Positions 1-64,000 of a stretch of DNA of 64,000 nucleotides are shown piece by piece. Both the position numbers and the translations under genes were made by a program. The stretch spans positions 67,778 to 131,777 of the forward strand of contig DATLVI010000013.1 of the NCBI GenBank assembly GCA_035577545.1, read 5' to 3'. How positions within the stretch are numbered: the first letter of the stretch is position 1; each line of letters begins with the position of its first letter. This DNA comes from Verrucomicrobiia bacterium. GTDB lineage: Bacteria > Verrucomicrobiota > Verrucomicrobiia > Palsa-1439. The notes under the pieces were generated by a model. It had not been told where the DNA came from. It did no database searches and saw only the letters and a list, made by a program, of their open reading frames with translations.

Positions 1-2920
1 CCGTGCGGTCCCCGCGCACAACAACCGTGTAGTTGGAACTGGTGATCGTTTCGTTGCTGCCGGGGAACAGGATTTCACCCTGGGGTGTCGCCGTGTCGTA
101 GTAGAATGTCTGGACGTTGAGGTTGTAGATCGACGCTCGCCCGGTCCGCTGCAGGAATGTCTTGGTGCGCAGGACGTGGAAACCCTGATCAAGCCCCGTT
201 TGTGTGACACCATAGTCATCGTGCGGATAGAAGAAGACGGTTTGCGCATTGAAATTCGTGATCTGATAGATCGATTCCATCCGCTTCTTCAGCGTGATAT
301 CTGACGCGCTGAAGGGGAACCAAGGGCCCGCATCCGTGCGATACACACCGACCTTGTATCGAATTACCGTGCCCGATGGCATCGCCGGCAACGTGGTCTT
401 CCACCACACCGGGGTGCCCGCGCCATCGGCGGGCCCGTTGCTATCAAAGGCCAGCGTCGCGACCTGTGTTGTACCCTTGCCAACGCCGGCGCTGCCCTCG
501 GGATAGGGCATTCCATTGGTCGTGGAGCTTATCGTGTAATAGAGAACCGCATGCTGCGGTTGGTTGGTGTAGCCGATCTTCACCCAAACGGTAATCGGTT
601 GGTTGGCGGCGCTCTGTGGGGCAGGGAAAAACTGGAGCGTCGGTGACCCTAATTGATTGTTGGCCGCGGGATCATGGTAGACCCAGGTGACCGTGCCCAC
701 GGAGGTATTCGGGCCGCTCCCGTTATTGACGATGAATCCGTTGGTGCCAATCGTTGCCTGATACGTTTCGCAACCGGGCGAACCAATAATGTTGCGTGAT
801 ATGTCGCGGGCGGCGAACTTCTCGGCGACACGCTGCACAAAACCCATCTGTTCATAACCGAGAAACACGTCGGTAGCCACGGCTGGCGCGTTGTCCCGCT
901 TCCCACCGGTTTGCGGGCCGAGGCCCATTTGCGAATTGATGTCGATGCCGCCATCGAGTTTCATCAGGATGTTCGCGCAGGAACCGTCCGTGTGTGCGAT
1001 GAACGTGAGGTTCGACGGGTTGGTAACGAGCGGCACGGTCATCGTGTACTGGTAATCGTTGGTGGGTTGGTTGGGGATACCGTACGGGTTGAAGTTCGGA
1101 TCGCCGTTTCGGCCGTCCTTGCGCGGGTAACTCACCGTGCCAACCTGTTGCCCGTTCTGCAGGATGGTGATCGGCGTCACCTGGCCGAACATCCCGTCAT
1201 CCCACACCGCCGGCATTTCGGGGTTGCGCCACGAGAACGCCCAGTAACCGCCGGCGGGAGCGATAATCAGGTTGTTGCTGTCGTCGCGCAAGATGCCGTT
1301 GGTTGCGACGGTGGCCCCAAATCCTTGGGCATTGTTGAAAGTCGAATAGTTTACAAGCCGCGCGCCCACGGGGAACGTCGTCGTGTAACTGCGCGAGGCG
1401 CCGCCCGACCCGTTCTGGGCCATCATGAAAAGCAGTACGGTGCCGTCCGCGTCGGACATGCCGGTATTCTCGCGTTTATCGCGGCGCTCGTAGGCACAGT
1501 ACGTTTGGTCGCTCCATTTGCCTATCTGGTCGCCACGAGCAAACAGTTGATTGATGTACAGCAGATTGGGCAGATGTTTATCACCGAATTGCCCAAGGAA
1601 CGCGTTGTTGCCAATCGCCGGGAAGTACTTCCCATTCGACTGAATGGTCTGTTCTTCGTTATAGCCGTCCGTGTAAACACTCGGCAGGCCAGCGCGGGTC
1701 AGCAACGTCGCGTGCGCCGAGGTACGGTCGAAAAGGGAGATATCATTGTAGTCGTGTGTCCCGACGTGAATGAGGCTGGTGCCCACGCCGCCGAACGAGT
1801 ACGCACCGGGCTGGTCGAGACCCCAGAGTCCGTTGCACCCGCCGCAGACGGACTGGAACATCTGGCTGTAAAATTCGTTGTCGTCAACGCGCATCCCGGC
1901 ATCGACATATCCCTGCTGACACGTAAACGTGCAGGGATTTGGCTGGCCAAGGTCTTCGCCGAAAATCATAGCGTCGTCGCGCGGCGTCTCTGTGTTAAAC
2001 AACGAGTCCCGGTGGTTGCTCCAATCGCTGTAGCCATGCGTGATATTGAATTGTTCCTGGATGCCGCCGCAGTAACCGTTATTCAGAACGTCCTTGTTGG
2101 TGGCGTATTGTTCGCCAAAGAAATAACTCGGCACGCCTTTCACATCGTCGAGACGAAACCCGTCACATTTGGATTGGTCCAGGAACCACCGCGCGGCGCG
2201 GATGAGCATCGCATTAACATCTTCGGAGACGGGCTGCCCCGCGCCGGTGAACGGATGGACGGGCTGGCCGATGCCATTGACGGCGGCGGTGATGTTCGTA
2301 TCGGGATAGAATTCCGGATGGGTAGGCTGGCGGATGCCGTGAAACTTGGGATACGTGTCGCCTTCCTGGGGGCCAAAGCTGGTATTCGGGTCTTCCTGGG
2401 CGATATCGAGTCCAAAATCACTGCGATTCAATACCTGCCACTCGTTGCCATTGTAATCGATGGAATTTGGCGGCGTAGCATAGGTGCCATTGGTTTGCTG
2501 GATCAGATGGAAGTCTTCCGGCACGAAGTAGGGTTGCGTGGTGGACAGCGTACTGACCGGAGTGTCAGGAAGCGGCCCCCCATTGTGGGCCATGACGTTG
2601 TCGAAATAGACGCGGATGCCGAAACGGTGCGCTGTGAGCACCAGATTGAGCACATCATCTGACGTGCCGTAGCGAGTGACAACGTTTCCGCTGCCATAAT
2701 TGAATCGGTCGAAGATGTCATAGCCGACAGAGTTCTGGCTGCCCGCTTGGAAGGGTGGCGGCAGCCACAGCGCTGTGTACCCAGCCTCCGCCAGTTCCGG
2801 CATGCGCGTGGCGATCTCGTTCCAGCTGGTGTTGAAGTACTGGAGAATGACCTCCGCGCGGGTGTGGGCCGTCCACATCAGGCCAAAGAGAAGCACGATT
2901 GTGATTTTCTTTCGATTCAT
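1..2920 (-). CDS. Glycoside hydrolase family 13 (alpha-amylase-like) secreted protein, partial; C-terminus lies beyond window start
   Basis: Minus-strand ATG at ~2920. Translation starts MNRKKITIVLLFGLMWTAHTRA (signal peptide), then GH13-like conserved regions (DNVMAHNG, GFRLDDVKG, FGEDLGQ, VGTHDYND). The frame stays open down to position 1, which I checked by hand for the first 60 nt. The long + ORF 911..2662 is its antisense shadow. Confidence 0.55.
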   Translation of the reverse strand, partial: MNRKKITIVLLFGLMWTAHTRAEVILQYFNTSWNEIATRMPELAEAGYTALWLPPPFQAGSQNSVGYDIFDRFNYGSGNVVTRYGTSDDVLNLVLTAHRFGIRVYFDNVMAHNGGPLPDTPVSTLSTTQPYFVPEDFHLIQQTNGTYATPPNSIDYNGNEWQVLNRSDFGLDIAQEDPNTSFGPQEGDTYPKFHGIRQPTHPEFYPDTNITAAVNGIGQPVHPFTGAGQPVSEDVNAMLIRAARWFLDQSKCDGFRLDDVKGVPSYFFGEQYATNKDVLNNGYCGGIQEQFNITHGYSDWSNHRDSLFNTETPRDDAMIFGEDLGQPNPCTFTCQQGYVDAGMRVDDNEFYSQMFQSVCGGCNGLWGLDQPGAYSFGGVGTSLIHVGTHDYNDISLFDRTSAHATLLTRAGLPSVYTDGYNEEQTIQSNGKYFPAIGNNAFLGQFGDKHLPNLLYINQLFARGDQIGKWSDQTYCAYERRDKRENTGMSDADGTVLLFMMAQNGSGGASRSYTTTFPVGARLVNYSTFNNAQGFGATVATNGILRDDSNNLIIAPAGGYWAFSWRNPEMPAVWDDGMFGQVTPITILQNGQQVGTVSYPRKDGRNGDPNFNPYGIPNQPTNDYQYTMTVPLVTNPSNLTFIAHTDGSCANILMKLDGGIDINSQMGLGPQTGGKRDNAPAVATDVFLGYEQMGFVQRVAEKFAARDISRNIIGSPGCETYQATIGTNGFIVNNGSGPNTSVGTVTWVYHDPAANNQLGSPTLQFFPAPQSAANQPITVWVKIGYTNQPQHAVLYYTISSTTNGMPYPEGSAGVGKGTTQVATLAFDSNGPADGAGTPVWWKTTLPAMPSGTVIRYKVGVYRTDAGPWFPFSASDITLKKRMESIYQITNFNAQTVFFYPHDDYGVTQTGLDQGFHVLRTKTFLQRTGRASIYNLNVQTFYYDTATPQGEILFPGSNETITSSNYTVVVRGDRT

Positions 2921-2927
2921 GCTCGGA

Positions 2928-5900
2928 TTAATAGCTGGCGTGGATCTTATAAAAGCGCTGAATCCCGTTCGTTGCCGACGTGTCCGTGAAGGACAGCGAC
3001 GTCTGGCCGCTGGCGGTGGTGACCTGTGCATTTGGCAAATTACTCCACGTACCAGAGGGCGAGTCGCTGTACATCACTTGATACGATTTCCCGGGGACGG
3101 CCACCCACGCGATCGTGAGCCCGCCGCCGGATGGTTGAGCGTTCTGGACGCGAAATCCAATGTTCGGGTCGAGATTATCCAGGACGCCGTCGCCGGTGCT
3201 GTCGCGAATGGAAGCGACGGGAACGGCCAGGAATTCGTTGGATTCGATATTGCCGTTTCCATTACCGGATGGGGCTTGCGCCGCGAGCGCGCCGCCGTTG
3301 GTCGTGGTATAGGCGGCCGCGCACAAGTAGAGCGTCGACGGCATCGAGCCGAACGCCTGGACTAGATCGATCGTCCCCTGCATTTGGCCGGCGCTTGTCG
3401 ACGCTTTGACCGCTTGGTTCGATATGGACACGGATGACCCGGTGATCGTTTGCCAACCGACGAAAGTGCCCTGGCTTTCCCCGGCCAGCATGACCTTGGT
3501 TGATGGAATGGCAATGAGTCCCGCTTTCGCCCACTGCGCGGCAGTCGTGGGTGAACCCAGGATTTGATCGGATACCAAAACGAAATGATCGTTGTTGCTG
3601 TTGCTGCCGGAAGAATTCCCCGGTGACCACGTCGCGACATACAAAACCGTGCCACGGATGGCGGCATAGAGGGTCATACCCGGCGCAGTCAGCAAGTATC
3701 CAGGATAATTGCTCGCGCTACCGTTCAGGACAAAGGCCGGTAGGGGCCCGGCCAACGTCGTCGCGCAACTGGAAGATGAAAAAGTTGATCCACCCGCGCT
3801 GTTGGTCGCGGCGATCGTGTAGCAGTAGGTTGTGTTCGGCGCCAGACCGCTGCTCACGTAGGAGGTTCCCGAAACAGTCGCAATTGGATTGCCTCCCCGG
3901 GCAACGATGTAGGACGTAGCACCCGCCGATGAGGACCAAGCCACGCTGATCTGGTTCGTGGCCAGGGCAGTGGTCGTTACGTTGATTGGGGTAGGCGGCG
4001 GGTTGGGCAGCGAATTGGTGGAGGTTGTTGCGCACACGGGAAAACTTTGCGCCGAGAGGCCCGCTGAATTCGAGGACGCGACGGTGTAGCAGTACAGCGT
4101 GTTTGCCGACAGTCCGAGATCGTTGAACGCGGTGATGACTGTTGTTCCGATCTGCGTGCCGCTCCGGTACACCACATAACCGACGGTGTTGGAGGTCGCT
4201 GGCCAGGTGAGATCGATTTCAGACGAACTGACAGCGGTCGCCGTAACATTCGTTGGCGTGGGAGGAGGCGGTGGTGGCGGACCGCTCGTGACCGTGAACT
4301 TATAATCCTGGCCACCGTTGTTGTCCCAGGTACCGGCCCCATTATTGGCATCGCAATCGAGTTGGGTCGCGGTGCTCGGAACGGTCGTGGTGTAAACCCA
4401 ATTGTTGGAGGCAGCATTAAATGTCAAAGCCGCATCCGGCGAGACCACTGTGGCCCAGTTGTTCCAGCCGAGATGGATGTAAACCTGGCTCGCGCTGGCA
4501 ATCGGCCCGCCAACGGCACTGTAGGTGATCGTGACCGGGCTGCCCGCCACGGGAGTTGTCGGCGAAACGCAGAAACGGCCGATACAGCCGGATCCGCCTC
4601 CGCCACCGCCGCCCGCACTATTCGTTGGCGTCGGGGAAACGTAGACGTGTTGAATCGGCGAGTTGTACGAGTTCCCCTGGCTGTCCGTCGCACTCACGTA
4701 GTAATCGACGTACGTGTCGGCCAACCCGGTGACCTTGGCGTAATAGTAGTCGGCGATGTATTTCGGCGGCAAAAGGGTATTCTGCGGCGCCACCGAACGC
4801 ATCGTCATGGGAAGCGGGACCCACGCGGCTGTGTCCGCACCGCCCGCGTACGTCTTGAACTCGTCCTGCACTGGCGGACTGTTGCTGCCATTCGAGCGGT
4901 AGAGCAGCGTCACATTGGTGATTCCCGAGACGTCATAGGCGTACGTCCAGACCCAAAAATCCGTGTTGGTCGGAGTAAATTGCTTGTAGGAATACTGGAC
5001 CCCAAAATTGACCGTGCCGGGGTTCCAAGGATGCCGCTGGGGGATGAAAACTGTCGGCGGCGTTGTGTCCAGTGCCGGGTTCGCCGCAAGGATGGAATCG
5101 ACGTTTCGGCAGGCGTTCGACTGGGCGATCACCGGTCGCCAGCATTCGTCCGCGTGGCAGCCGTAGTACACGAACCCGCTATCGAGCCCGCCGAGATAGT
5201 AGTGCCAGCCAAGTTCCACGGCTGCGGGCGTCTGGCCGAAACTACCCGGATCGCGAATTTGATCGATACGATTGGTGTAACCCGTGAGCGCGTTCTGGAT
5301 CTGTTGCGCCGTCTTCACGCGGTTTTCAGTTGCGGTGTGGACGCGCCAGACATCCGCCTTGTCGCTGACACCAATGCTGGGGTCAACGACGTTGATGCTG
5401 TTCGCCGTATAACTGGGCGGCCAGTGCCAGTTGATCATGATCGGTGAACCAAAATCACTGTCGGCAAACTCCCACCCGCCATCCTCAACGTGAACAACGT
5501 CGGTCGCGCTTGGTGGGAACTCCGAGAGGAATTGTTCGACCGTGGTGGGCTCGTACCCATCCGCTGCTGCCTGATTGGCGTATTGGGGAACCCACTCATT
5601 GTAATACGAGTAGCCGCCGCTCCAGGCGTTGTCGCCGTCATGAGAGAAGAGGAAGAAGCAGGGTTGGCTGGGATTGTTGCGGGCCGCAATGGGGCTGATA
5701 AGACCCACGTCCCACGTGCTGTAACTGTCCTTCCAGCTGAGCGCCTGGTCGGCCGGGATGACCATGATGGTCGAGGCCGCGCCGGTGTTGGGGTCTACGT
5801 AGCGCGCATAATGCACCTGGTACGCAAACGGCATCGCCGCCGCCGGCGAGACGCCGCGGTCAATCGAGAGGCGTTGGTAGTTACTACCGCCCGCGGCCGG

Positions 5901-6671
5901 GTTCAGTTGGTCCGCTTTGTTGGGAACATCGCAATTCTCGCCGCCGGAACCGGCCACGTATGGAAAATCGGCGCAGGAACGCGAGAGATGGCTGTTGGCA
6001 ACCACGCTCCAGGCGATGCCCAGCTTGTTCAGCACCGGAATGATGCGTTCGCTGAAGCATGTTTCCGCGGGGAAGAATCCCCGTGAAACCTGACTGTTGG
6101 GCGAGTTCCAGATAATCTGCTGATGGCGTTGATGGATTCGGATATCCATCTCCAGCGTTTCGTCGCTCACGAACGGCGCGATGCAATGGTGGTAGGTGAA
6201 GTTGGTCAGATCCAAGCGGGTCTTGCCCCCCGTGGTCGTCGAGGTACGCGCGGTCGAGTTGTACGAGTTCCAGTTCGACGCGTACCACATGTTGTGCGCC
6301 GCCAGGCTCTGCACGTTTTCCATCAACGCGCCCGAGTAATTCACCTGAACTCCCGCTTTCCCGAGATTGCTGATATCGCCAATCGTGACACCGGGCTGTT
6401 CCTGATACGCATGGAGCCGATCTGAAAGACTGAATACGCCCGTCAAGTCGGTGTCGCTGGGGTGTCCATTGCCAAACTGCAAGGTGTCATAGGCGTTTTG
6501 GTAATGGTCGGTTGAGTGGTCGCCGGGTGACTGGTCGGGCCAGTAGATTGGCTGATGCAGATGCCACAGCCAGCTGGTGTGAACGCTGGTATTTGCCGAA
6601 GCCAACAGGCAGGTGAGTTGTAAGGCGACACCGAACCAGATTAGGGCGCGACACTTTAAGATCTTCATCAA
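2928..6671 (-). CDS. Secreted multi-domain alpha-glucan-active glycoside hydrolase: GH57/GH119-like N-terminal catalytic region, CBM-like beta-sandwich, poly-Gly and poly-Pro linkers, two fibronectin type III domains, conserved ~70-aa C-terminal domain
   Basis: 1247-aa ORF with an N-terminal signal peptide. Motifs recall GH57 regions: LWHLHQP (HQP region I) and FSHDGDNAWSGG (region IV-like). GGGGGGGSG and PPPPPPP linkers are followed by two FN3-like modules (TATAVSSSEIDLTWPAT.. and TTTALATNQISVAWSSS..). The C-terminus ends ..GIQRFYKIHASY and is related to the C-termini of the proteins at 28264..28887 and 37995..39710. Confidence 0.6.
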   Translation of the reverse strand: MMKILKCRALIWFGVALQLTCLLASANTSVHTSWLWHLHQPIYWPDQSPGDHSTDHYQNAYDTLQFGNGHPSDTDLTGVFSLSDRLHAYQEQPGVTIGDISNLGKAGVQVNYSGALMENVQSLAAHNMWYASNWNSYNSTARTSTTTGGKTRLDLTNFTYHHCIAPFVSDETLEMDIRIHQRHQQIIWNSPNSQVSRGFFPAETCFSERIIPVLNKLGIAWSVVANSHLSRSCADFPYVAGSGGENCDVPNKADQLNPAAGGSNYQRLSIDRGVSPAAAMPFAYQVHYARYVDPNTGAASTIMVIPADQALSWKDSYSTWDVGLISPIAARNNPSQPCFFLFSHDGDNAWSGGYSYYNEWVPQYANQAAADGYEPTTVEQFLSEFPPSATDVVHVEDGGWEFADSDFGSPIMINWHWPPSYTANSINVVDPSIGVSDKADVWRVHTATENRVKTAQQIQNALTGYTNRIDQIRDPGSFGQTPAAVELGWHYYLGGLDSGFVYYGCHADECWRPVIAQSNACRNVDSILAANPALDTTPPTVFIPQRHPWNPGTVNFGVQYSYKQFTPTNTDFWVWTYAYDVSGITNVTLLYRSNGSNSPPVQDEFKTYAGGADTAAWVPLPMTMRSVAPQNTLLPPKYIADYYYAKVTGLADTYVDYYVSATDSQGNSYNSPIQHVYVSPTPTNSAGGGGGGGSGCIGRFCVSPTTPVAGSPVTITYSAVGGPIASASQVYIHLGWNNWATVVSPDAALTFNAASNNWVYTTTVPSTATQLDCDANNGAGTWDNNGGQDYKFTVTSGPPPPPPPTPTNVTATAVSSSEIDLTWPATSNTVGYVVYRSGTQIGTTVITAFNDLGLSANTLYCYTVASSNSAGLSAQSFPVCATTSTNSLPNPPPTPINVTTTALATNQISVAWSSSAGATSYIVARGGNPIATVSGTSYVSSGLAPNTTYCYTIAATNSAGGSTFSSSSCATTLAGPLPAFVLNGSASNYPGYLLTAPGMTLYAAIRGTVLYVATWSPGNSSGSNSNNDHFVLVSDQILGSPTTAAQWAKAGLIAIPSTKVMLAGESQGTFVGWQTITGSSVSISNQAVKASTSAGQMQGTIDLVQAFGSMPSTLYLCAAAYTTTNGGALAAQAPSGNGNGNIESNEFLAVPVASIRDSTGDGVLDNLDPNIGFRVQNAQPSGGGLTIAWVAVPGKSYQVMYSDSPSGTWSNLPNAQVTTASGQTSLSFTDTSATNGIQRFYKIHASY

Positions 6672-6829
6672 TATCCCGTCGTGAGGTTCAGGCCGCAGAA
6701 AACCGCTTTACTAGGAGTAATTAATACATTTTTGACGTCCAAATTGCAAGCTGAATCGCCGAAGACGGTCTTAACACCTATTGCCAGCGCCATTGCTGAT
6801 ACTGGGTTCGTTTGATAGGTTGACCTACA

Positions 6830-7504
6830 ATGATATTTCGAAAGCACGCCCCTAGTTTTTGGAGTTTGGCATTCGTCTGCCTCACCGCATTCACGGCCAG
6901 CGCGCAAACGAATTCCACCCCCAAGCCGATCATCACGGAAGACACCAAATTCGCCGCGCTTGCCACAAAATTGCAGACAAAAAGCGTGGATTTCGATCAC
7001 ATCTTTCAGGATCTCTGCCAGATGGTCATTACCAATGTTAATGCCAACGCCAAGACACGATTGGATGATCAGGTCCGAGCGATGTTTGGCGGACTATGGT
7101 TGTGGTGCCGCAACGGCGGCACGCCGGAATTCCAAGGACAGAACGACAAAGCCATGCACTTTATCGGTGGCGGCGCGTTCGAAGGTTACTTTGACGTCGG
7201 TCGCTCGGCGGCAATCATCAAAGAAGAAGTTGATCGCCAGGACCCCAATAACTATTTCGACCTCGACGATATGGCGGCCACGATGATGGGGGCGCGCTGG
7301 GTGGATATCGCCACAACCGAGAATGCCAAGCAGGCGCGGGCGTGGGTCGAGCTTTGGGCTTCGGGCAAGAGCACGCTGTCGCGCTCATTGCCCAAACTGC
7401 GTTGGGGACACATCGAACCTGGCAAGGACGCACCGCCGGAAAAGGTGAAGGCGGTGCTAGAGGCCGTCACGAAGGCGATTGTGCCGCCGGAAGTTCCGCA
7501 ATAG
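6830..7504 (+). CDS. Secreted hypothetical protein (signal peptide)
   Basis: 224-aa ORF with N-terminal hydrophobic signal (SFWSLAFVCLTAFTASAQT). Divergent from the GH gene. No recognisable catalytic motif. Confidence 0.45.
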   Translation: MIFRKHAPSFWSLAFVCLTAFTASAQTNSTPKPIITEDTKFAALATKLQTKSVDFDHIFQDLCQMVITNVNANAKTRLDDQVRAMFGGLWLWCRNGGTPEFQGQNDKAMHFIGGGAFEGYFDVGRSAAIIKEEVDRQDPNNYFDLDDMAATMMGARWVDIATTENAKQARAWVELWASGKSTLSRSLPKLRWGHIEPGKDAPPEKVKAVLEAVTKAIVPPEVPQ

Positions 7505-8684
7505 CGGTCAGCAGCGCCGCCAATTTCTCAGCTGCCGATGAGGATTCGCGCACGGCCGCGCCGGTCTTCGCCGTCCGCCCCTGCGTGATCAACTTGCCAA
7601 GAGCATTTGCCAACGCTCTGGAATTGGCGCAATCCACGACTTCTCCCTCGGCGCCGTAATGGTGGTGCGAGATCACCCGACATTCCGCTCCCAACGCCTC
7701 CGCAATTGTCAGCCCGTAACTTTCATGCTTGGAAGGTGAAACAAAGATGTCCGCGCGTTGTAGCAGCGCCGCCTTCTGCGCACCGGTCACGTGCCCGGTA
7801 AACTCCACGCGCGCGGTCGTGACCCGCGCCGCGAGCCGTCGCAGCTTCTGTTCATACGCGCGCCCTTTCATGTATGCCGGCCCGCCACAGATGAACACCC
7901 GCGCCTTCTTGTCCGTGGAACCGAGATAGGGCAGGGCGGCCAGCAAACGCTCGATTCCTTTCTCCGGTGACAATCGACTGAGCGTGATGATGACGATCTC
8001 GTCGTCCGAAACATCGAGTTGGTAGGGCGCGACCGCCGGGCGCGCCGAATCCTGCGCCGCAATATTCCCCCATGGCAACACCGCAATCTTCTCCGGCGCG
8101 CACCACGGGTAACACCGCAAGATCACATCTCGCATCGGCGCCGAGGGCACGACGATCCGTGCGCTGTACCGCACGCACTGATACTGCTTCTCAAACACCA
8201 ACTTCAACACGTCCGGCATAACGCCAAACCAACGAAACCGCGCCGCCGTTTCCGGTCGGATCAACCCCCGCAAATAGAACCGCGTGAAGTATTCAACCAC
8301 ATCCACATGAAAGATCGTCACGAGGCGATACCCGTGCTCGCCCAGCACCGTGAAGTCCGGCCCTTCGCTAATGTCATTGCAAAGGACCACGCATTGCTGC
8401 GGGTCACGCTTTAGGATCTCGCTCGTCGTCGCCCGCTCGAACTCCCGACAGAACCGCGCATATTGGAATTCGCTCATCTCCGCGAGACGGTAGGGCGCGA
8501 CCGCCGGGCGCGCTGCTTCCCGGTGACCGAGGCCCACCGACTTCGGACTCAGCACCGCAAGCGGAAACGAACTCAGTTTGTGCCACTCACGAATCAAATA
8601 ATCCGCAACCGCTTTCCCACCACCGAGCGGTTCCGAATCTGGAAATTGCGCATGGGCGGCGGAGTAGAGAATCTCAACATTCAC
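7467..8684 (-). CDS. Glycosyltransferase family 4 (GT-B fold)
   Basis: 405-aa ORF. C-terminal GT4 signature: ITLSRLSPEKGIERLL ... FVSPSKHESYGLTIAEALGAG-like EX7E region. Contains a perfect 25-nt internal direct repeat (8021..8045 and 8488..8512). Confidence 0.7.
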   Translation of the reverse strand: MNVEILYSAAHAQFPDSEPLGGGKAVADYLIREWHKLSSFPLAVLSPKSVGLGHREAARPAVAPYRLAEMSEFQYARFCREFERATTSEILKRDPQQCVVLCNDISEGPDFTVLGEHGYRLVTIFHVDVVEYFTRFYLRGLIRPETAARFRWFGVMPDVLKLVFEKQYQCVRYSARIVVPSAPMRDVILRCYPWCAPEKIAVLPWGNIAAQDSARPAVAPYQLDVSDDEIVIITLSRLSPEKGIERLLAALPYLGSTDKKARVFICGGPAYMKGRAYEQKLRRLAARVTTARVEFTGHVTGAQKAALLQRADIFVSPSKHESYGLTIAEALGAECRVISHHHYGAEGEVVDCANSRALANALGKLITQGRTAKTGAAVRESSSAAEKLAALLTAIAELPAAQSPS

Positions 8685-8823
8685 AAAGAATGTTTTCTCC
8701 GGTCATTCCGAGCTTGTCGAGGAATCTCTGCCTTTTTCTCGGAACGGAACGACAGAGACCCTTCGACAAGTCCCGCACGGGCGGGATCCCGAGAACGGGA
8801 CTCAGGGTGACACGTTCGGACGT

Positions 8824-9366
8824 TTGACCTTGTTGCAGCGCAGACCACACGCTAGCATGTTCACCATCATGAGCGCCGAGCACGATAAGTCGCACCGAGG
8901 GAACGCCAGTCAGTTCTTCGTTGCCGGAGAGCTTTGTCGTCGTGGCTATGCTGCCGTGGTTACGATGGGGAACACGCCAAATACCGACGTCTTGTGTAGC
9001 AATCGCGCGGGGACAAAATTCGTCCACATCCAGGTCAAGACATTCGTTCCCGGCTCTATGACGTGCAGCGTCGGCCGCAAGGCCGAGCGAGATTTTGGCC
9101 CACACTTTTTTTGGATTCTCGGAGGTATTCCATTGCCCAGTTCCAGCGGGGCTTTTGAGTATTTCATCATTCCGGCGTCAGATATGGCGCGCAATGTTAG
9201 TGAGTTTCACGCACGATGGCTCAGCGGTGTCGGAAAAAACGGTCAGGTGCGCCGAGACAGTGCGGTGCGCGCCGTTGGCGTCGGATCGAAGCGTTATGCC
9301 TACTTTTGGAATGTCGCATCATATCATGATAGATGGGATTTCATTTCACAACAGCTTGATAGCTAA
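8824..9366 (+). CDS. Hypothetical protein with a possible PD-(D/E)XK nuclease-like core, in a lower-GC patch
   Basis: 180-aa ORF; the start may be at an internal Met (MFTIM..). The pattern GELCRRGYAAVV..NTDVLCSN..KFVHIQVKT fits a D..(E/Q)xK restriction-endonuclease-fold core. Local GC is visibly lower than the surrounding genes. Confidence 0.3.
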   Translation: MTLLQRRPHASMFTIMSAEHDKSHRGNASQFFVAGELCRRGYAAVVTMGNTPNTDVLCSNRAGTKFVHIQVKTFVPGSMTCSVGRKAERDFGPHFFWILGGIPLPSSSGAFEYFIIPASDMARNVSEFHARWLSGVGKNGQVRRDSAVRAVGVGSKRYAYFWNVASYHDRWDFISQQLDS

Positions 9367-9453
9367 CAAATCGGTGCAGGCGACGCGGGATAGCGCTCTC
9401 AGTTCCGCTTCACGGTTCAGGCTGGTTGGTCCCGCGTGCCTGAACTCTGGACG

Positions 9454-10575
9454 TTACGGCTGCGGGAACTTCTTGTTGAGAAACCGGCCGTTCTTCTGAA
9501 TCAATTCACCATCGACGTAGAGCTCGCCGCCTTTTCGGAGGTCACAGACCATGTCCCAGTGCAGGCCGCTGCGGTTCTTGTTGCCGGTCTCGGTGTAACC
9601 CGCGCCGAGTGCGAGGTGGATCGTGCCGCCGATCTTTTCGTCGAATAATGTGTTCTTGGTGTAGCGCGTCACGTTGTAATTCGTCCCGATGGCGCCCTCG
9701 CCGAGGTAACATGAGCCGCTGTCCATATTGATCATCGCTCGCAAGAAATCCTGCCCTTTTTCGGCCTCGGCTTTCACGACCTTGCCGCGCTCAAAGGTCA
9801 GTCGCGCGCCGTGCACTTCGCGTCCACCGTGGACCGCCGGGAAACTGAACTTCACGTGGCCTTCGACGCTGTTCTCGACCGGCCCGGTAAAGACCTCGCC
9901 GTCGGGGAAATTGTAGTGACCGTCACAGTTGATCCACTTGCGGCCTTTGCAGGAGTAACGGATGTCCGTGTCTTCCGCGACGATGCGGACCTCATGCGAT
10001 TTGTTGAGAAAATTGGTGAGGGCTTGCTGGTCCTTCGAGATGCGCTTCCATGCGGCGATCGGATCGCGGTCGTCGAGATGACCCGCGCCGAACACGAACT
10101 CCTCGTATTCCGTCAACGACATCTCCGCGTCCTGCGCGCTGGCGTTGCACGGCCACTGCGTGCCGACCCAGCGCAACGCGCCGCTCGCGCTGCGGTCCAT
10201 GTATATCTTATTGATCGGTTTGCGCGCGGAAGACGCCGCCGCTAGCAACTTCGGGTCAACATTGGTGAGCGCCTTCGTGTTCTCCTCGGCCCAGAAGCTG
10301 ATGAGGGCGTCGATCTTCTGAAACTTGAACTTCGCGAAGGGCGACACCCACTTGAGCTGATCCCGGTTCGCTTCGGCGTAGAAGATCTCGGCCATGCCGT
10401 CAATGCGCACATCGGTCGTCACAAACGCGCCACGGCGCAGTGCTGCCCGGTAGCATTCGCGCATGAGCGGGGCAGTGGACGCATCGCCCTGGATGGCGAC
10501 GACGTCGCCGGGTTTCAACGCGACGGAGTATTCCGTCAGCAAGCGGGCAAGTTTTTCGTGACGTGGATCTTTCAT
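9454..10575 (-). CDS. Aminopeptidase, M29 family (AmpS/PepS/aminopeptidase T-like)
   Basis: The ORF extends to 10794, but the Met at ~10575 (MKDPRHEKLARLLTEYSV..) gives a typical ~373-aa M29 protein. This start also removes the overlap with the upstream lipoprotein gene. Conserved M29-like segments are FERGKVV and HLALG. Confidence 0.7.
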   Translation of the reverse strand: MKDPRHEKLARLLTEYSVALKPGDVVAIQGDASTAPLMRECYRAALRRGAFVTTDVRIDGMAEIFYAEANRDQLKWVSPFAKFKFQKIDALISFWAEENTKALTNVDPKLLAAASSARKPINKIYMDRSASGALRWVGTQWPCNASAQDAEMSLTEYEEFVFGAGHLDDRDPIAAWKRISKDQQALTNFLNKSHEVRIVAEDTDIRYSCKGRKWINCDGHYNFPDGEVFTGPVENSVEGHVKFSFPAVHGGREVHGARLTFERGKVVKAEAEKGQDFLRAMINMDSGSCYLGEGAIGTNYNVTRYTKNTLFDEKIGGTIHLALGAGYTETGNKNRSGLHWDMVCDLRKGGELYVDGELIQKNGRFLNKKFPQP

Positions 10576-10592
10576 GGTGTCATTTCGATTAG

Positions 10593-11204
10593 TTAGTGAC
10601 TCGACGGTTCTTTGCCGGGAGCGGACACATGGCGTTTGAGAAGATAAAGATGATTGATGGGAAACGCTTTGGCGTCGCTTCCGTAAGTAGTGAGGAAATT
10701 CTCCCAATCCGCCGGCGTTGCGGTGAAGAGCATCCAGTTCTTTTCCTCGGCCCGGGTCAAGTACGGCAGCAATGCCTTTCCCTCGCCGAGGCAAACGGTA
10801 AGCCAGTCATAATCAAGGGGCAGGAACGCAAGTGTATCTTCGTTTGTCTCGATTTTGGTGATCACATGGACGCCGCGCAGGTGCTGCGCCAGGTACGAAG
10901 GCAATTTTGGGCCATCGCCCACATCATCGGCGGCCGAGTCGCAGAACAGGCGTTCTCCGACCTTGAAGAAAGTTACCCGGATCTTGGAGGACGGGGTCGC
11001 GGAATCGTAGGCCACAAGCTCGTTGCCTGAGATGCGCCAAGGTGGGAGATTAGTGGCCGCCTTGTCACCCCAGATCGTGACCGCATCCCACTCTCCGTTT
11101 AGCCCGGGTAGCGCGACTTTGGATTTGTCTGTGTAGAACGGATGGAAAGATTGCACGAGGCAGCCGGATAGGAAGACGAGAAGAACTGGAAGCGCTCGTT
11201 TCAT
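10593..11204 (-). CDS. Lipoprotein, hypothetical
   Basis: 203 aa. Signal peptide with a lipobox-like LSGC: MKRALPVLLVFLSGCLVQS. Confidence 0.5.
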   Translation of the reverse strand: MKRALPVLLVFLSGCLVQSFHPFYTDKSKVALPGLNGEWDAVTIWGDKAATNLPPWRISGNELVAYDSATPSSKIRVTFFKVGERLFCDSAADDVGDGPKLPSYLAQHLRGVHVITKIETNEDTLAFLPLDYDWLTVCLGEGKALLPYLTRAEEKNWMLFTATPADWENFLTTYGSDAKAFPINHLYLLKRHVSAPGKEPSSH

Positions 11205-11364
11205 GACTGTTCAACCTCCTTCGTTGATTCCCCTTCAACTTAGGCACGCCGCGGTGTTATCGCAACACAAAAGACGCGTGGCTGCAAGTTGTTAGGCATG
11301 TCGTGGCGGCATAGGGAATGCTTGTTGTTAATGAGAACGAGCAGCGAAATGGAGGCCGACGACT

Positions 11365-12177
11365 GTGTATTTGGAGTACTACAATCTGCGGGAAGCGCCG
11401 TTTAATATCACTCCGGACCCGCGTTTTCTTTTCTTCAGCGCGAAGCACCAGGAGGCGTTCAACCACCTCCTGTTCGGCATTCGCGAGCGGAAAGGCTTCA
11501 TCGAGCTGACCGGCGAAGTCGGCGCGGGCAAGACAACGATTTGCCGGAAGCTGCTCGAAGAACTCGGCCCGACCTACAAAACCGCGCTCATCCTCAATCC
11601 GTGCCTGAGCAGTCATCAGTTGATCAAGACCGTCGCAATGGAGTTCGGCCTCAAGGCGCGGGGGATCGACCGCGTGGCTTATCTGCAGGCAATCAATGAC
11701 TTTGTGCTCGTCGAGGTCAACCAGGGCCACGATGTGGTCCTGATCATCGACGAAGCACAGAATCTGACGGATGAATTACTCGAACAGGTCCGGCTCCTCT
11801 CCAACCTCGAGACCGATCGCCAAAAGCTGATGCAAATCGTCCTGATGGGGCAACCCGAGCTTCGCGAGAAATTGCAGCAGCCAAAACTGCGGCAACTCCG
11901 CCAGCGCATCACCGTGCGCTATCACCTCCGACCGCTCGACGCGACGGAGACAGCCAGTTACATCAATCATCGCCTCACACTCGCCGGCGCCAACGGCACA
12001 CCGCGTTTCGATGAAGGCGCAGCCCGATTGGTCTTCAAGTATTCGGAAGGCATCCCGCGGCTGATCAATGCCGTCTGTGACAAGACCCTGCTGGCGGGCT
12101 TTGTGATGCAGACTGGCTTGATGACCCGGAAACTCGTGGACCTGGCGATCGATGAACTTCAAGGAGTAGCGGCGTGA
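11365..12177 (+). CDS. exeA: ExeA/GspA-like AAA+ ATPase (type II secretion/MSHA-associated family)
   Basis: 270 aa. Walker A GEVGAGKTT and Walker B VLIIDEAQNL. Typical ExeA N-terminus: FGLREAPFNITPDPRFLF. Confidence 0.7.
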   Translation: MYLEYYNLREAPFNITPDPRFLFFSAKHQEAFNHLLFGIRERKGFIELTGEVGAGKTTICRKLLEELGPTYKTALILNPCLSSHQLIKTVAMEFGLKARGIDRVAYLQAINDFVLVEVNQGHDVVLIIDEAQNLTDELLEQVRLLSNLETDRQKLMQIVLMGQPELREKLQQPKLRQLRQRITVRYHLRPLDATETASYINHRLTLAGANGTPRFDEGAARLVFKYSEGIPRLINAVCDKTLLAGFVMQTGLMTRKLVDLAIDELQGVAA

Positions 12178-12806
12178 GCTTGATCAACGAAGCCCTGAAG
12201 CGAACCCGCGACGCGGCGTCCACCGCGGCTGCGCTGTCCCCTGTCCCCGCGAGTTATCGCATCGAGAGTAAAGTTGAGTCGAGCGGCGCGAAAGGCAATT
12301 TTCTGGTTACGATCCTGGTCTCTGGCGTGATCCTTGTGACTGTCATTGTACTGGGGTCCCGCATTGCCGAACACGTACAAAATGTACAGGATGGTTTCGC
12401 TTCGAATTCGGATGCTCCCGTGGTGGAAAGGAAACCGACCCTGCGCGCGATCAAGCCGGCGACAGAGCCCGCGCCCATGCCGGAAGTATCACCAAGAGCT
12501 GAGATGACTCCGCCGTCCGCGCTCGCAACGACGACCGACACGAAGACTGCTGAGGACCAAATCGTCAACAAGCTCATGGAGCGGATCAAGGCTGAGCAAG
12601 TGGTGGCCTCCAAGAGCGGGCCTGCTGATCTGCCGAAGCTTGTTCTTCAGGGAATCACCTACGCGAAAGATGGCAGCGAGGCGATGATCAACAACCAGAC
12701 CGTTCGTGAAGGCGACGACATCGAGGGCGCCCGCGTGGTCACGATTGAAAACCGCCGCGTGAAACTCGACCTCAACGGACGCGAAATCACGCTACGCCTG
12801 CCGTAG
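12174..12806 (+). CDS. GspB/ExeB-like bitopic membrane partner of ExeA
   Basis: GTG start overlaps the exeA TGA stop (GTGA), implying translational coupling. Single TM helix (FLVTILVSGVILVTVIVLG). C-terminal domain with GITYAKDGSEAMINNQTVREGDDIEGARVVTIE, similar to the GspB C-terminal domain. Confidence 0.5.
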   Translation: MSLINEALKRTRDAASTAAALSPVPASYRIESKVESSGAKGNFLVTILVSGVILVTVIVLGSRIAEHVQNVQDGFASNSDAPVVERKPTLRAIKPATEPAPMPEVSPRAEMTPPSALATTTDTKTAEDQIVNKLMERIKAEQVVASKSGPADLPKLVLQGITYAKDGSEAMINNQTVREGDDIEGARVVTIENRRVKLDLNGREITLRLP

Positions 12807-12889
12807 TCACTCTTCCGGCCGTCTCCCAAGTATCTCTCTCGCGGTTTCTCTGGCAAACGCCGCACCGCCTCCCTATATTCGCTGCGAAG

Positions 12890-13084
12890 ATGAAACTTTT
12901 CCAATGGGGCTTGTTGCTACGCTATATGGTGTATGGCGTCTTGCCCCTCGTCATCGGCTTCATTTTCGTGGAGCGGCGGGTCGGCGAAGGCGCGGCGGGA
13001 TATTTTTTCGTAGTGCTGGCGCTGGCGCTGCCGTTCGTCGCCGTTGGCTGGCTTGGCTGGCAGCATTTTCGTCATCGAAGGTAA
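12890..13084 (+). CDS. Small membrane protein (2 TM), hypothetical
   Basis: 64-aa ORF with two hydrophobic helices, in the gap before the malic enzyme gene. Weak evidence. Confidence 0.2.
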   Translation: MKLFQWGLLLRYMVYGVLPLVIGFIFVERRVGEGAAGYFFVVLALALPFVAVGWLGWQHFRHRR

Positions 13085-13096
13085 AAGTAGGTTGCG

Positions 13097-14533
13097 GTGA
13101 AAGGACAGGGACCCATGGCCCGGATTGCTACGAGTGTCAGCTACAGTTTTACGATGCGCCTGCGCATCGTGAATAACCTGGGGATGTTCGCGAAGCTCTT
13201 GCACGTGATCGCGCGGCTGCAAGGCGATCCCGGCGCAGTGGACGTGGTGCGCGCGGACCGCAAATTCAAGGTGCGCGATCTCACGGTCAACGCCCGCGAT
13301 GACGAACACGCCCAGGCCATCATCGAGGCGGTCAAACGCATCAAGGGCATCACGGTCATCAACGTCTCCGACCGCGTGTTCCTGATGCATCTTGGCGGCA
13401 AGATCCGCATCCAGAACAAAATCCCGCTGACCACGCGTGACGCGCTCTCGATGGCCTACACGCCCGGCGTTGCGCGCGTGTGCCTGGCCATCGCCGAAGA
13501 TAAACGCAAAGCCAGCACACTCACGATTAAACATAATTCCGTCGCCGTCGTCAGCGATGGTTCCGCCGTCCTCGGCCTCGGCAACATCGGGCCGGAAGGC
13601 GCCATGCCCGTCATGGAGGGCAAGGCGATGCTCTTCAAGGAATTCGGCGATATCGATGCCTATCCGATCTGTCTTCAAACGCAGGACACGGAGGAAATCA
13701 TCAGCGCCGTGAAATGGATTTCCACTGGGTTCGGCGGGATCAACCTCGAAGACATCAGCGCGCCGCGCTGTTTCGAGATCGAGGACCGCCTCAAGGAAGA
13801 ACTCGATATCCCCGTGTTCCACGACGACCAGCACGGTACCGCCGTGGTTGTTCTCGCCGCCGCGCTGAACGCGCTGAAGGTGATCAAGAAGAAGATGAGC
13901 GAGATCAAAATCCTCATCGTTGGCGCGGGTGCCGCGGGCGTCGCCGTCACCAAAATGCTCCAGGCCGCCGGCGCTCGTCATATTATCTGTTGTGACCGCA
14001 AAGGCATCATCTGCCGCAAACGGCTTCCCGACCTTGATTTCAGCAAGACGTGGCTCGCGGAGCACACCAACGCGCGCAATGTCAGCGGTTCCGTTGAGGA
14101 TGCGGCGCGCGGGGCGCATATGTTCATCGGCGTCAGCGGTCCCGGCGTTTTCACCGTCAAGGCGCTTAAGAAGATGGCGAAGGACGCCATTGTGTTCGCG
14201 CTCGCCAACCCAACGCCCGAAATCATGCCCGAGGATGCCGAGCCGTACGCGCGAATCATCGCTACGGGCCGTAGTGACTACTCAAACCAGATCAACAATG
14301 TTCTCGCGTTCCCCGGCATCTTCCGCGGCGCGCTTGATGCCCGCGCAACCGCCATCACCGAACCGATGAAGCTTGCCGCAGCCAAGGCCATCGCCGGGTG
14401 CATTACTTCGGACGAACTCAGCGAGGAATACATCATCCCCAGCGTGTTCAACAAACAGGTCGTGCGACGCGTCGCCCGCGCCGTTGAGCAGGCCGCCTAC
14501 GCCAGCAACGTCGGGAAGAGGCCGAGGGCCTAG
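13097..14533 (+). CDS. NAD(P)-dependent malic enzyme with N-terminal ACT domain
   Basis: 478 aa. Malic enzyme signatures: YTPGVARVC, SDGSAVLGLGNIGP, VFHDDQHGTA, NAD-binding IVGAGAAGVA. The first 75 aa are ACT-like. The minus ORF 12917..14119 is its antisense shadow. Confidence 0.8.
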   Translation: MKGQGPMARIATSVSYSFTMRLRIVNNLGMFAKLLHVIARLQGDPGAVDVVRADRKFKVRDLTVNARDDEHAQAIIEAVKRIKGITVINVSDRVFLMHLGGKIRIQNKIPLTTRDALSMAYTPGVARVCLAIAEDKRKASTLTIKHNSVAVVSDGSAVLGLGNIGPEGAMPVMEGKAMLFKEFGDIDAYPICLQTQDTEEIISAVKWISTGFGGINLEDISAPRCFEIEDRLKEELDIPVFHDDQHGTAVVVLAAALNALKVIKKKMSEIKILIVGAGAAGVAVTKMLQAAGARHIICCDRKGIICRKRLPDLDFSKTWLAEHTNARNVSGSVEDAARGAHMFIGVSGPGVFTVKALKKMAKDAIVFALANPTPEIMPEDAEPYARIIATGRSDYSNQINNVLAFPGIFRGALDARATAITEPMKLAAAKAIAGCITSDELSEEYIIPSVFNKQVVRRVARAVEQAAYASNVGKRPRA

Positions 14534-16015
14534 TCAGTCCGGCTGTTGGGACTTCGCCAGATGGCGCGCTTGTCGCGGCGGCGCATGGGGTACCGCGACG
14601 CCGCGTGTGCGGTCGCTGTCACGTTGCAGTGTGCTCTGGATATCCTCCTGCGGTAGGTCGATTTTTTCTATGAGATAGCGTGCGACCAGGTCGCGAAGCC
14701 GTTGCAACGCGATGCTGTGTGTCTGCCTGGTCTGCGCATAAAGCCAATCTGAGAAACGGATGAACCCTTGAAACGGTGAGCCTTCACGCCAGAGCAGGGG
14801 AGTCGTTTCCACGAAATTGCCGCTGTTGCCAATGAGATCCCAGTAGCGGGCGAAGCGGCGCAGGCGTTGCATCGTGAAAAAATCGATCAGCTTGGTTTGT
14901 AGAATCTCGTAGGGTGGTTCGGGACTGTACACCATGCCCCATTCGCGGTCGTGGCGCACGATCGGCGTACCGCGCAGTCGTTTCAGTAGCCCGACTTGAA
15001 TCTCCTGCGGGCCGAGCGCAACCAGCCGGTCAAATCCCGCGGTAAAACTATTTACATCCTCGCCGGGCAGGCCGACGATCAGGTCCGCATGGACGTGTAC
15101 GCCGGTCTCGTCCCGAAGCCAGCGTAAATTCTCTTCGACTTTCGCGTTGTCCTGACGTCGACTGATGAGCTTGGCGACTTGTTCATTGAATGTCTGGATG
15201 CCAACCTCGAACTGCAGCGCTCCGGGCCGAAACTTTCGGATGGGCTCGCGCAACGCCTCCGGCAATCGGTCGGGAATCATCTCGAAGTGCACGAACAATC
15301 CCGGCTGATAGCGTTCGAGAAAGAACTCCAGGATGGCCGAACTGATCTTCAGGTTGAGGTTGAAGGTGCGATCCACGAATTTGAACTGTCGCACACCGCG
15401 GTCGAGCAGGCGCTGCATCGCCGCCAAAAAACTGTCGAGCGCCGCATTGCGCACCGGGATGTCGAGCGACGACAGGCAAAACTCGCACTCAAACGGGCAG
15501 CCACGCGACGCTTCCACATAAATGACGCGGTGAGCGATGTCGGTGTCCGTGTACAATTCATACGGCAACGCCAGCCGATCGAAATCGGGCAGGGGAGCGG
15601 GACGGATTTTCGACTGCGGTGCGTTCCCGGCCAGTGTTTGCCCGCACAGTTCGGCGAACGCCAGATCGGCCTCACCGGTGATGACGTGATCGGCCAGCCG
15701 GACGATTTCCTGCCGGTCGCATTCGTAGCTGACCTCAGGCCCGCCGAGAATGATTATTAACTCCGGCCGCAACCGCTTCAGATCCGCCACCACCTGCAGC
15801 GACTGGGTTGCGTTCCAGATGTACACACCGACGCCGACGATCTTCGGCTTATTCTGGAGAATCGCCTCAACGACGTCGATGGGTCGCTGATTGATGTCGA
15901 ACTCAAGAATCTGCGCCTGCGCTTGCAGTTCGCCCAGGTTCGCCATCAAATACCGCAACCCGAACGAGCAATGCGCGTACTTCGCGTTCAGCGTGGTGAG
16001 AATGATGTCCGGCAT
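14534..16015 (-). CDS. B12-binding domain radical SAM protein (DUF4080-type)
   Basis: 493 aa. N-terminal cobalamin-binding-like domain, then radical-SAM CxxxCxxC ([11 protein letters not shown]). Convergent with and abutting the malic enzyme gene. Confidence 0.7.
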
Positions 16016-16103
16016 GCTGGCGGCGAATTATGTACACACCAAGCCCTCGGAGCAACGCCCGAATCATTCTCTCACGGCAGAGAAACCCGCGCGAGCCCTT
16101 GCG

Positions 16104-16639
16104 CTATTTCTTCTCGAGGGGCGTGAATTTGAATTTCTGTCCGCCCACGCTGGCCTCAAACATCAACCCGCCCTTGGCGACGGTGAACACCACCACGCCC
16201 TGCTTGTACTTCGCATCGGCGGACGCGCTCTCGGCGGCGGCCACAGCGCTGACCCCGGCGCTCATAGCCCATTCGCTGCCCTTGAAGCTGTCCAGCGAGG
16301 GCTTGTCTTCAAAGAAGATCACCTCGGCGAATTTCTGGCCGCCCAATTGCGCGCCGATGGTAATTTGCGTCATCCGCGCGGTCCCGACCAGCGTTCCTTT
16401 CTCGAAAACCTGGCCGTTGCCGGCGGCGCCCCCGATGCCGACCGCACCCTTGCCGATGCCTGGAAATACCACGTAGCCATACGCCGTATCGAAGAGCTTC
16501 CCGATCGTCGAGTCGGTTTTCTTGAAGAGTTGGATGGCATCCTTGACTTCAGTATCCAGCGTGGGTTGTTGTTGATCATCTGCCGACGCCGCCATGGCGC
16601 CCGCGAGTACAACCACTGCAATCAGACCAGTCAATCGTA
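16104..16639 (-). CDS. SYLF (Ysc84-like, DUF500) lipid-binding domain protein, secreted
   Basis: Start at the internal Met MRKLRLTGLIAVVVLAGAMAASA (~16639), preceded by a strong RBS GGAGGGGGAACC. SYLF signature: GIGKGAVGIGGAAGNGQVF. Confidence 0.6.
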
Positions 16640-16913
16640 ACTTTCTCATGGTTCCCCCTCCATTGTGTTGGCCGCCGTTGATGGCGACCAATGATTGGGA
16701 GTGTAGCATAAAGGGCCGTCGGAAATCAAAGATTCCGATTGACCTTCTGGTTGCCGAGTTGCGCATGAAGGACGAATGGACACGAAACATTGTCGGTAGT
16801 GCTGCACGAGAATTGACGGATATGAGCTTGCGCATTTCGCTGCATACGTCTAATACTTCTGGCACACTGATTACACATGCACATCCGGAATTCACGAATC
16901 GGAGGATAGGCTC

Positions 16914-17870
16914 ATGAAAGTCAAGAATTTGAAATGTATTGCGGTCGCTTCACTGATGGCGATCGCCACGGCGTTCAACGCCAGCGCCTGGGACGGCATG
17001 GGGCATATGCTCGTCGCCCAGGTCGCCTACGACCGTCTCAATGACAAGGCCCGCGCCCGCGTGGACGAATTGGCCGCCAAGCTTCACAAAGGGGACGCGC
17101 CGTACAACGCCGTCAACATTGCCTGCTGGGCGGACGACATCAAAGGGCCGGCGGGCGACCCGCAGTTCCGCGGCCTGTACAAGCCATGGCACTACATCGA
17201 CATCGGCTGTTCGACAAATGATCCCGATGTGCTCTCGCATCCTCCCGCCTTGACCCCGACCAACGGTGACGTCCTCGTGGCGCTAACGCATTGCGTCGAT
17301 CTCATCCGCAACAAGCAGGCCGATGTGCTGGTGACGAACGAGTCCGTCGCACTCGCGATGGTCATCCACTTCGTGGGCGACATTCACCAGCCACTGCACA
17401 CGACCGCGCGCTACAATCCGGACGCGAAACCCGGCGATAGATTCAAGGATGATGCCGGCGGCAACGGCGTAACGGTGGCCAACCTCGGCGACGAGGCTTA
17501 TGGGAAGAATCTGCACTCGTTCTGGGACGAAGCCTATCGGCGTTACTACGAGAACGGCGAGGTCAAGACCCAGGATCCGCTGGACCATGCGCTGGCCCCG
17601 GACAGTCCGCCAATGAAGGAATGGCTCAAGAAGCTCCCCCTCGACATGCCCGAGAAGCCGGATACGAGCTATGACGTGAAGAAGTGGATCATGGAATCGC
17701 ACGAAATCGCCTGCACACAGGTCTATGGCACGCTTGGCGAACCGTACGGCGCCAAGAATATCAACTTGAAGGAAGAATACGTCAAGCAAGCCACGAAGAC
17801 CGCCCGCCAACGGATCGTTGTCGCGGGCTACCGTCTGGCTGCCCTGCTCAACGATCTCTACGGGAAATAG
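16914..17870 (+). CDS. S1/P1-family zinc nuclease, secreted
   Basis: 318 aa. Signal peptide, then the S1/P1 N-terminal signature WDGMGHMLVAQVAY and CWADDIKG. RBS GGAGGATAGG sits upstream. Confidence 0.7.
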   Translation: MKVKNLKCIAVASLMAIATAFNASAWDGMGHMLVAQVAYDRLNDKARARVDELAAKLHKGDAPYNAVNIACWADDIKGPAGDPQFRGLYKPWHYIDIGCSTNDPDVLSHPPALTPTNGDVLVALTHCVDLIRNKQADVLVTNESVALAMVIHFVGDIHQPLHTTARYNPDAKPGDRFKDDAGGNGVTVANLGDEAYGKNLHSFWDEAYRRYYENGEVKTQDPLDHALAPDSPPMKEWLKKLPLDMPEKPDTSYDVKKWIMESHEIACTQVYGTLGEPYGAKNINLKEEYVKQATKTARQRIVVAGYRLAALLNDLYGK

Positions 17871-17885
17871 GCCGAACGAGAACGT

Positions 17886-19340
17886 CTAGGGATGCGTGGG
17901 GATCAGAGTCACCGTGAAGATGTACGGTGACGCGGCGCTGTCCGCACTGGTGTTGGTATTGGGCACCGTGCTTTGGATTCCCCCGACGATGTAGCCGACC
18001 ACGATGGGGTCGCTTCCCAGCGTATCGTATCGCAATACGCCGTTACTGTATGTGGGCAACCCATCCGCGGGAATCAGTGTGGCCTCGGCCCCAAAGAGAA
18101 GCGGGTTGCCCGGATTGGACCCGGTGGACGGAATTACGGGATACTCGGAGTTTATCAAGCACTGCGAGAACACCCCGTCTCGATCGCCTTTGATGGCCGT
18201 TACCTGGTTGATGAATGGCAATTCGGGGTCCGTCTGAAATGCGCTGCCAACGAAAAAGCCGAAGCTGATACCGCCCATCAACACCGTGTACGAGTTGTGC
18301 TCTTTGCGCGAATAGAGTTCCAGTGTGGGACAGGTCCAATTGTTCATTCCTTGCTTGAACGTGTCGGCAGCCGATGGATTGGCCATCGTTGCAGTACCAT
18401 TCCGCTTGATTTCAACCGGAACCGTCCAAATCCCAAAGCTCTCGGTAAACGCGCCGGAAAAGGCCACAAAACCCTTGCGACCACGTTCAATGATCGGGAC
18501 GACATTGAGGTTTGCGCGGCGATAGTTCGAATCCGGGGGTCGGGGCACTGGCTTCTGGGCGACAAAGGAAAGGCTCGTCCCATTGTCGAGGATGCGGAAA
18601 CGGCGGACCTGCATGGTGTAGGTGCCGTCGGAGGTGATGTTGGCCCCTTCGAAGTCCTGCCCAAACACGAGAAGCGCATGGTGCGGGCGGGCCTCGATCA
18701 TGACCCCGCCGGTGACCTGAAAGATCGGGTCGAAGATTTGCCGGATATGTTGCGCGGCCGTTTCGTTGGTGGAAGGACCCGTTACCCAGTGCATCAGCCC
18801 GGGAACGTCAATGGCTGTCAGGGCCGCCTTGGTGGTGAAGTTGCTCGTGGAACTTTCAATGCCAAAACCGCCCGACATATAAAGGGTGTTTCCCGACTGG
18901 TACGACTGTGCGGCGGTCACGGACAAGAGATCGATTTGCGCCTGCGTCAGCCCGGAACCAGAGTTGGTGAGTGAACGAGTCGAAACCGTTTGGAGATTGG
19001 GATCGACGACAAAGATGGTCGTGTTCTGGGTGTTTGCCGGAAAGTTGCTCGAATTATTACTGAAATCGTGCAAGCCATTGATTCGTCCCGCCAGCAGGAG
19101 CCACTTACCGCCGTGCGTTCCCAGGACATAGGATTGCAAGGCGCTTGGCAAAGAGAAACCGGCCTGATCGATCTGGATGCGAAACGGCACGGCATTGCTG
19201 GAAAGGATTGGACTGACGGAAGCGGTTTGATTCTGGGCAATGACCAACGAGGTCCATCCCCATGCAATTCCTAAAACGAAATACCTGAGCCGCCCCGATA
19301 ATCTCTTCATAAGTCCTCCTTGATTAAGCGCTCGTGACAT
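17886..19340 (-). CDS. Secreted hypothetical protein (probable start at MKRLSG.., ~19310)
   Basis: 484-aa ORF. N-terminal signal/TM segment LRYFVLGIAWGWTSLVIAQN. Ser/Thr/Asn-rich, no recognisable catalytic motif. Confidence 0.45.
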   Translation of the reverse strand: MSRALNQGGLMKRLSGRLRYFVLGIAWGWTSLVIAQNQTASVSPILSSNAVPFRIQIDQAGFSLPSALQSYVLGTHGGKWLLLAGRINGLHDFSNNSSNFPANTQNTTIFVVDPNLQTVSTRSLTNSGSGLTQAQIDLLSVTAAQSYQSGNTLYMSGGFGIESSTSNFTTKAALTAIDVPGLMHWVTGPSTNETAAQHIRQIFDPIFQVTGGVMIEARPHHALLVFGQDFEGANITSDGTYTMQVRRFRILDNGTSLSFVAQKPVPRPPDSNYRRANLNVVPIIERGRKGFVAFSGAFTESFGIWTVPVEIKRNGTATMANPSAADTFKQGMNNWTCPTLELYSRKEHNSYTVLMGGISFGFFVGSAFQTDPELPFINQVTAIKGDRDGVFSQCLINSEYPVIPSTGSNPGNPLLFGAEATLIPADGLPTYSNGVLRYDTLGSDPIVVGYIVGGIQSTVPNTNTSADSAASPYIFTVTLIPTHP

Positions 19341-19399
19341 TAAATTGACAGTTGGCAGCGTGTCAACGTGGTTTCCACGCTTCTCAAGATGGAATGACG

Positions 19400-19431
19400 A
19401 AGACGCGCCCCGTTTGTCCGAGGCGCGTCTT
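19400..19431. terminator. GC-rich hairpin (10-bp stem AAGACGCGCC/GGCGCGTCTT, 12-nt loop), a candidate terminator or attenuator
   Basis: Perfect inverted repeat in the intergenic gap, downstream of the minus-strand gene ending at 19476. No clean U-tract follows, so confidence is low. Confidence 0.2.
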
Positions 19432-19475
19432 TGTTCCTGAAAATGGGCTGATCGGCGAAGCGCAACCCGGCTGCG

Positions 19476-19850
19476 TCACACTGTCTTCAACCGCTGACCG
19501 TGCCCGGTGATCTCCTCCAGCGCCTTGACAAGGACGATGACCGCTGGAGCAAGGGCGCACAGGATGTACATGATTCCGCCATCGAGCGCCGAGAGCACTG
19601 CCAGCGACACATTACAGAAGACAGCTTCACCCGCGAACGATAGCGGTAGGATTCCCAGCACGCTCAGCACCAGGTCGATCATCACCGCCACAATCCACGC
19701 GGCGAACATCGCCACGAACCAGGACGCCGCGATTCCTCCACTGCCCGCCGCTGCGAAAGCCGGAGCGGTCCAGGGCGATAACGTCACGAACAGGTGCGCG
19801 CAAGCCAGCACCATCACGAACAGCAAATAACCGAGCCGTACAATTCTCAT
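19476..19850 (-). CDS. Small integral membrane protein (3-4 TM), hypothetical
   Basis: 124 aa, strongly hydrophobic throughout. Distal to the kinase on the same strand. Confidence 0.4.
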   Translation of the reverse strand: MRIVRLGYLLFVMVLACAHLFVTLSPWTAPAFAAAGSGGIAASWFVAMFAAWIVAVMIDLVLSVLGILPLSFAGEAVFCNVSLAVLSALDGGIMYILCALAPAVIVLVKALEEITGHGQRLKTV

Positions 19851-20102
19851 GGCTTACCTCCACCAAAACGTAATCCAAATTGTCAATATGGCAAGGGCGT
19901 TGGTAGTGTCCTAATTTGGTGTTCGCCTGAGGAGCCAGCAGATGGCATGGACTAGTGCCCCAAGCAAGATGCCCCACAGAACTCTGGCCATTGGGATTCC
20001 AAAAGATTTTAACTGGTATCTCATACCAAACCGGCCAGAGCACGAAAACTAATGCAACAATTGTAAAACACAGAACCGGAATGGTTAGGGACTTCGATGG
20101 CT

Positions 20103-22487
20103 TCATTTCTGTGGAAGCGATTGCAAGAGATTGGAATTATCCAAAGTGCGATCCTGGAAGATTGCCGCACGATTTTTTCCAGTCATCGGCGCATGGGCGA
20201 TAATCTTTTGCTGGCCGGTCTGCGGGTCAACAAGGGTCAAGCTCACGGTATTGTCTGAACCGACCGGATGCTTCATCTCGGACAAGACAATCACCAAATC
20301 TTCGGCAAATCGTTTTTGGGCCCAGCCTTCTCCAAACGGCGGTTGTCCGTATTGATGGCGACAAAAATCAAGTATCTCGGTGACCGACAAATCATCTATT
20401 GCCGCCAATTCGTATTCGGAGTCGTTGTAAGCAACAACAACTTTATTGATGTCGTTTGTATCGAAATGCACCATGGTAAATGGAGAAAGGTATTTCGCCG
20501 TGTCCCTGAATGGATTGGTTTTCGTCTGTGTCGTGGTAGCGTCTTTCAACATCCAGCTTAGTTCGCCCGTCAATCCTTCGTCGACTGGTTTCCCCTTGGC
20601 ATCTTCGCCTACGCGACGGTGCAGCAAGAATAAGAGGAACTGGCTCCATTGTTCGGTCAGTCCTCTGGGCTTGCCGAGATGCGTCTGGCGCACTTGTTCG
20701 ACGACCTTGGCTGCGGTCGCCTCATCCGGCAACACGAAGCCAATCAGGTGGGCCGATGCGTCTTGCAAGTGACTTGAGCCCGCCAATACCTTGCCGCCGA
20801 CGGTCATAAGCGCGGGTGATATCAGGCAGTCAAGATTCGTCACTTCTGCGGCAATGTCAGCGCGGTAATCGAAAACCGGGCCGGTGAATCGCACAAGCAG
20901 TTCGTGGTTGTCGGCGGAGCGCCCGGTTTCACAAGCGAGTTTCACTAGGACGACTTGTCCGCGATTGGTAACGTCGGTCACGCGAATCGCGGCTTCGCCA
21001 TATGGCTCTCTAATCGAGTTGTTAATGCGGTCTGGAAACCAGACGCCGACAGGCTCACGGCGGCTCAGCAACCGCGGGCCGAGAGCCATGAGCATGATGG
21101 TAGCGTAAAATACGAGCGCCTTCCCGATATTCTGCCTGGTGAATGAGAATTTCCGCAAGGATTCAGGTTTGATTCCACGCGCCCTGGCCCATTCGGTGGA
21201 ACAGTGCAGTTCCCACAGCATCTTGTACCAGACCGGATAGAACGCGAAGCCTACACCGCACACCGCCAACGCCAGCTTCCAGTTATTAAATGGTGCCGGG
21301 GCAAAGAACAGGATGAAGACCGGGGCAAAACACGTTGCGGCGTTCCAGATACCGAACAATGCGCCGCGAGTCGCCACGTCTCGCTTTTCTGTCTTGGTCA
21401 TGTGCGCGACAATTTCCCGCACCTCGGGCGAAGCGAAGGGCGACCACGTTGCCCAATTCCAACACGCGGATGGAGCCCGCCTTTCATTAAGAGCGGTCGG
21501 TTGGGAGTCAGGTTGGACCGGTTCCGTACCGGCAATTGTCTCTAGCTGCGTCTTCATTGCACTGGCTTGCTGGTACCGCAGTTCTGGTTTCTTTTCCAAA
21601 GCACGCAGCACCACTTCGTCGAGACGTACATCGATGTGAACTTTCTTGGACGGTGCTTCAATTTTCTTCTCGGGAAGTTCGCCGGTGAGCATCTGGTAGA
21701 ACACGACGCCCAGCGCGTAAATGTCCGCGCGATGATCTACTTCGGCGGGATGCGCGATCTGCTCGGGGGACATGTATTGCGGCGTGCCGATGATTTTGCC
21801 CGTCTCGGTCAGCAAAGGCGCGCCAGTTCCGTAGGCATGGGGAACCGGTTCATTTGCACCACCGATGATTTTGGCCAGCCCGAAGTCCGCAACCTTCACG
21901 CGCCCGCGACGATCGAGGAGGATATTTTCCGGCTTGATGTCGCGATGAACGATGCCCTGGTCGTGGGCAAACTGGAGCGCATCGCAGATCTGCGGCACAA
22001 TGGCCAACGCTTCGCGTGGGGCGATGCGGCCATTGACGAGCAACTGCCGCAGATTTACGCCGTCCACATATTCCATCATGAAGAAGTGCAGGCCGCCCGC
22101 CTGGCCGAACTCGTAGAGGATGACGATGCCGGGGTGGTTGAGTCGCGCGAGCGCCTGGGCTTCGCGAGCAAAACGTTCGGCAAAGGCTGGGTCGCTGCCG
22201 ATGCTGGGCGGAAGGATCTTGAGCGCCACGAAGCGATTCAGTCGTGGTTGCCGGGCTTTATAAACGGCGCCCATGCCACCCTTGCCGATGAGTTCGAGGA
22301 TTTCCAGTTGCGGAAAGAGTTTGGCCAACTCCTCCACCGGGGGCGGAATGAAGGGGGGTTGCTTGGCTCCGGCCGATTCCACGCCGGTGGGAAAACCGGA
22401 TTTGATGAGACATTCCGGGCACAAGCCCAATGGCACATCCGGGGCGAGCGGTTTCTGGCAACTTGGGCAAATGCGTTCGGTATCCAT
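20103..22487 (-). CDS. Hanks-type Ser/Thr protein kinase with N-terminal zinc ribbon, TM segments and a large C-terminal extracytoplasmic domain
   Basis: 794 aa. CPSCQ..CPEC zinc ribbon. Kinase motifs: GKGGMGAVYKA, VALK, HRDIKPENILL, DFGLAK, GTPQYMSPE. Hydrophobic helices around residues 370-450. Confidence 0.8.
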   Translation of the reverse strand: MDTERICPSCQKPLAPDVPLGLCPECLIKSGFPTGVESAGAKQPPFIPPPVEELAKLFPQLEILELIGKGGMGAVYKARQPRLNRFVALKILPPSIGSDPAFAERFAREAQALARLNHPGIVILYEFGQAGGLHFFMMEYVDGVNLRQLLVNGRIAPREALAIVPQICDALQFAHDQGIVHRDIKPENILLDRRGRVKVADFGLAKIIGGANEPVPHAYGTGAPLLTETGKIIGTPQYMSPEQIAHPAEVDHRADIYALGVVFYQMLTGELPEKKIEAPSKKVHIDVRLDEVVLRALEKKPELRYQQASAMKTQLETIAGTEPVQPDSQPTALNERRAPSACWNWATWSPFASPEVREIVAHMTKTEKRDVATRGALFGIWNAATCFAPVFILFFAPAPFNNWKLALAVCGVGFAFYPVWYKMLWELHCSTEWARARGIKPESLRKFSFTRQNIGKALVFYATIMLMALGPRLLSRREPVGVWFPDRINNSIREPYGEAAIRVTDVTNRGQVVLVKLACETGRSADNHELLVRFTGPVFDYRADIAAEVTNLDCLISPALMTVGGKVLAGSSHLQDASAHLIGFVLPDEATAAKVVEQVRQTHLGKPRGLTEQWSQFLLFLLHRRVGEDAKGKPVDEGLTGELSWMLKDATTTQTKTNPFRDTAKYLSPFTMVHFDTNDINKVVVAYNDSEYELAAIDDLSVTEILDFCRHQYGQPPFGEGWAQKRFAEDLVIVLSEMKHPVGSDNTVSLTLVDPQTGQQKIIAHAPMTGKNRAAIFQDRTLDNSNLLQSLPQK

Positions 22488-22549
22488 ATGATCGTCGCTT
22501 CTACCCAGTTCTTAGGAATTGCGGGAGAAAGGTTACAGGCCGATGCAAA

Positions 22550-23323
22550 TTAATTTCCGGCCAGCACAGCAAAGAGGTGGCGCAATTCCTCATCAATGTC
22601 CTCCGACTCGGCCATCGTCCCGCCAATCTCCTCGCGGAGTAATTGCCGGTAGCGTTTACGCAGACGATGCACCGCCACCTTGACGGCACCTTCCTGCATG
22701 TCCAAGCCGGCGGCCAGTTTCGCATAGGGCTGTAGTTCGCGATCGCCGACCAAGGTTGGGTGCAACGCGGCAAATAAGACACGCTTTCCCTCGCGTTCGT
22801 ATTCATTTCGCAGGCGGTGCAGTACCGTGTCGAGCAAGGTCAAGGCCCAGCGTCGCTCGAAGTATTGCTCCGGGGTGCTGTTGTCCGCTGGCTCATTCCC
22901 ATACCGGGTTTCTCCGGTATCGAGTTGCAACGGCAGCGGCGGAATCCCGCCTCCACGTTTTTGGGCGCGCAGCTTGTCCCATTCGTCAGACAAAAATCGG
23001 CTCATGGCCGTGAGGAGAAATGTCCGGAAGCGTCCGCGCTCTTGTTTTGCGTCACCTACCCAGTGACGTTCGAGCAATCGCGCAAAGAAAGCCTGGGTAA
23101 GATCCTGGGCATCGTGCACCGAATGACCTCGCCGGCGCACGTAAGCGTACAAGGGATACCAGTAAGTCTGGCAAAGCTTCGCCAGGGCATCCCGCGCCTG
23201 GGTTGTGTCACTCTGTCCGGCTTTCAAGACCACCGACCAATGCGTCGTGGTGAAAACAGGATCTTGATATGCACCCGCCGCAGATTTGTTCAACCCGGGT
23301 GCGCCGTTGGTCGACGTGCTCAC
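22550..23323 (-). CDS. ECF-type RNA polymerase sigma factor (Ser/Thr-kinase-associated PVC-type ECF)
   Basis: 257 aa. N-terminal motif typical of PVC ECF sigma factors: THWSVVLKAGQSDTTQARDALAKLCQTYWYPLYAYVRRRG. Region-4-like C-terminus. Lies immediately upstream of the kinase. Confidence 0.7.
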   Translation of the reverse strand: MSTSTNGAPGLNKSAAGAYQDPVFTTTHWSVVLKAGQSDTTQARDALAKLCQTYWYPLYAYVRRRGHSVHDAQDLTQAFFARLLERHWVGDAKQERGRFRTFLLTAMSRFLSDEWDKLRAQKRGGGIPPLPLQLDTGETRYGNEPADNSTPEQYFERRWALTLLDTVLHRLRNEYEREGKRVLFAALHPTLVGDRELQPYAKLAAGLDMQEGAVKVAVHRLRKRYRQLLREEIGGTMAESEDIDEELRHLFAVLAGN

Positions 23324-23397
23324 GGTGTTTCAGAGTAAAGAGGGACGAACGTCAAAGCAAGCCCTTGCCACCCGGTTTCCAGCGGATCGCTGCACAC

Positions 23398-24381
23398 TCA
23401 CGGTCCGACCGTGACGGATATCAACTCCAGCCTTTCAGCGGTGGCCAGATCGATGACCAACACGTTGCCGACACCCGAGGCGTAGTACTTATTCTCCATG
23501 GCATCGGGTTCGAGGGGCGAGGTCTCCAGGGTCTTCAAGCAGTTCGTGAACGTGCCGGAGGCGACGATGACAGTGTTGGTCAAGCTGATGACTTCCGCGA
23601 AGTCCTCGGCGTTGCCGAGATCGAACTCCTGCCGGTAGAAATCGCCGACTGTGGGATTGGCTTTCATGATGATGCCGGGTTGGGCGCCGTTGGTGCCGCC
23701 CTTGAACGAGCCGTCGATGCTGGTGATTTCGTTACCGTCCAGTTCATGGGTGTTTTCGCCGAAGTACCAGACGTTACCGTCCTTGTCCTGCGCGAACCAA
23801 TCGAGCGTGTCCTCTGTCAACACACCATCCGCATACACGACGTCGTGAACTTCGACGCAGGTGACACCGAAGATCACTTTCGTGTTATGGGTCACGGAAA
23901 CGACGTTACTTTCGATCGGGCTGACGTACGTGAACGTCGTGCCGGGGATGAGAGGCATGAATGAATTGGTGATCGTGCCGACAAAGTTCGACGCAACAAT
24001 CGACGGTTCGTAAGTAGCTTTGCCCAGGCGGGCGCAGCCCGCAAGCCGGGCAGCCGTCTGGGCCTTACACGTGTCCAGGGCATCTTTCAGATCGGATTTG
24101 GCTTGGGCCTGACACGCCTTCTGGGCGACGGGATCGGCGATATTGGCGCACTTGCCCAAGGCCAGGTTGTAATCGCTCTTGGCCCCCTCCACGCAGGCCT
24201 TCGCCGCCGCCAGCGAGGTCGTCTTACAGGGATCACCGCCGGCAGTCGCGGTGGTGCTGCCGATACCGAGACTGAGAACAGTCCCCGCCGCCAGGACAGC
24301 CGCGATGGACAAACTTCTCGAGCCGATTCTGCCAGATGCTCTTTGTGACGATGTCTTCACAAGCTTCGGGTGCTGCTTCAT
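23398..24381 (-). CDS. Secreted Cys-rich hypothetical protein (start at MKQHPKLV.., ~24381)
   Basis: Signal peptide, then a low-complexity KAC/KAQ-rich segment with 6 Cys, then a globular C-terminal domain. Lies upstream of the ECF sigma gene on the same strand. Confidence 0.4.
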   Translation of the reverse strand: MKQHPKLVKTSSQRASGRIGSRSLSIAAVLAAGTVLSLGIGSTTATAGGDPCKTTSLAAAKACVEGAKSDYNLALGKCANIADPVAQKACQAQAKSDLKDALDTCKAQTAARLAGCARLGKATYEPSIVASNFVGTITNSFMPLIPGTTFTYVSPIESNVVSVTHNTKVIFGVTCVEVHDVVYADGVLTEDTLDWFAQDKDGNVWYFGENTHELDGNEITSIDGSFKGGTNGAQPGIIMKANPTVGDFYRQEFDLGNAEDFAEVISLTNTVIVASGTFTNCLKTLETSPLEPDAMENKYYASGVGNVLVIDLATAERLELISVTVGP

Positions 24382-24554
24382 GAATTCCTCCTTGAAAGTT
24401 AAATGGCCCATTTCAATTTACCTGGATTCTACCAGAAGCAACGTTACCGGGAGGTGATGACAGGATGATTTCAACCTTGCACTTTGAGATGCGCGGGAGT
24501 ATTTAGCGGGCCAAGCTTGGAGATGGAGAGGCCCAGTCTGGGAGGTGATGGTAC

Positions 24555-26078
24555 GTGGCTACTTTCAATGCAGTTCCGCCCCGGCATGAGGACACCGGCG
24601 GGGCGCGCTATGGGTTTGACCCGATGCGGTTTGGTCTTATTGGCGCGGTGATTCTCGCCGTCGCGATTGTCTGCGGGTTCGTGTTTGCCTGGTTTTTCTG
24701 CCGCATCGAACCACCCACCGGAACCTGCGCGATCCTGACCCGGCTGGATGGCAAGGACATTCCCGCCAACGAAATTATCGCCACCTCACCGGAGCAAAAG
24801 GGCATCCAGTTGGATCCACTGAGCGAGGGCCGCTATTTTCGCAACCCGGTTTATTGGCACTGGGAAATTATGCCGTTGGTGCAGATCCAGCAGAGCGAAG
24901 TCGGCGTGCTGGTACGACAGTTTGGCAAGGCCGCGCCGCCGAGCCAGTTCATTGTGAAGAACAAGGAGGCGGACGGCACGCAGTACCGGGGCGTGATTGA
25001 CGAACCGTTGCGGCCGGGCACATACCGGATCAATCCCAACGCCTATCACGTCGAGAAACGGCCCGCGGTGAAGATCGAGCCCGGCGAGGTCGGTGTGGTC
25101 ACGCTCCGTTACGGACGCGACCCGGCCGAGGCGAACACAATTCTTGTGAAAGAAGGCGAGCGTGGTGTGCAGGAGACGCCGTTGCGGCCGGGCACGTACT
25201 ACCTCAACCCGTACATCTGTCGCGTGGACGTGGTCGGCGTGCAGAGCCATAAGACGGAATTCGAGATCAATTTCCTCTCGAAGGACGGGTTCCGCTTCCC
25301 GGTCAAGGGCGCGGTCGAGTGGGCGGTGGAGGAGGCGAAAGCGCCCGAGGTGTTCGTGAAGATCGGCGATGAAGAGGACATCGTCAATAAAGTGATCCTG
25401 CGCTCGGCGCTCTCGATGAGCCGTATCCAGGGATCGAAATACAGTTCCGCCGATGTCATCAGTGGCACGGTGCGCAAGGCGTTTCAGGACGAATTTAACA
25501 AGCACATCACCACCGAGTCAGCGAAGAAGAACATTTTGGTGAAGGCAGCGTTGATTAGTGAAATTGAGCCGTCGCAAAAAATCGCCGAGCCGATTCGCGA
25601 GCGGGAGATTGCCATCCAGACCCGCGCGAAGTACCAAAGCGAAATCGAGCGCGCCAAGTCGGATGCGAATGTTGCCGCTCAACGGAAGATGCAAGACCAA
25701 CGGGTCCGGTTCGTGACGGCGGAGACCACGCGCACCAACGAAATTCAAAAAGCCACCAAGGAACAACAGGTGCAGGTCATCGCCGCGCAGCGCGACCTCG
25801 ATGTCACCCGGAAGGACCTGGAAACAGCGGAGAACCAATCGCAGGCGATCATTTCCACGGGACAGGGCGATGCGGACGTGATTACCTACACGCGGACGGC
25901 CGAGGCGAACGCGCTGCGATCGATCATTCTGCCATTCGGCAGTGGGGAGGCGTACGCGCGGTATCTGTATTTGAAGAAGATCGCGCCGAACATTGATTCG
26001 ATTCTCGCCAATTCGGACGGGCCGCTTGCGGAACCGTTTCGAGACCTTTCCAGATCGTCGAAAGGGGGTGCCAAGTGA
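24555..26078 (+). CDS. SPFH/band-7 domain membrane protein with a triplicated N-terminal SPFH-hairpin motif and a coiled-coil tail
   Basis: 507 aa. N-terminal TM helix. Three ~55-aa repeats of G(E)VGV(L/V)..G..P..PGTY.(L/I)NPY, resembling the HflK/C N-terminal ERGVV..PGLHF.PF hairpin. A complete SPFH-like region and a KR/E-rich coiled coil follow. Confidence 0.6.
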   Translation: MATFNAVPPRHEDTGGARYGFDPMRFGLIGAVILAVAIVCGFVFAWFFCRIEPPTGTCAILTRLDGKDIPANEIIATSPEQKGIQLDPLSEGRYFRNPVYWHWEIMPLVQIQQSEVGVLVRQFGKAAPPSQFIVKNKEADGTQYRGVIDEPLRPGTYRINPNAYHVEKRPAVKIEPGEVGVVTLRYGRDPAEANTILVKEGERGVQETPLRPGTYYLNPYICRVDVVGVQSHKTEFEINFLSKDGFRFPVKGAVEWAVEEAKAPEVFVKIGDEEDIVNKVILRSALSMSRIQGSKYSSADVISGTVRKAFQDEFNKHITTESAKKNILVKAALISEIEPSQKIAEPIREREIAIQTRAKYQSEIERAKSDANVAAQRKMQDQRVRFVTAETTRTNEIQKATKEQQVQVIAAQRDLDVTRKDLETAENQSQAIISTGQGDADVITYTRTAEANALRSIILPFGSGEAYARYLYLKKIAPNIDSILANSDGPLAEPFRDLSRSSKGGAK

Positions 26079-27697
26079 TGAAGAACCGCACTCTCACCAT
26101 GGCACTTGGCGCGGCGCTGGTGCTGCTGCTTGCGTTCGTGTTCGTCTATGAAGGTTTCTGGGTTTGGGTGGTGGAGAATACGGTCGTGCCATCCAACAGG
26201 ATGCTGGTGTTGATTGCCAAGACGGGCAAGGAAATGCCGGCTGGCCAGATCATCGCCGAGCCCGGACAAAAAGGCGTGCTCCTCGAACCGCTCGGCCCGG
26301 GCCGTCACTTCGTCAATCCGTTCCTGTACGAGCGACAACTGAAAGATCAGGTGATCGTGTCCGGCGGCGAAGTCGGCGTGGTGATCACCAAGTTTGGCAA
26401 GGAACTTCCCGCGGGCGAATTCCTGGCCGGCCCCGGCGAGCGTGGCATCCAGCGCGAGGTCCTCTTGCCCGGCACCTATCGCCTCAATCCGTACGCCTAC
26501 GAGATTCGCGTGGTAAAAATGATCGAGATCGATCCCGGTTACGTGGGCGTCGTCACGGCGCGTTCGGGCAAACCCGCGCAGACGCAACTCGCCGGTCCGG
26601 GTGAACGCGGCGTGCAAAAAGTTGTCCTGCAGCCCGGCCTGTACCCGCTCAACCCCGAGGCGTTTTCGGTCGAGCGCATTGAGATCGGCTACAACCAGAT
26701 CACGATGGCCCACGCGGGCAAGCTCCCGCTGTCAAATACTTCGGGCCAGTTTGCCGGTAAGGAGAAACAGGCGCAAGCGATTGGTGAGGCGGCGGAACGG
26801 GCCCGGGTCCCCTCAGGTCAATACGGTATTCCTGTCCTGCCCGCGGTCACGTTTCCGTCGAGCGATGGGTTTGAGATCACTATCGACGTGACATTGCTCT
26901 GGCAATTGCTGCCGGAGGACGCCCCGTCGGTCGTAGCACGGTACGGCAACATCAAGAAGATCGAGGAGAACATCCTGATCCCCCAGATCAACTCCACGGC
27001 CCGCATCAAGGGATCCACATTCGGTGCGGTGGACTTCATCGTCGGCGACAAACGCGAGGAGTTCCAGCGGGCGTTCCAGGAAACCATCGAGACCACGCTC
27101 CAGGAGAAGAAGCTGCAGGTGGACCTTGCGCTTGTGCAAGACACGCTGGTGCCCGACAACATTTCGGGGCCGATCCAGGATGCGCGGATCGCCGCCGAAT
27201 GGAACATCACGAACGTGGAGAAGACGAAGACGGAAGCCAACAAGGCTCAGCTCGACGAGAACGTCGGCAAGATTCGCCAGATCGAACAGGTTGTCGAGTA
27301 CGAGACCCAGCGGTTGGAAGGGAACATTCACGCGGAACAGGAGAAACAGGTGAACGAGACCGCCGCGCAGACGCGGTTGCTCGTCGCCGAGTTGGCGCGG
27401 CAAACCGCAGCGATTCGCGCGGACATCAAACGCAAACTCGGCGGCGCGGAGGCGAAAGTGGTGGAGTTGAAGGGCAGGGCGGAAGGCGACGGTTACGCGT
27501 TACAGGTGAAAGCGGTCGGCACACCAGCGGACTACGCATTCTATCAATTCGCGCAACAATTGCCCGACCAGATGAAGCTCATGTTGATCTATGCCGGTGC
27601 CGGCACACTGTGGACGGACCTGGATAAGGCCATGAAGATCGCGCCGCTCGGCGTGCTGCAGGAGCTGCAACAAGGTCCGGCGCCCGCGAACAAATGA
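26075..27697 (+). CDS. SPFH/band-7 domain membrane protein, paralog of the upstream gene (same triplicated motif)
   Basis: GTG/ATG start overlaps the upstream TGA. 540 aa with TM helix, three GEVGVV..PGTYRLNPYAYE-type repeats, an SPFH region and a long coiled coil. Confidence 0.6.
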   Translation: MMKNRTLTMALGAALVLLLAFVFVYEGFWVWVVENTVVPSNRMLVLIAKTGKEMPAGQIIAEPGQKGVLLEPLGPGRHFVNPFLYERQLKDQVIVSGGEVGVVITKFGKELPAGEFLAGPGERGIQREVLLPGTYRLNPYAYEIRVVKMIEIDPGYVGVVTARSGKPAQTQLAGPGERGVQKVVLQPGLYPLNPEAFSVERIEIGYNQITMAHAGKLPLSNTSGQFAGKEKQAQAIGEAAERARVPSGQYGIPVLPAVTFPSSDGFEITIDVTLLWQLLPEDAPSVVARYGNIKKIEENILIPQINSTARIKGSTFGAVDFIVGDKREEFQRAFQETIETTLQEKKLQVDLALVQDTLVPDNISGPIQDARIAAEWNITNVEKTKTEANKAQLDENVGKIRQIEQVVEYETQRLEGNIHAEQEKQVNETAAQTRLLVAELARQTAAIRADIKRKLGGAEAKVVELKGRAEGDGYALQVKAVGTPADYAFYQFAQQLPDQMKLMLIYAGAGTLWTDLDKAMKIAPLGVLQELQQGPAPANK

Positions 27698-28110
27698 GGC
27701 CAGCGCTTATGTCCGCGAACTTCGACCACCGCATCTTCCACCGGCGCCGCAAATTGTTCAAGGTGATCGGCCTCGCGCTGGTGCTGGCGGGAGCGTTCGT
27801 GCTCCTGAATATGATGGGCGAATTGCCCGAGGAACCGCTCAAAGGCACCGGTGCGATCTTCGGGGGGACCGTGTTGATCCTGTTCGGGATTCTTTTCCTG
27901 TATCAGGGCTACAAGCTCCCGCTCGAAGAAGCCCTGGAACTCATCCACGAACGCGGCCGCGGCGTCACCGAGTCCGAAATCGTCCACGCCATGCGCGTGG
28001 ACCAGCCCACCGCCGGTCGCATCCTCCGTGCCTTGATTGCCAAGGGTTTCCTCCGCCGCGCCACCGAGCAACCCAGCCATACCGAGGAAGTCTTCGAGCC
28101 CGTGAGATAG
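27694..28110 (+). CDS. Small membrane protein with a C-terminal winged-helix (MarR/PadR-like) domain
   Basis: ATGA overlap with the upstream SPFH gene. Two TM helices, then LELIHERGRGVTESEIVHAMRVDQPTAGRILRALIAKGFLRR (wHTH-like). Confidence 0.4.
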   Translation: MRPALMSANFDHRIFHRRRKLFKVIGLALVLAGAFVLLNMMGELPEEPLKGTGAIFGGTVLILFGILFLYQGYKLPLEEALELIHERGRGVTESEIVHAMRVDQPTAGRILRALIAKGFLRRATEQPSHTEEVFEPVR

Positions 28111-28263
28111 GCAGCCTCGGTGGCTGCCGCCGGGCCGTGACTGTCACCGTCCGGTAGAAAAGTATGACCCTTCTGGAACAAAACCCCAGTTCGCGTATCT
28201 TATCTCCGGGTTATAGTAGGCGTGTGTTCACCAATAAATCTGTTGCCATGGGGGATCAAGAGA

Positions 28264-28887
28264 ATGAAGACCGCGGCGAAATCACTACTTGTTTTGGCAT
28301 GTTTACTGTCCAGCCATTTGGCGGCCGCTCTGGCCGCGACGAACACGATCCAGATTTTCAACTTCGATTTCGGTGCACTTCCGTCAACCCACATCAATCC
28401 AATCATCACGCTCGGCGACACGGTTACCTGGGTCTGGACGAATGGGTTTCACAGCACCACGGCGGCGCCGGGCCAGCTCGATAGTTGGGATTCCGGCGTC
28501 CACAGTCCGCCGTTTTCCTTCAGCCATACATTTGGCCAACTGGGTACTTTCAATTATTACTGCACGGTTCACGGTTTCAGTGCGGGCTGTCGGGGTGTTG
28601 GTGCGATGTCAGGAATTGTCACCGTGGTGCTCACCGGCTCGCCACCGTACCAGGTGACAGGGATTATGATGCAAGGCAGTGACATTCTTGTCACCTGGGT
28701 AACCGGCGGGATTTGCCAGACCAATATCCTGCAGCGGGCAACGGGTGCCGCTGACGGCAGCTACACCAACAATTTCACGGACATTTTCACCGTGGTCGGC
28801 GCTACGGGCAATACCACCAATTTTCTCGACGTCGGTGCGGCCACCAACTTTCCGTTCTGCTATTACCGCGTCAACGTTCCGCAGTAG
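28264..28887 (+). CDS. Secreted cupredoxin (type 1 blue copper, plastocyanin/azurin-like) fused to a conserved ~80-aa C-terminal domain
   Basis: Start at MKTAAKSLLVLACLLSSHLAAALAA. A Cu-ligand-like spacing: H in TNGFHST, then YYCTVHG..GAMSG (Cys, His, Met). The C-terminal 80 aa are ~55% identical to the C-terminus of the protein at 37995..39710, ending ..CYYRVNVPQ. Confidence 0.5.
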   Translation: MKTAAKSLLVLACLLSSHLAAALAATNTIQIFNFDFGALPSTHINPIITLGDTVTWVWTNGFHSTTAAPGQLDSWDSGVHSPPFSFSHTFGQLGTFNYYCTVHGFSAGCRGVGAMSGIVTVVLTGSPPYQVTGIMMQGSDILVTWVTGGICQTNILQRATGAADGSYTNNFTDIFTVVGATGNTTNFLDVGAATNFPFCYYRVNVPQ

Positions 28888-28891
28888 CAAG

Positions 28892-30475
28892 CTAGACCGC
28901 CGGTTCGTCTTTGCGGTAACTGGAGACGACCCAGTTACTGAGGAATTTGTCGGGGTCGGCCAGGGCGGATTTGGGGATGACGAATTCGGACTGGCCGGCG
29001 TTGTTCTTCACGAGATTCAGCCCGAACTGGTAGTCCTTGAAGAGTTCACAGCAGAGATCGGTGACGGATTTGTTGGCGTGCTGGGCGCGCTCGATAATCT
29101 CTTCGACCGCGTCGGGTTCCAGGCGCATTCGCAGCTTGTGTTTCTCCTCGAACCTCCGCTCGAAATCGTGGACAAGTTGGCGCATCAGTTCGCGCTGCTC
29201 GTAGGCCGGTTCCTTGAGGATGCGTTGCAATTCCGCCTCGGGGTTCTCCACGAGCGATCGCGTGACAACGAACTGCCGCACCGTCGATGAGGGCAGTTCA
29301 AACTTGAACTCGCGCAGTCCCCGTTCGCATACGGTGAGCAATCCGCGCGCCCCGGTATTTTCGAGCGCTGCTTTCTCCGCGACGGCGTGCAAGCCGTCGT
29401 CCGAAAACATCACGTCGATGCCGAACGCGTGGAAGCTCGATTCGTATTGCTTGATGACCGAACCTTCGCTCTGTTTGAGGATATGGTACAGGTCGGCGAC
29501 AGTCAGCTTGTCGAGGACGACGCGGACGGGCAGGCGACCGATGAACTCGGGTTCAAAACCGTACTTCACGAAGTCCTCCGTCTGCGCGCGGCGCTGGAGT
29601 TCCGCTTCGCTCACGGATTCCGCCAGGTGACCGCCGAACCCAATGTCTGCCTGGCGCACGCGCTTGCGGATGATTTCCAACATTTGGTCAAAGGCGCCAC
29701 TGACGATGAAAAGGATGTGCCTGGTGTTGATTGTCTCGCGCTTGACCTTGCCGCGCCGCTGGTATTCGAAAGCGGCCTGTAATTGCGCCTGAATATCCGT
29801 GGGCGAGCGGAGGGGGACTTCCGTTTCCTCCATGAGCTTCAAGAGATTGGTCTGCACGCCGCGACCGCTGACGTCGCGTCCCAGGACGTGGGCAGGCGTG
29901 GCAATCTTGTCGATCTCGTCGAGATAAACGATGCCGTAACTCGCGAGGCTTACGTCACCGTCCGCGCGGTGGATCAACTCGCGCACGAGGTCCTCCACGT
30001 CGCCTCCCACGTAACCGGTTTCGCTGAATTTGGTGGCGTCGGCCTTCACGAACGGCACGCCGATGAGGTCGGCGATCGTCTTGATGAGATATGTCTTGCC
30101 CACGCCCGTGGGGCCGATGAGCAGTACGTTTTGCTTCACGTAATCGCGAAGCTCCTCGCCGCGCTCGGCGGCTTTAACGTGGTTGTAATGGTCACACACC
30201 GCGATCGCGAGGGCCTTCTTGGCGTCCTCCTGCTGGATGACGAAACGGTCGAGGTGCGCTTTGACTTCCTTCGGCTTGAGATGGAAATTGAACTCGATCT
30301 CCTTGCGCTTCGGTTCCTCCACCGGCGGCGTGGTCTCCACCGTCTCGGTGTGGGGTGAGGAGAAGACGACCCGGTCGCCAAACTCCTGTTTCATGAATTC
30401 AGAGAGTTTCTTCTGGATCTCTTCCGGCGATGGCAATGGTTGATCAGAGCTCATGGTTGAAACACTGTAGCTCAC
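28892..30475 (-). CDS. HslU/ClpX-family AAA+ unfoldase-like ATPase (orphan; no HslV/ClpP gene nearby)
   Basis: 527 aa. Walker A LLIGPTGVGKT. HslU-like KADATKFSETGYVGGDVEDLVRELI. Walker B/sensor region VYLDEIDKI. An ~80-aa N-terminal extension lacks a zinc-binding domain. Confidence 0.65.
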   Translation of the reverse strand: MSYSVSTMSSDQPLPSPEEIQKKLSEFMKQEFGDRVVFSSPHTETVETTPPVEEPKRKEIEFNFHLKPKEVKAHLDRFVIQQEDAKKALAIAVCDHYNHVKAAERGEELRDYVKQNVLLIGPTGVGKTYLIKTIADLIGVPFVKADATKFSETGYVGGDVEDLVRELIHRADGDVSLASYGIVYLDEIDKIATPAHVLGRDVSGRGVQTNLLKLMEETEVPLRSPTDIQAQLQAAFEYQRRGKVKRETINTRHILFIVSGAFDQMLEIIRKRVRQADIGFGGHLAESVSEAELQRRAQTEDFVKYGFEPEFIGRLPVRVVLDKLTVADLYHILKQSEGSVIKQYESSFHAFGIDVMFSDDGLHAVAEKAALENTGARGLLTVCERGLREFKFELPSSTVRQFVVTRSLVENPEAELQRILKEPAYEQRELMRQLVHDFERRFEEKHKLRMRLEPDAVEEIIERAQHANKSVTDLCCELFKDYQFGLNLVKNNAGQSEFVIPKSALADPDKFLSNWVVSSYRKDEPAV

Positions 30476-32646
30476 TCTGCGGCGTTTTCAACGGCCGGCA
30501 CGAGCGCAGCCATGAATTGCGCGAGGCTTTCGGCCTTGCCGATGACCACCAGGTCGTCGCCCGTTGCCAGGCGTGTAGCGGGTTCGGGCATTTCCGTGAG
30601 ACTGCGACCCGTGGTGGGATCGCGTCGCTTGATGGCGAGGATGTGGATGCCGTAACTGGCGCGCGGCGCCAACTCGGCCAGCGTGCGGCCGTTCAAGTGC
30701 GCAGGCAGCTCGAAGGTGCGCAGTTCGAAGCCTTCAGGCAGCTCCACGAATACGTCGCGTTTCTCACCATCTTCCCGGACAATGAAGTGGCCGAGGAGTT
30801 GTCGCTTGTGCATGATCTCCTGGCTGTACACGCCCAGCAGGTCGCGCTTGGAAATCCAACCGATCAGCTTGCGGTCCGCGGGGCTGTCGATGACGGGCAG
30901 GCGCTCCGCGTTTTCGCGCCAGAAAATGTCCATGACATCGGCGAGGTTCTGGCGCGGGGTCACAAACTGGAACGAGTCATCCACAAGATCATCGGCGATG
31001 ACGGACGACAGAGACTCACCCTGATGAAGCATTTCTTTCAATGAATGGAGCCGAATCGCGCCGAGGAATTTGCCTTCATTGTTCACCACGTACAGATTGC
31101 TATACGGTTCCTTCAAGAATTGCTCGACGACCATGGAGAAAGGGACCGACTGGCTGACCGCGGGGACGTCATCGTGCATGATGTCTTCCACGCGCAGCGA
31201 CTGCATGACGCCGGCCTCGAGTCCCGTGGGCAGCACCACGCCGCGACGGCGCAACGATTCCTCGTCCAAGGAGCGTCCCTTGAACAGACGCGTCGTAAAA
31301 TGGCTGACGATGCACACGAACATCAGGGGCAGCACAATCTGGTAGTTGTTGGTCTGTTCAAAAATCATCATGATGGCGGTGAGCGGCGCGTGCGTTATGC
31401 CCGCGAGAACACCACCCATGCCCACCAGCGCGTACGCGCCCTGCTCGGCTGTCGCATGGGGAAATAATCGATGGACTTCGAAGCCGAACGCGCCGCCAAG
31501 CAGCGACCCCAGCATCAATGACGGGGTGAACAGCCCGCCCGCGCCGCCTGATCCAAACGTCAGCGATGAGGCCAGGATTTTCATTGGGATCAATATGAGC
31601 AGCAGAGCGAGCGTCAGCTCTTTCGCCCCCTGGAGTGTCAAGTTGACTGTCTCGAAGCCGTTGCCGTACACGTGGGGAAACCAGACGCCGATGACTCCCA
31701 CCAGCGTCATCCCGAGCGCCGGTTTCAACCAGGTCGGCAGGGGCAGCTTCTCAAATGCGTCCTGCGAACCAAACAGCGTGCGCATGAACAACAAGGAAAT
31801 CATACCCGAGAGCAATCCCAGGATGAGATAGGGCAGCAGTTCCCACGCGGACACCAGTTCGTAATGCGGGACCACGAAGCGCGGCAGGTTACCCATGCAA
31901 CTGCGAAAGACCAGCGTGGAAATCACCGACACCACGACGACGGGCCCGAGCACTTCGAGAGCGAAGTTGCCCATAAGGATTTCCAGCGCGAACAGGGAAC
32001 CGCCAATCGGCGCGTTGTAGACGGCGGCCAATGCCGCTGCCGCCGAGGCGCAGACCAGAACGCGAAGTTGCTGTGACGAAAGCTTGAAGCGACGTCCCGT
32101 GTAGGAGCCGATGGCGCTGGCCAGCAACGCCATCGCGCCTTCGCGACCCAGGGAACCGCCCGTGGAGATCGTCACGATCGCCGCCCAGTCGCGCGGTACG
32201 GTCTGCCGCAATGAGATGACGCCGCCCTTGAGGGAGACGGCCTGCATGATGGTGGTAATGCCCCCGCCGCGGGTCTGGACGCGAAAGAACCAGCCAATCA
32301 CGCCCACCAGCAGGCCGCCGACAAGAGGAATGATGATATGGAACGGCCAGGGATTATCGGCGGCGGTGGAAAGCAGATTTTGGCCGCTGCCCCAAAACTG
32401 GTTCTGGAGAAAGGAGATGATATGCGCGGTCACCACGGAGGTGAACCCGACGGCCAACCCGACCAACGGCAGAAGCAGCAGGAACGCATTTTCGCCCGGA
32501 GACCGTTTGGCCAGTTGCGGCCAGATGAGTCTCCGGAGTTTGTTGCCGATTGACCGAACCCGTGGCAGCCATGAATGCATCTGAGACACTGTACTAACAA
32601 ATCGGGCGGGGCGGGTCAAACCATGCGCTGCACGAAAACCTTGCAA
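30472..32646 (-). CDS. ClC-family chloride channel/transporter with C-terminal tandem CBS domains
   Basis: 724 aa. About 10 TM helices, ClC selectivity-filter-like GREGAMA and GGLFTPS, then two CBS-like modules. Its stop overlaps the start of the AAA+ gene by 4 nt. Confidence 0.7.
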   Translation of the reverse strand: MQGFRAAHGLTRPARFVSTVSQMHSWLPRVRSIGNKLRRLIWPQLAKRSPGENAFLLLLPLVGLAVGFTSVVTAHIISFLQNQFWGSGQNLLSTAADNPWPFHIIIPLVGGLLVGVIGWFFRVQTRGGGITTIMQAVSLKGGVISLRQTVPRDWAAIVTISTGGSLGREGAMALLASAIGSYTGRRFKLSSQQLRVLVCASAAAALAAVYNAPIGGSLFALEILMGNFALEVLGPVVVVSVISTLVFRSCMGNLPRFVVPHYELVSAWELLPYLILGLLSGMISLLFMRTLFGSQDAFEKLPLPTWLKPALGMTLVGVIGVWFPHVYGNGFETVNLTLQGAKELTLALLLILIPMKILASSLTFGSGGAGGLFTPSLMLGSLLGGAFGFEVHRLFPHATAEQGAYALVGMGGVLAGITHAPLTAIMMIFEQTNNYQIVLPLMFVCIVSHFTTRLFKGRSLDEESLRRRGVVLPTGLEAGVMQSLRVEDIMHDDVPAVSQSVPFSMVVEQFLKEPYSNLYVVNNEGKFLGAIRLHSLKEMLHQGESLSSVIADDLVDDSFQFVTPRQNLADVMDIFWRENAERLPVIDSPADRKLIGWISKRDLLGVYSQEIMHKRQLLGHFIVREDGEKRDVFVELPEGFELRTFELPAHLNGRTLAELAPRASYGIHILAIKRRDPTTGRSLTEMPEPATRLATGDDLVVIGKAESLAQFMAALVPAVENAAE

Positions 32647-32772
32647 TTGGGAAAAAATGAGCGATTATGCAACGCGGCGTGTCTGACATGAAAGAGGAGG
32701 TCTGAAGCGCCGCATGGCCGAAAGATGGCTGGCCACGACGTTCAGCAACAAGAAAGGGGGACAGCAGGCAAG

Positions 32773-33000
32773 ATGACGCAACAACACTTGACGCGTGAGC
32801 AAATTGCCGCTCGCGCCTACCAACTTTATCTCGAACGGGGACGCACCGGTGGACATGATGTCGACGATTGGCTCCAGGCGGAGTACGAGTTGATGCAACT
32901 GCCGGTCCGCAAACTCGCCGAATTGGAGCCCCCGGTGGTTCCGAAGGGCAAGGCCCGGTCAAAGTCGATTATCGACCTCGTTCGCACCGCGATGTACTAG
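32773..33000 (+). CDS. DUF2934-family small protein
   Basis: Signature REQIAARAYQLYLERGRTGGHDVDDWLQAEYEL. Start taken at the internal Met MTQQHL. Confidence 0.45.
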   Translation: MTQQHLTREQIAARAYQLYLERGRTGGHDVDDWLQAEYELMQLPVRKLAELEPPVVPKGKARSKSIIDLVRTAMY

Positions 33001-33007
33001 CGCCGCG

Positions 33008-33310
33008 ATGGAAGAAAAACAGCCGACGGAACTGCACCGACGCCGTTTGACCGCCGAGGAAGTCCGGAGCAAATACGGGAGTGGCGCCCTTCTGTTGCTG
33101 GCCTGGGAAATCTGGTGTATCCGGGACGGCTGGTTCCATCCCGATCCCCACTACGAATACATCGGGTTCTCACGGTTCATGGCCTACGTCAGTTTCCCGA
33201 TACTTCTGTTTTGCGTCGTCATGACCTTGAGCGCACACCGGGCCATCCAGCAGAACCGACGAACAGGTGACCCTGACCACACCGTGGTTCCGCCGGGCGA
33301 TCAGAAGTAA
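33008..33310 (+). CDS. Small membrane protein, hypothetical
   Basis: 100 aa with two hydrophobic segments. Weak evidence. Confidence 0.25.
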   Translation: MEEKQPTELHRRRLTAEEVRSKYGSGALLLLAWEIWCIRDGWFHPDPHYEYIGFSRFMAYVSFPILLFCVVMTLSAHRAIQQNRRTGDPDHTVVPPGDQK

Positions 33311-33313
33311 TCG

Positions 33314-34123
33314 CTACCTTTCGAGTTGGCCATGCCCTTTCATAAAATGGGCAATACGCTTCGCATCCACCGCGTTCGACCAGCGGCCGTCGATTTTGAA
33401 GTGTGACCCGACAATGAAGCCGTCCGCGAGAGCATAGTACTTCGCCAGGTTCTGCGCCGTCACGCCGGAGCCGAGATAAATGGGCAAGTGGCTGTGTTTC
33501 TTCGCCGCCCGGATATCTGTGAGCTGGGGCGGATCGCCGGTGACTGAACCGGTGATGATTACCGCGTCGCCGCGCATGAACTCCACCGCTTCCGCCGTCT
33601 CGCCGATGCCGATGTCAGCGGTGATGGCGTGCGAACTGTGCTTCTTTTTCACATCCGCCCAGACCTGCACGTGGTCGGCGCCGATCTGCTTGCGGTAACG
33701 GAGCAGGGGAGCCGCCGATGCCTGGATGAGGCCTTCGTCCGCCACGTGGGCGAAGGCGAATCCTTCGACGCGGATGAAATCCAGCCCCGCCGCGTGCGCA
33801 ACGGCCATCGCTTCCGTGTTTGCGCCGGCCAGGACCTGGACGCCGCAGGGCAATTTGACCGCTCCCTTTACGGCCGACGCCACGATGGCCATGGTGGCTA
33901 CGATCTCCGGGCCGACATGGCTGCGCAGATACGGCGTATCGTGCATATTCTCGATCATGATGCCGTGCACGCCTTCCTCGCGGTAAAGTTTGGCCTCGCG
34001 TAACGCCAATGACTCGATTTCGCGGACGCTTCGCCGACTGGCAGGCGTGCCGGGCAGAGCTTCCAGGTGAATCATGCCGATGACCGGTTTGGATGACGAA
34101 AAGAACTGATTCTTTGCGGGCAT
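33314..34123 (-). CDS. BtpA/SgcQ-family TIM-barrel protein
   Basis: Start at the internal Met (~34123; the ORF extends to 34435). MPAKNQFFSSSKPVIGMIHLEALPGTP.. and the ~270-aa length are typical of BtpA/SgcQ. Confidence 0.6.
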   Translation of the reverse strand: MPAKNQFFSSSKPVIGMIHLEALPGTPASRRSVREIESLALREAKLYREEGVHGIMIENMHDTPYLRSHVGPEIVATMAIVASAVKGAVKLPCGVQVLAGANTEAMAVAHAAGLDFIRVEGFAFAHVADEGLIQASAAPLLRYRKQIGADHVQVWADVKKKHSSHAITADIGIGETAEAVEFMRGDAVIITGSVTGDPPQLTDIRAAKKHSHLPIYLGSGVTAQNLAKYYALADGFIVGSHFKIDGRWSNAVDAKRIAHFMKGHGQLER

Positions 34124-34204
34124 AGTGCATTGATTATAGCGACCCGCTCCGCCAAACCAAGCGTGTTGATGAACGAGGCAAAACACTTGTAAGCGAGTTC
34201 TCTC

Positions 34205-36076
34205 TTGTTCGCGCCGCTGCAACGTGGTTTGCTTTTCGGGATGCCAGCTCCCGCGACCATGCAAGCGAATACGCAATCTGACTGGACAGTGATCCGCCGT
34301 CTCCTGGGGTTGAGTTGGCGCTATCGAGCGGGTTGCATCAAGGTGTTCATCTACCAATTGATCCTGCTCGCGATGGGTTTGGCGGGGCTGGGGCTGACGG
34401 GCCTGGGGATTGATTTTGTTCGATGGCACATCCAATCAACGGCGACACCACCGCACTGGCCGTTCGGGCTGGCGCCGCCGACGTCCTGGGCGCCCATGAA
34501 GGTTATGATGGTCATTGCGGCCATCATGTTTACTTTCGCGATCCTGCGGGCAGCGCTGAATTACGTTTACAGCATTGCGGTCGCGGTATTGGTGGAGCGG
34601 TACATCGTCGTCGAGATGCGGGCGCAAGTTTACGAGAAACTCCAACGGCTCAGCTTTCGGTTCTACGACGCCAATGAGACCGGCTCGATCATCAACCGCG
34701 TCACTGGCGACTCGCGTGCGGTAGCGAACTTCGTCAACAACGTATTGATTCAAAGCATCATCATGTTGCTATCGCTGTTCGTGTATCTGGCGTACATGCT
34801 GACGATCCATGCGAAGCTGACGCTGGCGTGCCTGGCGGTGATCCCACTGTTGTGGGTGATTGCGGCGGTGTTCTCGCGCGTCGTGCAACCCGAATATGTC
34901 CGCAATCGCGAGTTGGTGGATCGGATGGTCCTTCACATTGCCGAAACCGCGCAGGGAATCCAGACGATCAAGGGCTTCGCCCGCGAGCGGGAGCGGTTCG
35001 CCATCTTCGAAGCCAGCAACGAAGCCGTGCGAGCGCAACAGCAGACCATCTTCTGGCGCGTGAGCCTGTTTGTACCATCGATCGGGATGCTGACGCAGAT
35101 AAGTTTGTTTGTGTTGCTGATCTACGGCGGGCACCTGGTCATCGCGGGCGAATTGCCGCTGGGCACCGGCATGGTCGTGTTTGCGGGACTCTTGCAGCAG
35201 TTCGCGGCGCAGATCGCAAATGTCGCACAGGTTGCCAACACCATCCAGCAGAGCCTCACGGGGGCGCGGCGCGTGTTCGAGGTGCTTGACGCGCCCATCG
35301 AAATTGTTAATCCGCCGAACGCGACCCGGCTGGCTCGTGCCAAGGGTGAGGTGCGATTCGAAGGAGTGAGTTTTGGGTACAACGCCGGGGACGATCCCGA
35401 GTTGCAGGAGGTCACCTTCGAGGCGCGACCCGGGGAGAGCATCGCCATTCTCGGCCCGACCGGGTCAGGCAAGACGACGTTATTGAGCTTGATCACGCGT
35501 TTCTACGACCCCCAGCGTGGGCGCGTGCTGGTTGACGGCACGGACGTGCGGAAGCTCGACCTCGACGATCTCCGTCGCAACGTGGGGCTGGTGTTCCAGG
35601 AGAGTTTTCTTTTTAGCAACACCGTCGCGGCCAACATCGCGTTCGGGCATCCGGATGCGACGCGCGAGGAGGTCGAGAAGGCGGCGAAAATCGCCGCGGC
35701 GCACGAGTTTATTGTGAACCTGCCCAAAGGGTACGACACGCTGCTCGGTGAAGGCGGCAAGGATTTGTCGGGCGGCCAGCGCCAGCGGCTGGCCATCGCG
35801 CGCGCGCTGTTGCTTGATCCCGCGATCCTGTTGCTCGACGACCCGACGGCGGCAGTCGATCCCGAGACGGAGAAGGAGATTTTGGAGGCGATTGAGAATG
35901 CCATGCGCGGGCGCACGACGTTCATGGTGGCCAACCGGATCAGCTCGTTGCGGCGCGCCGACCGCATCATTGTTTTGGAAGATGGGCGGATCGTACAGGT
36001 CGGCACGCATGAGGAACTGGTTCGCACCGACGGGCCGTACCGACGCACGGCGGAATTGCAGTTTGCCACCACATGA
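34205..36076 (+). CDS. ABC exporter, fused permease/ATPase (MsbA-like), subunit 1 of a heterodimeric pair
   Basis: 6-TM region followed by Walker A GPTGSGKTT, signature LSGGQRQRLAIARAL and Walker B ILLLDDPTAAVD. Confidence 0.8.
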   Translation: MFAPLQRGLLFGMPAPATMQANTQSDWTVIRRLLGLSWRYRAGCIKVFIYQLILLAMGLAGLGLTGLGIDFVRWHIQSTATPPHWPFGLAPPTSWAPMKVMMVIAAIMFTFAILRAALNYVYSIAVAVLVERYIVVEMRAQVYEKLQRLSFRFYDANETGSIINRVTGDSRAVANFVNNVLIQSIIMLLSLFVYLAYMLTIHAKLTLACLAVIPLLWVIAAVFSRVVQPEYVRNRELVDRMVLHIAETAQGIQTIKGFARERERFAIFEASNEAVRAQQQTIFWRVSLFVPSIGMLTQISLFVLLIYGGHLVIAGELPLGTGMVVFAGLLQQFAAQIANVAQVANTIQQSLTGARRVFEVLDAPIEIVNPPNATRLARAKGEVRFEGVSFGYNAGDDPELQEVTFEARPGESIAILGPTGSGKTTLLSLITRFYDPQRGRVLVDGTDVRKLDLDDLRRNVGLVFQESFLFSNTVAANIAFGHPDATREEVEKAAKIAAAHEFIVNLPKGYDTLLGEGGKDLSGGQRQRLAIARALLLDPAILLLDDPTAAVDPETEKEILEAIENAMRGRTTFMVANRISSLRRADRIIVLEDGRIVQVGTHEELVRTDGPYRRTAELQFATT

Positions 36077-37896
36077 AAGCGGCCCTGACACAAGTACGGC
36101 AGGAAGACCTGGACGAGCTGAACCTGCGTCCGCTGGAGATGCGGTTGATCTGGCGGATGTTGCGGTATACGCAGAAGCATAAGCGCAAACGCGATTGGCT
36201 GTTCGCGCTGGTGATTCTCCGGTCCATCCAATTGCCCGTGTTGGCGTGGCTGATTGGCGTGATCATCAACGGCCCGATTGCTCGACATGACGCGCGCGGC
36301 GTGGTGTGGGGTGCGGTGGGATTCTTGGCGTTCGCGGCGGTGACGCAGTTCTGCTTCCACTTTCGTCAACGGTTGGCGCTGGAGATGGGCGAATCGGTCC
36401 TGCAGGATTTGCGCCGCGATATTTTCCAACACCTGCTGAAGATGCCGATGAGTTTTTACAACCGGACGAAGATCGGGCGCATCATTAGCCGGTACACGTC
36501 CGATGCCGAGGCGATGCGTGTCGGCTGGCAGGACGTGTTTTTTGTGACGGCGGTGCAGGGCGGGCAGATGATTTGCGCCGCGCTGCTGATGTTGTGGTAT
36601 GACCGGGTCTTGTTTCTGGTCGTGCTGGCGATGGCGCCGATTTTGGGGGCGATGAATTACCGATTTCGCCGCACGCTCAGCAACGCGAACCGCAAGGTGC
36701 AGGAGAGTTGGAGCCGCGTCACGGCGACCATCGCGGAATCAGTCACGGGAATTCGCGTGACGCAGGGGTTCGTGCGGCAGGACGTGAATGCGGGGCTGTT
36801 TACCGACCTGCTGATGGACCACTCGGTGTACAATCTCGGTGTTGCACGGGCCACGGGCGTGTTTCTGCCGATGCTGGAATTGAACAGCCAGACGTTTACC
36901 GCGGTGTTGCTGATGGTGGGCGGGTATCGCGTGTTGAGCCCGGCCATTCACATGGACGTCGGCAACCTGATTCAGTTTTTCTTCCTCGCGAACCTGTTTT
37001 TCAGTTCCATTCAGCCGCTCGGCAATATGTACAACCAGGCGCTGGCGGCGATGGCGGGGGCGGAACGCGTTTTTCGTCTGCTCGACGCGAAGCCTGATTG
37101 GGAGGAACCGCCAACGGTGCGCGAGCTGCCGCGCATCCGGGGACGGGTCGAGTTCCGCGATGTCAGTTTCGGTTACGTGCCCGATCGGCTGGCGCTCAAT
37201 GATATGAATTTCGTGGCCGAACCCGGCCAGACCGTTGCGCTTGTCGGCCACACGGGTAGTGGCAAGAGTTCCATCGTTAATCTCATTACAAAGTTCTACC
37301 TGCCGGGGCATGGGGCGGTGCTGATCGATGGGTTCGACACGCGGGATATCCAGGGCGACTCGCTGCATCGCCAGATGGGCATCGTCAGCCAGCAGAACTT
37401 CCTCTTTAGCGGCACGGTGATGGATAACATCCGCTTTGGCCGGCCCGCGGCGACCGACGAAGAAGTCGTGGATGCCGTCCGCAAGCTGGATTTCCTCGAC
37501 GTGATCGGTTCGCTCTCGGCAGGGTTCGCGACGGCGGTGGGTGAACGCGGCGCGAATCTGTCGCTCGGCCAGCGCCAGCTGATTTGTTTTGCCCGCGCGA
37601 TGCTGGCCGACCCGCGCATCCTGATTCTCGACGAGGCGACCAGTTCCGTGGACGCCATGACCGAAGCGCGCATCCAGAAGGCGCTCGTGACGCTGTTGCA
37701 AGGCCGCACCAGTTTCGTCGTCGCCCACCGCCTCAGCACGATACGCCACGCCGACCTGGTTCTCGTGTTAAGGCAGGGCAAGATCGTGGAGCGGGGGACA
37801 CACACGCAATTGCTGGAAGCCAACGGCACGTATGCGGAGTTGTACCGGCAGTTCATCCGCGCGACGGGAGTGGCCCCGCGACAGGCGGCGGTTTAA
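36073..37896 (+). CDS. ABC exporter, fused permease/ATPase, subunit 2
   Basis: ATGA overlap with subunit 1. GHTGSGKSS, LSLGQRQLICFARAM and ILILDEATSSVD. Confidence 0.8.
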   Translation: MKAALTQVRQEDLDELNLRPLEMRLIWRMLRYTQKHKRKRDWLFALVILRSIQLPVLAWLIGVIINGPIARHDARGVVWGAVGFLAFAAVTQFCFHFRQRLALEMGESVLQDLRRDIFQHLLKMPMSFYNRTKIGRIISRYTSDAEAMRVGWQDVFFVTAVQGGQMICAALLMLWYDRVLFLVVLAMAPILGAMNYRFRRTLSNANRKVQESWSRVTATIAESVTGIRVTQGFVRQDVNAGLFTDLLMDHSVYNLGVARATGVFLPMLELNSQTFTAVLLMVGGYRVLSPAIHMDVGNLIQFFFLANLFFSSIQPLGNMYNQALAAMAGAERVFRLLDAKPDWEEPPTVRELPRIRGRVEFRDVSFGYVPDRLALNDMNFVAEPGQTVALVGHTGSGKSSIVNLITKFYLPGHGAVLIDGFDTRDIQGDSLHRQMGIVSQQNFLFSGTVMDNIRFGRPAATDEEVVDAVRKLDFLDVIGSLSAGFATAVGERGANLSLGQRQLICFARAMLADPRILILDEATSSVDAMTEARIQKALVTLLQGRTSFVVAHRLSTIRHADLVLVLRQGKIVERGTHTQLLEANGTYAELYRQFIRATGVAPRQAAV

Positions 37897-37994
37897 GCTA
37901 CTATTCATCCGGGGGAAGGAGGTGTTGTTCCTCGACAAACCCTGCATTTTGTGGGCTAATATGGCCGCTGGGAAGCCCGGTAGTCTGCGAACCG

Positions 37995-39710
37995 ATGAGG
38001 ACACGTGTAATAACCTTGGTTTGTGGTATTTGTTCGTTCATCACCTTTGCAATTTCGTCGGCGAGTCAGGCGCAGACCAATAGTTGGATTCAGTCCAGCG
38101 GCGCGTGGCAGGCTCCAGCGAATTGGTCCCTGGCCCAGGCACCCACCAACACGCAGTCACTGATCATCAGTAACGACCTAACCAAGATCATCACGATTGA
38201 TTCCACCACTTCTGGCAGTTTCTCCAATACATTGACCGTTACGGATGTGATTCTTTCCGCTCCTAATGGGGCCACAAACACTTTGGATTTGTCGAATGCC
38301 GGCACAAGCGCGCCGTTGTCGGTGCTAAACGACTTTATCGTTTCCAGTGGTGGGCTGTTGCGGCTGGCTGGCTCGGGCTTGTTGATGGAAACCAATGCAG
38401 CCGCTGCCGCGACGAATTCTGCCTCCGCCGTCCTGAGTAACGGAGTGTTGACCGTGGATGGGACACTGCTGATTAGCAGTAGCGGTGTCATAGCAGCCAA
38501 CACCGGAATTTACGTGGGGCTGGACACTAATGCGAACGGGCAGGTTGTCTGCGCGGGCGGACAGTTGCTTTTGACAAACACGCCGCCGTCAGCCATCGGG
38601 GTCAACGGCACCGGCCAGATGATTATCTCCAACGGTCAGGTGCAAACCGCGGCGAATTTCCTGTTCGTGGGTTCCGGTATAGGTTCGCAAGGGACACTGT
38701 CGGTGGCGGGAGGGAATTTCATTGGCTCGCCAAACGCGCGGTTGGTGATCGGCATGGAAACCGGGGCGGTGGGCGTGGTGACGGTGACCGGTGGAAGCAT
38801 AGTCATAACCAATTCCTTGATGACGCTGGTGGGCGGAGATGGCTCCGGGCAGCTTAATTTATTGGCCGGCACGAATATCTTCGGAGCGATGGAAGTCGGC
38901 GGTGATTCCGGCTCACAGGGCACGTTGACCGTGGCGGGGGGCGTTAACACGTTGCAGAGCGGGCTTTGCGTTGGCTCCAGTCAGGGCGCGACGGGTGTGG
39001 TGTGGCTGACCGGCGGGCAACTTGTGGCGACGAACTTAACGACTTCCATTGCATCGTGGGGTTACGGAGTCGCCACGGTGTCCAACGGTAGCTGGGTCGG
39101 AAGCACGATGTTGGTAGGCGTGCATGGCTTCGCAAACATTACGAATTACTATGGTTTTATTACTACAACAGGCCAGACGAGCTATGGCGCCGTCAATCTG
39201 GATGGTGGTTCGATGACGTTGTACTCGAAACTGGTGATTGGCAATTGCGGTACCGGCGGTGTCGGCGTGGTGGATGTTGCGGGCGGGAGTTTGTATGTGA
39301 CCAATGCGGCCCACAACGCCGTTATCGACGTACGCAATGGCCAATTGATACTCACGGGAGGAGCATCGCAGGTCGACAAGCTGGTGTTGACGAATAGTTG
39401 CAGCAGCTTCCTTCACACCGGGGGCACGCTTGTCGTTGGGAACGTGGTCCTCGACCCCAATGCTTTTCGTATTGTCTCGGTCACGCCGCAAGGAAACGAC
39501 ATCCTCATCACATGGTTGATGGCCCCGGGACAGACCAACACCTTGCAGGCTTCCACTGGGGACAGCAACGGCGGTTACGTCACCAATGGTTTCACCGACA
39601 TCTTCGTTGTGACGAATAACAGTACTATTGGCTCGTTGACGAACTACCTCGACGTCGGGGCAGCCACGAATTCGCCGGCGCGCTATTACCGCGCGCGCCT
39701 GGTACCCTGA
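37995..39710 (+). CDS. Secreted beta-helix repeat protein (autotransporter-associated beta-strand repeat type) with the shared C-terminal domain
   Basis: Start at MRTRVITLVCGICSFITFAISSASQAQT; the track ORF begins earlier, inside the ABC gene. Repetitive G/T/S-rich beta-strand repeats (GGSIVITNSLMTLVGGDGSG, GGVNTLQSGLCVGSSQGATG). The C-terminal 80 aa match the cupredoxin C-terminus (ends ..ARYYRARLVP). Confidence 0.55.
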   Translation: MRTRVITLVCGICSFITFAISSASQAQTNSWIQSSGAWQAPANWSLAQAPTNTQSLIISNDLTKIITIDSTTSGSFSNTLTVTDVILSAPNGATNTLDLSNAGTSAPLSVLNDFIVSSGGLLRLAGSGLLMETNAAAAATNSASAVLSNGVLTVDGTLLISSSGVIAANTGIYVGLDTNANGQVVCAGGQLLLTNTPPSAIGVNGTGQMIISNGQVQTAANFLFVGSGIGSQGTLSVAGGNFIGSPNARLVIGMETGAVGVVTVTGGSIVITNSLMTLVGGDGSGQLNLLAGTNIFGAMEVGGDSGSQGTLTVAGGVNTLQSGLCVGSSQGATGVVWLTGGQLVATNLTTSIASWGYGVATVSNGSWVGSTMLVGVHGFANITNYYGFITTTGQTSYGAVNLDGGSMTLYSKLVIGNCGTGGVGVVDVAGGSLYVTNAAHNAVIDVRNGQLILTGGASQVDKLVLTNSCSSFLHTGGTLVVGNVVLDPNAFRIVSVTPQGNDILITWLMAPGQTNTLQASTGDSNGGYVTNGFTDIFVVTNNSTIGSLTNYLDVGAATNSPARYYRARLVP

Positions 39711-39725
39711 GGAGCGAGAAACACA

Positions 39726-40466
39726 ATGCGCAACACTATTGAAAAGCGAGTACCGCGACACAGTCTGAACTCAGGAAAAGGTTTCACCCTGACGGAACTG
39801 TCAGTGCTGATGATGGTGGGGGCGATTTTGGCGAGCGTGCTCGTGGCCGATTTGAGCCAGACCCGGATGAAGCTTCTTCAGCAAGCGTGCGCGGCCAACA
39901 TGAAACACTGGGGGATGGCGATCGGGATGTATATGGACGACTACAACGGCGTGATTTTCTACGATGTAGGCGGGCTGCATTTTAGTGATAATAATTCTCC
40001 TCTTCAGCGCTATTTTGGGAATGGCTCTAACTCTTTTGCGACACTGCAGATGGTCCGTGCCTGTCCAGCGCGCGTAGGCATAGCCCCTTTCGGTCCGCAG
40101 AAAGGCTACGAGATACCGGTCGGCCAATTTCGCCACGGCCTTGTATACAAAGATGCGGATATAGCGGGCAGTCCATATTTTCGCGGCGGCAACTACTGGC
40201 CCGACCTGAAATCCGTGCCCGTTCCCGCGCAGTATCTCCTGATGACCGAATGCTATAATACAGTGCTATGCAATTCGTTATTGGTACGTGTCTCGTCGCC
40301 GGCCTCCGGATTTAATTCAGATCCATTACCGCCACTTGCCCGGCATAATAACGCGGTGAATTGCCTGTTCGGCGATTTTCATGTGGAACTGGTTTCGTCG
40401 AACAAGATTGCTCAGCAAGACATCGGCTGCGGCACGACCGGGAACCCATGGTTTAACTTGGATTAG
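39726..40466 (+). CDS. Prepilin-type N-terminal cleavage/methylation domain protein with a DUF1559/H-X9-DG-like C-terminus (pseudopilin-like)
   Basis: Class III signal GFTLTELSVLMMVGAILASV, then a globular domain ending HNNAVNCLFGDFHVE. Confidence 0.6.
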   Translation: MRNTIEKRVPRHSLNSGKGFTLTELSVLMMVGAILASVLVADLSQTRMKLLQQACAANMKHWGMAIGMYMDDYNGVIFYDVGGLHFSDNNSPLQRYFGNGSNSFATLQMVRACPARVGIAPFGPQKGYEIPVGQFRHGLVYKDADIAGSPYFRGGNYWPDLKSVPVPAQYLLMTECYNTVLCNSLLVRVSSPASGFNSDPLPPLARHNNAVNCLFGDFHVELVSSNKIAQQDIGCGTTGNPWFNLD

Positions 40467-40471
40467 CCGAC

Positions 40472-41194
40472 GTGGATAACGATCGGAAACATCGAGACGG
40501 TTTCACGCTGGCAGAACTGTCGGTACTGATGACGGTGGGGGCGCTATTGGCGAGCGTGGTCGTGGCTGATCTGAACCAGACCCGTACAAAACTCTTGCAG
40601 CAAGCGTGCGCGGCCAACATGAAGCACTGGGGAATGGCCTTCAGCATGTACGCGGATGATTACAACGGGACATTTTACTATAGCGTGAACGGGGCGTTTT
40701 TTAATGACGTCGGTACTCCGCTGCAACGGTATCTTGGGAATTCTTCCAACCCCGCGACAACAATACGCACGATAAGAGCCTGTCCAGCACGCATAGCGCA
40801 ATACCCTCTGCTGCCGGGCTACCAGATGCCGGTCGGCCAGTACCATAAGGGTCTTGTCTATAAGGATGCAGATGTGTTCGGTAGCCCTTTTTACGGAAAC
40901 GCAAACGCCCCCTATTGGCCCAATCTGAAGTCGGTGCCGCAGCCAGCTCAATATCTGCTGATGTTTGAATGCTATAACACGCTGCATTGCGGGCAGTTGG
41001 TAAGTAAGATGTCAAACCCAGGCGTATCCGCTGGACCCGTCGATCCGGTACCGCCGATTGCTCGTCATGGTGGTGGAGCGGTGAATTGCCTGTTCGGGGA
41101 TTTCCACGTGGAGTTTGTCTCCGCTACGACAATTACAAACCATGACGTGGGCTGTGGCACCGCGACCGGGAACGTGTGGTTTAATTTGGATTAG
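40472..41194 (+). CDS. Prepilin-type N-terminal cleavage/methylation domain protein, tandem paralog
   Basis: GFTLAELSVLMTVGALLASVVVADLNQTR.. and C-terminal RHGGGAVNCLFGDFHVE. About 60% identical to the upstream gene. Confidence 0.6.
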   Translation: MDNDRKHRDGFTLAELSVLMTVGALLASVVVADLNQTRTKLLQQACAANMKHWGMAFSMYADDYNGTFYYSVNGAFFNDVGTPLQRYLGNSSNPATTIRTIRACPARIAQYPLLPGYQMPVGQYHKGLVYKDADVFGSPFYGNANAPYWPNLKSVPQPAQYLLMFECYNTLHCGQLVSKMSNPGVSAGPVDPVPPIARHGGGAVNCLFGDFHVEFVSATTITNHDVGCGTATGNVWFNLD

Positions 41195-41464
41195 CGTGTC
41201 CGTGACAGGCTGCCGATCCCCGGTACAAGTATTCCAAGAGTGAGCCTGCTTTTCTCTGGACATCGATTACCGATAATTGTATAGTTCCCGGCATGTTATT
41301 CGGCAAACTACTTTCCATGGGTCGTCTCCTTGTTTGTGACGGCGCGACGATGGAGGGAAGAGTCCCATATGCGTTTCTGCGAAACGAACCCATTTCATTT
41401 TATCGTAGTTTTCGATGGATCAGCACTATTTGCAGGAACTTGTGTTGTTTGCAGAGCGATTTGC

Positions 41465-41496
41465 AAATGGGTTCGTTCTCGAAAACGAACCCATTT
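41465..41496. promoter_or_regulatory. Perfect 13-bp inverted repeat (AAATGGGTTCGTT-N6-AACGAACCCATTT) with a T-rich 3-prime flank, plus a separate copy of the 13-mer at 41383..41395; candidate operator and/or terminator hairpin
   Basis: Seen directly in the AT-richer intergenic region between the pseudopilin pair and tRNA-Ser. Followed by TTTATAGGTGTCTTTT. Confidence 0.3.
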
Positions 41497-41642
41497 TATA
41501 GGTGTCTTTTGAGCCCTTTCTGTCTTGGATGAACACAAATGTAGGAGAATTGTACGGCAGTCCGTCGTCGCTTGGGCTTCCGCCTACGCGAAACCGCTAC
41601 GGCGGACGAGACGATGCGGCATTTTTCGGCTTCGGCGAAAAA

Positions 41643-41734
41643 TGGCGGAGGGGGCGAGATTCGAACTCGCGAGGGCCTTTGCAGACCCCACACGCTTTCC
41701 AGGCGTGCGCATTAGACCACTCTGCCACCCCTCC
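41643..41734 (-). tRNA. tRNA-Ser (anticodon GGA)
   Basis: Hand-folded. Acceptor GGAGGGG/CCCCTCC, 3-bp D stem, anticodon stem CACGC/GCGTG with loop CTGGAAA, long variable arm, T arm GCGAG-TTCGAAT-CTCGC, discriminator G plus encoded CCA. Confidence 0.75.
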
Positions 41735-41756
41735 CGATGTGGAAAGCAGATGAACT

Positions 41757-41939
41757 TTACTCCGAGGGTGGCGTTAGCGTCAACTGCTGCAACAACCACT
41801 CTTCCTCGAGCGGGTTGAGGTCGAAATGGAGTGCGGTTTGTTCGATGGCGTCGAGCTTGGTGATGCCGGGGTTTTCCTTGAGCAGGTTGCTCAACCACTC
41901 CAGCGCGTGGACGCGTTTTTCGGCCTGGCCTTTGTTCAT
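41757..41939 (-). CDS. Small hypothetical protein (60 aa) translationally coupled to sua5
   Basis: ATG overlaps the sua5 stop (ATGA). MNKGQAEKRVHALEWLSNLLKENPGITKLDAIEQ... The longer track ORF upstream is Arg-rich junk. Confidence 0.3.
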   Translation of the reverse strand: MNKGQAEKRVHALEWLSNLLKENPGITKLDAIEQTALHFDLNPLEEEWLLQQLTLTPPSE

Positions 41940-42913
41940 GTTTGACTTCCTTTGCCTGCGGCGCGCAGCAATCGGTCGCGGACGGCGAGTCCGAGCCCCT
42001 GCGGTGCCGGCAACTGACACAATATCGTCTCCACACCCTGTGCGTCCAAATCACGCAACTGGGCGAAGACAGTTTGCGCCAGTCGTTCGATGGTGGTGGC
42101 GCTGTCCAGCACACCAACCCGCTTCCCTTCGTCGCGCAATTTGGCCGCTCGTGTCTGAAGTTCTTCCATATTCTCAAATAATTCAACCAGCGCGCGAGGC
42201 GCGTAATGTTTAAGCGTCATGCCGGGGGCGGCGAGGCCCGCTCGCGCCGCTTCGTCGGCGACTCCCGTTGCGAGCCGCACGGCTCCGAGCACCTTCTCGA
42301 GTTGCTCACGGCTCACGCCACCAGGCCGCAGGATCGCCGGCGGCGATTGCGTCAGGTCGAGCACGGTGGATTCCACGCCCATCGGTGTTGGGCCGGCATC
42401 CAGAATCAGGTCCACGCGATCACCCAGATCCTCGGCGACGTGCTCGACGCGGGTTGGGCTGGGTCGACCAAAGCGATTGGCACTCGGGGCGGCGATAGGC
42501 GCGTCCGTGACTTCCAGCAGCGCGGCGGCCACGGGATGCCAGGGCATCCGCAGCGCCACTGTGGCGCGGCGCGCGGTCACTTCATTAGGAATTTGCGCGT
42601 TCTTCTCGACGACGAGCGTCAAAGGCCCGGGCCAGAAGCGGCTGGCGAGCAGTTCGAATTGCGGCAACAAGCGTTTCATGAGTGTATGCGCCATCGCCAA
42701 ATCACGAACGTGGACGATCAACGGATCCCAATCGGGGCGATCCTTCGCGGTGAAAATCTTGCGGATCGCTTGCGGGTCGAGGGCGAGCGCGCCGAGTCCA
42801 TAAACGGTTTCGGTCGGAAAGGCGACGAGTCCCCCTGCGCGAAGTGTCTCTGCGGCGCGCTTGATGGCGCGGCGGTCCGGCGACTTGGGATCGACTTTAA
42901 GAATATTATTCAT
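41936..42913 (-). CDS. tsaC: L-threonylcarbamoyladenylate synthase (Sua5/YrdC/YwlC family, long form)
   Basis: 325 aa. YrdC-domain motifs VAFPTETVYGLGA and SANRFGRPSPT, then a Sua5-type C-terminal domain. Confidence 0.75.
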   Translation of the reverse strand: MNNILKVDPKSPDRRAIKRAAETLRAGGLVAFPTETVYGLGALALDPQAIRKIFTAKDRPDWDPLIVHVRDLAMAHTLMKRLLPQFELLASRFWPGPLTLVVEKNAQIPNEVTARRATVALRMPWHPVAAALLEVTDAPIAAPSANRFGRPSPTRVEHVAEDLGDRVDLILDAGPTPMGVESTVLDLTQSPPAILRPGGVSREQLEKVLGAVRLATGVADEAARAGLAAPGMTLKHYAPRALVELFENMEELQTRAAKLRDEGKRVGVLDSATTIERLAQTVFAQLRDLDAQGVETILCQLPAPQGLGLAVRDRLLRAAGKGSQT

Positions 42914-43011
42914 TTCGCGACCGACCGCGAGTGTGACATACGCCTGAAATGGTTAGAAGAAGGATTTTCTTGCGAGGAATGTCCGGGCGTGAAAGAGTCC
43001 TGTCAAGGTAG

Positions 43012-43866
43012 ATGAAAAACACCGCTACTTTACTTGTCGATTGTCCCGACCAGAAGGGGATCGTGGCGGCCATTTCGGAGTTTCTCTACCATCACAGCGC
43101 CAATATCCTGCACGCCGATCAACATCAGGACGGCGACCTGGGGCTTTTTCTCACGCGCGTGGAGTGGGACCTGGGCGATTTTACGTTGCCGACGGCGGAT
43201 TTCGGAAAGGCGTTCGCTTCGATCGCGGAGCGGTTCCAGATGCGGTGGCGATTGGAGCTTTCATCACGGCGACAGCGAGTCGCGATCTTTGTATCCCAGT
43301 ATGATCACTGCCTGGCGGATTTATTGTACCGGCATGAGAGCGGTGAGTTGGCGTGCGAGGTTCCGATCATCATCAGTAACCATCGCGGAGCCGAACGGTT
43401 GGCGGAATTCCATAAAATCCCGTTTCATTTTATTCCGATTGAGGATGGACGCAAGGCAGAGGCGGAGAGGCAGCAACTCGCGCTGTTGAAGGAGCACTCC
43501 GTTGACCTCGTGGTGCTCGCCCGTTACATGCAGATCCTGTCGCCCGGGTTCGTGGCGCAATATCCGCAACGAATCGTGAATGTGCATCATTCCTTTCTGC
43601 CCGCGTTCAGCGGGGCCCGACCCTATCACCGGGCGTTCGAGCGGGGCGTGAAGCTGATTGGCGCCACGAGCCATTACGTGACGGACGTGCTGGATGAGGG
43701 GCCCATCATCGAGCAGGATGTGGTGCGTGTTTCGCATCGCGATCAACTCGAGGATTTGATTCAGCGAGGGAGAGACTTGGAGAAGGTCGTGCTGTCGCGC
43801 GCCGTGCGGTGGCATATTGAGCACCGCATCCTGGTGTACACGAAAAAGACGGTGGTCTTTGACTAG
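43012..43866 (+). CDS. purU: Formyltetrahydrofolate deformylase
   Basis: 284 aa. N-terminal ACT domain, then formyltransferase core (ISNHRG.., HHSFLPAF, GATSHYVTDVLDEGPII). Confidence 0.8.
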   Translation: MKNTATLLVDCPDQKGIVAAISEFLYHHSANILHADQHQDGDLGLFLTRVEWDLGDFTLPTADFGKAFASIAERFQMRWRLELSSRRQRVAIFVSQYDHCLADLLYRHESGELACEVPIIISNHRGAERLAEFHKIPFHFIPIEDGRKAEAERQQLALLKEHSVDLVVLARYMQILSPGFVAQYPQRIVNVHHSFLPAFSGARPYHRAFERGVKLIGATSHYVTDVLDEGPIIEQDVVRVSHRDQLEDLIQRGRDLEKVVLSRAVRWHIEHRILVYTKKTVVFD

Positions 43867-43977
43867 TCGGGCATCCGCGCCACATTAATGGACGTAACCG
43901 ACGGCCGAGCACATTGCTATCACGCGAGTTATATCCCTTTGCGGTGGCACGTGGAGTGCTATGAATTGGCGTAGATT

Positions 43978-44421
43978 ATGAGATCTAAAACTACGTCCTC
44001 AAAGAAGAAGTTTCTACTGGTGGCCGAAGACGACGAGAAGATTGGCGCGCTGGTTTGCGAAGCCCTGCAAGGCGCGGGCTTCAAGACGCATTGGGTCAAG
44101 GACGGGATCGAAACGCTTAATTACGTTCTCGAATCGCGGCCCGATGGCATTGTTTTGGATCTTGTTCTCCCGCGACTCACTGGCTTTGAAATCTGCGGCA
44201 TGGTGCGGAAGAGCCGCGCGGTCCAGTGGACGCCGATTATCGTGATGTCCGGCCGCGCCGAACACTGCGACAAGATGCAGGCGTTTGAACTCGGCGCCGA
44301 CGACTATGTGATCAAGCCGTTCCGCATCGAGGAACTGGTGGCGCGCATTGACGCCGTACTGCATCGCAACTCCGAGCGGGCTTACCCCACGCCGTTCCTT
44401 ACGTCCTCCTATAACGCGTAG
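43978..44421 (+). CDS. Single-domain response regulator (CheY-like receiver)
   Basis: 147 aa. LLVAEDDEK .. phospho-acceptor context DLVLP .. conserved K in DDYVIKPF. Confidence 0.65.
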   Translation: MRSKTTSSKKKFLLVAEDDEKIGALVCEALQGAGFKTHWVKDGIETLNYVLESRPDGIVLDLVLPRLTGFEICGMVRKSRAVQWTPIIVMSGRAEHCDKMQAFELGADDYVIKPFRIEELVARIDAVLHRNSERAYPTPFLTSSYNA

Positions 44422-44627
44422 AGCCTGGCTGCTTTGCGCGCTTTCGGGAAACAGCCGGATCCCTGAATTGGTACGCCAAGGGTGAGAACGTTAGAACTTT
44501 GGACGCAATAATTGACTGGCTCCGGGAACTCTGGAACCTGCGTGAAGTGCTCGCAGCAGACCCAGCCACGGCGGGACTGTTGACAGCATAACCCCACCAT
44601 GGCCAAGCAAGGTTGGAGCTATCCAGC

Positions 44628-45287
44628 TTATCCTTCAGCCACCCAGTACACGACGTAATCCTTGGATTTTTTCCTCCGGTACCAGGCCTTCATCGTTCGG
44701 CTGTGGATGTAGGTAGATTTCTTCCTAGGCATCAACCGATGCTCCCTTATTTTCTGGCAGGTGGCGCACAACCCATGGGCCTTCCGCTTCCTGGTCCTCC
44801 CACAGCCATTGCAGCAAATCAGGTGCTTTTCCCTGTCCACCCAGTGAATGGGATACCTCTTGAAGATCTCGTGCTTCTCGTACTTCTGGCGCTGGTAATT
44901 TCGCCAACAACGGAGGCGACAGAACTTCCGACGAGCCTTGGGAAAGACATAAAAAGGGGAATTGCAGTTCGGACAGATTTTGCTGTGCCCCTTGTGCTTA
45001 CCCCAGGGCCGGCCCCGCCGATAGCTTGCGAAGCATTTTACCGTGCAAAAGCGGGGTGGGGGATCCTTGGGACGGAGGTACCGGTAGAAAAGTCTTTGGC
45101 ATTGTTTGCATGTCCACGGATGTGGATTCGGACGTGATGTTATCCTAAGAACCCCCACGTTCGGTACGGTTCCGGCATCATCAGGGGGACGCGAGACGTT
45201 GTTGTTTATGATTACGCCACCTTCCTCTTTCTGGGCTTTCTCTCTCGCATGAATAAAATGGGGGAAGTCATAGAAGGGCCAAGCCAC
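44628..45287 (-). CDS. Highly basic protein with three tandem CxxC..CxxxC zinc-ribbon repeats, in a lower-GC patch
   Basis: 219 aa. Repeats CKQC-x15-CTVKC, CPNC-x13-CRLRC and CNGC-x10-CATC, each with FY..PK..RKFC-like spacing. Lys/Arg-rich. The overlapping + ORF 44613..45137 is Pro-rich junk. Confidence 0.4.
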   Translation of the reverse strand: MAWPFYDFPHFIHAREKAQKEEGGVIINNNVSRPPDDAGTVPNVGVLRITSRPNPHPWTCKQCQRLFYRYLRPKDPPPRFCTVKCFASYRRGRPWGKHKGHSKICPNCNSPFYVFPKARRKFCRLRCWRNYQRQKYEKHEIFKRYPIHWVDREKHLICCNGCGRTRKRKAHGLCATCQKIREHRLMPRKKSTYIHSRTMKAWYRRKKSKDYVVYWVAEG

Positions 45288-45412
45288 TAGTCCTTGGAAC
45301 TGTGGCGCATCCAGATGATGGGATGTCCGAGTTGGCCGCGAAGTGGCTGCCTATTCCGAATTAACCGTGACACCTACGAGCCTGAAAAGATGCAAAAATT
45401 CGATAGGTACAT

Positions 45413-45443
45413 GCATGACCGGTGGGCATTACACAAATAGGAG
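45413..45443. repeat. 31-nt element CATGACCGGTGGGCATTACACAAATAGGAGC; second copy (28/31 identical) at 63620..63650
   Basis: Direct comparison of the two intergenic sequences. Copy A abuts a tRNA-Cys-like 3-prime half. Confidence 0.45.
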
Positions 45444-45487
45444 CCTGCAAACCTCCTATCGTGAGTTCGATTCTCACACCTGCCTCC
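45439..45487 (+). other. tRNA-Cys(GCA)-like 3-prime half (anticodon arm through CCA) lacking a canonical 5-prime half; pseudo-tRNA or att-site remnant
   Basis: Anticodon stem-loop GGAGC-CTGCAAA-CCTCC, T arm GTGAG-TTCGATT-CTCAC, acceptor 3-prime strand ACCTGCC, then T-CCA. No complementary GGCAGGT acceptor 5-prime strand or D arm upstream. The region 45420..45487 is only 68 nt. Confidence 0.35.
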
Positions 45488-45763
45488 AATTCTAATCCCT
45501 GCAAATATAGGGATCTGTGGGGGGGGTTCCTTCTTGGTGCTAATTGCGTAAGCAGGCACTGGGTACCATACGTGGGCACCATCGGTGCTGGAACGCCAAT
45601 GCAGAAGTGTTGATTGACCGCGATTTCGAGGCCAAAGACCCTGCGTAATCAGTCGATAGACACCAGAACGACTACCAATTGAGTCGGACTTACGGCTTGT
45701 GTATTATTGAACTACTTGACCGACGAGGTTCTAATCGGGGCTCACAATTATCCAATCTTTGTT

Positions 45764-46678
45764 TCATCCCCCCGGAGATTTATCGGCCAAATGATCAATG
45801 CGATCCAGATTACGATCGACAGCCTCAAGATAAAGATTGCGTCCATTGCCGAAGTGGTGCGGTAAAACCTGGTGAACCTGCCCCCATTGTTTCTCGAGCA
45901 ACTGCCCTACACGACCTTCATAGAATGCCCGGGTCTGGCGCATCAGGTCTGTGGCGCCGCTGTAAGTCGTGATGCCGGCTTCCGCGAACTCGCGGTACAA
46001 CGCGGGCAACCGTTCGGGGTAATCATCAGCAGCCATTTGACCAAGCATGTCGCCGGCGCCGAGTGCGCTCCCGAGGAACCGTTCACGCTGGTCCCGAAAC
46101 TCAAGCTTTGAAGTGTCAACTTCGATGCCAGTGCAGTTAATGGCCAACTGCACGACGCGCACTTCGTCAGCGGTGACCCCCAGTGGCGGCAGAAACGTGG
46201 CGGCAAACTCGGCGCTGCGCTTCACATGAATCAGTGTGTACTTGGCCCCAGTGCCTTTGACATCACCAATCTGCTTAATGTAGCCCGTGTCATGCAATAA
46301 GATGGCGGCAACAGCGAGTTCAAAATCCCGGGCGCTGACCGTCGGCAATTGACCGCTTTTGATTTGTCCATCCAGGATTCGCAGCGTCGTAACGGTCGCC
46401 TGGCAAGTGTGTGCCAGGTCGTGGAATTTCGTGTCACAAGCCTGATATCCCGGAAAGCGACCGGCGAAAAGCTCGCCTACTTTGTTGAACACCGCGACCA
46501 GGAACTCCGTGCTGCGACCAGGGAAATCCTCGCTGAAAAGACTGCAGACGAATTGCAACGTCTCCGGTGCGCCTCGAAAATCAAGCAAATGGCCAATCGG
46601 CTTTTGGTCGGACATGAGTATCACAGGCTCGCCAATCCAGTGTTCCGATGCAACTCTAAAATCTCCCGCAATCGTCAC
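45764..46678 (-). CDS. HD-domain metal-dependent phosphohydrolase
   Basis: 304 aa. HD motif context ..FHDLAH.. and ILLHDTGY. Confidence 0.55.
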   Translation of the reverse strand: MTIAGDFRVASEHWIGEPVILMSDQKPIGHLLDFRGAPETLQFVCSLFSEDFPGRSTEFLVAVFNKVGELFAGRFPGYQACDTKFHDLAHTCQATVTTLRILDGQIKSGQLPTVSARDFELAVAAILLHDTGYIKQIGDVKGTGAKYTLIHVKRSAEFAATFLPPLGVTADEVRVVQLAINCTGIEVDTSKLEFRDQRERFLGSALGAGDMLGQMAADDYPERLPALYREFAEAGITTYSGATDLMRQTRAFYEGRVGQLLEKQWGQVHQVLPHHFGNGRNLYLEAVDRNLDRIDHLADKSPGG

Positions 46679-48180
46679 AGGCGAAAGAGCGCCTGGAGTT
46701 GGTTGCGGAAACCAGCCGTATATTGCCGTTGCTCCTCGATGGCAAGCGGCGTGGTCCCCCGGGCTGCCAGCTTCCCCTCAGTTTCCAATTTGCGTTTTGC
46801 CAGCAACTCGCTGATTTCCTGCAACACCCGGGGTTGTTGCCGGAAGACCTCCGCCAGCATTGCGCGATCGAGTTCCGCGACTTCGCAATCGGCGGTGGCC
46901 GTAACGGTGGCCGACCGTTTCTCGCCGGTAAGCAATGACATCTCGCCAAAACAGGCGCCGGAATGGAGCGCGGCCAGGTGCGTGCGGGCGCCGTTGTTTG
47001 TGACCGACACATCCGCCGTGCCAGTCATCAACACAAACATCGAGTCTCCGTTCGCATCTTGTTGGAGCATTTTTTCACCACGTCCAAATCGGTGAATCCG
47101 CACGCCAGCCAGTAGCGTCTGCAGTTGCGGATCTTCCACGGAGCGGAACAGCGAATGTTGTCGGAGCGCGGTGCGCACCGCTTCGAGGTGCGGCTCGGTC
47201 GTTAGAGCGGGAGGCGCTTGCATGTAGATCGTGCGCGTGGGATACGGGATCTTGATGTGGTGGCGCTGCAACTCATACCAGATGTTGGTGCGCACGGCAT
47301 CTTCCACCTCGTTGTACACGGTGTGATCGTCCATCCAGTACCGGAGTTCATACACGTTGGCAAAATCTCCAAAGTTTTTGAGGTAGACCTGCGGAGGAGG
47401 ATTCGCGAGCACATGCTCGACGGTAGCGGCTGCATGCGCCAGAACGTCCTTTACGCGGTTGGGAGGCTCTGCCTGGTCAATTCCCAACTCCAACCGCATG
47501 GCGTGCTTGCGAACCGGGTAATAGAGATTGGCAATGGTCTGACGGGCAATCTGGCTGTTGGGCACGTCCAGCCACAAGTCGTCGTTCGTCCGCACGCGGG
47601 TGGATCGCCAGCTCATCTCCATGACTTCGACGTGCCGATGCTCAAAGAGCAGCCAATCCCCGACCTTGAATGGCTTCTCGAAATGGAGCACACAGCCCGC
47701 AATCACATTGGCCAGGAGATCCTGGGCCGCCAAACCAACCGCCAGCGCAAGAATGCCGGAGCCCGCGAGCAGGCCGGGGATTTGGATGTGAAAACCAACG
47801 CTGAGGATCAACAGAACGGCTGTGCTCAGAATCGCCAGTGCGACCACGTCGCGCACCACGCGAGGAACTACAATCTTGCGTTTCTGCTCGAAGTAGAGTT
47901 CCCACACCATCCGCCGGGTCAACGAAACCGCCAGCAGGGCAGACAGCAAAACCGTGGCGGCTCCGAGGGCGTCCCGCCACCACATGGTGGGCGCGGTGAG
48001 GCTCGTTGCGATATAGAGGGCCAACGCGCCACTGAACATTTCATAGAGCACACCCCAACGCATCCCCACACGCTGCTTCAACCACCGTCCCCCGGCCAGG
48101 AGCACAAGGTACGCCACCAGCGCGGTCACCGGCAGCAACACGCCTACTTCGCCAGCCGTTCTCCAATTCAAGACAGCCAT
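46675..48180 (-). CDS. Mechanosensitive channel (MscS family) fused to a C-terminal cyclic-nucleotide-binding domain (bCNG-type)
   Basis: Start at the internal Met MAVLNWRTAGE (~48180; the ORF upstream is Arg/Ser-rich junk). TM helices, then an MscS core (GDWLLFEHRHVEVMEMSWRSTRVRTNDDLWLDVPNS). C-terminal CNB domain (FGRGEKMLQQDANGDSMFVLMTG..FGEMSLLTGEKRSATVTA). Confidence 0.7.
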   Translation of the reverse strand: MAVLNWRTAGEVGVLLPVTALVAYLVLLAGGRWLKQRVGMRWGVLYEMFSGALALYIATSLTAPTMWWRDALGAATVLLSALLAVSLTRRMVWELYFEQKRKIVVPRVVRDVVALAILSTAVLLILSVGFHIQIPGLLAGSGILALAVGLAAQDLLANVIAGCVLHFEKPFKVGDWLLFEHRHVEVMEMSWRSTRVRTNDDLWLDVPNSQIARQTIANLYYPVRKHAMRLELGIDQAEPPNRVKDVLAHAAATVEHVLANPPPQVYLKNFGDFANVYELRYWMDDHTVYNEVEDAVRTNIWYELQRHHIKIPYPTRTIYMQAPPALTTEPHLEAVRTALRQHSLFRSVEDPQLQTLLAGVRIHRFGRGEKMLQQDANGDSMFVLMTGTADVSVTNNGARTHLAALHSGACFGEMSLLTGEKRSATVTATADCEVAELDRAMLAEVFRQQPRVLQEISELLAKRKLETEGKLAARGTTPLAIEEQRQYTAGFRNQLQALFRL

Positions 48181-48253
48181 CACGGGGCCGCATACTAGCC
48201 GCGGCTCGTACCGGTGGCAAAGCTTTACTCTGCGCGTCAGGGCCAGTATAAAC

Positions 48254-50458
48254 ATGCGCGAGCGGGGGCTCGTGATGACAAAGTGCATTGGTGACGGACG
48301 ATGTCGATTATTAATCCGGTTGGTTGCCTTGCTTTGGCTGGGCACCGCATCGTTATTTGCGGATCCCGCGACCGCTGGCAACACCAATGGCCAGATTGCG
48401 GCCTTGATCAAGTTGTCCGCAGCCTGCCAATCGTCCGGACAGCATCCGCGCGCGGAACAGCTTCTCCAGGAAGCGGTCGATCTCGCCAAATCATCAGGCG
48501 ATCGCAATGCGTTGATTTTGGCGATGAGTAAACTGGGCGCCGCTTGCACGATGACGCGGCAGTTGAACCGCGCAGAGACATTGTTGCGCGAGAGCCTGGA
48601 GATGGCGCGTGCCGATGGAAACCTGCAAATGACAGGCGCCATCCTGAACGATCTCGGCAATGTGTTGGGATTGCGCCAGAAGTATGCGGAGGCACTCGAT
48701 GTATTTCAGCAAAGCGTTGCCGAGGCTCGCAAAGGCGGCAATAAACTGCTCATCGCCCAGGCCCTGTGCAACGCAGCCTCAACAGCCGCGCGGGCTGGCA
48801 TGATACAGCAAGTCGACACATTGAACGCAGAGGCGCTCGATCAGATCGCGCAACTCGACGCATCGCACGAGAAAGCATACTTATTCATCACCGCCGGTGA
48901 GACTGATGCTGCCCAACAGCATTCGCAGCGCGCGCAACAATCTTATCAACATGCGCTGGACGTTGCCGAAGCGATTGGCGACCACGGCGCTGCCAGTTAC
49001 GCTCTCGGGTATTCCGGCGAACTTTACGAGCGCGACAAGCAGCTTGATCAAGCATCGTCCTTTACCCGCCGGGCGATTTTTGAGGCGCAACAAGCCCGGA
49101 TGCCGGAAGCATTGTACCGCTGGGAATGGCAATCCGGCCGGCTCCTGAAAAGGCAAGGTGAGACGGAGCAAGCAATGGCAGCATACCGGCGTGCGATCCA
49201 AACCCTGCAACCGATTCGGCACGACATTTCTCTCGGCAATGGCAACGCGACGACCCACGTTTCGTTTCGCGAGGCGGAAGGACCATTGTACTTCGAAATG
49301 GCTGACCTGCTACTCCAACAAGCCGGTCATTCGAAAGATCCACAGCCGCTGCTGCTGGAAGCGCGTGATACGGTGGAGCAACTTAAGGCGGTTGAGCTGG
49401 AGGATTATTTTCAGGATGAGTGTGTCAATGTTGCGCGCGCACGGACCAGGTCACTCGAGGCCGTGGACGGCCACACGGCAATCGTGTACCTGATCCCGCT
49501 TGGCACGCGCACGGAAGTGTTGGTGGGCCTGGCATCCGGCCTGCACGACTTCACGGTGGACGTTGGAGTGGACACGCTGGCGGCGGAAGTCCGGGAGTTT
49601 CGGCGCAACCTGGAAACACGCACGTCATATGGCTACCTCGCTGAAGCGCGACAGCTTTACGACTGGATCATCCGCCCGATACACGGCCTATTGATTGAGA
49701 ACCGCATCGACACGCTGGTGTTCGTGCCGGACGGCGCGCTACGCACAATCCCATTCGCCACCTTGCATGATGGAAAGAAGTTTTTGATCGAAGAATACGC
49801 AGTAGCGGTGGCACCGGGTCTTTCGCTGATTGAACCGCGCCCGATCCAACGGGCGAACGCGCGTCTGCTATTGGGCGGATTATCGGCATCCGTGCAGGGG
49901 TATCCGTCCTTGAATTTTGTGCCTGCTGAACTGCATGATATCGAACCGATGTATCCCAGTGAGACGTTGTTGAACAAAGACTTCGTGTTGCCGTCGATCA
50001 CCGGGAAACTTACCAAGGAACAATACAGCATCGTCCACATTGCCTCGCATGGTCAGTTCAATAGCGATGCGCACAAAACGTTTGTACTGACCTACGATGG
50101 GAAATTGACATTGGATGATCTGGAAGCGTTGATTCGTCCCAGCCAGTATCGCGGCAAACCGGTGGAACTCCTGGTGTTGAGCGCGTGCCAGACCGCGTCC
50201 GGCGACGATCGCGCCGCGCTGGGGTTGGCCGGCGTGGCGATCAAGGCCGGCGCGCGCAGTGCGCTGGCCTCGCTGTGGTTCGTGAACGACCAATCTACCT
50301 CTGCATTGATTTCCGAATTCTATCACCAGTTGCGCGAATCGCCATCCGTCTCAAAAGCCCGGGCGTTGCAAGCGGCCCAAATCAAGATGCTGAACGACCC
50401 ACGCTACCGGCATCCGTGCTATTGGGCACCGTACTTGATCATCGGGAATTGGCTGTGA
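48254..50458 (+). CDS. TPR-repeat + CHAT-domain (caspase-like protease) protein, secreted or periplasmic
   Basis: 734 aa. N-terminal hydrophobic signal. TPR-like repeats (ALILAMSKLGAACTM.., ALDVFQQSVAEARK..). C-terminal CHAT domain with His/Cys dyad context IVHIASHGQF and LLVLSACQTASGDD. Confidence 0.7.
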   Translation: MRERGLVMTKCIGDGRCRLLIRLVALLWLGTASLFADPATAGNTNGQIAALIKLSAACQSSGQHPRAEQLLQEAVDLAKSSGDRNALILAMSKLGAACTMTRQLNRAETLLRESLEMARADGNLQMTGAILNDLGNVLGLRQKYAEALDVFQQSVAEARKGGNKLLIAQALCNAASTAARAGMIQQVDTLNAEALDQIAQLDASHEKAYLFITAGETDAAQQHSQRAQQSYQHALDVAEAIGDHGAASYALGYSGELYERDKQLDQASSFTRRAIFEAQQARMPEALYRWEWQSGRLLKRQGETEQAMAAYRRAIQTLQPIRHDISLGNGNATTHVSFREAEGPLYFEMADLLLQQAGHSKDPQPLLLEARDTVEQLKAVELEDYFQDECVNVARARTRSLEAVDGHTAIVYLIPLGTRTEVLVGLASGLHDFTVDVGVDTLAAEVREFRRNLETRTSYGYLAEARQLYDWIIRPIHGLLIENRIDTLVFVPDGALRTIPFATLHDGKKFLIEEYAVAVAPGLSLIEPRPIQRANARLLLGGLSASVQGYPSLNFVPAELHDIEPMYPSETLLNKDFVLPSITGKLTKEQYSIVHIASHGQFNSDAHKTFVLTYDGKLTLDDLEALIRPSQYRGKPVELLVLSACQTASGDDRAALGLAGVAIKAGARSALASLWFVNDQSTSALISEFYHQLRESPSVSKARALQAAQIKMLNDPRYRHPCYWAPYLIIGNWL

Positions 50459-52377
50459 AGTTGTCTCCGCGGTTGGTGGGTTTGTTGATCGTCCTCGCGG
50501 TGTTCTTCTCCGCACTTTTGGTCCGACGGCTGGGGTGGTTACAATTCCTCGAGTTTCGCGCCTACGATTTCTTCATCCAACAGCAACCGAAGGCCGTAAC
50601 AAGTGACCCGATCGTGTTGGTGGAGATGACCGAGAAGGACATTCAAAGCCCGACGCTGGATTATCCGATTACCGACGATAAGCTGGCGGAATTGCTGAGC
50701 ATTTTGGAGGCGCAACAACCCGCAGTGATCGGACTGGACATCTGGCGCGACATCCCGGTGCCGAAAAACGGCGTGCACTTTCGCCAGCTCAACGAGACGT
50801 TGCTCGCGCACACCAATATCGTTGCCATTTTCACCCTGGGAGGGATCGGGCCGCCGCAGGCGCTGGCAGCGAATCCCGAACGACTGGGGTTCAATGACAA
50901 TCTGCCCGTCGACGACCGGGTGGATAAAACGACACCGAAAGTCCGGCGCGGCCTGCTGATTGGCGATTCGAAATCCGGGCAGAGCTTCGATTCGATCGCG
51001 TTTCGTGTGGCAGAAGTCTATTTGGAGCGGCAGGGCATTGTGCCACGATTCGATCCTGCCGATCCTGACTCGTTTCAACTGGGCAAGACGCGACTGCGGG
51101 CATTCGAGGCAAACGACGGCGCGTACGTGGGCGCCGACGCTCGCGGCTGGCAAATACTGCTCGACTTCAAGTGTCCGGACGAGTTCGCCCGACATTCGGT
51201 CGGCGAGGCGCTCGCTGGCGGAATCCCACCTGGCAGCCTGCGCGGCAAAATTGTGTTGGTGGGGATGAATGCGCCAAGCGTCTCTGACGAGCGCGTCACG
51301 CCGATTCGTTCCAATCATCATGGTATCGAGGTGCAGGCGCAGATTATTCATCAATTGTTGCGCGCGGCACTCAACGGCGAGAGACCGCTCCGGTTCTGGA
51401 AGGACTGGGAAGAGGATGCCTGGATGTTGTTGTGGTGCCTGGTCGGCGGGGCGATCGGTTACTGGATCCGGTCTCCGTGGCGGTTCCTTGCGGCCATTGG
51501 GCTGGTACTGCTCGCGCTGGGCTGGATCGCGTGGCGATCATTTCTCGCGGGTTGGTGGATTCCGTTGATGGCCCCGGTGGCAGCCTGCCTGCCGGCAGCG
51601 GCATTGATGACGTCATACATTTCCTTTGAAGAACGAAAACAGCGCGGCCAACTCATGCAGTTGTTTTCCAATCAGGTGTCACCCGACATCGCGCAGGCGC
51701 TTTGGGAACAGCGGCATGAGTTCCTGGCCGGCAATCGCCCGCGTTCACAAAAGCTAATCGCTACCGTTCTCTTCACCGATCTCAAAGGCTTTTCGGGCAC
51801 CTCGGAAGGACTGGAGCCTGCGCAGTTAATGGACTGGCTTAATGAATACATGGAAGCGATGGCCAACGCCGTGATGGCTGAACAAGGCGTGGTCGAGAAA
51901 TACATCGGCGACTCGATCATGGCCGTTTTTGGCGTCCCGATCGCGCGCGTGTCGCAGGAGCAGATTACGCAGGACGCCCGCAACGCCATTTGCTGCGCCC
52001 TGGCCATGCGCAAAGAAATGGAGCGGCTCAATGCGGAGTGGAAACAGCGAAATATGCCGGTCTGTAGTATGCGCATCGGCATTCACACCGGGCCGCTGGT
52101 GGCCGGTAGCCTCGGCAGCGTCGAGCGACAGGAGTACACGGTCATCGGCGATGCGGTGAACACGGCATCACGGTTGGAAAGCTTCGATAAGGACACCGGC
52201 TCCAATGACAGCGTCTGCCGCATCCTCATCAGTGAAGCAACGAAACTGTTATTAGGTGAAGAGTTTGAGCTGAGCCCATTGGGTACAATGAGCTTGAAAA
52301 ACAAGAGTGAGAAAGTCATCATCCATCGCGTGGTTGGGCGAGCCAGCCGCGAACCCGGAGGTCAGCGTGAGAATTAA
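50455..52377 (+). CDS. CHASE2 extracytoplasmic sensor domain fused to a class III adenylate/guanylate cyclase
   Basis: GTG start overlaps the CHAT gene stop (GTGA). N-terminal TM + CHASE2 region, 3 TM helices, then a cyclase domain (ATVLFTDLKGFSGTSE, IGDSIMAVFG, IGIHTGPLVAGSLGS..YTVIGDAVNTASRLES). Confidence 0.7.
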   Translation: MKLSPRLVGLLIVLAVFFSALLVRRLGWLQFLEFRAYDFFIQQQPKAVTSDPIVLVEMTEKDIQSPTLDYPITDDKLAELLSILEAQQPAVIGLDIWRDIPVPKNGVHFRQLNETLLAHTNIVAIFTLGGIGPPQALAANPERLGFNDNLPVDDRVDKTTPKVRRGLLIGDSKSGQSFDSIAFRVAEVYLERQGIVPRFDPADPDSFQLGKTRLRAFEANDGAYVGADARGWQILLDFKCPDEFARHSVGEALAGGIPPGSLRGKIVLVGMNAPSVSDERVTPIRSNHHGIEVQAQIIHQLLRAALNGERPLRFWKDWEEDAWMLLWCLVGGAIGYWIRSPWRFLAAIGLVLLALGWIAWRSFLAGWWIPLMAPVAACLPAAALMTSYISFEERKQRGQLMQLFSNQVSPDIAQALWEQRHEFLAGNRPRSQKLIATVLFTDLKGFSGTSEGLEPAQLMDWLNEYMEAMANAVMAEQGVVEKYIGDSIMAVFGVPIARVSQEQITQDARNAICCALAMRKEMERLNAEWKQRNMPVCSMRIGIHTGPLVAGSLGSVERQEYTVIGDAVNTASRLESFDKDTGSNDSVCRILISEATKLLLGEEFELSPLGTMSLKNKSEKVIIHRVVGRASREPGGQREN

Positions 52378-53095
52378 TTTGTGGCGTTGTGGCGCGTTGC
52401 TTGTCGGTCTGTGCGTGATGCTACCGGTCGCGGCCCGGTCGGAGGACAAGCCGTCTCCGCCGGCCGGGGAAACTGTCCCACCGGTGAAGTTTCGACCGCC
52501 CTCGCGCGGCGCACCGGCCACGCGCCTGACCGGCGGATCGCGCGGCAGTGGGGACGCGACAATCACTTTGGACGTACTGGCTCCCGACGAGACCGGCTTG
52601 ACAACTCAGGAACAACCCTCGCTGTTCTGGTATCAATCCAAACCCGCCGCGGCAAAGTTCGAGTTGACGCTGTTGGAAGAGAACAAGCTCAAGCCCTTAC
52701 TCCAGGTCAAATTCGAGCGTTCCAGCAAGGCCGGCATTCAACGAATCAAACTCTCCGAGCACGGCGTGAAGCTTGCGCCCAATGTTGAATACCAGTGGGT
52801 CGTCGCGCTGGTCACCGATCCTGACAACCGTTCGAGCGACTTGGTGGCCAGTGGAGCGATCAAACGCATCGAGCCGTCCGCCGAGTTGCGAGCCAGGATT
52901 GCCGGGGCTGGCCCGGCGGCCCTGCCCGGTATCTACGCCGAGGCCGGTATCTGGCATGACGCGCTGGAAACTCTTTCGGATATGGTCGATGCCCGGCCCA
53001 ACGACAAAGCATTGCGCCAGGCGCGCGCCGATTTATTGACCCAAGTGGGCCTGAAGGCCGCCGCAAGTTCCGAAGGCGCGCTCGCCAGGAAATAA
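52367..53095 (+). CDS. Secreted DUF928-like protein
   Basis: Probable GTG start overlapping the cyclase stop. Signal peptide LVGLCVMLPVAARS. The DUF928 assignment rests on my recollection of the family (PSLFWY.. region) and its known co-occurrence with CHAT/CHASE2/TPS genes in cyanobacteria; it needs an HMM check. Confidence 0.4.
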   Translation: MRINLWRCGALLVGLCVMLPVAARSEDKPSPPAGETVPPVKFRPPSRGAPATRLTGGSRGSGDATITLDVLAPDETGLTTQEQPSLFWYQSKPAAAKFELTLLEENKLKPLLQVKFERSSKAGIQRIKLSEHGVKLAPNVEYQWVVALVTDPDNRSSDLVASGAIKRIEPSAELRARIAGAGPAALPGIYAEAGIWHDALETLSDMVDARPNDKALRQARADLLTQVGLKAAASSEGALARK

Positions 53096-54700
53096 TCAGA
53101 ACGCCACGAGGTTCGCCTGAAAATGCAGCCCGAGGTCCTGGGCGTTGTCATTCGGGATGGAGATGCGGTTCAGCCGGTAGCCCCAGTAAAGCTGGGCGTT
53201 GAAGCGCTTGTTGGGAGTAATCAACACTCCCAAGCCGACACTGTAGATCGTGCTTGGACTTTGTGAATCATTGACGTTCCACGCACCGCCGTAATCAAAG
53301 AAGGGCGCCAACTGGACGATCCCGTTGCCAGCTTTGTCGAAAAGCACCGGCACCCGAAACTCCGCCGACGACACCAGGCCGCGGTCGCGCACCAGTTGAT
53401 TTTCCACATAGCCCCGCACGGTGTCCGCCCCACCAACGCTGATTTGTTCGAGCGCCAGCAATTTGTCGTCGGTCCATTGCCCGGCGACGCGCAAGATAAG
53501 TTGGTTCGGCGTGTTGAAGAGGCGTTGGATGTACTGCGCCTGACCCAGCCAGGCAAAAAACTTCCCGTTCGGATCGCCAGCCACCCTGTCGTCCGTTGCG
53601 CCAAGCACATCCAAACCAACATTGAAGGTGGATCGCAACGCGAGCACATGATTCTGGCCGCGGTCGATGAACTCTTGCGACAATCCCAAAACCGCTGCTG
53701 TCATCTGGCCGTTCGTAGCTCCCGGCGAGATATCGAACGGCTGGCCGAAGAGCGTGGAATTGTTCTGACGCCGGTCGAATGCGACCGATAGCGCCACTTC
53801 ACGATTCGCCGTCTGATACACCGGTTGGCGCAACGTGACGCCCAAGTCAACGGTTTCGCTACTGATGTTCAGTGTAGTGAACGGATTTTCGACGATGCTG
53901 GTGTCCTGCCGGCTGGCGCGGACGCCGAGAGTGGTGTTGTAACGGTTCAGTGGCAACGCATAGTTGCCGCCGATATTGTGCCACCCGGAAAGTCCCCAGC
54001 CATCATTCTCGCCGGCATTCGCGATTCCATACGTCACATCCAGCGGGTCGCTGTGTCCGGTCAGATTCAGATCTGCCGCCAGTAGAGAGATCTCTTCCGC
54101 GCCGACGCTGGGCGGCCGGTGATTGTCGATCTGGAGGCCGACCCGAAACGGTTGCTGATCCACAACGCGTAAATCCAGAATACTCTGGCCGGGAGCGGTG
54201 CCCGGCTCCAATTCGGCGTTGATCTGTTTGATATTTGGATTCTGCCGGAGAACTTGCAAACCCTCTTTCAGCTTGTTCATGTCGAGCGGCGGGCCGCTCC
54301 GAAGCTGTAATCGGCTGGTGATGTAGTCGTCGCGCAACCATTTATTTCCGTGCAACTCAATCCTGGATAAAATGCCCTCGACGATGCGAATCGTAATGAC
54401 ACCGTTTTCGGGGGTTTGATCCGGGATGAGGGCACCGGAGTTGAGATACCCGTGGTTGATGTAGTAGACAGTGACGGCACGACGCGCGTCTTCCAGTTCT
54501 TCGGTGGTGATCTCACGGTTCGCATAGGGCGCGGTGATTTTCGCCAGGACTTCCGACGAAAAGGCGGTATTACCCTCAAATCGAAATCCATGGACGAACA
54601 GCCGCGCGCTAGTGGACAGCCTCTGCGCACCGGCGGTTTGCGCAAGTAATACCAGTCCAAATAACGCCAGGACGTGGCGGACTCTCCTACTCGCCATCAT
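53096..54700 (-). CDS. TpsB (ShlB/FhaC/HecB family) two-partner-secretion outer-membrane transporter
   Basis: Start at MMASRRVRHVLALFGLVLLAQTAGA (signal). POTRA-like N-terminal region (FRFEGNTAFSSEVL), then a beta-barrel ending in aromatic-rich ..FQANLVAF. Confidence 0.75.
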   Translation of the reverse strand: MMASRRVRHVLALFGLVLLAQTAGAQRLSTSARLFVHGFRFEGNTAFSSEVLAKITAPYANREITTEELEDARRAVTVYYINHGYLNSGALIPDQTPENGVITIRIVEGILSRIELHGNKWLRDDYITSRLQLRSGPPLDMNKLKEGLQVLRQNPNIKQINAELEPGTAPGQSILDLRVVDQQPFRVGLQIDNHRPPSVGAEEISLLAADLNLTGHSDPLDVTYGIANAGENDGWGLSGWHNIGGNYALPLNRYNTTLGVRASRQDTSIVENPFTTLNISSETVDLGVTLRQPVYQTANREVALSVAFDRRQNNSTLFGQPFDISPGATNGQMTAAVLGLSQEFIDRGQNHVLALRSTFNVGLDVLGATDDRVAGDPNGKFFAWLGQAQYIQRLFNTPNQLILRVAGQWTDDKLLALEQISVGGADTVRGYVENQLVRDRGLVSSAEFRVPVLFDKAGNGIVQLAPFFDYGGAWNVNDSQSPSTIYSVGLGVLITPNKRFNAQLYWGYRLNRISIPNDNAQDLGLHFQANLVAF

Positions 54701-57131
54701 CCGCACCCATCGGCACTGAACTTGGCACGAACCCGCCTGGCTCGATGGGCAATCCTCCGGGCCCAAGCACGATGAAACTGCTGACATTACCGGCCAATCG
54801 CACTCCGCAATCGGGACGCAACAAGGATTCCGCGTCCAGAAGATCCGCCGGCAAGGCCACGAGGCTTCCGCTTAGATCCACATTCGGGGCGGTAACGACC
54901 ACAGTGCCGGGAATCCCGGACGGCGTCGATACGTCAAACGGACTTTCGGAGGCGAAGAAGAAGTCAGAGTTGACCGTGACCTTGCCCCCATTGCCCTGGA
55001 CATCCACCTTGGCGGTAATTGGGCTCTCATTCAATATTACGAAGGTCGGATCGAACGTGATATTCCCACCATTACCCTGATGCGCGTTGGCGCTGAGGGG
55101 ACTGTGTAACAAATAGATGCGGCGTCCAGCCGTCAATTCGATGTTGCCGCCATTCAGCGCGGCTTCGGCAGTGATCTGGCTGTGCTTGAGTTGAATGTCC
55201 CTGCCGGCCATCACGGAGATATCGCCGCCGTCGTTGTTCGCCGCCGAAACCTGCAGCGCACTGTGATCGGTCATTGTCAACGAGCCGTCCACCTGCAATG
55301 AGACTCCACCGGCCGCTCCGTCTGCCTCGCCGGCCGCTTTTATTGTGGAACTGCCCGCCAGCGTCACGTTCCCGGCTTGAATCTCGACGTTGCCGCTCGG
55401 ACCGGCGCCGGAGCTGTCGGTAAAAATCGAGCTCATGTTCCGCAGTTCGAGCATGCCGGCGGAGATGTGAATGTCACCGCCGGGCGCTGGCGCGTCGGAG
55501 CTGGTGGTGACTGCCTGGATGAACGATGAGTCGAGTAGAATGGAGTTGGCCGTGATTTCGACACTGCCACCCTTCCCAGAACCAAAAGTGGCCGCCGCTA
55601 CAGTCCCAAAAGCGGACATGTTGACAGACTTGGCGGTGATGCCGATGAAACCCGCATCCCCAGAGCCAAACGTGGCCGCGAGGAGCGTGGCACCGTTAAG
55701 TATTTCGAGAGAATCCGTCTGGATAATTATATCGCCGGCGTTACCGCCGCCATTGATCTGCTGACTGTTCGCAGTGATCTGCGTGGGCGTGGTGAGCATC
55801 GCGTCAAGTCGCACGGACGAAGCCGTGATGTCGATGCGCCCGGCATTTCCGGCGCCGAAGGTAGCGGAAGAGATTTGGGCACTGTTTACCAATTCGAGGC
55901 TGCCGGCTTGAATCGTGATGTCGCCGCCCTTGCCAGCACCACCGCCAAGAAGTGGATCCCCGGTTGCGGCGGAGATTTGCGTCGTCGGGTTAAAATTATT
56001 GTCCGTCAAGCCGCCGCCATCCAACCGGATCGAGCCGGCCGTGATGCTGATATTTCCGCCCGCGCCAAGGCCCATGGTCGACAGGCTGTCGATTTGGCCA
56101 CCATTGACGAGATTCAAATCGTTGACAACGGAGATGTCGATTCCCTGACCGTCGCCCGCGCCGGTGGTATTGGCCTGGATAAAGGAACCGTCCACCATCA
56201 GGCCACCGCCGCGGATGACAATCCGGCCGCCACCGTCACCATTCGCGTCGAGTTGCGCACCGTTTAGCAAACTGATCTGGCCTTGTTGCGGAAACGCCGC
56301 GTTGAATGCCGCGACGCTCAGTGTCGTCGGATCCACAGGCACTTCCCCGGCGGATTGGACGCTGACCATGTTGATTTGCCCGGCAGGCGCCTGCACCAAA
56401 CCGCCATCGACGGAAATGTCACCGCCGACGAGCGAGATTGATTTGCCGGCTGGCACAGCAAGGACACCCTGCTGCACCGCAATACTGCCGGGACTTCCTC
56501 CGAGAAATCCAAAAGCGCTAACCGGAGCCGAACTCAAAAGGGAATCGTCCGCACCCACCGCGGCCACGAATCGCGCACCATCGGCTAATTTCAGATAATC
56601 GGCGGTGCTGGCGGCGAAGGAACCGCTGACGTCGATCCTGGCGTTGGGACCGAAGATGATGCCCTTGGGATTGATAAAGAAAACGTTGGCTCCTGAGATC
56701 GTGGAGCGGATTAGTCCATCAATCGAAGAGGGACTGCCACCGGTGACTCGGGATAAAATGTTCTGGATCGTGTTCGGGCCAGAAAAGGTCGCGATGTCCC
56801 CGCTGGACAAGTCAAACTGTGAGAAGCTGAAGAAAAGATTGTGCCCGACTGTTTTGCCGTCGCCGGAGGTGATGTTGAAAGCCGGCCCGGAGAGCGATTG
56901 GCCGGTTTGACCCAACGAGTGATCGAATGTGACCTGGCCGGCCTCAGACGAAAGTCCCCCCGAGCCTGCCATTAGACAGGCTATCGCAAAAGCGCGAATG
57001 GTCTTTGCCAATTCCAAGTCGCTATCGGACTTTTTCTCACACCCGGCAGTTCGGTCAGGGTTTGAGATCGATGTAAACGTAGTGCTGGCTGCCGTCAGAC
57101 AAAGTGGCAATGATCTTCCAAGTGCCCGCAC
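54687..57131 (-). CDS. TpsA exoprotein with N-terminal hemagglutination-activity (TPS) domain and beta-helix repeats
   Basis: 814 aa. TPS domain motifs NITSGDGKTVGHNLFFSFSQFDLSSGDIATFSGP and NILSRVTGGSPSSIDG, then G/N/T-rich beta-helical repeats. Lies immediately upstream of tpsB on the same strand, overlapping it by ~14 nt. Confidence 0.7.
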   Translation of the reverse strand: MRALGRSLPLCLTAASTTFTSISNPDRTAGCEKKSDSDLELAKTIRAFAIACLMAGSGGLSSEAGQVTFDHSLGQTGQSLSGPAFNITSGDGKTVGHNLFFSFSQFDLSSGDIATFSGPNTIQNILSRVTGGSPSSIDGLIRSTISGANVFFINPKGIIFGPNARIDVSGSFAASTADYLKLADGARFVAAVGADDSLLSSAPVSAFGFLGGSPGSIAVQQGVLAVPAGKSISLVGGDISVDGGLVQAPAGQINMVSVQSAGEVPVDPTTLSVAAFNAAFPQQGQISLLNGAQLDANGDGGGRIVIRGGGLMVDGSFIQANTTGAGDGQGIDISVVNDLNLVNGGQIDSLSTMGLGAGGNISITAGSIRLDGGGLTDNNFNPTTQISAATGDPLLGGGAGKGGDITIQAGSLELVNSAQISSATFGAGNAGRIDITASSVRLDAMLTTPTQITANSQQINGGGNAGDIIIQTDSLEILNGATLLAATFGSGDAGFIGITAKSVNMSAFGTVAAATFGSGKGGSVEITANSILLDSSFIQAVTTSSDAPAPGGDIHISAGMLELRNMSSIFTDSSGAGPSGNVEIQAGNVTLAGSSTIKAAGEADGAAGGVSLQVDGSLTMTDHSALQVSAANNDGGDISVMAGRDIQLKHSQITAEAALNGGNIELTAGRRIYLLHSPLSANAHQGNGGNITFDPTFVILNESPITAKVDVQGNGGKVTVNSDFFFASESPFDVSTPSGIPGTVVVTAPNVDLSGSLVALPADLLDAESLLRPDCGVRLAGNVSSFIVLGPGGLPIEPGGFVPSSVPMGADDGE

Positions 57132-58203
57132 TCAAACCTTTCGTGGCAAGGTTGAAATGCCACGTACCAGAACCATCCGGTTGGAACAGATTGCCAGTGG
57201 TGGCACCACCCGTAGGCGACGCGTCGACGGCTGATTCCCCGCCTACCGTGCCATCACACTTGGACAACTGAATCGTGTGACTGCCAGTCAGGACAGGCGA
57301 CCCATCGCAGTTCAGAAGAGTCATCTTAATCGGGATGGTACTGCCCAGCTTGAACCCTCGTACGGCCGAAGCGCAGGTGCCGCCAGTGACATCCCCGCCG
57401 CCGATGGGAGGCAGGAAACCAGTGAATGACAGCGGACACGGAAGCGAGACGGCAATTCCGTCCGTGACCATATAAACCAAATTGGGGTCATTGGTTGCGC
57501 AGAAACTGTAATTGATCACTTCATCAAAGTTCGTTGGGCATGGCCCCTCGCAGCATGTAGGGCATTCGGGGATGAAAACGTAGGCACGGACCGGGAAAGG
57601 AAAGTCTGTCGGCAATTGCACGGCACCGGGCAGGGAACCTACGTCTCCGGTGAAGTTCGTAGGAAGCGCAGCATCGAACTCATAGAATTTGATCTGTTGT
57701 GCCGCTCCGGCGTCGGATCCCGACCAGTGCCAGGAGAATGAATATAGGGCTTGGCCGTCGGAGCACCCATTGGTCTCGATGGTAGACGAAAGGACTTCCA
57801 GAGTCGTGGATGACACCCGCGACGTCGCGGTCACGTAACCTGTCAATTCGCTGTTATCGGTCTTGTCACCATTGCTTGCCGTGGTGGTGGACTTCCAAAC
57901 GTAGCCCGGTTGCCCCAGGATGCGGGCCAGTGTTTTAGTGGACGCCCCGCTGGGAAGGGGGCCGCCAGCGACAAAACCCGGGGTGTTAGTCATGGCCGCA
58001 CTCGGGCTGGTCATGAGGGCTGTGGCTACCGTGTTAGATTTGAGCGTTGATGAGGTGACATTGACGGAAGCCTTTCCAAAGCCCGAGCCGTTCATCGAAC
58101 CCGTCCAGCCCGCCAGCGCCGATGGCCCATGGCCAATGACTACTCCAAGTGCTACCGCGCATCCGAACCGCATATAATGACCAATGCCCTGCTTCATATT
58201 CAT
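57055..58203 (-). CDS. Secreted Cys-rich hypothetical protein upstream of tpsA
   Basis: Start at MNMKQGIGHYMRFGCAVALGVVIGHGPSALA. Ser/Thr-rich N-terminal half. C-terminal half has CPTCCEGPCP and 10+ Cys. Confidence 0.4.
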   Translation of the reverse strand: MNMKQGIGHYMRFGCAVALGVVIGHGPSALAGWTGSMNGSGFGKASVNVTSSTLKSNTVATALMTSPSAAMTNTPGFVAGGPLPSGASTKTLARILGQPGYVWKSTTTASNGDKTDNSELTGYVTATSRVSSTTLEVLSSTIETNGCSDGQALYSFSWHWSGSDAGAAQQIKFYEFDAALPTNFTGDVGSLPGAVQLPTDFPFPVRAYVFIPECPTCCEGPCPTNFDEVINYSFCATNDPNLVYMVTDGIAVSLPCPLSFTGFLPPIGGGDVTGGTCASAVRGFKLGSTIPIKMTLLNCDGSPVLTGSHTIQLSKCDGTVGGESAVDASPTGGATTGNLFQPDGSGTWHFNLATKGLSAGTWKIIATLSDGSQHYVYIDLKP

Positions 58204-58671
58204 CGTTCTCCCTTTGCTACTCCCAAGGTAACCGGAACACACGTCCTACCGAATTCGTCACTCTGAGTTATACAACCCGCGACCCTTTTCTCACTTGGGT
58301 TTGGTGGATTTGGCGGCCCATCGCAGGTATACAGAAAACCAACCACCCTGTCAAGCTTGCAGGATAAGCCCTCCAGCAACAAGTGAAGTTTGACAGAGCT
58401 TCCTTCGTGTCCCGTTCTGCAGCGTAGCAGTAAGCTTACAGGCGTCTGCGGTCAGACCGGTGTGATTGGGTTGTTCTGCTGTTACATGAGCAGGATGTCC
58501 AAAACACGAGAGATCATGCCGGCTGTGTAGTGATCGGGTTGGTTTAGCTGAGCAGGCTTCTGCATAACTGCTTTCAGAGGCGCGAAGGTGGACGATGGTC
58601 CGCGATTACGGCACGCTTGGCAGGTGTGCCACGGCGTGGTAGAAGTTCAGCTTCAATCGCCGTCGCCCGGT

Positions 58672-59454
58672 ATGCGTGATTCCGTCACATTTCTCGGTAC
58701 ATCAGATGGTTTGCCGTCTCCCGGCCGGCATCATGCGTCCTTGCTGCTAGAATTTGCCGCGCGGACCATCCTCCTGGACTGTGGCGAACCATGCAGCCAT
58801 ACTCTCAAGAGGATGGGGAAGGATTTCAGCGCCATTGACATGGTCGTCATCAGCCACACCCACGCGGACCACATCGGTGGCTTCCTAATGCTCATGCAGT
58901 CCATGTCGCTGGAAGGGCGACGACGGCCGCTGACCGTTTGGATGCCCGGGCATGCGATACGATTGATGCGGGAGTGCTTGGATGCTTGTTACCTGTTTGA
59001 ACCACAGCTGGGTTTTTCGGTGAAATGGATCGCGTTTGATAAACATTCGGCGATGCGATGCGGGCCGATACAACTGCGTGCGTTTCGGACCACGCACCTC
59101 GATAATCTGCGCAAACAGTACGGCGTGCCGCGTCCGGCAGTACAGTTCGACGCGTTTTCCCTGCTGGCGACAGGAGGCGGCAAGCGGCTGGCATACTCGG
59201 GCGATATGGGTATGCCCGAGGATTTGCGGCCACTGTGCACGAAATCTCTCGACTTACTGGTGGTCGAGTTGGCACACTTTCAACCGAGGGAGCTGGTTGA
59301 ATTCCTGCAACCGAAGGATGTGCGGCGCGTAGCAATTACGCACATTGGGCGACCAGCGTGGGCACGACTCGCCGAGGTCAAGGCCCTGGCGGGGAACGTA
59401 TTGGGTCCACGAAAAACGCTGTTTGCGATGGATGGAGACGTCGTAAAATTCTAA
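58672..59454 (+). CDS. MBL-fold metallo-hydrolase (HxHxDH; RNase Z / class II cNMP phosphodiesterase-like)
   Basis: Start at the internal Met MRDSVTFLGTSDG... Motif VISHTHADHIGG. Confidence 0.55.
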   Translation: MRDSVTFLGTSDGLPSPGRHHASLLLEFAARTILLDCGEPCSHTLKRMGKDFSAIDMVVISHTHADHIGGFLMLMQSMSLEGRRRPLTVWMPGHAIRLMRECLDACYLFEPQLGFSVKWIAFDKHSAMRCGPIQLRAFRTTHLDNLRKQYGVPRPAVQFDAFSLLATGGGKRLAYSGDMGMPEDLRPLCTKSLDLLVVELAHFQPRELVEFLQPKDVRRVAITHIGRPAWARLAEVKALAGNVLGPRKTLFAMDGDVVKF

Positions 59455-59471
59455 TTTGGAGGAGGCGAGAC

Positions 59472-59978
59472 ATGGCTGCCAACCTGGTTCCTGATAGCGG
59501 GGCGCAATTCACATCGAGCGAATTGCGTCGCATCAAGCTTTTTGCGGACATGACAGATGAGGACATTTCCATTCTTAACGCAGTTATTGAGCCGGTCACC
59601 TGTCGCCCCAACCAGATCATCGTGAGCGCTGGTGATGTCGGTGACTGCATGTTTCTGGTCATGCAAGGTGAATTCCGTGTTAGCCTTGTTTCACAGGGGC
59701 GGGAAGCATTACTGGCCAAGCTTGAGACGGGCGATTTCTTCGGCGAACTGTGCCTGCTCGACGAGAACAATCGGTCGGCGGACGTGGTGGCGACGGTGCC
59801 GGGACGGCTGTTGCGGTTTTCGCGCGCGGCGTTTCAGCAGTTGGTGGAGACACGCCCGCAGGTGGCGGCGCGTTTGATGATGGGAATCTTGCGGACGGTC
59901 GGTAGCCGCTTGCGGAAGATGGACAAGCAACACTCGGACTCGATGTTGCTCAGTCGCTCGTGGAAAACGATCCGTTGA
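59472..59978 (+). CDS. Standalone cyclic-nucleotide-binding (CAP effector-type) domain protein
   Basis: Start at MAANLV with RBS GGAGGAGG upstream. CNB signature GDFFGELCLL..RSADVVA. No obvious DNA-binding HTH follows. Confidence 0.6.
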   Translation: MAANLVPDSGAQFTSSELRRIKLFADMTDEDISILNAVIEPVTCRPNQIIVSAGDVGDCMFLVMQGEFRVSLVSQGREALLAKLETGDFFGELCLLDENNRSADVVATVPGRLLRFSRAAFQQLVETRPQVAARLMMGILRTVGSRLRKMDKQHSDSMLLSRSWKTIR

Positions 59979-60271
59979 GCGGTGGTTGGCCACACCCCGT
60001 CGCAGTTGCCGCACTACGTCCAAGTCCCTGCAACCGAACACAGCAGACGGCTTGATTACCGTTCCCGCCCCCGTCGTTCCACGCCACAACCTGCACGCCG
60101 AGTGGGCCACTGCGCGGCGCCCAGGCTGCCAAGGTTCGGCCGCCTTGTCCAATACGCCGCACGAACCCGCACGGACCCTAGCTTGTTCCTAAATGTCAAA
60201 AAATCCAGGGGACTTCCAGGCATAGGTCCCTAGGTTTGCGAGCGACCAAGACACTGTCAACTTAGTCAACA

Positions 60272-60285
60272 TTTGTGTACACAAA
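60272..60285. promoter_or_regulatory. Perfect 14-bp palindrome TTTGTGTACACAAA flanked by direct repeats ACTTAGTCA (60260..60268 and 60290..60298); candidate enhancer/operator
   Basis: Seen directly in a lower-GC intergenic region, ~135 bp upstream of a sigma-54-like -24/-12 element. Confidence 0.3.
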
Positions 60286-60417
60286 GTGTACTTAGTCACG
60301 GCTGTTACGGCCGGGGATCTTGGACGGTAATCCCGATTTCTGAAATCGATGTATCATATTGTATATGAATTATTTGCGATATAACTATTTGTGCTGGATT
60401 GCTTGGTAAAATCGGGT

Positions 60418-60433
60418 GTGGCATGGCCTCTGC
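60418..60433 (+). promoter_or_regulatory. Candidate sigma-54 promoter (TGGCAT-N5-CTGCG; GG-N10-GC spacing)
   Basis: Matches the TGGCAC-N5-TTGC consensus at 5/6 and 3/4 positions with exact spacing. About 60 nt upstream of the NHL gene ATG. A sigma-54 activator gene lies 1.1 kb downstream. Confidence 0.3.
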
Positions 60434-60492
60434 GATAGGACTCCTCAGTCATGAAAGTGAAACCCGGCGCCAATCGAAAAGAGGAGGAGCAA

Positions 60493-61599
60493 ATGACACA
60501 GGTAAAGTCCATCGAGCAAAACCAGGAACAAACGATCAACCGTCCGCAGGTGACCACGCTCCGGGCGCTGGCCGTGTGTCTGGCCATTTCGGTTGCCGCA
60601 GCGGCCACGAGCAAAGCTATGAACCTGAAGTCGGGCGACATTGTCATGGCGGATTCTTCGTCCGCCGTCCTGCGAGTCGACCCCAAAACGGGAGCGGCCA
60701 CGGTCATTTCCTCAGGCGGAAATCTTGTGCGCCCCTTCGGAGTCGTCGTTGAGGCGGACAGTAATATCCTCGTGGCCGACTCCGGCGCTCTGGCGATCAT
60801 CCGCATTGATTCGCAGACCGGTTCGAATCGCGTCGTTTCCTCAGGAGGCGTTCTCGGAACGCCTTACGGGATTACTCTTGATCATCAGGGAAACATCCTC
60901 GTCGCGAATGCCCAGGCCGTTGTCCGGGTCGATCCTCAGAGCGGCGCGCAAACCGTGGTGTCCGCAAACGGGATGTTCCGAGCACCGGTCGGCGTCGCGG
61001 TTGCTGGCGATGGCGGCATTTTCGTGGCGGACATGACCGGGACCATCGTCCGCGTCGACCCGGCGAGCGGAACGCAAACCAATATCAGCGCAGGGACATA
61101 CCTGGTAAATCCAGTGGGGATCACGATTGACGACGACGGCAGTCTCCTTGTAGCCGACGAAGGTTCCCACGCTCTCGTCCGCCTGGATGCCGCCAGCGGA
61201 GCACAACAAGTGGTCTCCGTCGGAAATGATCTGGTAACGCCGGTCAGCGTCGTAATCGGGGCCCAGCACGACGTCCTCGTGGGCGACCCGGATGCATTCA
61301 GCTTGAATGGAGCCGTGATTCAGATTGACCCCGCGTCGGACACCCAGACCAACGTATACATGGGCAGCGGGGAATTGGTCAACCCCCGCGGCATCGCGCT
61401 GGTGCCAACGGTCCGTGGCCGGATCGACCAACTCTGCCCCTGCCAGGGACCCTCTTCCGGCACGATGTGGAAGAATCACGGAAAGTACGTCGGCGCCGTG
61501 TCCAAAGTAGCCCGCCAGTTTGTGAAGTCGGGATCGATCACGAAGGACGAGCAGCGCACCATCATCCACGAAGCCCTGTTGTCCCAATGCGGCCGATAA
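60493..61599 (+). CDS. Secreted six-bladed beta-propeller (NHL/YVTN-like repeat) protein
   Basis: Start at MTQVKS with RBS GAGGAGG. Signal/TM LRALAVCLAISVAAAA. Six ~43-aa repeats of the form V.RVDP.SG....V.S.G.L..P.GV. Confidence 0.55.
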   Translation: MTQVKSIEQNQEQTINRPQVTTLRALAVCLAISVAAAATSKAMNLKSGDIVMADSSSAVLRVDPKTGAATVISSGGNLVRPFGVVVEADSNILVADSGALAIIRIDSQTGSNRVVSSGGVLGTPYGITLDHQGNILVANAQAVVRVDPQSGAQTVVSANGMFRAPVGVAVAGDGGIFVADMTGTIVRVDPASGTQTNISAGTYLVNPVGITIDDDGSLLVADEGSHALVRLDAASGAQQVVSVGNDLVTPVSVVIGAQHDVLVGDPDAFSLNGAVIQIDPASDTQTNVYMGSGELVNPRGIALVPTVRGRIDQLCPCQGPSSGTMWKNHGKYVGAVSKVARQFVKSGSITKDEQRTIIHEALLSQCGR

Positions 61600-61691
61600 G
61601 GGAAACGTCCACGGAAGCGCGACGGAAGGAACGCAAAGGTCTCAATCAGCCGACAGACGAACGACAACCAGCGCGCAAAGGTCCAGCGAAC

Positions 61692-63224
61692 TCAAGTCAC
61701 GCCGTAGCGCTTCATCTTTTTGATCAGCCCCTGGCGGCTGAGCCCGAGGGCGCGAGCCGCCTGCTGTTGATTGTGATGACTGGCATTCAATGCTTCCCGG
61801 ATCAAACGCGTCTCGAGTTGCGCCACGATTTCCTTAAGCGACCGGCCGGAACTGTCCCGGATGATTCCGCCGGCGGTGCCGCTGGTTCGGACCGCTTCGG
61901 ACATGTCATCCTCCGTGATGGTAGAGCGGCGAGTGGCTATCACGGCCCGCTTGATTTCATTCTGTAATTCTCGAATATTCCCGGGCCAGGGATGGCTCCT
62001 CAGGCACCGAGACGCACCCGGGGACAGCTTCATGGGTTCCTTCCTTATTTCGCGACAAAATCTCGAAAGAAAGTAATTCGCCAGCAGGGTAATATCTTCC
62101 GGTATCTCCCGCAGAGGGGGTAGATGAATGTGGATGACATTGAGCCGATAATACAGATCTTCGCGAAACGCGCGTTGTTTTATCTCAACCCCGAGGTCCT
62201 TGTTGGTTGCGGCGAGCACACGGGCATCAACGGGGATCGGTTTCTTGCCTCCGACACGCTCGACTATTTTTTCCTGTAACACCCGCAATATCTTGGCTTG
62301 CGCCACCAAATTTAGATCGCCGATTTCGTCCAGCAACAATGTCCCGCCGTTGGCTGCCTCAAACTTTCCAATGCGTGCCTCGACGCCCGTGGCCACCCCT
62401 TTCTCAATCCCAAACAACTCACTTTCCACCAAGCTGTCCGGCAGCGCGGCGCAGTTCAGAGAAATCAACGGGCGGCGGGCGCGGGAGCTGTTCAGATGAA
62501 TCGCGCGGGCCACCATTTCCTTGCCGGTACCGCTTTCGCCGGTGATCAGGACGTTGACATCGATATCGCTGATCTGCTGGATCCGCCGTACAACCAGCTG
62601 GATGGGATCGCTGGTGCCGATTATCTGTTGCGTGGCGGATTGGCCTTCCATCTCTTTCCGCAAGTGCGATGTGTCTTCCCGCAATTGGTCCCGTTGTTCC
62701 TGCAGCTGCCTGACGAACTGCGCCGTTTCCAGCGCGTTGCCCGCTTGCGAAGCCAAAGTTTGCAGGAGAATTTCATCTTCGGTGGTAAATCCGCCCCTTT
62801 TCTTGTTCAGCGCCTGCACGGCGCCGATGATTTCTCCCTTGTCGTTGCGTAACGGCATGGCCAGGACGTTGCGCGTGCGATAGCCCGTGCGTGCATCGAC
62901 ACCCGGGTAAAAGCGTGGATCACGGCGGGCGTCATCCACGTTGATAGTTTGGCCTGAAAGGGCCGCAGCGCCCGCAAGACCCAGGCGGGCATCCAATCGA
63001 ATCCGCTTTTCACCGACCGCAGCCAGTGACCACAATTCGCTCTTCTCGCGATCCAGGAGAAAAATGCTTGCCCGGTCTGCTCCCAGGAGTTTGGTAGCCT
63101 CAGCGGCGATGAGATCAAAGAGGACTCCGAGATCATGTTGCGCGCCGATTTTGCGGCAACTCGCTAGAGCTTCTAGTAGTCGATCGGCAGGCGGGTTCTG
63201 CTCGACTGGAACGGGGGTAGACAT
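61692..63224 (-). CDS. Sigma-54-dependent transcriptional activator with N-terminal GAF domain and C-terminal Fis-type HTH
   Basis: 510 aa. GAF region, then an AAA+ sigma-54 interaction domain (ITGESGTGKE, ELFGIEKGVATGV, LLLDEIGDL) and a C-terminal HTH QAARALGLSRQGLIKKMKRYG. Confidence 0.8.
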   Translation of the reverse strand: MSTPVPVEQNPPADRLLEALASCRKIGAQHDLGVLFDLIAAEATKLLGADRASIFLLDREKSELWSLAAVGEKRIRLDARLGLAGAAALSGQTINVDDARRDPRFYPGVDARTGYRTRNVLAMPLRNDKGEIIGAVQALNKKRGGFTTEDEILLQTLASQAGNALETAQFVRQLQEQRDQLREDTSHLRKEMEGQSATQQIIGTSDPIQLVVRRIQQISDIDVNVLITGESGTGKEMVARAIHLNSSRARRPLISLNCAALPDSLVESELFGIEKGVATGVEARIGKFEAANGGTLLLDEIGDLNLVAQAKILRVLQEKIVERVGGKKPIPVDARVLAATNKDLGVEIKQRAFREDLYYRLNVIHIHLPPLREIPEDITLLANYFLSRFCREIRKEPMKLSPGASRCLRSHPWPGNIRELQNEIKRAVIATRRSTITEDDMSEAVRTSGTAGGIIRDSSGRSLKEIVAQLETRLIREALNASHHNQQQAARALGLSRQGLIKKMKRYGVT

Positions 63225-63360
63225 TACCTCGCGCAGGATACCAACTGGTTTCGTAGGTTGTCAACAATGTGGACAATGCGAAACATTGTTACGAATGCGA
63301 GTTTGGCCAAATCACCCGATCGGGGCCTTTGCCTTTACTCTGGCGATACATTTACAAAAT

Positions 63361-63390
63361 TGGTGGGAGTGACGGGGCTCGAACCCGCCA
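63361..63390 (-). other. tRNA-like 3-prime terminus (T arm GCGGG-TTCGAGC-CCCGT, 7-nt acceptor strand, A-CCA) without a recognisable 5-prime half
   Basis: The + strand reads TGGTGGGAGTGACGGGGCTCGAACCCGCC, the mirror of a tRNA 3-prime end. No matching GGGAGTG acceptor 5-prime strand or anticodon arm could be folded upstream. Confidence 0.2.
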
Positions 63391-63619
63391 CGAAACCAAT
63401 ACCGGCTTGATCGGAAACGAGGCGGTTACACAGACACCAGCCACACTGTCCGAACTTCAGGGAATTATCTTGGCTCTACTGTCAATCCCTCAGCCGAGTT
63501 GTCAAAACCAACCGCAGACCATTTTCACCATGATGCGCTCTCGGCCATCGATTCACCCGCTGGTAGTCCTCTGACTTCTCTATAATCGGGTTAGAATTCC
63601 GTAAGCACAACGGTCATCC

Positions 63620-63650
63620 ACATGAGCGGTGGGCCTTACACAAATAGGCG
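63620..63650. repeat. Second copy of the 31-nt element (CATGAGCGGTGGGCCTTACACAAATAGGCGC), 28/31 identical to 45413..45443
   Basis: Direct comparison. Followed by a GGTATAC-ATTTT-GGTATAC motif. Confidence 0.45.
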
Positions 63651-63787
63651 CAAATCTTGGAAAAATCTTACCGTCAGATACGCAGCGTTACCGGTTGTTG
63701 CTGGTGGTATACATTTTGGTATACCCGACGGCATAGTGGTAGGGGAGCGCCACGATATTCTTCAAGGCTGAAGGATGGTCTGACTCA

Positions 63788-64000
63788 TCATTTCTCTAGT
63801 GTCTTGCCGAGGTTTTCGAAGAGCGTTTTGGGTTCGCCGATCATCTGGCCATGGCCAATGCTACGCTTAAGGCCGCTTATCGTGACGGCACTTTCTCCAT
63901 CCATTTGGAACATCGTCATATCGACCCGGTAATCAACCGCCCAGTGCTCGGCGTGATGACCGCGCGCTGTTTGTCTCCTCCGCCCTCCTCTGGAGCATGA
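63788..64000 (-). CDS. Partial CDS (C-terminal end only; N-terminus beyond window end), hypothetical
   Basis: The minus-strand frame is open from the window edge and ends ..HWAVDYRVDMTMFQMDGESAVTISGLKRSIGHGQMIGEPKTLFENLGKTLEK-stop at ~63788. The + ORF 63657..63932 is its antisense shadow. Confidence 0.35.
   Translation of the reverse strand, partial: SCSRGGRRRQTARGHHAEHWAVDYRVDMTMFQMDGESAVTISGLKRSIGHGQMIGEPKTLFENLGKTLEK

Follow-up and report, generated by a model that had tools for sequence, protein, structure and literature searches.

Three genes follow one another without a gap on the plus strand of the window (the whole 64-kb stretch of DNA that was analyzed), and the question that the locus raises is whether genes so tightly packed form a functional unit and, if so, of what kind. 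They encode a TPR-CHAT protease of 734 aa (48254-50458), a CHASE2-class III cyclase of 640 aa (50455-52377), and a DUF928 protein of 242 aa (52367-53095), and all three domain assignments, made in the original prediction, were borne out by Pfam.

Gene junctions and the extent of the cluster

At the CHAT/cyclase junction (...ctGTGAag), the TGA stop codon (50456-50458) overlaps an in-frame GTG codon (50455-50457), giving the 4-nt GTGA overlap (50455-50458, plus strand) that had been predicted; TTG codons at 50449 and 50461 are alternative starts. The first Met of the cyclase is residue 58, which lies past the first transmembrane segment (TM1) and an invariant GWLQFLEF motif and falls within the CHASE2 match, and a downstream Met start is therefore excluded. 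At the cyclase/DUF928 junction (52357-52377, plus strand), the GTG at 52367 begins 11 nt before the end of the cyclase TAA stop codon (52375-52377) and has a GGAGG Shine-Dalgarno sequence 5' of it (52357-52361), and DUF928 homologs begin M-[KR]-[TI]-N at the equivalent position, so that this predicted overlap stands as well. A second, separate gene caller made the identical three calls (on two identical metagenome contigs). Stop and start codons that overlap or lie a few nucleotides apart on one strand are the arrangement expected of translational coupling, and the two junctions, with overlaps of 4 nt and 11 nt, have it.

Short gene overlaps are ordinary in bacterial operons, and what exceeds chance here is the conservation of the junctions, not the overlaps themselves. 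The literal GTGA overlap is confined to the lineage of the window; related loci mostly (16 of 19) have the cyclase ATG 1 to 7 nt past the CHAT stop codon. The second junction is looser: the cyclase and DUF928 genes overlap or are separated by ≤17 nt in 13 loci, are 67 to 250 nt apart in 7, and lie on opposite strands in 4. Calling the three genes a fixed-stoichiometry module was thus an over-reading, since 11 of 24 relatives have the cyclase and DUF928 genes uncoupled.

The three packed genes are real, but to describe them as a triad is too narrow, because they form the core of a larger cluster of seven to eight genes in which a TpsA/TpsB pair, a secreted 395-aa protein, and a divergent cNMP-binding effector co-occur with them. 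Convergent with the DUF928 gene, with a 0-nt gap, is the minus-strand gene (53096-54697) for TpsB, a 533-aa outer membrane transporter with POTRA and ShlB/FhaC barrel domains that is present in 21 related loci. The start of tpsB is overlapped by 11 nt by the stop of tpsA (54687-57131, minus strand), which encodes an exoprotein of at most 814 aa (its true start is uncertain) with a TPS domain and beta-helix repeats. The matches of the pair (PF05860, 4e-42; PF08479, 2e-20; PF03865, 5e-33; and, for TpsA, NCBIfam TIGR01901, 8e-22) show an N-terminal TPS domain in one protein adjoining POTRA and ShlB/FhaC barrel domains in the other, which is the type Vb arrangement, and from this family membership TpsA is predicted to be secreted through TpsB. 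Near its C terminus, TpsA carries the motif C775...SF-x-V-L-G-P-G-G-L-P (789-795) followed by an acidic tail, and the motif is conserved as C...S-F-x-V-x-G-R-G-G-L-P across Verrucomicrobiota and cyanobacteria. Directly upstream of tpsA is the gene (57055-58242, minus strand) for the secreted, Cys-rich 395-aa protein, which belongs to no known family; homologs occupy the equivalent position in at least 11 related loci, and a Pfam search with two of these equivalents (L043 and L044) gave no match.

On the other side of the triad, a 73-bp spacer separates the CHAT gene from a divergent minus-strand gene (46675-48180), which encodes a 501-aa MscS-type channel with a C-terminal cNMP-binding domain. 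The second gene caller called this gene and tpsB as well. The phosphate-binding cassette of this protein is FGEMSLLTGEKRSA, ending in RSA like that of CRP. Next to it is a gene (45764-46678, minus strand) for an HD-domain protein of the Npun_R2479 family (NF045583, 9e-14, below the cutoff; PF28239, a weak match). This gene recurs in three related loci (L003, L013, and L021) and lies inside the cluster in L043, and its product is possibly a cluster member and a candidate phosphodiesterase.

Of 25 informative Verrucomicrobiota loci, 24 have the CHASE2-cyclase gene next to the DUF928 gene. All five genes of the set are found in 13 loci, and the cluster is single-copy and 60 to 80% identical across many Verrucomicrobiota genomes, where it sits in a housekeeping neighborhood. 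A Pseudanabaena plasmid carries the same five parts in a different order. Among 12 annotated cyanobacterial plasmid loci, CHASE2 adjoins DUF928 in 11 and a CHAT gene lies within 10 kb in 9, which confirms the earlier suggestion that CHAT, CHASE2, and DUF928 genes form a recurrent cyanobacterial cassette; the output of the CHASE2 protein on these plasmids is a histidine kinase, an N-terminal CHAT domain, or nothing. Two bacterial phyla at least have thus conserved the cluster, which had not been characterized before. The gene structures, domains, catalytic residues, and conserved synteny were shown here; we infer the localization of the proteins, their partnerships, and the product of the cyclase.

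Domains and predicted locations of the three proteins

The CHAT domain (PF12770, E = 9.7e-59, profile positions 3 to 289 of 289) occupies residues 464 to 732 of the protease, behind a TPR array (~44-400). His599 (in HIASHG) and Cys645 (in LSACQTA) are the predicted catalytic dyad, and both, together with His595, are invariant in 27 homologs. An AF2 model was confident for the TPR part (pLDDT, >90), but the catalytic core (524-678) had a pLDDT of <50, at which the geometry of the dyad is unreliable. The only hydrophobic segment of the protein is N-terminal and has the appearance of a signal peptide (~1-36, ending between LFA and DP). Since signal-peptide-like N termini with AxA-type sites are kept in ~18 homologs, as judged by eye and by hydropathy, the protease is predicted to be exported to the periplasm by a cleavable signal peptide; 5 of 7 cyanobacterial CHAT neighbors likewise have N-terminal hydrophobic leaders. 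Two considerations count against a periplasmic protease, namely that a catalytic cysteine is unusual in the oxidizing periplasm and that in Nostoc CHAT is also found fused to CHASE2 on the cytoplasmic side.

The cyclase has the layout of a CHASE2 receptor, in which TM1 (5-23) is followed by a periplasmic CHASE2 domain (~24-312; PF05226, 3.9e-50, match over residues 17 to 332), three further transmembrane segments (~313-387, placed by hydropathy at ~313-332, 344-362, and 369-387), and a cytoplasmic cyclase domain (436-619; PF00211, 7e-26). Its closest solved relatives are CyaB (3r5g), CyaC (1wc0), and Cya2 (2w01), with E values from 5e-28 to 5e-25. The metal-binding Asp residues D442 and D486 align to those in CyaC and CyaB, the substrate-specifying residues K482 and T562 have in the alignment, as their CyaC counterparts, a Lys and a Thr whose roles are established, and the transition-state residues N569 and R573 are present in VNTASR. 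A substrate-specifying Thr marks subclass IIIb and an Asp subclass IIIa. The protein is accordingly classed, by its sequence, as a probable IIIb adenylate cyclase, with cAMP the predicted product because of the Lys482/Thr562 pair. The proposal that an extracytoplasmic cue is linked here to second-messenger synthesis holds as an interpretation.

The DUF928 assignment was supported by a PF06051 match (E = 3.8e-41, profile positions 3 to 181 of 184) to a family with 5,737 representatives at E ≤ 1e-3. A downstream Met start, the lack of a CHAT dyad, and the lack of HMM support for DUF928 had been named beforehand as findings that would contradict the original prediction, and the opposite was found in each case. 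With a single N-terminal hydrophobic segment, a signal peptide by its appearance, the DUF928 protein is predicted to be exported to the periplasm. The signal peptide is followed by a flexible tail with the motif P-x-x-R-x-x-G-G-S-R-G (50-60), an Ig-like beta-sandwich (66-167), and a TPR-like helical region (172-241). The tail is near universal among DUF928 homologs as Y-K-P-P-x-x-G-x-P-x-x-R-x-x-G-G-[ST]-R-G. That the motif is also kept in Nostoc, at a locus lacking any CHAT gene within 10 kb, speaks against a protease site as the main role of the tail. In the predicted model, the Ig-like sandwich packs on a short TPR domain, a two-domain fold of the type seen in MtxA, the best match to the model in the PDB; a DUF928 profile searched against PDB sequences did not retrieve MtxA (4z29) at E ≤ 10.

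A proposed envelope-to-cAMP module and its alternatives

The cluster most likely relays a cell surface event to the cell interior, and the reading toward which we lean, with somewhat more confidence than doubt, is that the triad and its neighbors are the core of a conserved envelope-to-cAMP signaling module in which DUF928 is the periplasmic partner of CHASE2. TpsB in the outer membrane would export the beta-helical TpsA, while the Sec pathway would deliver TPR-CHAT and DUF928 to the periplasm; given that the signal peptides of both proteins are conserved, both would there encounter the CHASE2 domain of the receptor cyclase. DUF928, with its MtxA-type Ig-like and TPR domains and its Gly/Arg-rich flexible tail, is proposed as a CHASE2 partner or co-sensor because it adjoins CHASE2 whatever the cytoplasmic output, and one protein, a singleton, fuses a CHASE2-cyclase, a hydrophobic segment, and DUF928 in a way that preserves the proposed topology. 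More speculatively, the exported cysteine protease might cleave a periplasmic component and so set or reset the signal, the DUF928 tail and the C-terminal end of TpsA being the best candidate targets. The signal would then cross the membrane and activate the dimeric class IIIb cyclase, and the resulting cAMP may act on the adjacent cNMP-binding effector. The MscS-cNMP protein is, from its co-localization, the probable receiver here. In 15 of 28 related loci, the cNMP-binding neighbors carry other effector domains, such that three kinds were found in all, the MscS channel here and a glutaminase or a Ser/Thr kinase in relatives. Against the envelope-to-cAMP reading, such a neighbor is absent from ~40% of the loci with enough flanking sequence.

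A bolder version, which we consider doubtful, holds that DUF928 and MtxA-type proteins are the long-missing periplasmic coreceptors of CHASE2 domains generally and that the caspase-like protease generates the signal here by cleaving, or competing for, two Gly-Arg-Gly peptides, one in the DUF928 tail and the other in the C-terminal motif of TpsA. If this were so, the secretion or surface state of TpsA would control periplasmic proteolysis and through it cAMP, which would gate a channel or switch a glutaminase or kinase.

The cluster might instead be centered on secretion, as a TPS system for an adhesin or toxin in which TPR-CHAT matures or releases TpsA, DUF928 is a periplasmic chaperone or adaptor, and the cyclase does no more than monitor the process or feed back on it. 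TpsA and TpsB accompany the triad in most loci, in cyanobacteria too, the strongly conserved Cys...GRGGLP motif and acidic tail of TpsA could bind the TPR domain, and the processing of the FhaB prodomain by periplasmic proteases is a precedent (PMC8263021). One related locus (L026) has a fusion of TpsA-like repeats with a CHAT domain, but that locus appears degraded, with a truncated cyclase. Several cyanobacterial CHASE2-DUF928 loci, with or without CHAT, have no TPS genes within 10 kb (in PLSDB gene tables that are incomplete), another locus (L012) has none in 8.6 kb downstream, and the tightest and most invariant linkage is that of CHAT to CHASE2, not to TpsA; we therefore judge this alternative unlikely. 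That the cluster serves conflict or defense, whether as a Pycsar-like cyclase with a cNMP effector or with the caspase-like CHAT as a death effector, of the sort known from other bacterial conflict systems, and CHASE2 sensing envelope attack, seems to us very unlikely. It is true that the cyclase matches PADLOC PycC models (PDLC00734, 3e-30), that the MscS protein and PycTIR models match over their cNMP portions, that many cyanobacterial copies are plasmid borne, and that caspase-CHASE2 fusions have been reported within predicted apoptosis/immunity systems (PMC8195603). The PycC match, however, is no better than the one to ordinary class III adenylate cyclases (102 bits for CyaB), the Lys/Thr pair is a purine (ATP) signature, the protease is predicted to be exported, and glutaminase and Ser/Thr kinase effectors are atypical of abortive infection; PADLOC gave no match for DUF928, TpsA, or TpsB, and the single-copy conservation described above also speaks against defense.

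Taken as a model, the original prediction would make TPR-CHAT a cytoplasmic, Csx29-like protease held in fixed stoichiometry with the cyclase, coupling proteolysis and cNMP synthesis inside the cell, and to this model we now give very little credence. The likeness lies in the architecture: in both proteins, TPR repeats at the N terminus precede a caspase-like CHAT domain that has a His/Cys dyad, and Foldseek returned no solved two-domain TPR-CHAT structure other than Csx29 (7y83_D, E = 6.7e-7). TPR plus CHAT is, however, a general architecture of the CHAT family and not peculiar to Csx29. In the Foldseek search with the TPR-CHAT model, Csx29 (E, ~1e-6; TM score, 0.35 to 0.42; 12% identity) ranked behind plain TPR proteins, with alignments of ~500 columns to 7y83_D and 7y84_C and with the catalytic core of the query model unreliable, and neither phmmer nor a 27-sequence hmmsearch profile retrieved it from PDB sequences, where only TPR proteins were found. 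Nor is the context that of Craspase: the neighbors are TPS, MscS, and HD genes and not Cas7-11/gRAMP, a CRISPR array, or Csx30/31, no tandem or CRISPR-like array was found within the 64-kb window, and none of the seven cluster proteins scanned against PADLOC matched a Cas protein. Csx29 is cytoplasmic, binds Cas7-11, and is activated by target RNA, whereas TPR-CHAT begins with what its sequence indicates is a conserved signal peptide of the AxA type. The tight spacing of the genes and the cytoplasmic CHAT-CHASE2 fusion of Nostoc would suit the cytoplasmic model, but many relatives have the DUF928 gene uncoupled, and we rejected a Craspase-like cytoplasmic arrangement, as the signal peptides would put TPR-CHAT and DUF928 in the periplasm together with the CHASE2 domain. 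Finally, that the genes are mere operon neighbors with no common function has, in our view, next to no chance of being right, however commonplace short overlaps may be, because two phyla retain the gene set although its order and strands have changed and because MtxA in Alphaproteobacteria shows a parallel arrangement (PMC4439547).

Comparison with known systems

Individual parts of the envelope-to-cAMP module that we favor have counterparts elsewhere. In domain order, the divergent neighbor matches the MscS plus cNMP-binding arrangement of bCNG channels, which are MscS homologs with the cNMP-binding domain at the C terminus. The locus resembles Pycsar in that a class III-type cyclase adjoins a protein uniting a cNMP-binding domain with a membrane or enzymatic effector. 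It departs from Pycsar in that its cyclase is a membrane receptor and has the purine-type Lys/Thr pair, its surroundings are chromosomal, conserved, and of a housekeeping kind, and a periplasmic apparatus is present in addition. The catalytic domains of CyaB from Pseudomonas aeruginosa, CyaC from Spirulina, and Cya2 from Synechocystis are homologous to that of the CHASE2 protein and share its key residues, whereas their sensor modules differ from it, with the exception of Cya2, in which CHASE2 has likewise been reported.

The TPS pair resembles Bordetella FhaB/FhaC, likewise a TPS-domain exoprotein with a POTRA/ShlB transporter, and in both systems a periplasmic protease would be available for a C-terminal part retained in the periplasm. 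The processing of the FhaB prodomain by DegP, CtpA, and SphB1 is an established precedent (PMC8263021). TpsA here is short (~800 aa), a clan CD cysteine protease stands in place of a serine protease, and the pair is wired to a cyclase.

The receptor architecture (a TM segment, periplasmic CHASE2, further TM segments, and a class III cyclase) is that of CyaD1, CyaD2, and CyaK of Sinorhizobium meliloti. Those cyclases respond to a protein signal relayed via NsrA, a beta-barrel protein in the outer membrane (PMC13001267), and their output is cAMP, read by the cNMP-binding protein Clr (PMC13001267; PMC5498481); neither a CHAT protease nor DUF928 nor a TPS pair has been reported for that system. 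Their reader is a CRP-type transcription factor, where the cluster here has a channel and its relatives a glutaminase or kinase. MtxA of Magnetospirillum gryphiswaldense (MGR_0208, PDB 4Z29) resembles DUF928 in structure and context and not in sequence. It is periplasmic, and mtxA is followed by a CHASE2-adenylate cyclase gene (PMC4439547), so that a signal peptide and a neighboring gene of that kind are common to both proteins, although MtxA has been described as confined to magnetotactic bacteria and deleting mtxA produced no phenotype.

Gene organization and coupling of the triad

An ORF scan of the window revealed three long ORFs on the + strand within 48254-53095. The first (48254-50458; 734 aa) encodes TPR repeats and a full-length CHAT domain (Pfam, E=1e-58), the second (50455-52377) encodes a CHASE2 domain (4e-50) and a class III cyclase domain (7e-26), and the third (52367-53095) matches DUF928 (4e-41), so that the originally proposed DUF928 homology is supported by an HMM. 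At the first junction, ctGTGAag, the CHAT gene ends in TGA (50456-58) and the cyclase has an in-frame GTG at 50455-57, giving an overlap of 4 nt, and the only alternative cyclase starts there are TTG codons at 50449 and 50461. The first Met codon of the cyclase is residue 58, which lies inside the CHASE2 match, past the first transmembrane segment (TM1) and the invariant GWLQFLEF motif; this excludes a start at a downstream Met that would leave a gap between the genes. At the second junction, the DUF928 GTG at 52367 is placed 5 nt after GGAGG and overlaps the cyclase gene, which ends in TAA (52375-77), by 11 nt; DUF928 homologues start at the same position with M-[KR]-[TI]-N. An independent gene caller made the identical three gene calls on two identical metagenome contigs, in agreement with the predicted overlapping starts, and the expected CHAT dyad is present as His599 and Cys645, both invariant in 27 homologues. 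The original prediction was thus confirmed as an observation, and its interpretation was supported in part.

Short gene overlaps are ordinary in operons and have little meaning alone. What stands out is conservation across loci, not the overlaps as such. The cyclase ATG lies 1-7 nt past the CHAT stop codon, typically as TAAnnnnATG, in 16 of the 19 related loci with both genes intact; in the lineage of the window, the MKW N-terminus of the cyclase has been lost and the overlapping GTG is used instead. The cyclase-DUF928 junction is looser: the two genes overlap or are separated by ≤17 nt in 13 loci, stand 67-250 nt apart in 7, and occupy opposite strands in 4. The fixed stoichiometry that had been proposed for all three proteins is therefore plausible for the protease and the cyclase but is not conserved for DUF928.

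Conservation of a larger cluster in Verrucomicrobiota and cyanobacteria

The gene that converges on DUF928, with 0 nt between them, encodes a two-partner secretion transporter, TpsB (POTRA and ShlB domains; 53096-54697, − strand), and upstream of it lies tpsA (TPS domain; 54687-57131, −), the stop codon of which overlaps the tpsB start. The gene directly upstream of tpsA (57055-58242, −) encodes a secreted Cys-rich protein of 395 aa without a Pfam family; because its homologues keep this position in at least 11 related loci, it is probably a further member of the cluster. Divergent from the CHAT gene, with 73 bp between them, is a gene for an MscS-type channel with a C-terminal cNMP-binding domain (46675-48180, −), the phosphate-binding cassette of which ends in RSA, like that of CRP. 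The true product of this gene is 501 aa long according to the gene caller, not 661 aa, and the short ORFs antisense to CHAT genes that phmmer reported as MscS relatives are an artefact: the query was the longest ORF, of 661 aa, which at its N-terminus runs antisense to the 5' end of the CHAT gene. The adjacent gene (45764-46678, −) encodes an HD-domain protein of the Npun_R2479 family that recurs in three related loci (L003, L013, and L021), lies within the cluster in a fourth (L043), and could be a candidate phosphodiesterase of the pathway. Beyond it is a 1.3-kb stretch of lower GC (0.54; 44422-45763) in which the gene caller placed no gene and Rfam had no match; a basic 219-aa ORF there (44628-45287, −) has several CxxC pairs, is zinc-ribbon-like, and has no NCBIfam match. 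A promoter/terminator scan of 45.5-58.5 kb gave sites no more numerous than in shuffled sequence, and an Rfam scan of 42-60 kb was without a match.

The DUF928 protein has hundreds of close relatives, one of them labelled Verrucomicrobiales. A DUF928-anchored scan of species genomes yielded 28 loci, almost all from Verrucomicrobiota, the ORFs of which were searched with the window proteins. The CHASE2-cyclase gene adjoins DUF928 in 24 of the 25 loci with enough sequence, TpsB is found in 21 related loci, and the full set of TPR-CHAT, CHASE2-cyclase, DUF928, TpsB, and TpsA is present in 13, most of the others being truncated where their contigs end. The order of the genes and the strands they occupy differ among loci: CHAT and cyclase are transcribed divergently from DUF928 in L010, L011, L017, and L018, and every cluster gene is co-directional in a Chthoniobacter locus. 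Among L003-L019, several loci with 66-81% identity to the window DUF928 sit in bins labelled Bifidobacteriaceae, Akkermansia muciniphila, Chloroflexia, and Limnocylindrales; because of their similarity to Verrucomicrobiota loci, these contigs are probably mis-binned or mislabelled.

A gene for a cNMP-binding protein lies close by in 15 loci, with an effector domain that differs among them: an MscS channel in the window and L043, a Ser/Thr kinase in L004, L005, and L007, and, beside the cluster in nine loci (L006, L008, L009, L012, L013, L017, L018, L019, and L023), a glutaminase in proteins of about 610-700 aa, most of which also carry a STAS domain. Several loci have small proteins with a cNMP-binding domain only. 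As far as we know, the glutaminase and cNMP-binding (plus STAS) architecture is uncharacterised. A variable effector joined to a constant nucleotide sensor is the pattern expected of a receiver of the cyclase product.

Two apparent fusions were set aside or discounted. The 1417-aa TPR-CHAT-CHASE2-cyclase ORF in L004 was rejected because its junction is a run of 200 N. In L026 (6275-8095, +), a TPR-shortened CHAT protein carries TpsA-like beta-helix repeats as an N-terminal fusion and is encoded beside a truncated cyclase gene; the locus may be decaying, or the TpsA-CHAT fusion may be genuine, and since the locus looks degraded, we kept the fusion only as weak evidence of the Rosetta stone kind.

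The original prediction described CHAT/CHASE2/DUF928 adjacency as recurrent in cyanobacteria, and this proved correct. DUF928 matched 19 cyanobacterial plasmid records (tblastn versus plasmids); of the 12 annotated plasmid loci that we inspected, 11 have CHASE2 adjoining DUF928, 9 include a CHAT gene at a distance of up to 10 kb, and 6 contain TPS-type genes. A Pseudanabaena plasmid carries the five parts found in the window in a different order (TpsB, CHASE2, TpsA, TPR-CHAT, DUF928). Some of the cyanobacterial CHASE2 proteins lack a cytoplasmic output, others have a histidine kinase, and others a cytoplasmic CHAT domain at the N-terminus; because this output varies while DUF928 and CHASE2 stay, these two form an invariant periplasmic core. 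The CHAT-CHASE2 proteins are encoded on Nostoc plasmids (L032, 7164-9737; L034, 7560-9905) in loci that also contain DUF928, the protease here being itself the receptor output; proteins of about 780 aa resembling them occur in L038, L039, L041, and L042. DUF1822 genes recur beside the CHASE2/DUF928 pair (L034, L039, L041, and L042), once with a sigma-70 gene alongside (L034), and a peptidase-domain ABC transporter paired with HlyD is found repeatedly (L034, L038, and L041). A WD40/CHASE2/DUF928 cluster in N. punctiforme is noted in the one paper of the searchable literature that mentions DUF928.

Topology, conserved motifs, and the DUF928 fold

Hydropathy analysis of the CHASE2-cyclase indicated TM1 (5-23), a periplasmic CHASE2 domain, three more TMs, and a cytoplasmic cyclase; TPR-CHAT and DUF928 are each hydrophobic in only one segment, at the N-terminus. 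In TPR-CHAT this segment is a classic signal peptide, including an AxA-type cleavage site, and is kept in about 18 homologues, and N-terminal hydrophobic leaders are present in five of seven cyanobacterial CHAT neighbours. These segments make the periplasm the most likely meeting place of the protease, DUF928, and the CHASE2 domain, which changes the logic of the model first proposed. To our knowledge, a caspase-like CHAT protease at work in the periplasm would be unusual. We also considered CHASE2 as an inactive CHAT/caspase-like domain pairing with the protease and rejected it (hhalign probability 0.1%; no detectable kinship to CHAT). The nearest relatives of the cyclase domain are the class IIIb adenylate cyclases CyaB (3r5g), CyaC (1wc0), and Cya2 (2w01), and the domain keeps the metal Asp residues D442 and D486, the substrate residues Lys482 and Thr562, and Asn569 and Arg573, from which cAMP is predicted as its product.

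In the AF2 model, DUF928 has a disordered tail at its N-terminus, followed by an Ig-like sandwich (66-167) and a short TPR-like domain (172-241). The best match of this model among solved structures is MtxA (PDB 4Z29), a periplasmic Magnetospirillum protein described with "no homology," the gene for which is followed by a CHASE2-adenylate cyclase gene and can be deleted without a phenotype (PMC4439547). A DUF928 profile did not reach MtxA among PDB sequences, so the link between the two is one of fold and gene context only. Within the DUF928 tail is the motif P-x-x-R-[VI]-x-G-G-[ST]-R-G, which in loose form occurs in 130 of 150 representatives of this family of 5737 representative clusters, the exceptions being mostly truncated fragments or variant spellings of the motif. 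Invariant residues include D95, D99, D148, R164, and R165 of CHASE2 and P50, R53, and R59 of DUF928. The TpsA C-terminal motif, C...S-F-x-V-x-G-R-G-G-L-P-x-x-P, is common to Verrucomicrobiota and cyanobacteria. A 932-aa metagenome protein (P0255) joins CHASE2, cyclase, a hydrophobic segment (the former signal peptide), and DUF928 in a single ORF. This fusion is a singleton (one sequence on one 137-kb contig); it is topologically sensible, in that DUF928 would remain periplasmic. Four representatives of 450-500 aa (P0243, P0244, P0249, and P0282) are tandemly duplicated DUF928 proteins.

A putative envelope-to-cAMP signalling module

The most likely mechanism behind the observed gene structure, domains, catalytic residues, and conserved synteny is an envelope-to-cAMP signalling module. 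TPR-CHAT and DUF928 would be exported by Sec, DUF928 would serve as the periplasmic partner of CHASE2, the receptor cyclase would make cAMP, and the neighbouring cNMP-binding protein would receive it. More speculatively, the CHAT protease might cut the DUF928 tail or the TpsA C-terminus and so create or end the signal. The DUF928 tail motif persists in a Nostoc locus that has CHASE2 and DUF928 and no CHAT gene within 10 kb, which makes it less likely that the tail is chiefly a protease site.

That the protease instead matures TpsA, with the cyclase merely monitoring secretion, we regard as possible but unlikely. A Pycsar-like or other conflict system, in which a cyclase acts with a cNMP-binding effector in defence, seems less probable again: the PADLOC PycC and PycTIR models do match, but the PycC match is no better than that to ordinary adenylate cyclases, the Lys/Thr pair is of the purine type, and the genomic context is conserved and housekeeping. 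The cytoplasmic Csx29-like protease of the original prediction we consider very improbable. Csx29 is a remote architectural match (E~1e-6, TM 0.35-0.42, 12% identity), and in the AF2 model of TPR-CHAT from which this comes, the catalytic core is unreliable (pLDDT below 50) and the fold search was dominated by TPR proteins. The signal peptide contradicts a cytoplasmic protease, phmmer and profile searches found no sequence similarity between CHAT and Csx29, PADLOC found no Cas match among the cluster proteins scanned, and the window contains no tandem or CRISPR-like array.

The CHASE2 domain was defined in 2003, and as far as we know, neither a direct ligand nor a mechanism of activation has been established for it. 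In the best-studied case, the CyaD1, CyaD2, and CyaK cyclases of S. meliloti, a protein signal relayed from the outer membrane is indicated (PMC13001267). Candidate partners of CHASE2 can be named from the cluster, namely, the MtxA-like DUF928 protein, the exported TPR-CHAT protease, and the TpsA/TpsB secretion pair; this set is kept across Verrucomicrobiota and Cyanobacteria, with MtxA as a structural and contextual parallel in Alphaproteobacteria. The changing outputs (cyclase, histidine kinase, and CHAT) mark the periplasmic part as the constant sensing unit, and the question of CHASE2 input becomes testable in tractable cyanobacteria with the same cassette, such as Nostoc sp. PCC 7120 (plasmid alpha), N. 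punctiforme (pNPUN01), and Pseudanabaena ABRG5-3. The orphan MtxA structure is at the same time tied to the large DUF928 family, which is without an assigned function. In the searchable literature, we found neither DUF928 together with CHAT nor "CHAT domain" combined with CHASE2, and nothing there describes the conserved association of an exported CHAT protease with an MtxA-like DUF928 protein, a two-partner secretion pair, and a cNMP-binding effector of variable type. All parts of this association belong to known families, and CHASE2 receptor cyclases are an already known kind of system.

Follow-up and report, generated by a model that had tools for sequence, protein, structure and literature searches.

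A two-partner secretion pair as the possible outer-membrane part of a conserved module for envelope signalling, with TPR-CHAT, DUF928 and a CHASE2 cyclase

Two-partner secretion (type Vb) systems such as FhaB/FhaC, ShlA/ShlB, HMW1, EtpA/EtpB and HxuA/HxuB combine a TpsA exoprotein, which carries a signal peptide and an NPxG TPS domain, with a TpsB transporter built of POTRA domains and a ShlB-type barrel, both encoded by adjacent, overlapping genes. Type Vb secretion is known to serve adhesion, cytolysis, contact-dependent inhibition (CDI) and haem capture, and its loci often lie in variable regions. In the CdrA/CdrB system of Pseudomonas aeruginosa, a C-terminal element in the periplasm holds CdrA back until the cysteine protease LapG sets it free; LapG works alongside LapD, a protein that binds c-di-GMP. 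Regulated proteases of the TPR-CHAT type, such as Csx29 of type III-E CRISPR (Craspase) and separase, cleave a specific partner.

Among the extracytoplasmic sensor domains that bacteria use in cyclases, kinases, GGDEF proteins and caspase-like proteins, CHASE2 is one of the commonest. As late as 2023, its ligands were described as unknown (PMC10581220). The only functional clue found in the searchable literature comes from S. meliloti, where the CHASE2 cyclases CyaK, CyaD1 and CyaD2 depend on NsrA, a barrel protein of the outer membrane, for sensing an external protein (PMC13001267, PMC7529298). In Magnetospirillum gryphiswaldense, the mtxA gene is followed by a CHASE2 adenylate cyclase gene, and deletion of mtxA produced no phenotype (PMC4439547).

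The locus described here belongs to a Verrucomicrobiia bacterium and lies within a 64,000-nt stretch of contig DATLVI010000013.1 (the window). Gene neighbourhood and domain content suggest, with a probability of about 0.5, that its tpsA-tpsB pair forms the outer-membrane part of a conserved module for envelope signalling. Three genes, X, tpsA and tpsB, form a co-directional set on the minus strand. By domains and gene adjacency, tpsA and tpsB are a genuine type Vb pair, and Pfam and TIGR domains agree with the sequence-only reading, which had described such a pair with a short TpsA and an overlap of about 14 nt. The tpsA-then-tpsB order is in itself not unusual and is shared by cdrAB and hmw1AB.

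The longest tpsA ORF spans 54687-57131 on the minus strand (814 aa, GTG start at 57131) and carries the PF05860 TPS domain at aa 66-304 (E 3.9e-42), together with a TIGR01901 (NPxG) match (E 8e-22). Its N-terminal extension has no signal peptide; a TTG start at 57017 or 57011 gives a normal one, LAKTIRAFAIACLMAGSGGLSSEA with cleavage before GQ, and the gene is given here as 54687-57017 from TTG 57017 (~776 aa), comprising the signal peptide, the TPS domain, a beta-helix and a C-terminal motif. The NCBI start is ATG 56972 (761 aa, P0001). With these starts, the gap between X and tpsA amounts to ~37-82 nt, depending on the tpsA start chosen; the earlier claim that the two ORFs overlap is an artefact of the maximal GTG-57131 ORF. 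The tpsB gene (53096-54700, minus strand) encodes a 534-aa outer-membrane transporter with a signal peptide, POTRA domains (POTRA_2, E 1.6e-20) and a ShlB-type barrel (ShlB, E 4.7e-33), including the VRGY loop motif GGADTVRGY. In phmmer searches it aligns over its full length with CdiB (6wim, E 4e-17) and FhaC (E 1.4e-9). Its ATG is at 54700 and the tpsA stop codon at 54687-54689, which makes an overlap of 14 nt; overlaps of 14-17 nt recur in homologous loci. From this domain content, TpsB-dependent export of TpsA to the surface is predicted.

Compared with general type Vb exoproteins, this TpsA is short (~760-780 aa), conserved end to end, marked by a family-specific C-terminal motif and unrelated to known exoproteins beyond the TPS core. 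Its homologues (n=20) share 47-66% identity over the whole length, with an invariant Gly about every 28 residues through the Gly-periodic beta-helix region. A profile of these 20 members matched solved TpsA chains at profile positions 62-146 only (EtpA, HxuA), so that the likeness ends after ~80 residues of the TPS core, and no similarity to the ShlA/HpmA haemolysins or FHA-type adhesins was seen past the TPS domain. NF012204 stayed below its cut-off (29 vs 60 bits), and the TPS domain is the sole Pfam match. The profile comparison thus sets TpsA apart from known adhesins beyond the TPS domain, and the absence of a toxin C-terminus, stated earlier from the sequence, is upheld by a C-terminus conserved across phyla.

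That C-terminal motif occupies roughly the last 75 residues (54690-54920, minus strand; it includes LVALPADLLDAESLLRPDCGVRLAGNVSSFIVLGPGGLPIEPGGFVPS) and reads LRPDC...SSF.VLGRGGLP..PGGF.PS family-wide. Near-invariant positions among the 20 homologues are L771, C775, R778, L779, S784, F786 and G790-P795, and C775 is the sole Cys of mature TpsA. The motif is present in Verrucomicrobiota, Planctomycetota and Alpha- and Betaproteobacteria; Nitrospira TpsA has an equivalent tail plus a C-terminal extension that ends in Cys. A simple model of cleavage after Arg fails, as the window's TpsA has GPGGLP where most homologues have GRGGLP.

It is hardly credible that this is a common TPS locus of the adhesin, haemolysin or CDI type with signalling genes of no relation next to it, even though the TPS domain and TpsB are canonical and TPS loci favour variable regions. 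Besides the abrupt end of similarity to solved TpsA proteins, TpsA lacks any PT-VENN or toxin domain, its C-terminus is conserved and not polymorphic, and tpsB directly follows tpsA. A CdiI-like immunity ORF was sought, and no small ORF lies between or downstream of the two genes. The locus shares with CdiB/CdiA/CdiI the TpsB family (CdiB being the best solved match) and a beta-helical TpsA; it differs in gene order, in the absence of both a C-terminal pretoxin or toxin and an immunity gene, and in its conserved TpsA end. A CDI or toxin function for the pair was rejected on these grounds. Such a locus is further contradicted by the synteny of the TPS genes with CHAT and DUF928, which is kept across at least 5 phyla.

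The partners in this synteny are encoded on the plus strand, convergent with tpsB. TPR-CHAT (48254-50458) has a signal peptide, TPR repeats (TPR_12, E 1.6e-18) and a caspase-fold CHAT protease domain (PF12770, E 9.7e-59). The His (HIASHG) and Cys (LSAC) of the CHAT dyad are invariant in 47 of 47 aligned homologues, and nearly all of these 47 proteins have a signal-peptide-like N-terminal segment. TPR-CHAT is thus a putative exported cysteine protease with an intact dyad. It resembles Csx29 and separase in its layout, in which TPR repeats precede a caspase-fold CHAT domain that bears a His/Cys dyad; in contrast to them, it carries an export signal peptide that predicts a site in the cell envelope, and no CRISPR or RNA-guided component accompanies it.

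The start codon of the CHASE2-cyclase gene (50455-52377, plus strand; 640 aa from GTG 50455) overlaps the CHAT stop codon as GTGA. The protein combines CHASE2 (PF05226, E 5.4e-50) with a class III adenylate/guanylate cyclase domain (Guanylate_cyc PF00211, E 9.4e-26). Hydrophobic segments at aa 5-23, 344-362 and 369-387 indicate that an initial TM helix precedes the periplasmic CHASE2 domain and that more TM helices lead on to the cyclase in the cytoplasm. Next comes the DUF928 gene (52367-53095, plus strand; 242 aa, signal peptide, PF06051 E 4.9e-41), whose stop codon abuts that of tpsB. DUF928 begins with a conserved, poorly ordered motif (RPP..GAP..R..GGSRG.GD), followed by an Ig-like sandwich and TPR-like helices; in the AF2 model (pLDDT 74) the strands lie at 51-167 and the helices at 172-241. 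The top Foldseek match of this model is the C-terminal domain of MtxA (4Z29; E 1.4e-5, prob 1.0, TM 0.40-0.52), and a DUF928 profile search of PDB sequences gave nothing significant; the likeness to MtxA is one of modelled structure. Both proteins are secreted, have Ig-like then TPR-like parts and are products of genes next to one for a CHASE2 cyclase; with 313 aa, MtxA is the longer of the two and possesses an additional N-terminal region. The DUF928 family contains 5056 clusters, and proteins that join PG_binding_1 to DUF928, or a CHASE2-cyclase to DUF928, exist.

Related stretches number 360 in species-representative genomes. Gene context was counted in 79 loci from such genomes, 30 of them with at least 7 kb on both flanks. 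Within these 30, a CHAT (TPR-CHAT) gene occurs in 24, DUF928 in 23, TpsB with CHAT and DUF928 in 21, and a CHASE2-cyclase in 17; in 6 of the 30, a related TpsA stands without CHAT or DUF928 nearby. Tandem TpsA genes with the same C-terminal motif, with no CHAT within 10 kb, were found in Chthoniobacteraceae. Module loci span Verrucomicrobiota, Nitrospira, Desulfobacterota, Alpha-, Beta- and Gammaproteobacteria and Cyanobacteria. Around three distant TpsA homologues (50-55% identity), the order is an X-like gene, TpsA and TpsB, then DUF928, CHASE2-cyclase and TPR-CHAT in convergent orientation; genes for cNMP-binding proteins lie near. A Pseudanabaena plasmid is annotated as ShlB, CHASE2, FHA-N-terminal protein, CHAT and DUF928. 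Tractable hosts of the module include Nostoc PCC 7120 (plasmid alpha), Pseudanabaena and Sulfuricella.

Across phyla, the module genes are co-located and co-inherited: pairwise identities of TpsA, TpsB, TPR, CHAT and DUF928 correlate with r of 0.69-0.92 (34 loci; uncorrected for species phylogeny). Receptors and outputs are swapped between variants. In some of those that lack CHASE2, a CHASE8-HAMP or HAMP-GAF histidine kinase adjoins the module, and in cyanobacteria the output of the CHASE2 partners is a kinase or a CHAT in the cytoplasm. In one locus, L051, known from a single MAG, one ORF comprises TpsA, the C-terminal motif, a 25-aa linker and TPR-CHAT, and its junction contains no masked bases. 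A fusion of TPR-CHAT and CHASE2 in another locus, L010, proved to be an artefact of masked bases. The CHAT and cNMP genes that the sequence-only reading had noted around the pair are confirmed by Pfam, and this context matters: TPR-CHAT, CHASE2-cyclase and DUF928 are conserved partners of the TPS pair and not mere surroundings. The arrangement can be called atypical only against characterised TPS systems, as it is itself common and conserved. No paper describing the module, and no described TPS system with CHAT, DUF928 and CHASE-type receptor partners, turned up in literature searches that combined DUF928, CHASE2 or the CHAT domain with terms for two-partner secretion or hemagglutinins.

The exported protease and the TpsA tail would also suit a regulated surface adhesin, in which the C-terminal motif holds TpsA in TpsB, a periplasmic CHAT releases TpsA in the manner of CdrA-CdrB and LapG, and the CHASE2 cyclase is a co-regulated monitor of the surface state and not the target of a TpsA-borne signal. 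The beta-helical TpsA with its conserved C-terminal element and one conserved Cys, the cysteine protease with an intact dyad encoded alongside, the fusion that places this protease next to the TpsA tail, and the precedent of CdrA release by LapG all speak for such an adhesin. The two systems are alike in gene order, in a periplasmic cysteine protease thought to set the fate of TpsA through a Cys-bearing C-terminal element, and in a link to a nucleotide second messenger. Their sequence relationship is, however, limited to the TPS and TpsB domains; the protease here is a caspase-fold TPR-CHAT, the membrane partner is a cNMP-producing cyclase or a kinase and not a second-messenger receptor like LapD, and a Pfam search found neither a LapG-type protease nor a LapD-type c-di-GMP receptor domain at the locus. 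The receptors are swapped while TPS, CHAT and DUF928 stay, and a full-length TpsA identity of 50-65% between lineages is unusually high for an adhesin that faces varied surfaces. A regulated adhesin is accordingly considered rather unlikely.

In the envelope signalling module, TpsA would be exported by Sec and threaded through TpsB, and its beta-helix would be displayed on the cell surface. The Pro/Gly-rich C-terminal motif would be the last part to leave the periplasm, where it may meet exported TPR-CHAT, which would bind and possibly cleave it. The state of the TpsA/CHAT complex may then be relayed through DUF928, as an MtxA-like Ig and TPR adaptor, to the periplasmic CHASE2 domain, upon which the inner-membrane cyclase would make cAMP or cGMP to act on two neighbours that bind cNMP, one an MscS-type channel and the other a stand-alone protein. 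Computation directly gave the identity of the domains, the signals for export, the intact dyad, the joint location and inheritance of the genes, the swapping of receptors and outputs and the single TpsA-TPR-CHAT fusion; the direction of signal flow, the protease substrate and the roles of DUF928 and X are deduced from them. An undescribed outer-membrane-to-cytoplasm route, from a TPS beta-helix sensor through TPR-CHAT and DUF928 to CHASE2 or CHASE8, is proposed only tentatively. If it exists, it would be the missing CHASE2 input in thousands of bacteria, including cyanobacteria; signal input would join the known type Vb roles, and CHAT proteases would gain a periplasmic one. The module links CHASE2 (CHASE8 in variants) with a TPS pair, an exported protease of caspase fold and DUF928, an orphan family, and it makes the question of CHASE2 input experimentally concrete in tractable hosts.

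The proposed output recalls S. meliloti, where cAMP acts on a cNMP-binding regulator; that system differs in having neither an exoprotein nor a protease. The one S. meliloti CHASE2 cyclase looked at adjoins a FecR-domain gene and not DUF928, CHAT or TPS genes. The idea that NsrA is a TpsB homologue is not supported: tblastn with TpsB placed no Sinorhizobium in the ten most frequent genera or among the matches listed.

Genes of cNMP binding lie on both sides of the module. The MscS-type channel gene (46675-48180, minus strand) is divergent from the CHAT gene and encodes MS_channel_2nd, MS_channel_3rd and a C-terminal cNMP-binding domain (E 1.1e-17); genes of the same channel and cNMP-binding kind adjoin the module in L001 and other loci, and the channel is a candidate effector of the CHASE2 cyclase. 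Divergent from X, an MBL-fold hydrolase (58588-59454, plus strand; Lactamase_B_2 E 6e-20, with a weak sub-threshold Apyc1 match) is followed by the stand-alone cNMP-binding protein (59358-59978, plus strand; E 4.8e-22), and both probably belong to the same cNMP island. Promoter and terminator scans were uninformative, with fewer sites than in shuffled sequence.

The module might also be seen as a defence system that senses envelope breach or an invader, in which TpsA is a trip-wire or decoy, CHAT proteolysis leads to cNMP synthesis and the cNMP-gated MscS-type channel is the growth-arrest effector. CHAT proteases are effectors in known defence systems such as Craspase, the module's partners in cyanobacteria include CHAT outputs in the cytoplasm, a hydrolase with a weak Apyc1-like match lies nearby, and the cyclase and cNMP-binding domains match Pycsar models in PADLOC at the domain level (PycC E 3.9e-30; effector cNMP domain PycTIR E 3.5e-16). 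These are generic matches, and a PADLOC-based defence assignment was rejected; TpsA, TpsB, DUF928 and X match no PADLOC model. Pycsar consists of two genes, for a cytoplasmic pyrimidine cyclase and a cNMP-binding effector; the present cyclase is a transmembrane receptor with CHASE2. The region has an even base composition throughout, housekeeping genes lie upstream of the island, the module proteins are highly conserved and not diversifying, and the histidine-kinase variants suggest ordinary gene regulation. Taken together, these features make a defence role improbable.

Gene X (57055-58203, minus strand) lies just upstream of tpsA and, as the sequence-only reading had it, encodes a secreted protein. 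Its 382-aa product has a signal peptide cleaved between ...SALA and GWTGS. A conserved beta-sandwich domain at the N-terminal side is followed by a variable stretch that contains Cys and, at the C-terminus, by a PxKF domain (NCBIfam NF038114, ~113 aa) matched at aa 262-381 (E 8.8e-14; 51.8 bits vs a cut-off of 35); no Pfam match was found. An identical protein is named 'PxKF domain-containing protein' by NCBI. In the AF2 model (pLDDT 82), X is all-beta and forms three sandwich domains, and the best Foldseek matches of the model are macroglobulin or Ig-like domains. In 26 related loci, the gene that immediately precedes tpsA in the same orientation encodes a PxKF domain, an arrangement limited to one verrucomicrobial clade. 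X is a clade-restricted add-on and not the main partner of the pair, the conserved partners being the convergent genes; its most likely role is that of a TpsA partner or specificity subunit. The Cys cluster reported for X is present (ECPTCCEGPCP), but it sits in a variable loop that is not conserved in homologues, and a functional metal or redox site at CPTCCEGPCP is unsupported, the segment being variable or absent there. That X is an unrelated lipoprotein was rejected: RFGC is not a lipobox, its Cys is unconserved, cleavage falls between ALA and GW, and a gene of this kind precedes tpsA in the 26 loci. Three PxKF proteins encoded away from TPS genes rule out the PxKF domain as a TPS-specific tag; they are of the FG-GAP, beta-propeller and beta-helix types.

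Between positions 53096 and 58203 lie three co-directional minus-strand genes: X, which encodes a secreted protein, and then tpsA and tpsB, the exoprotein and transporter genes of a two-partner secretion (TPS) pair. TpsB (53096-54700, minus strand) combines POTRA domains (POTRA_2, E 1.6e-20) with a ShlB-type barrel (ShlB, E 4.7e-33) behind a signal peptide, and the solved transporters CdiB and FhaC align to it along its full length. The tpsA gene, ending at 54687, encodes a TPS domain (PF05860, E 3.9e-42; TIGR01901, E 8e-22), and an NCBI protein from a Verrucomicrobiae MAG is 100% identical to its product. The sequence-only reading, which described a tpsA-then-tpsB pair behind a Cys-rich secreted gene in an atypical operon, is confirmed in its observations once two corrections are applied, and partly supported in its interpretation. 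The pair and the upstream gene are present on one strand, and the tpsB ATG lies 14 nt within tpsA as proposed, an overlap of 14-17 nt in the gene calls of homologous loci. The further overlap reported between tpsA and X (57055-58203, minus strand; 382 aa, with ECPTCCEGPCP) is, however, an artefact of the longest tpsA ORF, whose GTG at 57131 adds N-terminal residues without a signal peptide. A TTG start at 57017 or 57011 gives TpsA a normal signal peptide, and the NCBI gene call starts at ATG 56972, so that X and tpsA are separated by ~37-82 nt. No terminator-like site was seen in this gap; the promoter and terminator scans gave fewer sites than shuffled sequence and are uninformative.

The second correction concerns the Cys cluster noted earlier in X, which is not conserved among X homologues. 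What these proteins have in common is an N-terminal domain (mature end GWTGSMNG) and a PxKF domain (NF038114), C-terminal in X, with a variable middle part that may hold HYR/Ig-like domains. The AF2 model of X (pLDDT 82) contains three beta-sandwich domains and, within the PDB, comes closest to macroglobulin and Ig-like domains, a generic similarity. In 26 loci, every one from the verrucomicrobial clade nearest to the window, a PxKF-domain gene immediately precedes tpsA on its strand. None of the CHASE8 variants examined has an X-type gene, no locus from another phylum yielded one, and the PxKF domains of three other secreted proteins (FG-GAP, beta-propeller and beta-helix types) do not occur near TPS genes. 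This distribution identifies X as a genuine third gene of the predicted tpsA-tpsB operon, restricted to one clade, whose product most likely acts as a partner of TpsA at the surface or as its specificity subunit.

TpsA itself fits no known kind of exoprotein. In profile comparisons of 20 family members, the solved TpsA proteins EtpA and HxuA are matched over only ~80 residues of the TPS core. The TPS domain is the sole Pfam domain found, hence no toxin or pretoxin domain, and among the window ORFs no small one follows as an immunity-protein candidate. Twenty diverse members are 47-66% identical along the whole length, with invariant glycines spaced ~28 residues apart between positions 403 and 716, the pattern that stacked beta-helix coils would give. 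Apart from the TPS domain, the C-terminus is among the best-conserved regions, and its motif, LVxLPxNLLDAExQLRPDCGVRLxGNISSFIVLGRGGLPxxPGGFVPS, recurs in Verrucomicrobiota, Planctomycetota and Alpha/Betaproteobacteria. The one Cys of mature TpsA, the nearly invariant C775 (about window 54807), lies in this motif. Nitrospira TpsA has an equivalent tail followed by an extension, and a second Cys ends such an extension in several lineages.

The main result is the conserved gene context of this TPS pair. On the plus strand, convergent with tpsB, are genes for a TPR-CHAT protein (48254-50458), a CHASE2-cyclase (50455-52377) and a DUF928 protein (52367-53095). The CHAT stop and the cyclase start overlap as GTGA, the cyclase stop and the DUF928 gene overlap by 11 nt, and the stops of the DUF928 gene and tpsB abut. 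The same set, with cNMP-binding genes, surrounds three distant TpsA homologues (50-55% identity). A scan of one genome per species gave 360 related stretches; 79 loci were retained, and the window proteins, together with profiles made from the first matches, were searched against their six-frame ORFs. Among the 30 loci flanked by at least 7 kb on each side, CHAT is found in 24, DUF928 in 23 and the CHASE2-cyclase in 17; TpsB, CHAT and DUF928 occur together in 21. These loci extend across Verrucomicrobiota, Nitrospira, Desulfobacterota, Alpha/Beta/Gammaproteobacteria and Cyanobacteria. The annotation of a Pseudanabaena plasmid reads ShlB, CHASE2, filamentous-haemagglutinin-N-terminal protein, CHAT and DUF928, and TpsA, CHASE2 and DUF928 genes are grouped on Nostoc PCC 7120 plasmid alpha. 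Pseudanabaena ABRG5-3, Sulfuricella and Rhodoferax are further carriers of the module. For TpsA, TpsB, TPR, CHAT and DUF928, pairwise identities correlate over 34 loci (r 0.69-0.92, as raw values that still include species phylogeny), which fits inheritance of the module as a unit. A chance juxtaposition of a TPS locus and signalling genes is contradicted by this conserved synteny and is very improbable. DUF928 alone makes up 5056 clusters at 50% identity in a large protein library.

TPR-CHAT carries a signal-peptide-like N-terminal segment in nearly all homologues, and its catalytic His and Cys are invariant (47/47). A second, nearly invariant Cys (98%) sits in the motif AELEDYFxDxCV, and an intermolecular disulfide with TpsA C775 is conceivable. 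In a Syntrophorhabdaceae MAG (L051, 9647-16753), one 2369-aa ORF runs from TpsA with its C-terminal motif through a 25-residue linker into TPR-CHAT, with neither a signal peptide nor masked bases at the junction; it represents a single case of a natural exoprotein-protease fusion. An apparent CHAT-CHASE2 fusion at another locus (L010) was rejected, as a masked run of N mimics it.

The DUF928 protein combines a signal peptide with a conserved N-terminal linear motif, RPPxxGAPxVRVxGGSRGxGD, modelled with low confidence; the model continues with an Ig-like sandwich and then TPR-like helices. Structurally it is closest to the C-terminal domain of MtxA (4Z29; E 1.4e-5, probability 1.0), and a profile search of the PDB gave no match to MtxA at the sequence level. 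MtxA of Magnetospirillum is a secreted Ig+TPR protein whose gene is directly followed by one for a CHASE2 adenylate cyclase (PMC4439547), a precedent for a DUF928-like Ig+TPR protein encoded beside such a cyclase. Of two library proteins (P0337 and P0402), one (932 aa) contains CHASE2, cyclase, a hydrophobic segment and then DUF928, and the other PG_binding_1 and DUF928. Tandem DUF928 duplications of ~450-500 aa number about ten among 150 DUF928 proteins listed.

The receptor of the module is interchangeable. In verrucomicrobial variants lacking CHASE2, a CHASE8-HAMP histidine kinase adjoins the CHAT gene, and a Nitrospira variant without CHASE2 has a HAMP-GAF kinase; such kinases lie beside CHAT or DUF928 genes at L024 17296-18984, L032 17562-19364 and L058 18570-20975. 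Cyanobacterial CHASE2 partners have as output either a kinase or a cytoplasmic N-terminal CHAT domain. The latter, without a signal peptide and followed by a TM helix and CHASE2 (L084 10840-13185, Nostoc PCC 7120 pCC7120alpha; L073 6213-8639, Stigonema), looks like a cytoplasmic protease output. A constant TpsA/TpsB/TPR-CHAT/DUF928 set with varied sensor-to-output proteins argues that the constant set gives input to the transducer.

Genes for cNMP-binding proteins lie on both sides of the module. An MscS-type mechanosensitive channel with a C-terminal cNMP-binding domain (46675-48180, minus strand) is divergent from the CHAT gene; L001 has this fusion beside its module as well, and other loci have a large ORF at this position, checked for its cNMP-binding domain only. 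A stand-alone cNMP-binding protein (59358-59978, plus strand) has its start overlapped by an MBL-fold hydrolase gene (58588-59454, plus strand), whose product has a weak, sub-threshold Pfam match to the anti-Pycsar nuclease Apyc1 (E 3e-5) and may serve the cNMP island as its phosphodiesterase. The island is flanked by genes for a secreted NHL-repeat beta-propeller protein (60451-61599, plus strand) and a GAF-domain sigma-54 activator (61692-63224, minus strand).

From this genomic context we infer, with a probability of roughly 0.5, that TpsA/TpsB form the outer-membrane arm of an envelope signalling relay to the CHASE2 cyclase. In such an outside-in relay, TpsB would put TpsA on the cell surface, and the conserved tail would leave the periplasm last, where TPR-CHAT could bind and perhaps cut it. 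DUF928 would link this event to the periplasmic CHASE2 domain, and the cyclase would raise cNMP for the adjacent channel and the stand-alone binding protein, with the MBL hydrolase possibly degrading the nucleotide. The domain identities, export signals, intact dyad, gene co-location, receptor swapping and single fusion are computational results, and the direction of signal flow, the protease substrate and the adaptor role of DUF928 are conjectural parts of this scheme. Its main rival, a tentative one, is a regulated adhesin of the CdrA/LapG kind. A role in conflict (defence) is unlikely, as PADLOC yields generic domain matches only.

The signalling relay has two near precedents, MtxA and the NsrA/CHASE2 system of S. 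meliloti, in which an outer-membrane barrel protein, NsrA, is required before CHASE2 cyclases can sense an external protein (PMC13001267, PMC7529298). A CHASE2-type cyclase match in S. meliloti adjoins a FecR-domain protein gene (L086 8388-9275, pSymB record), which suggests that rhizobial CHASE2 proteins have another family of periplasmic partners. Since, in addition, Sinorhizobium is neither among the ten most frequent genera nor in the 60 listed rows of the tblastn search with the window TpsB, this system is an analogue rather than the same module. Searches of open-access papers and preprints that linked DUF928, CHASE2 or the CHAT domain to two-partner secretion or haemagglutinins gave no description of the module. 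The locus is described here as a new type Vb secretion variant, in which a conserved TPS family is tied to proteolysis in the envelope and to receptors of the CHASE type. Its interest lies in a testable hypothesis for the input of CHASE2, whose ligands were still called unknown in 2023 (PMC10581220).

Modules of the Verrucomicrobia type also occur on MAG contigs labelled Bifidobacteriaceae, Bifidobacterium or Akkermansia muciniphila (L010, L014, L029, L020, L031), probably through mis-binning or wrong labels. In some genomes there are two modules separated by ~20 kb, or one tpsB is preceded by two to three tpsA genes of this family in tandem (L038/L039 on contig CAWEWF010000008.1, L046, L047, L068).
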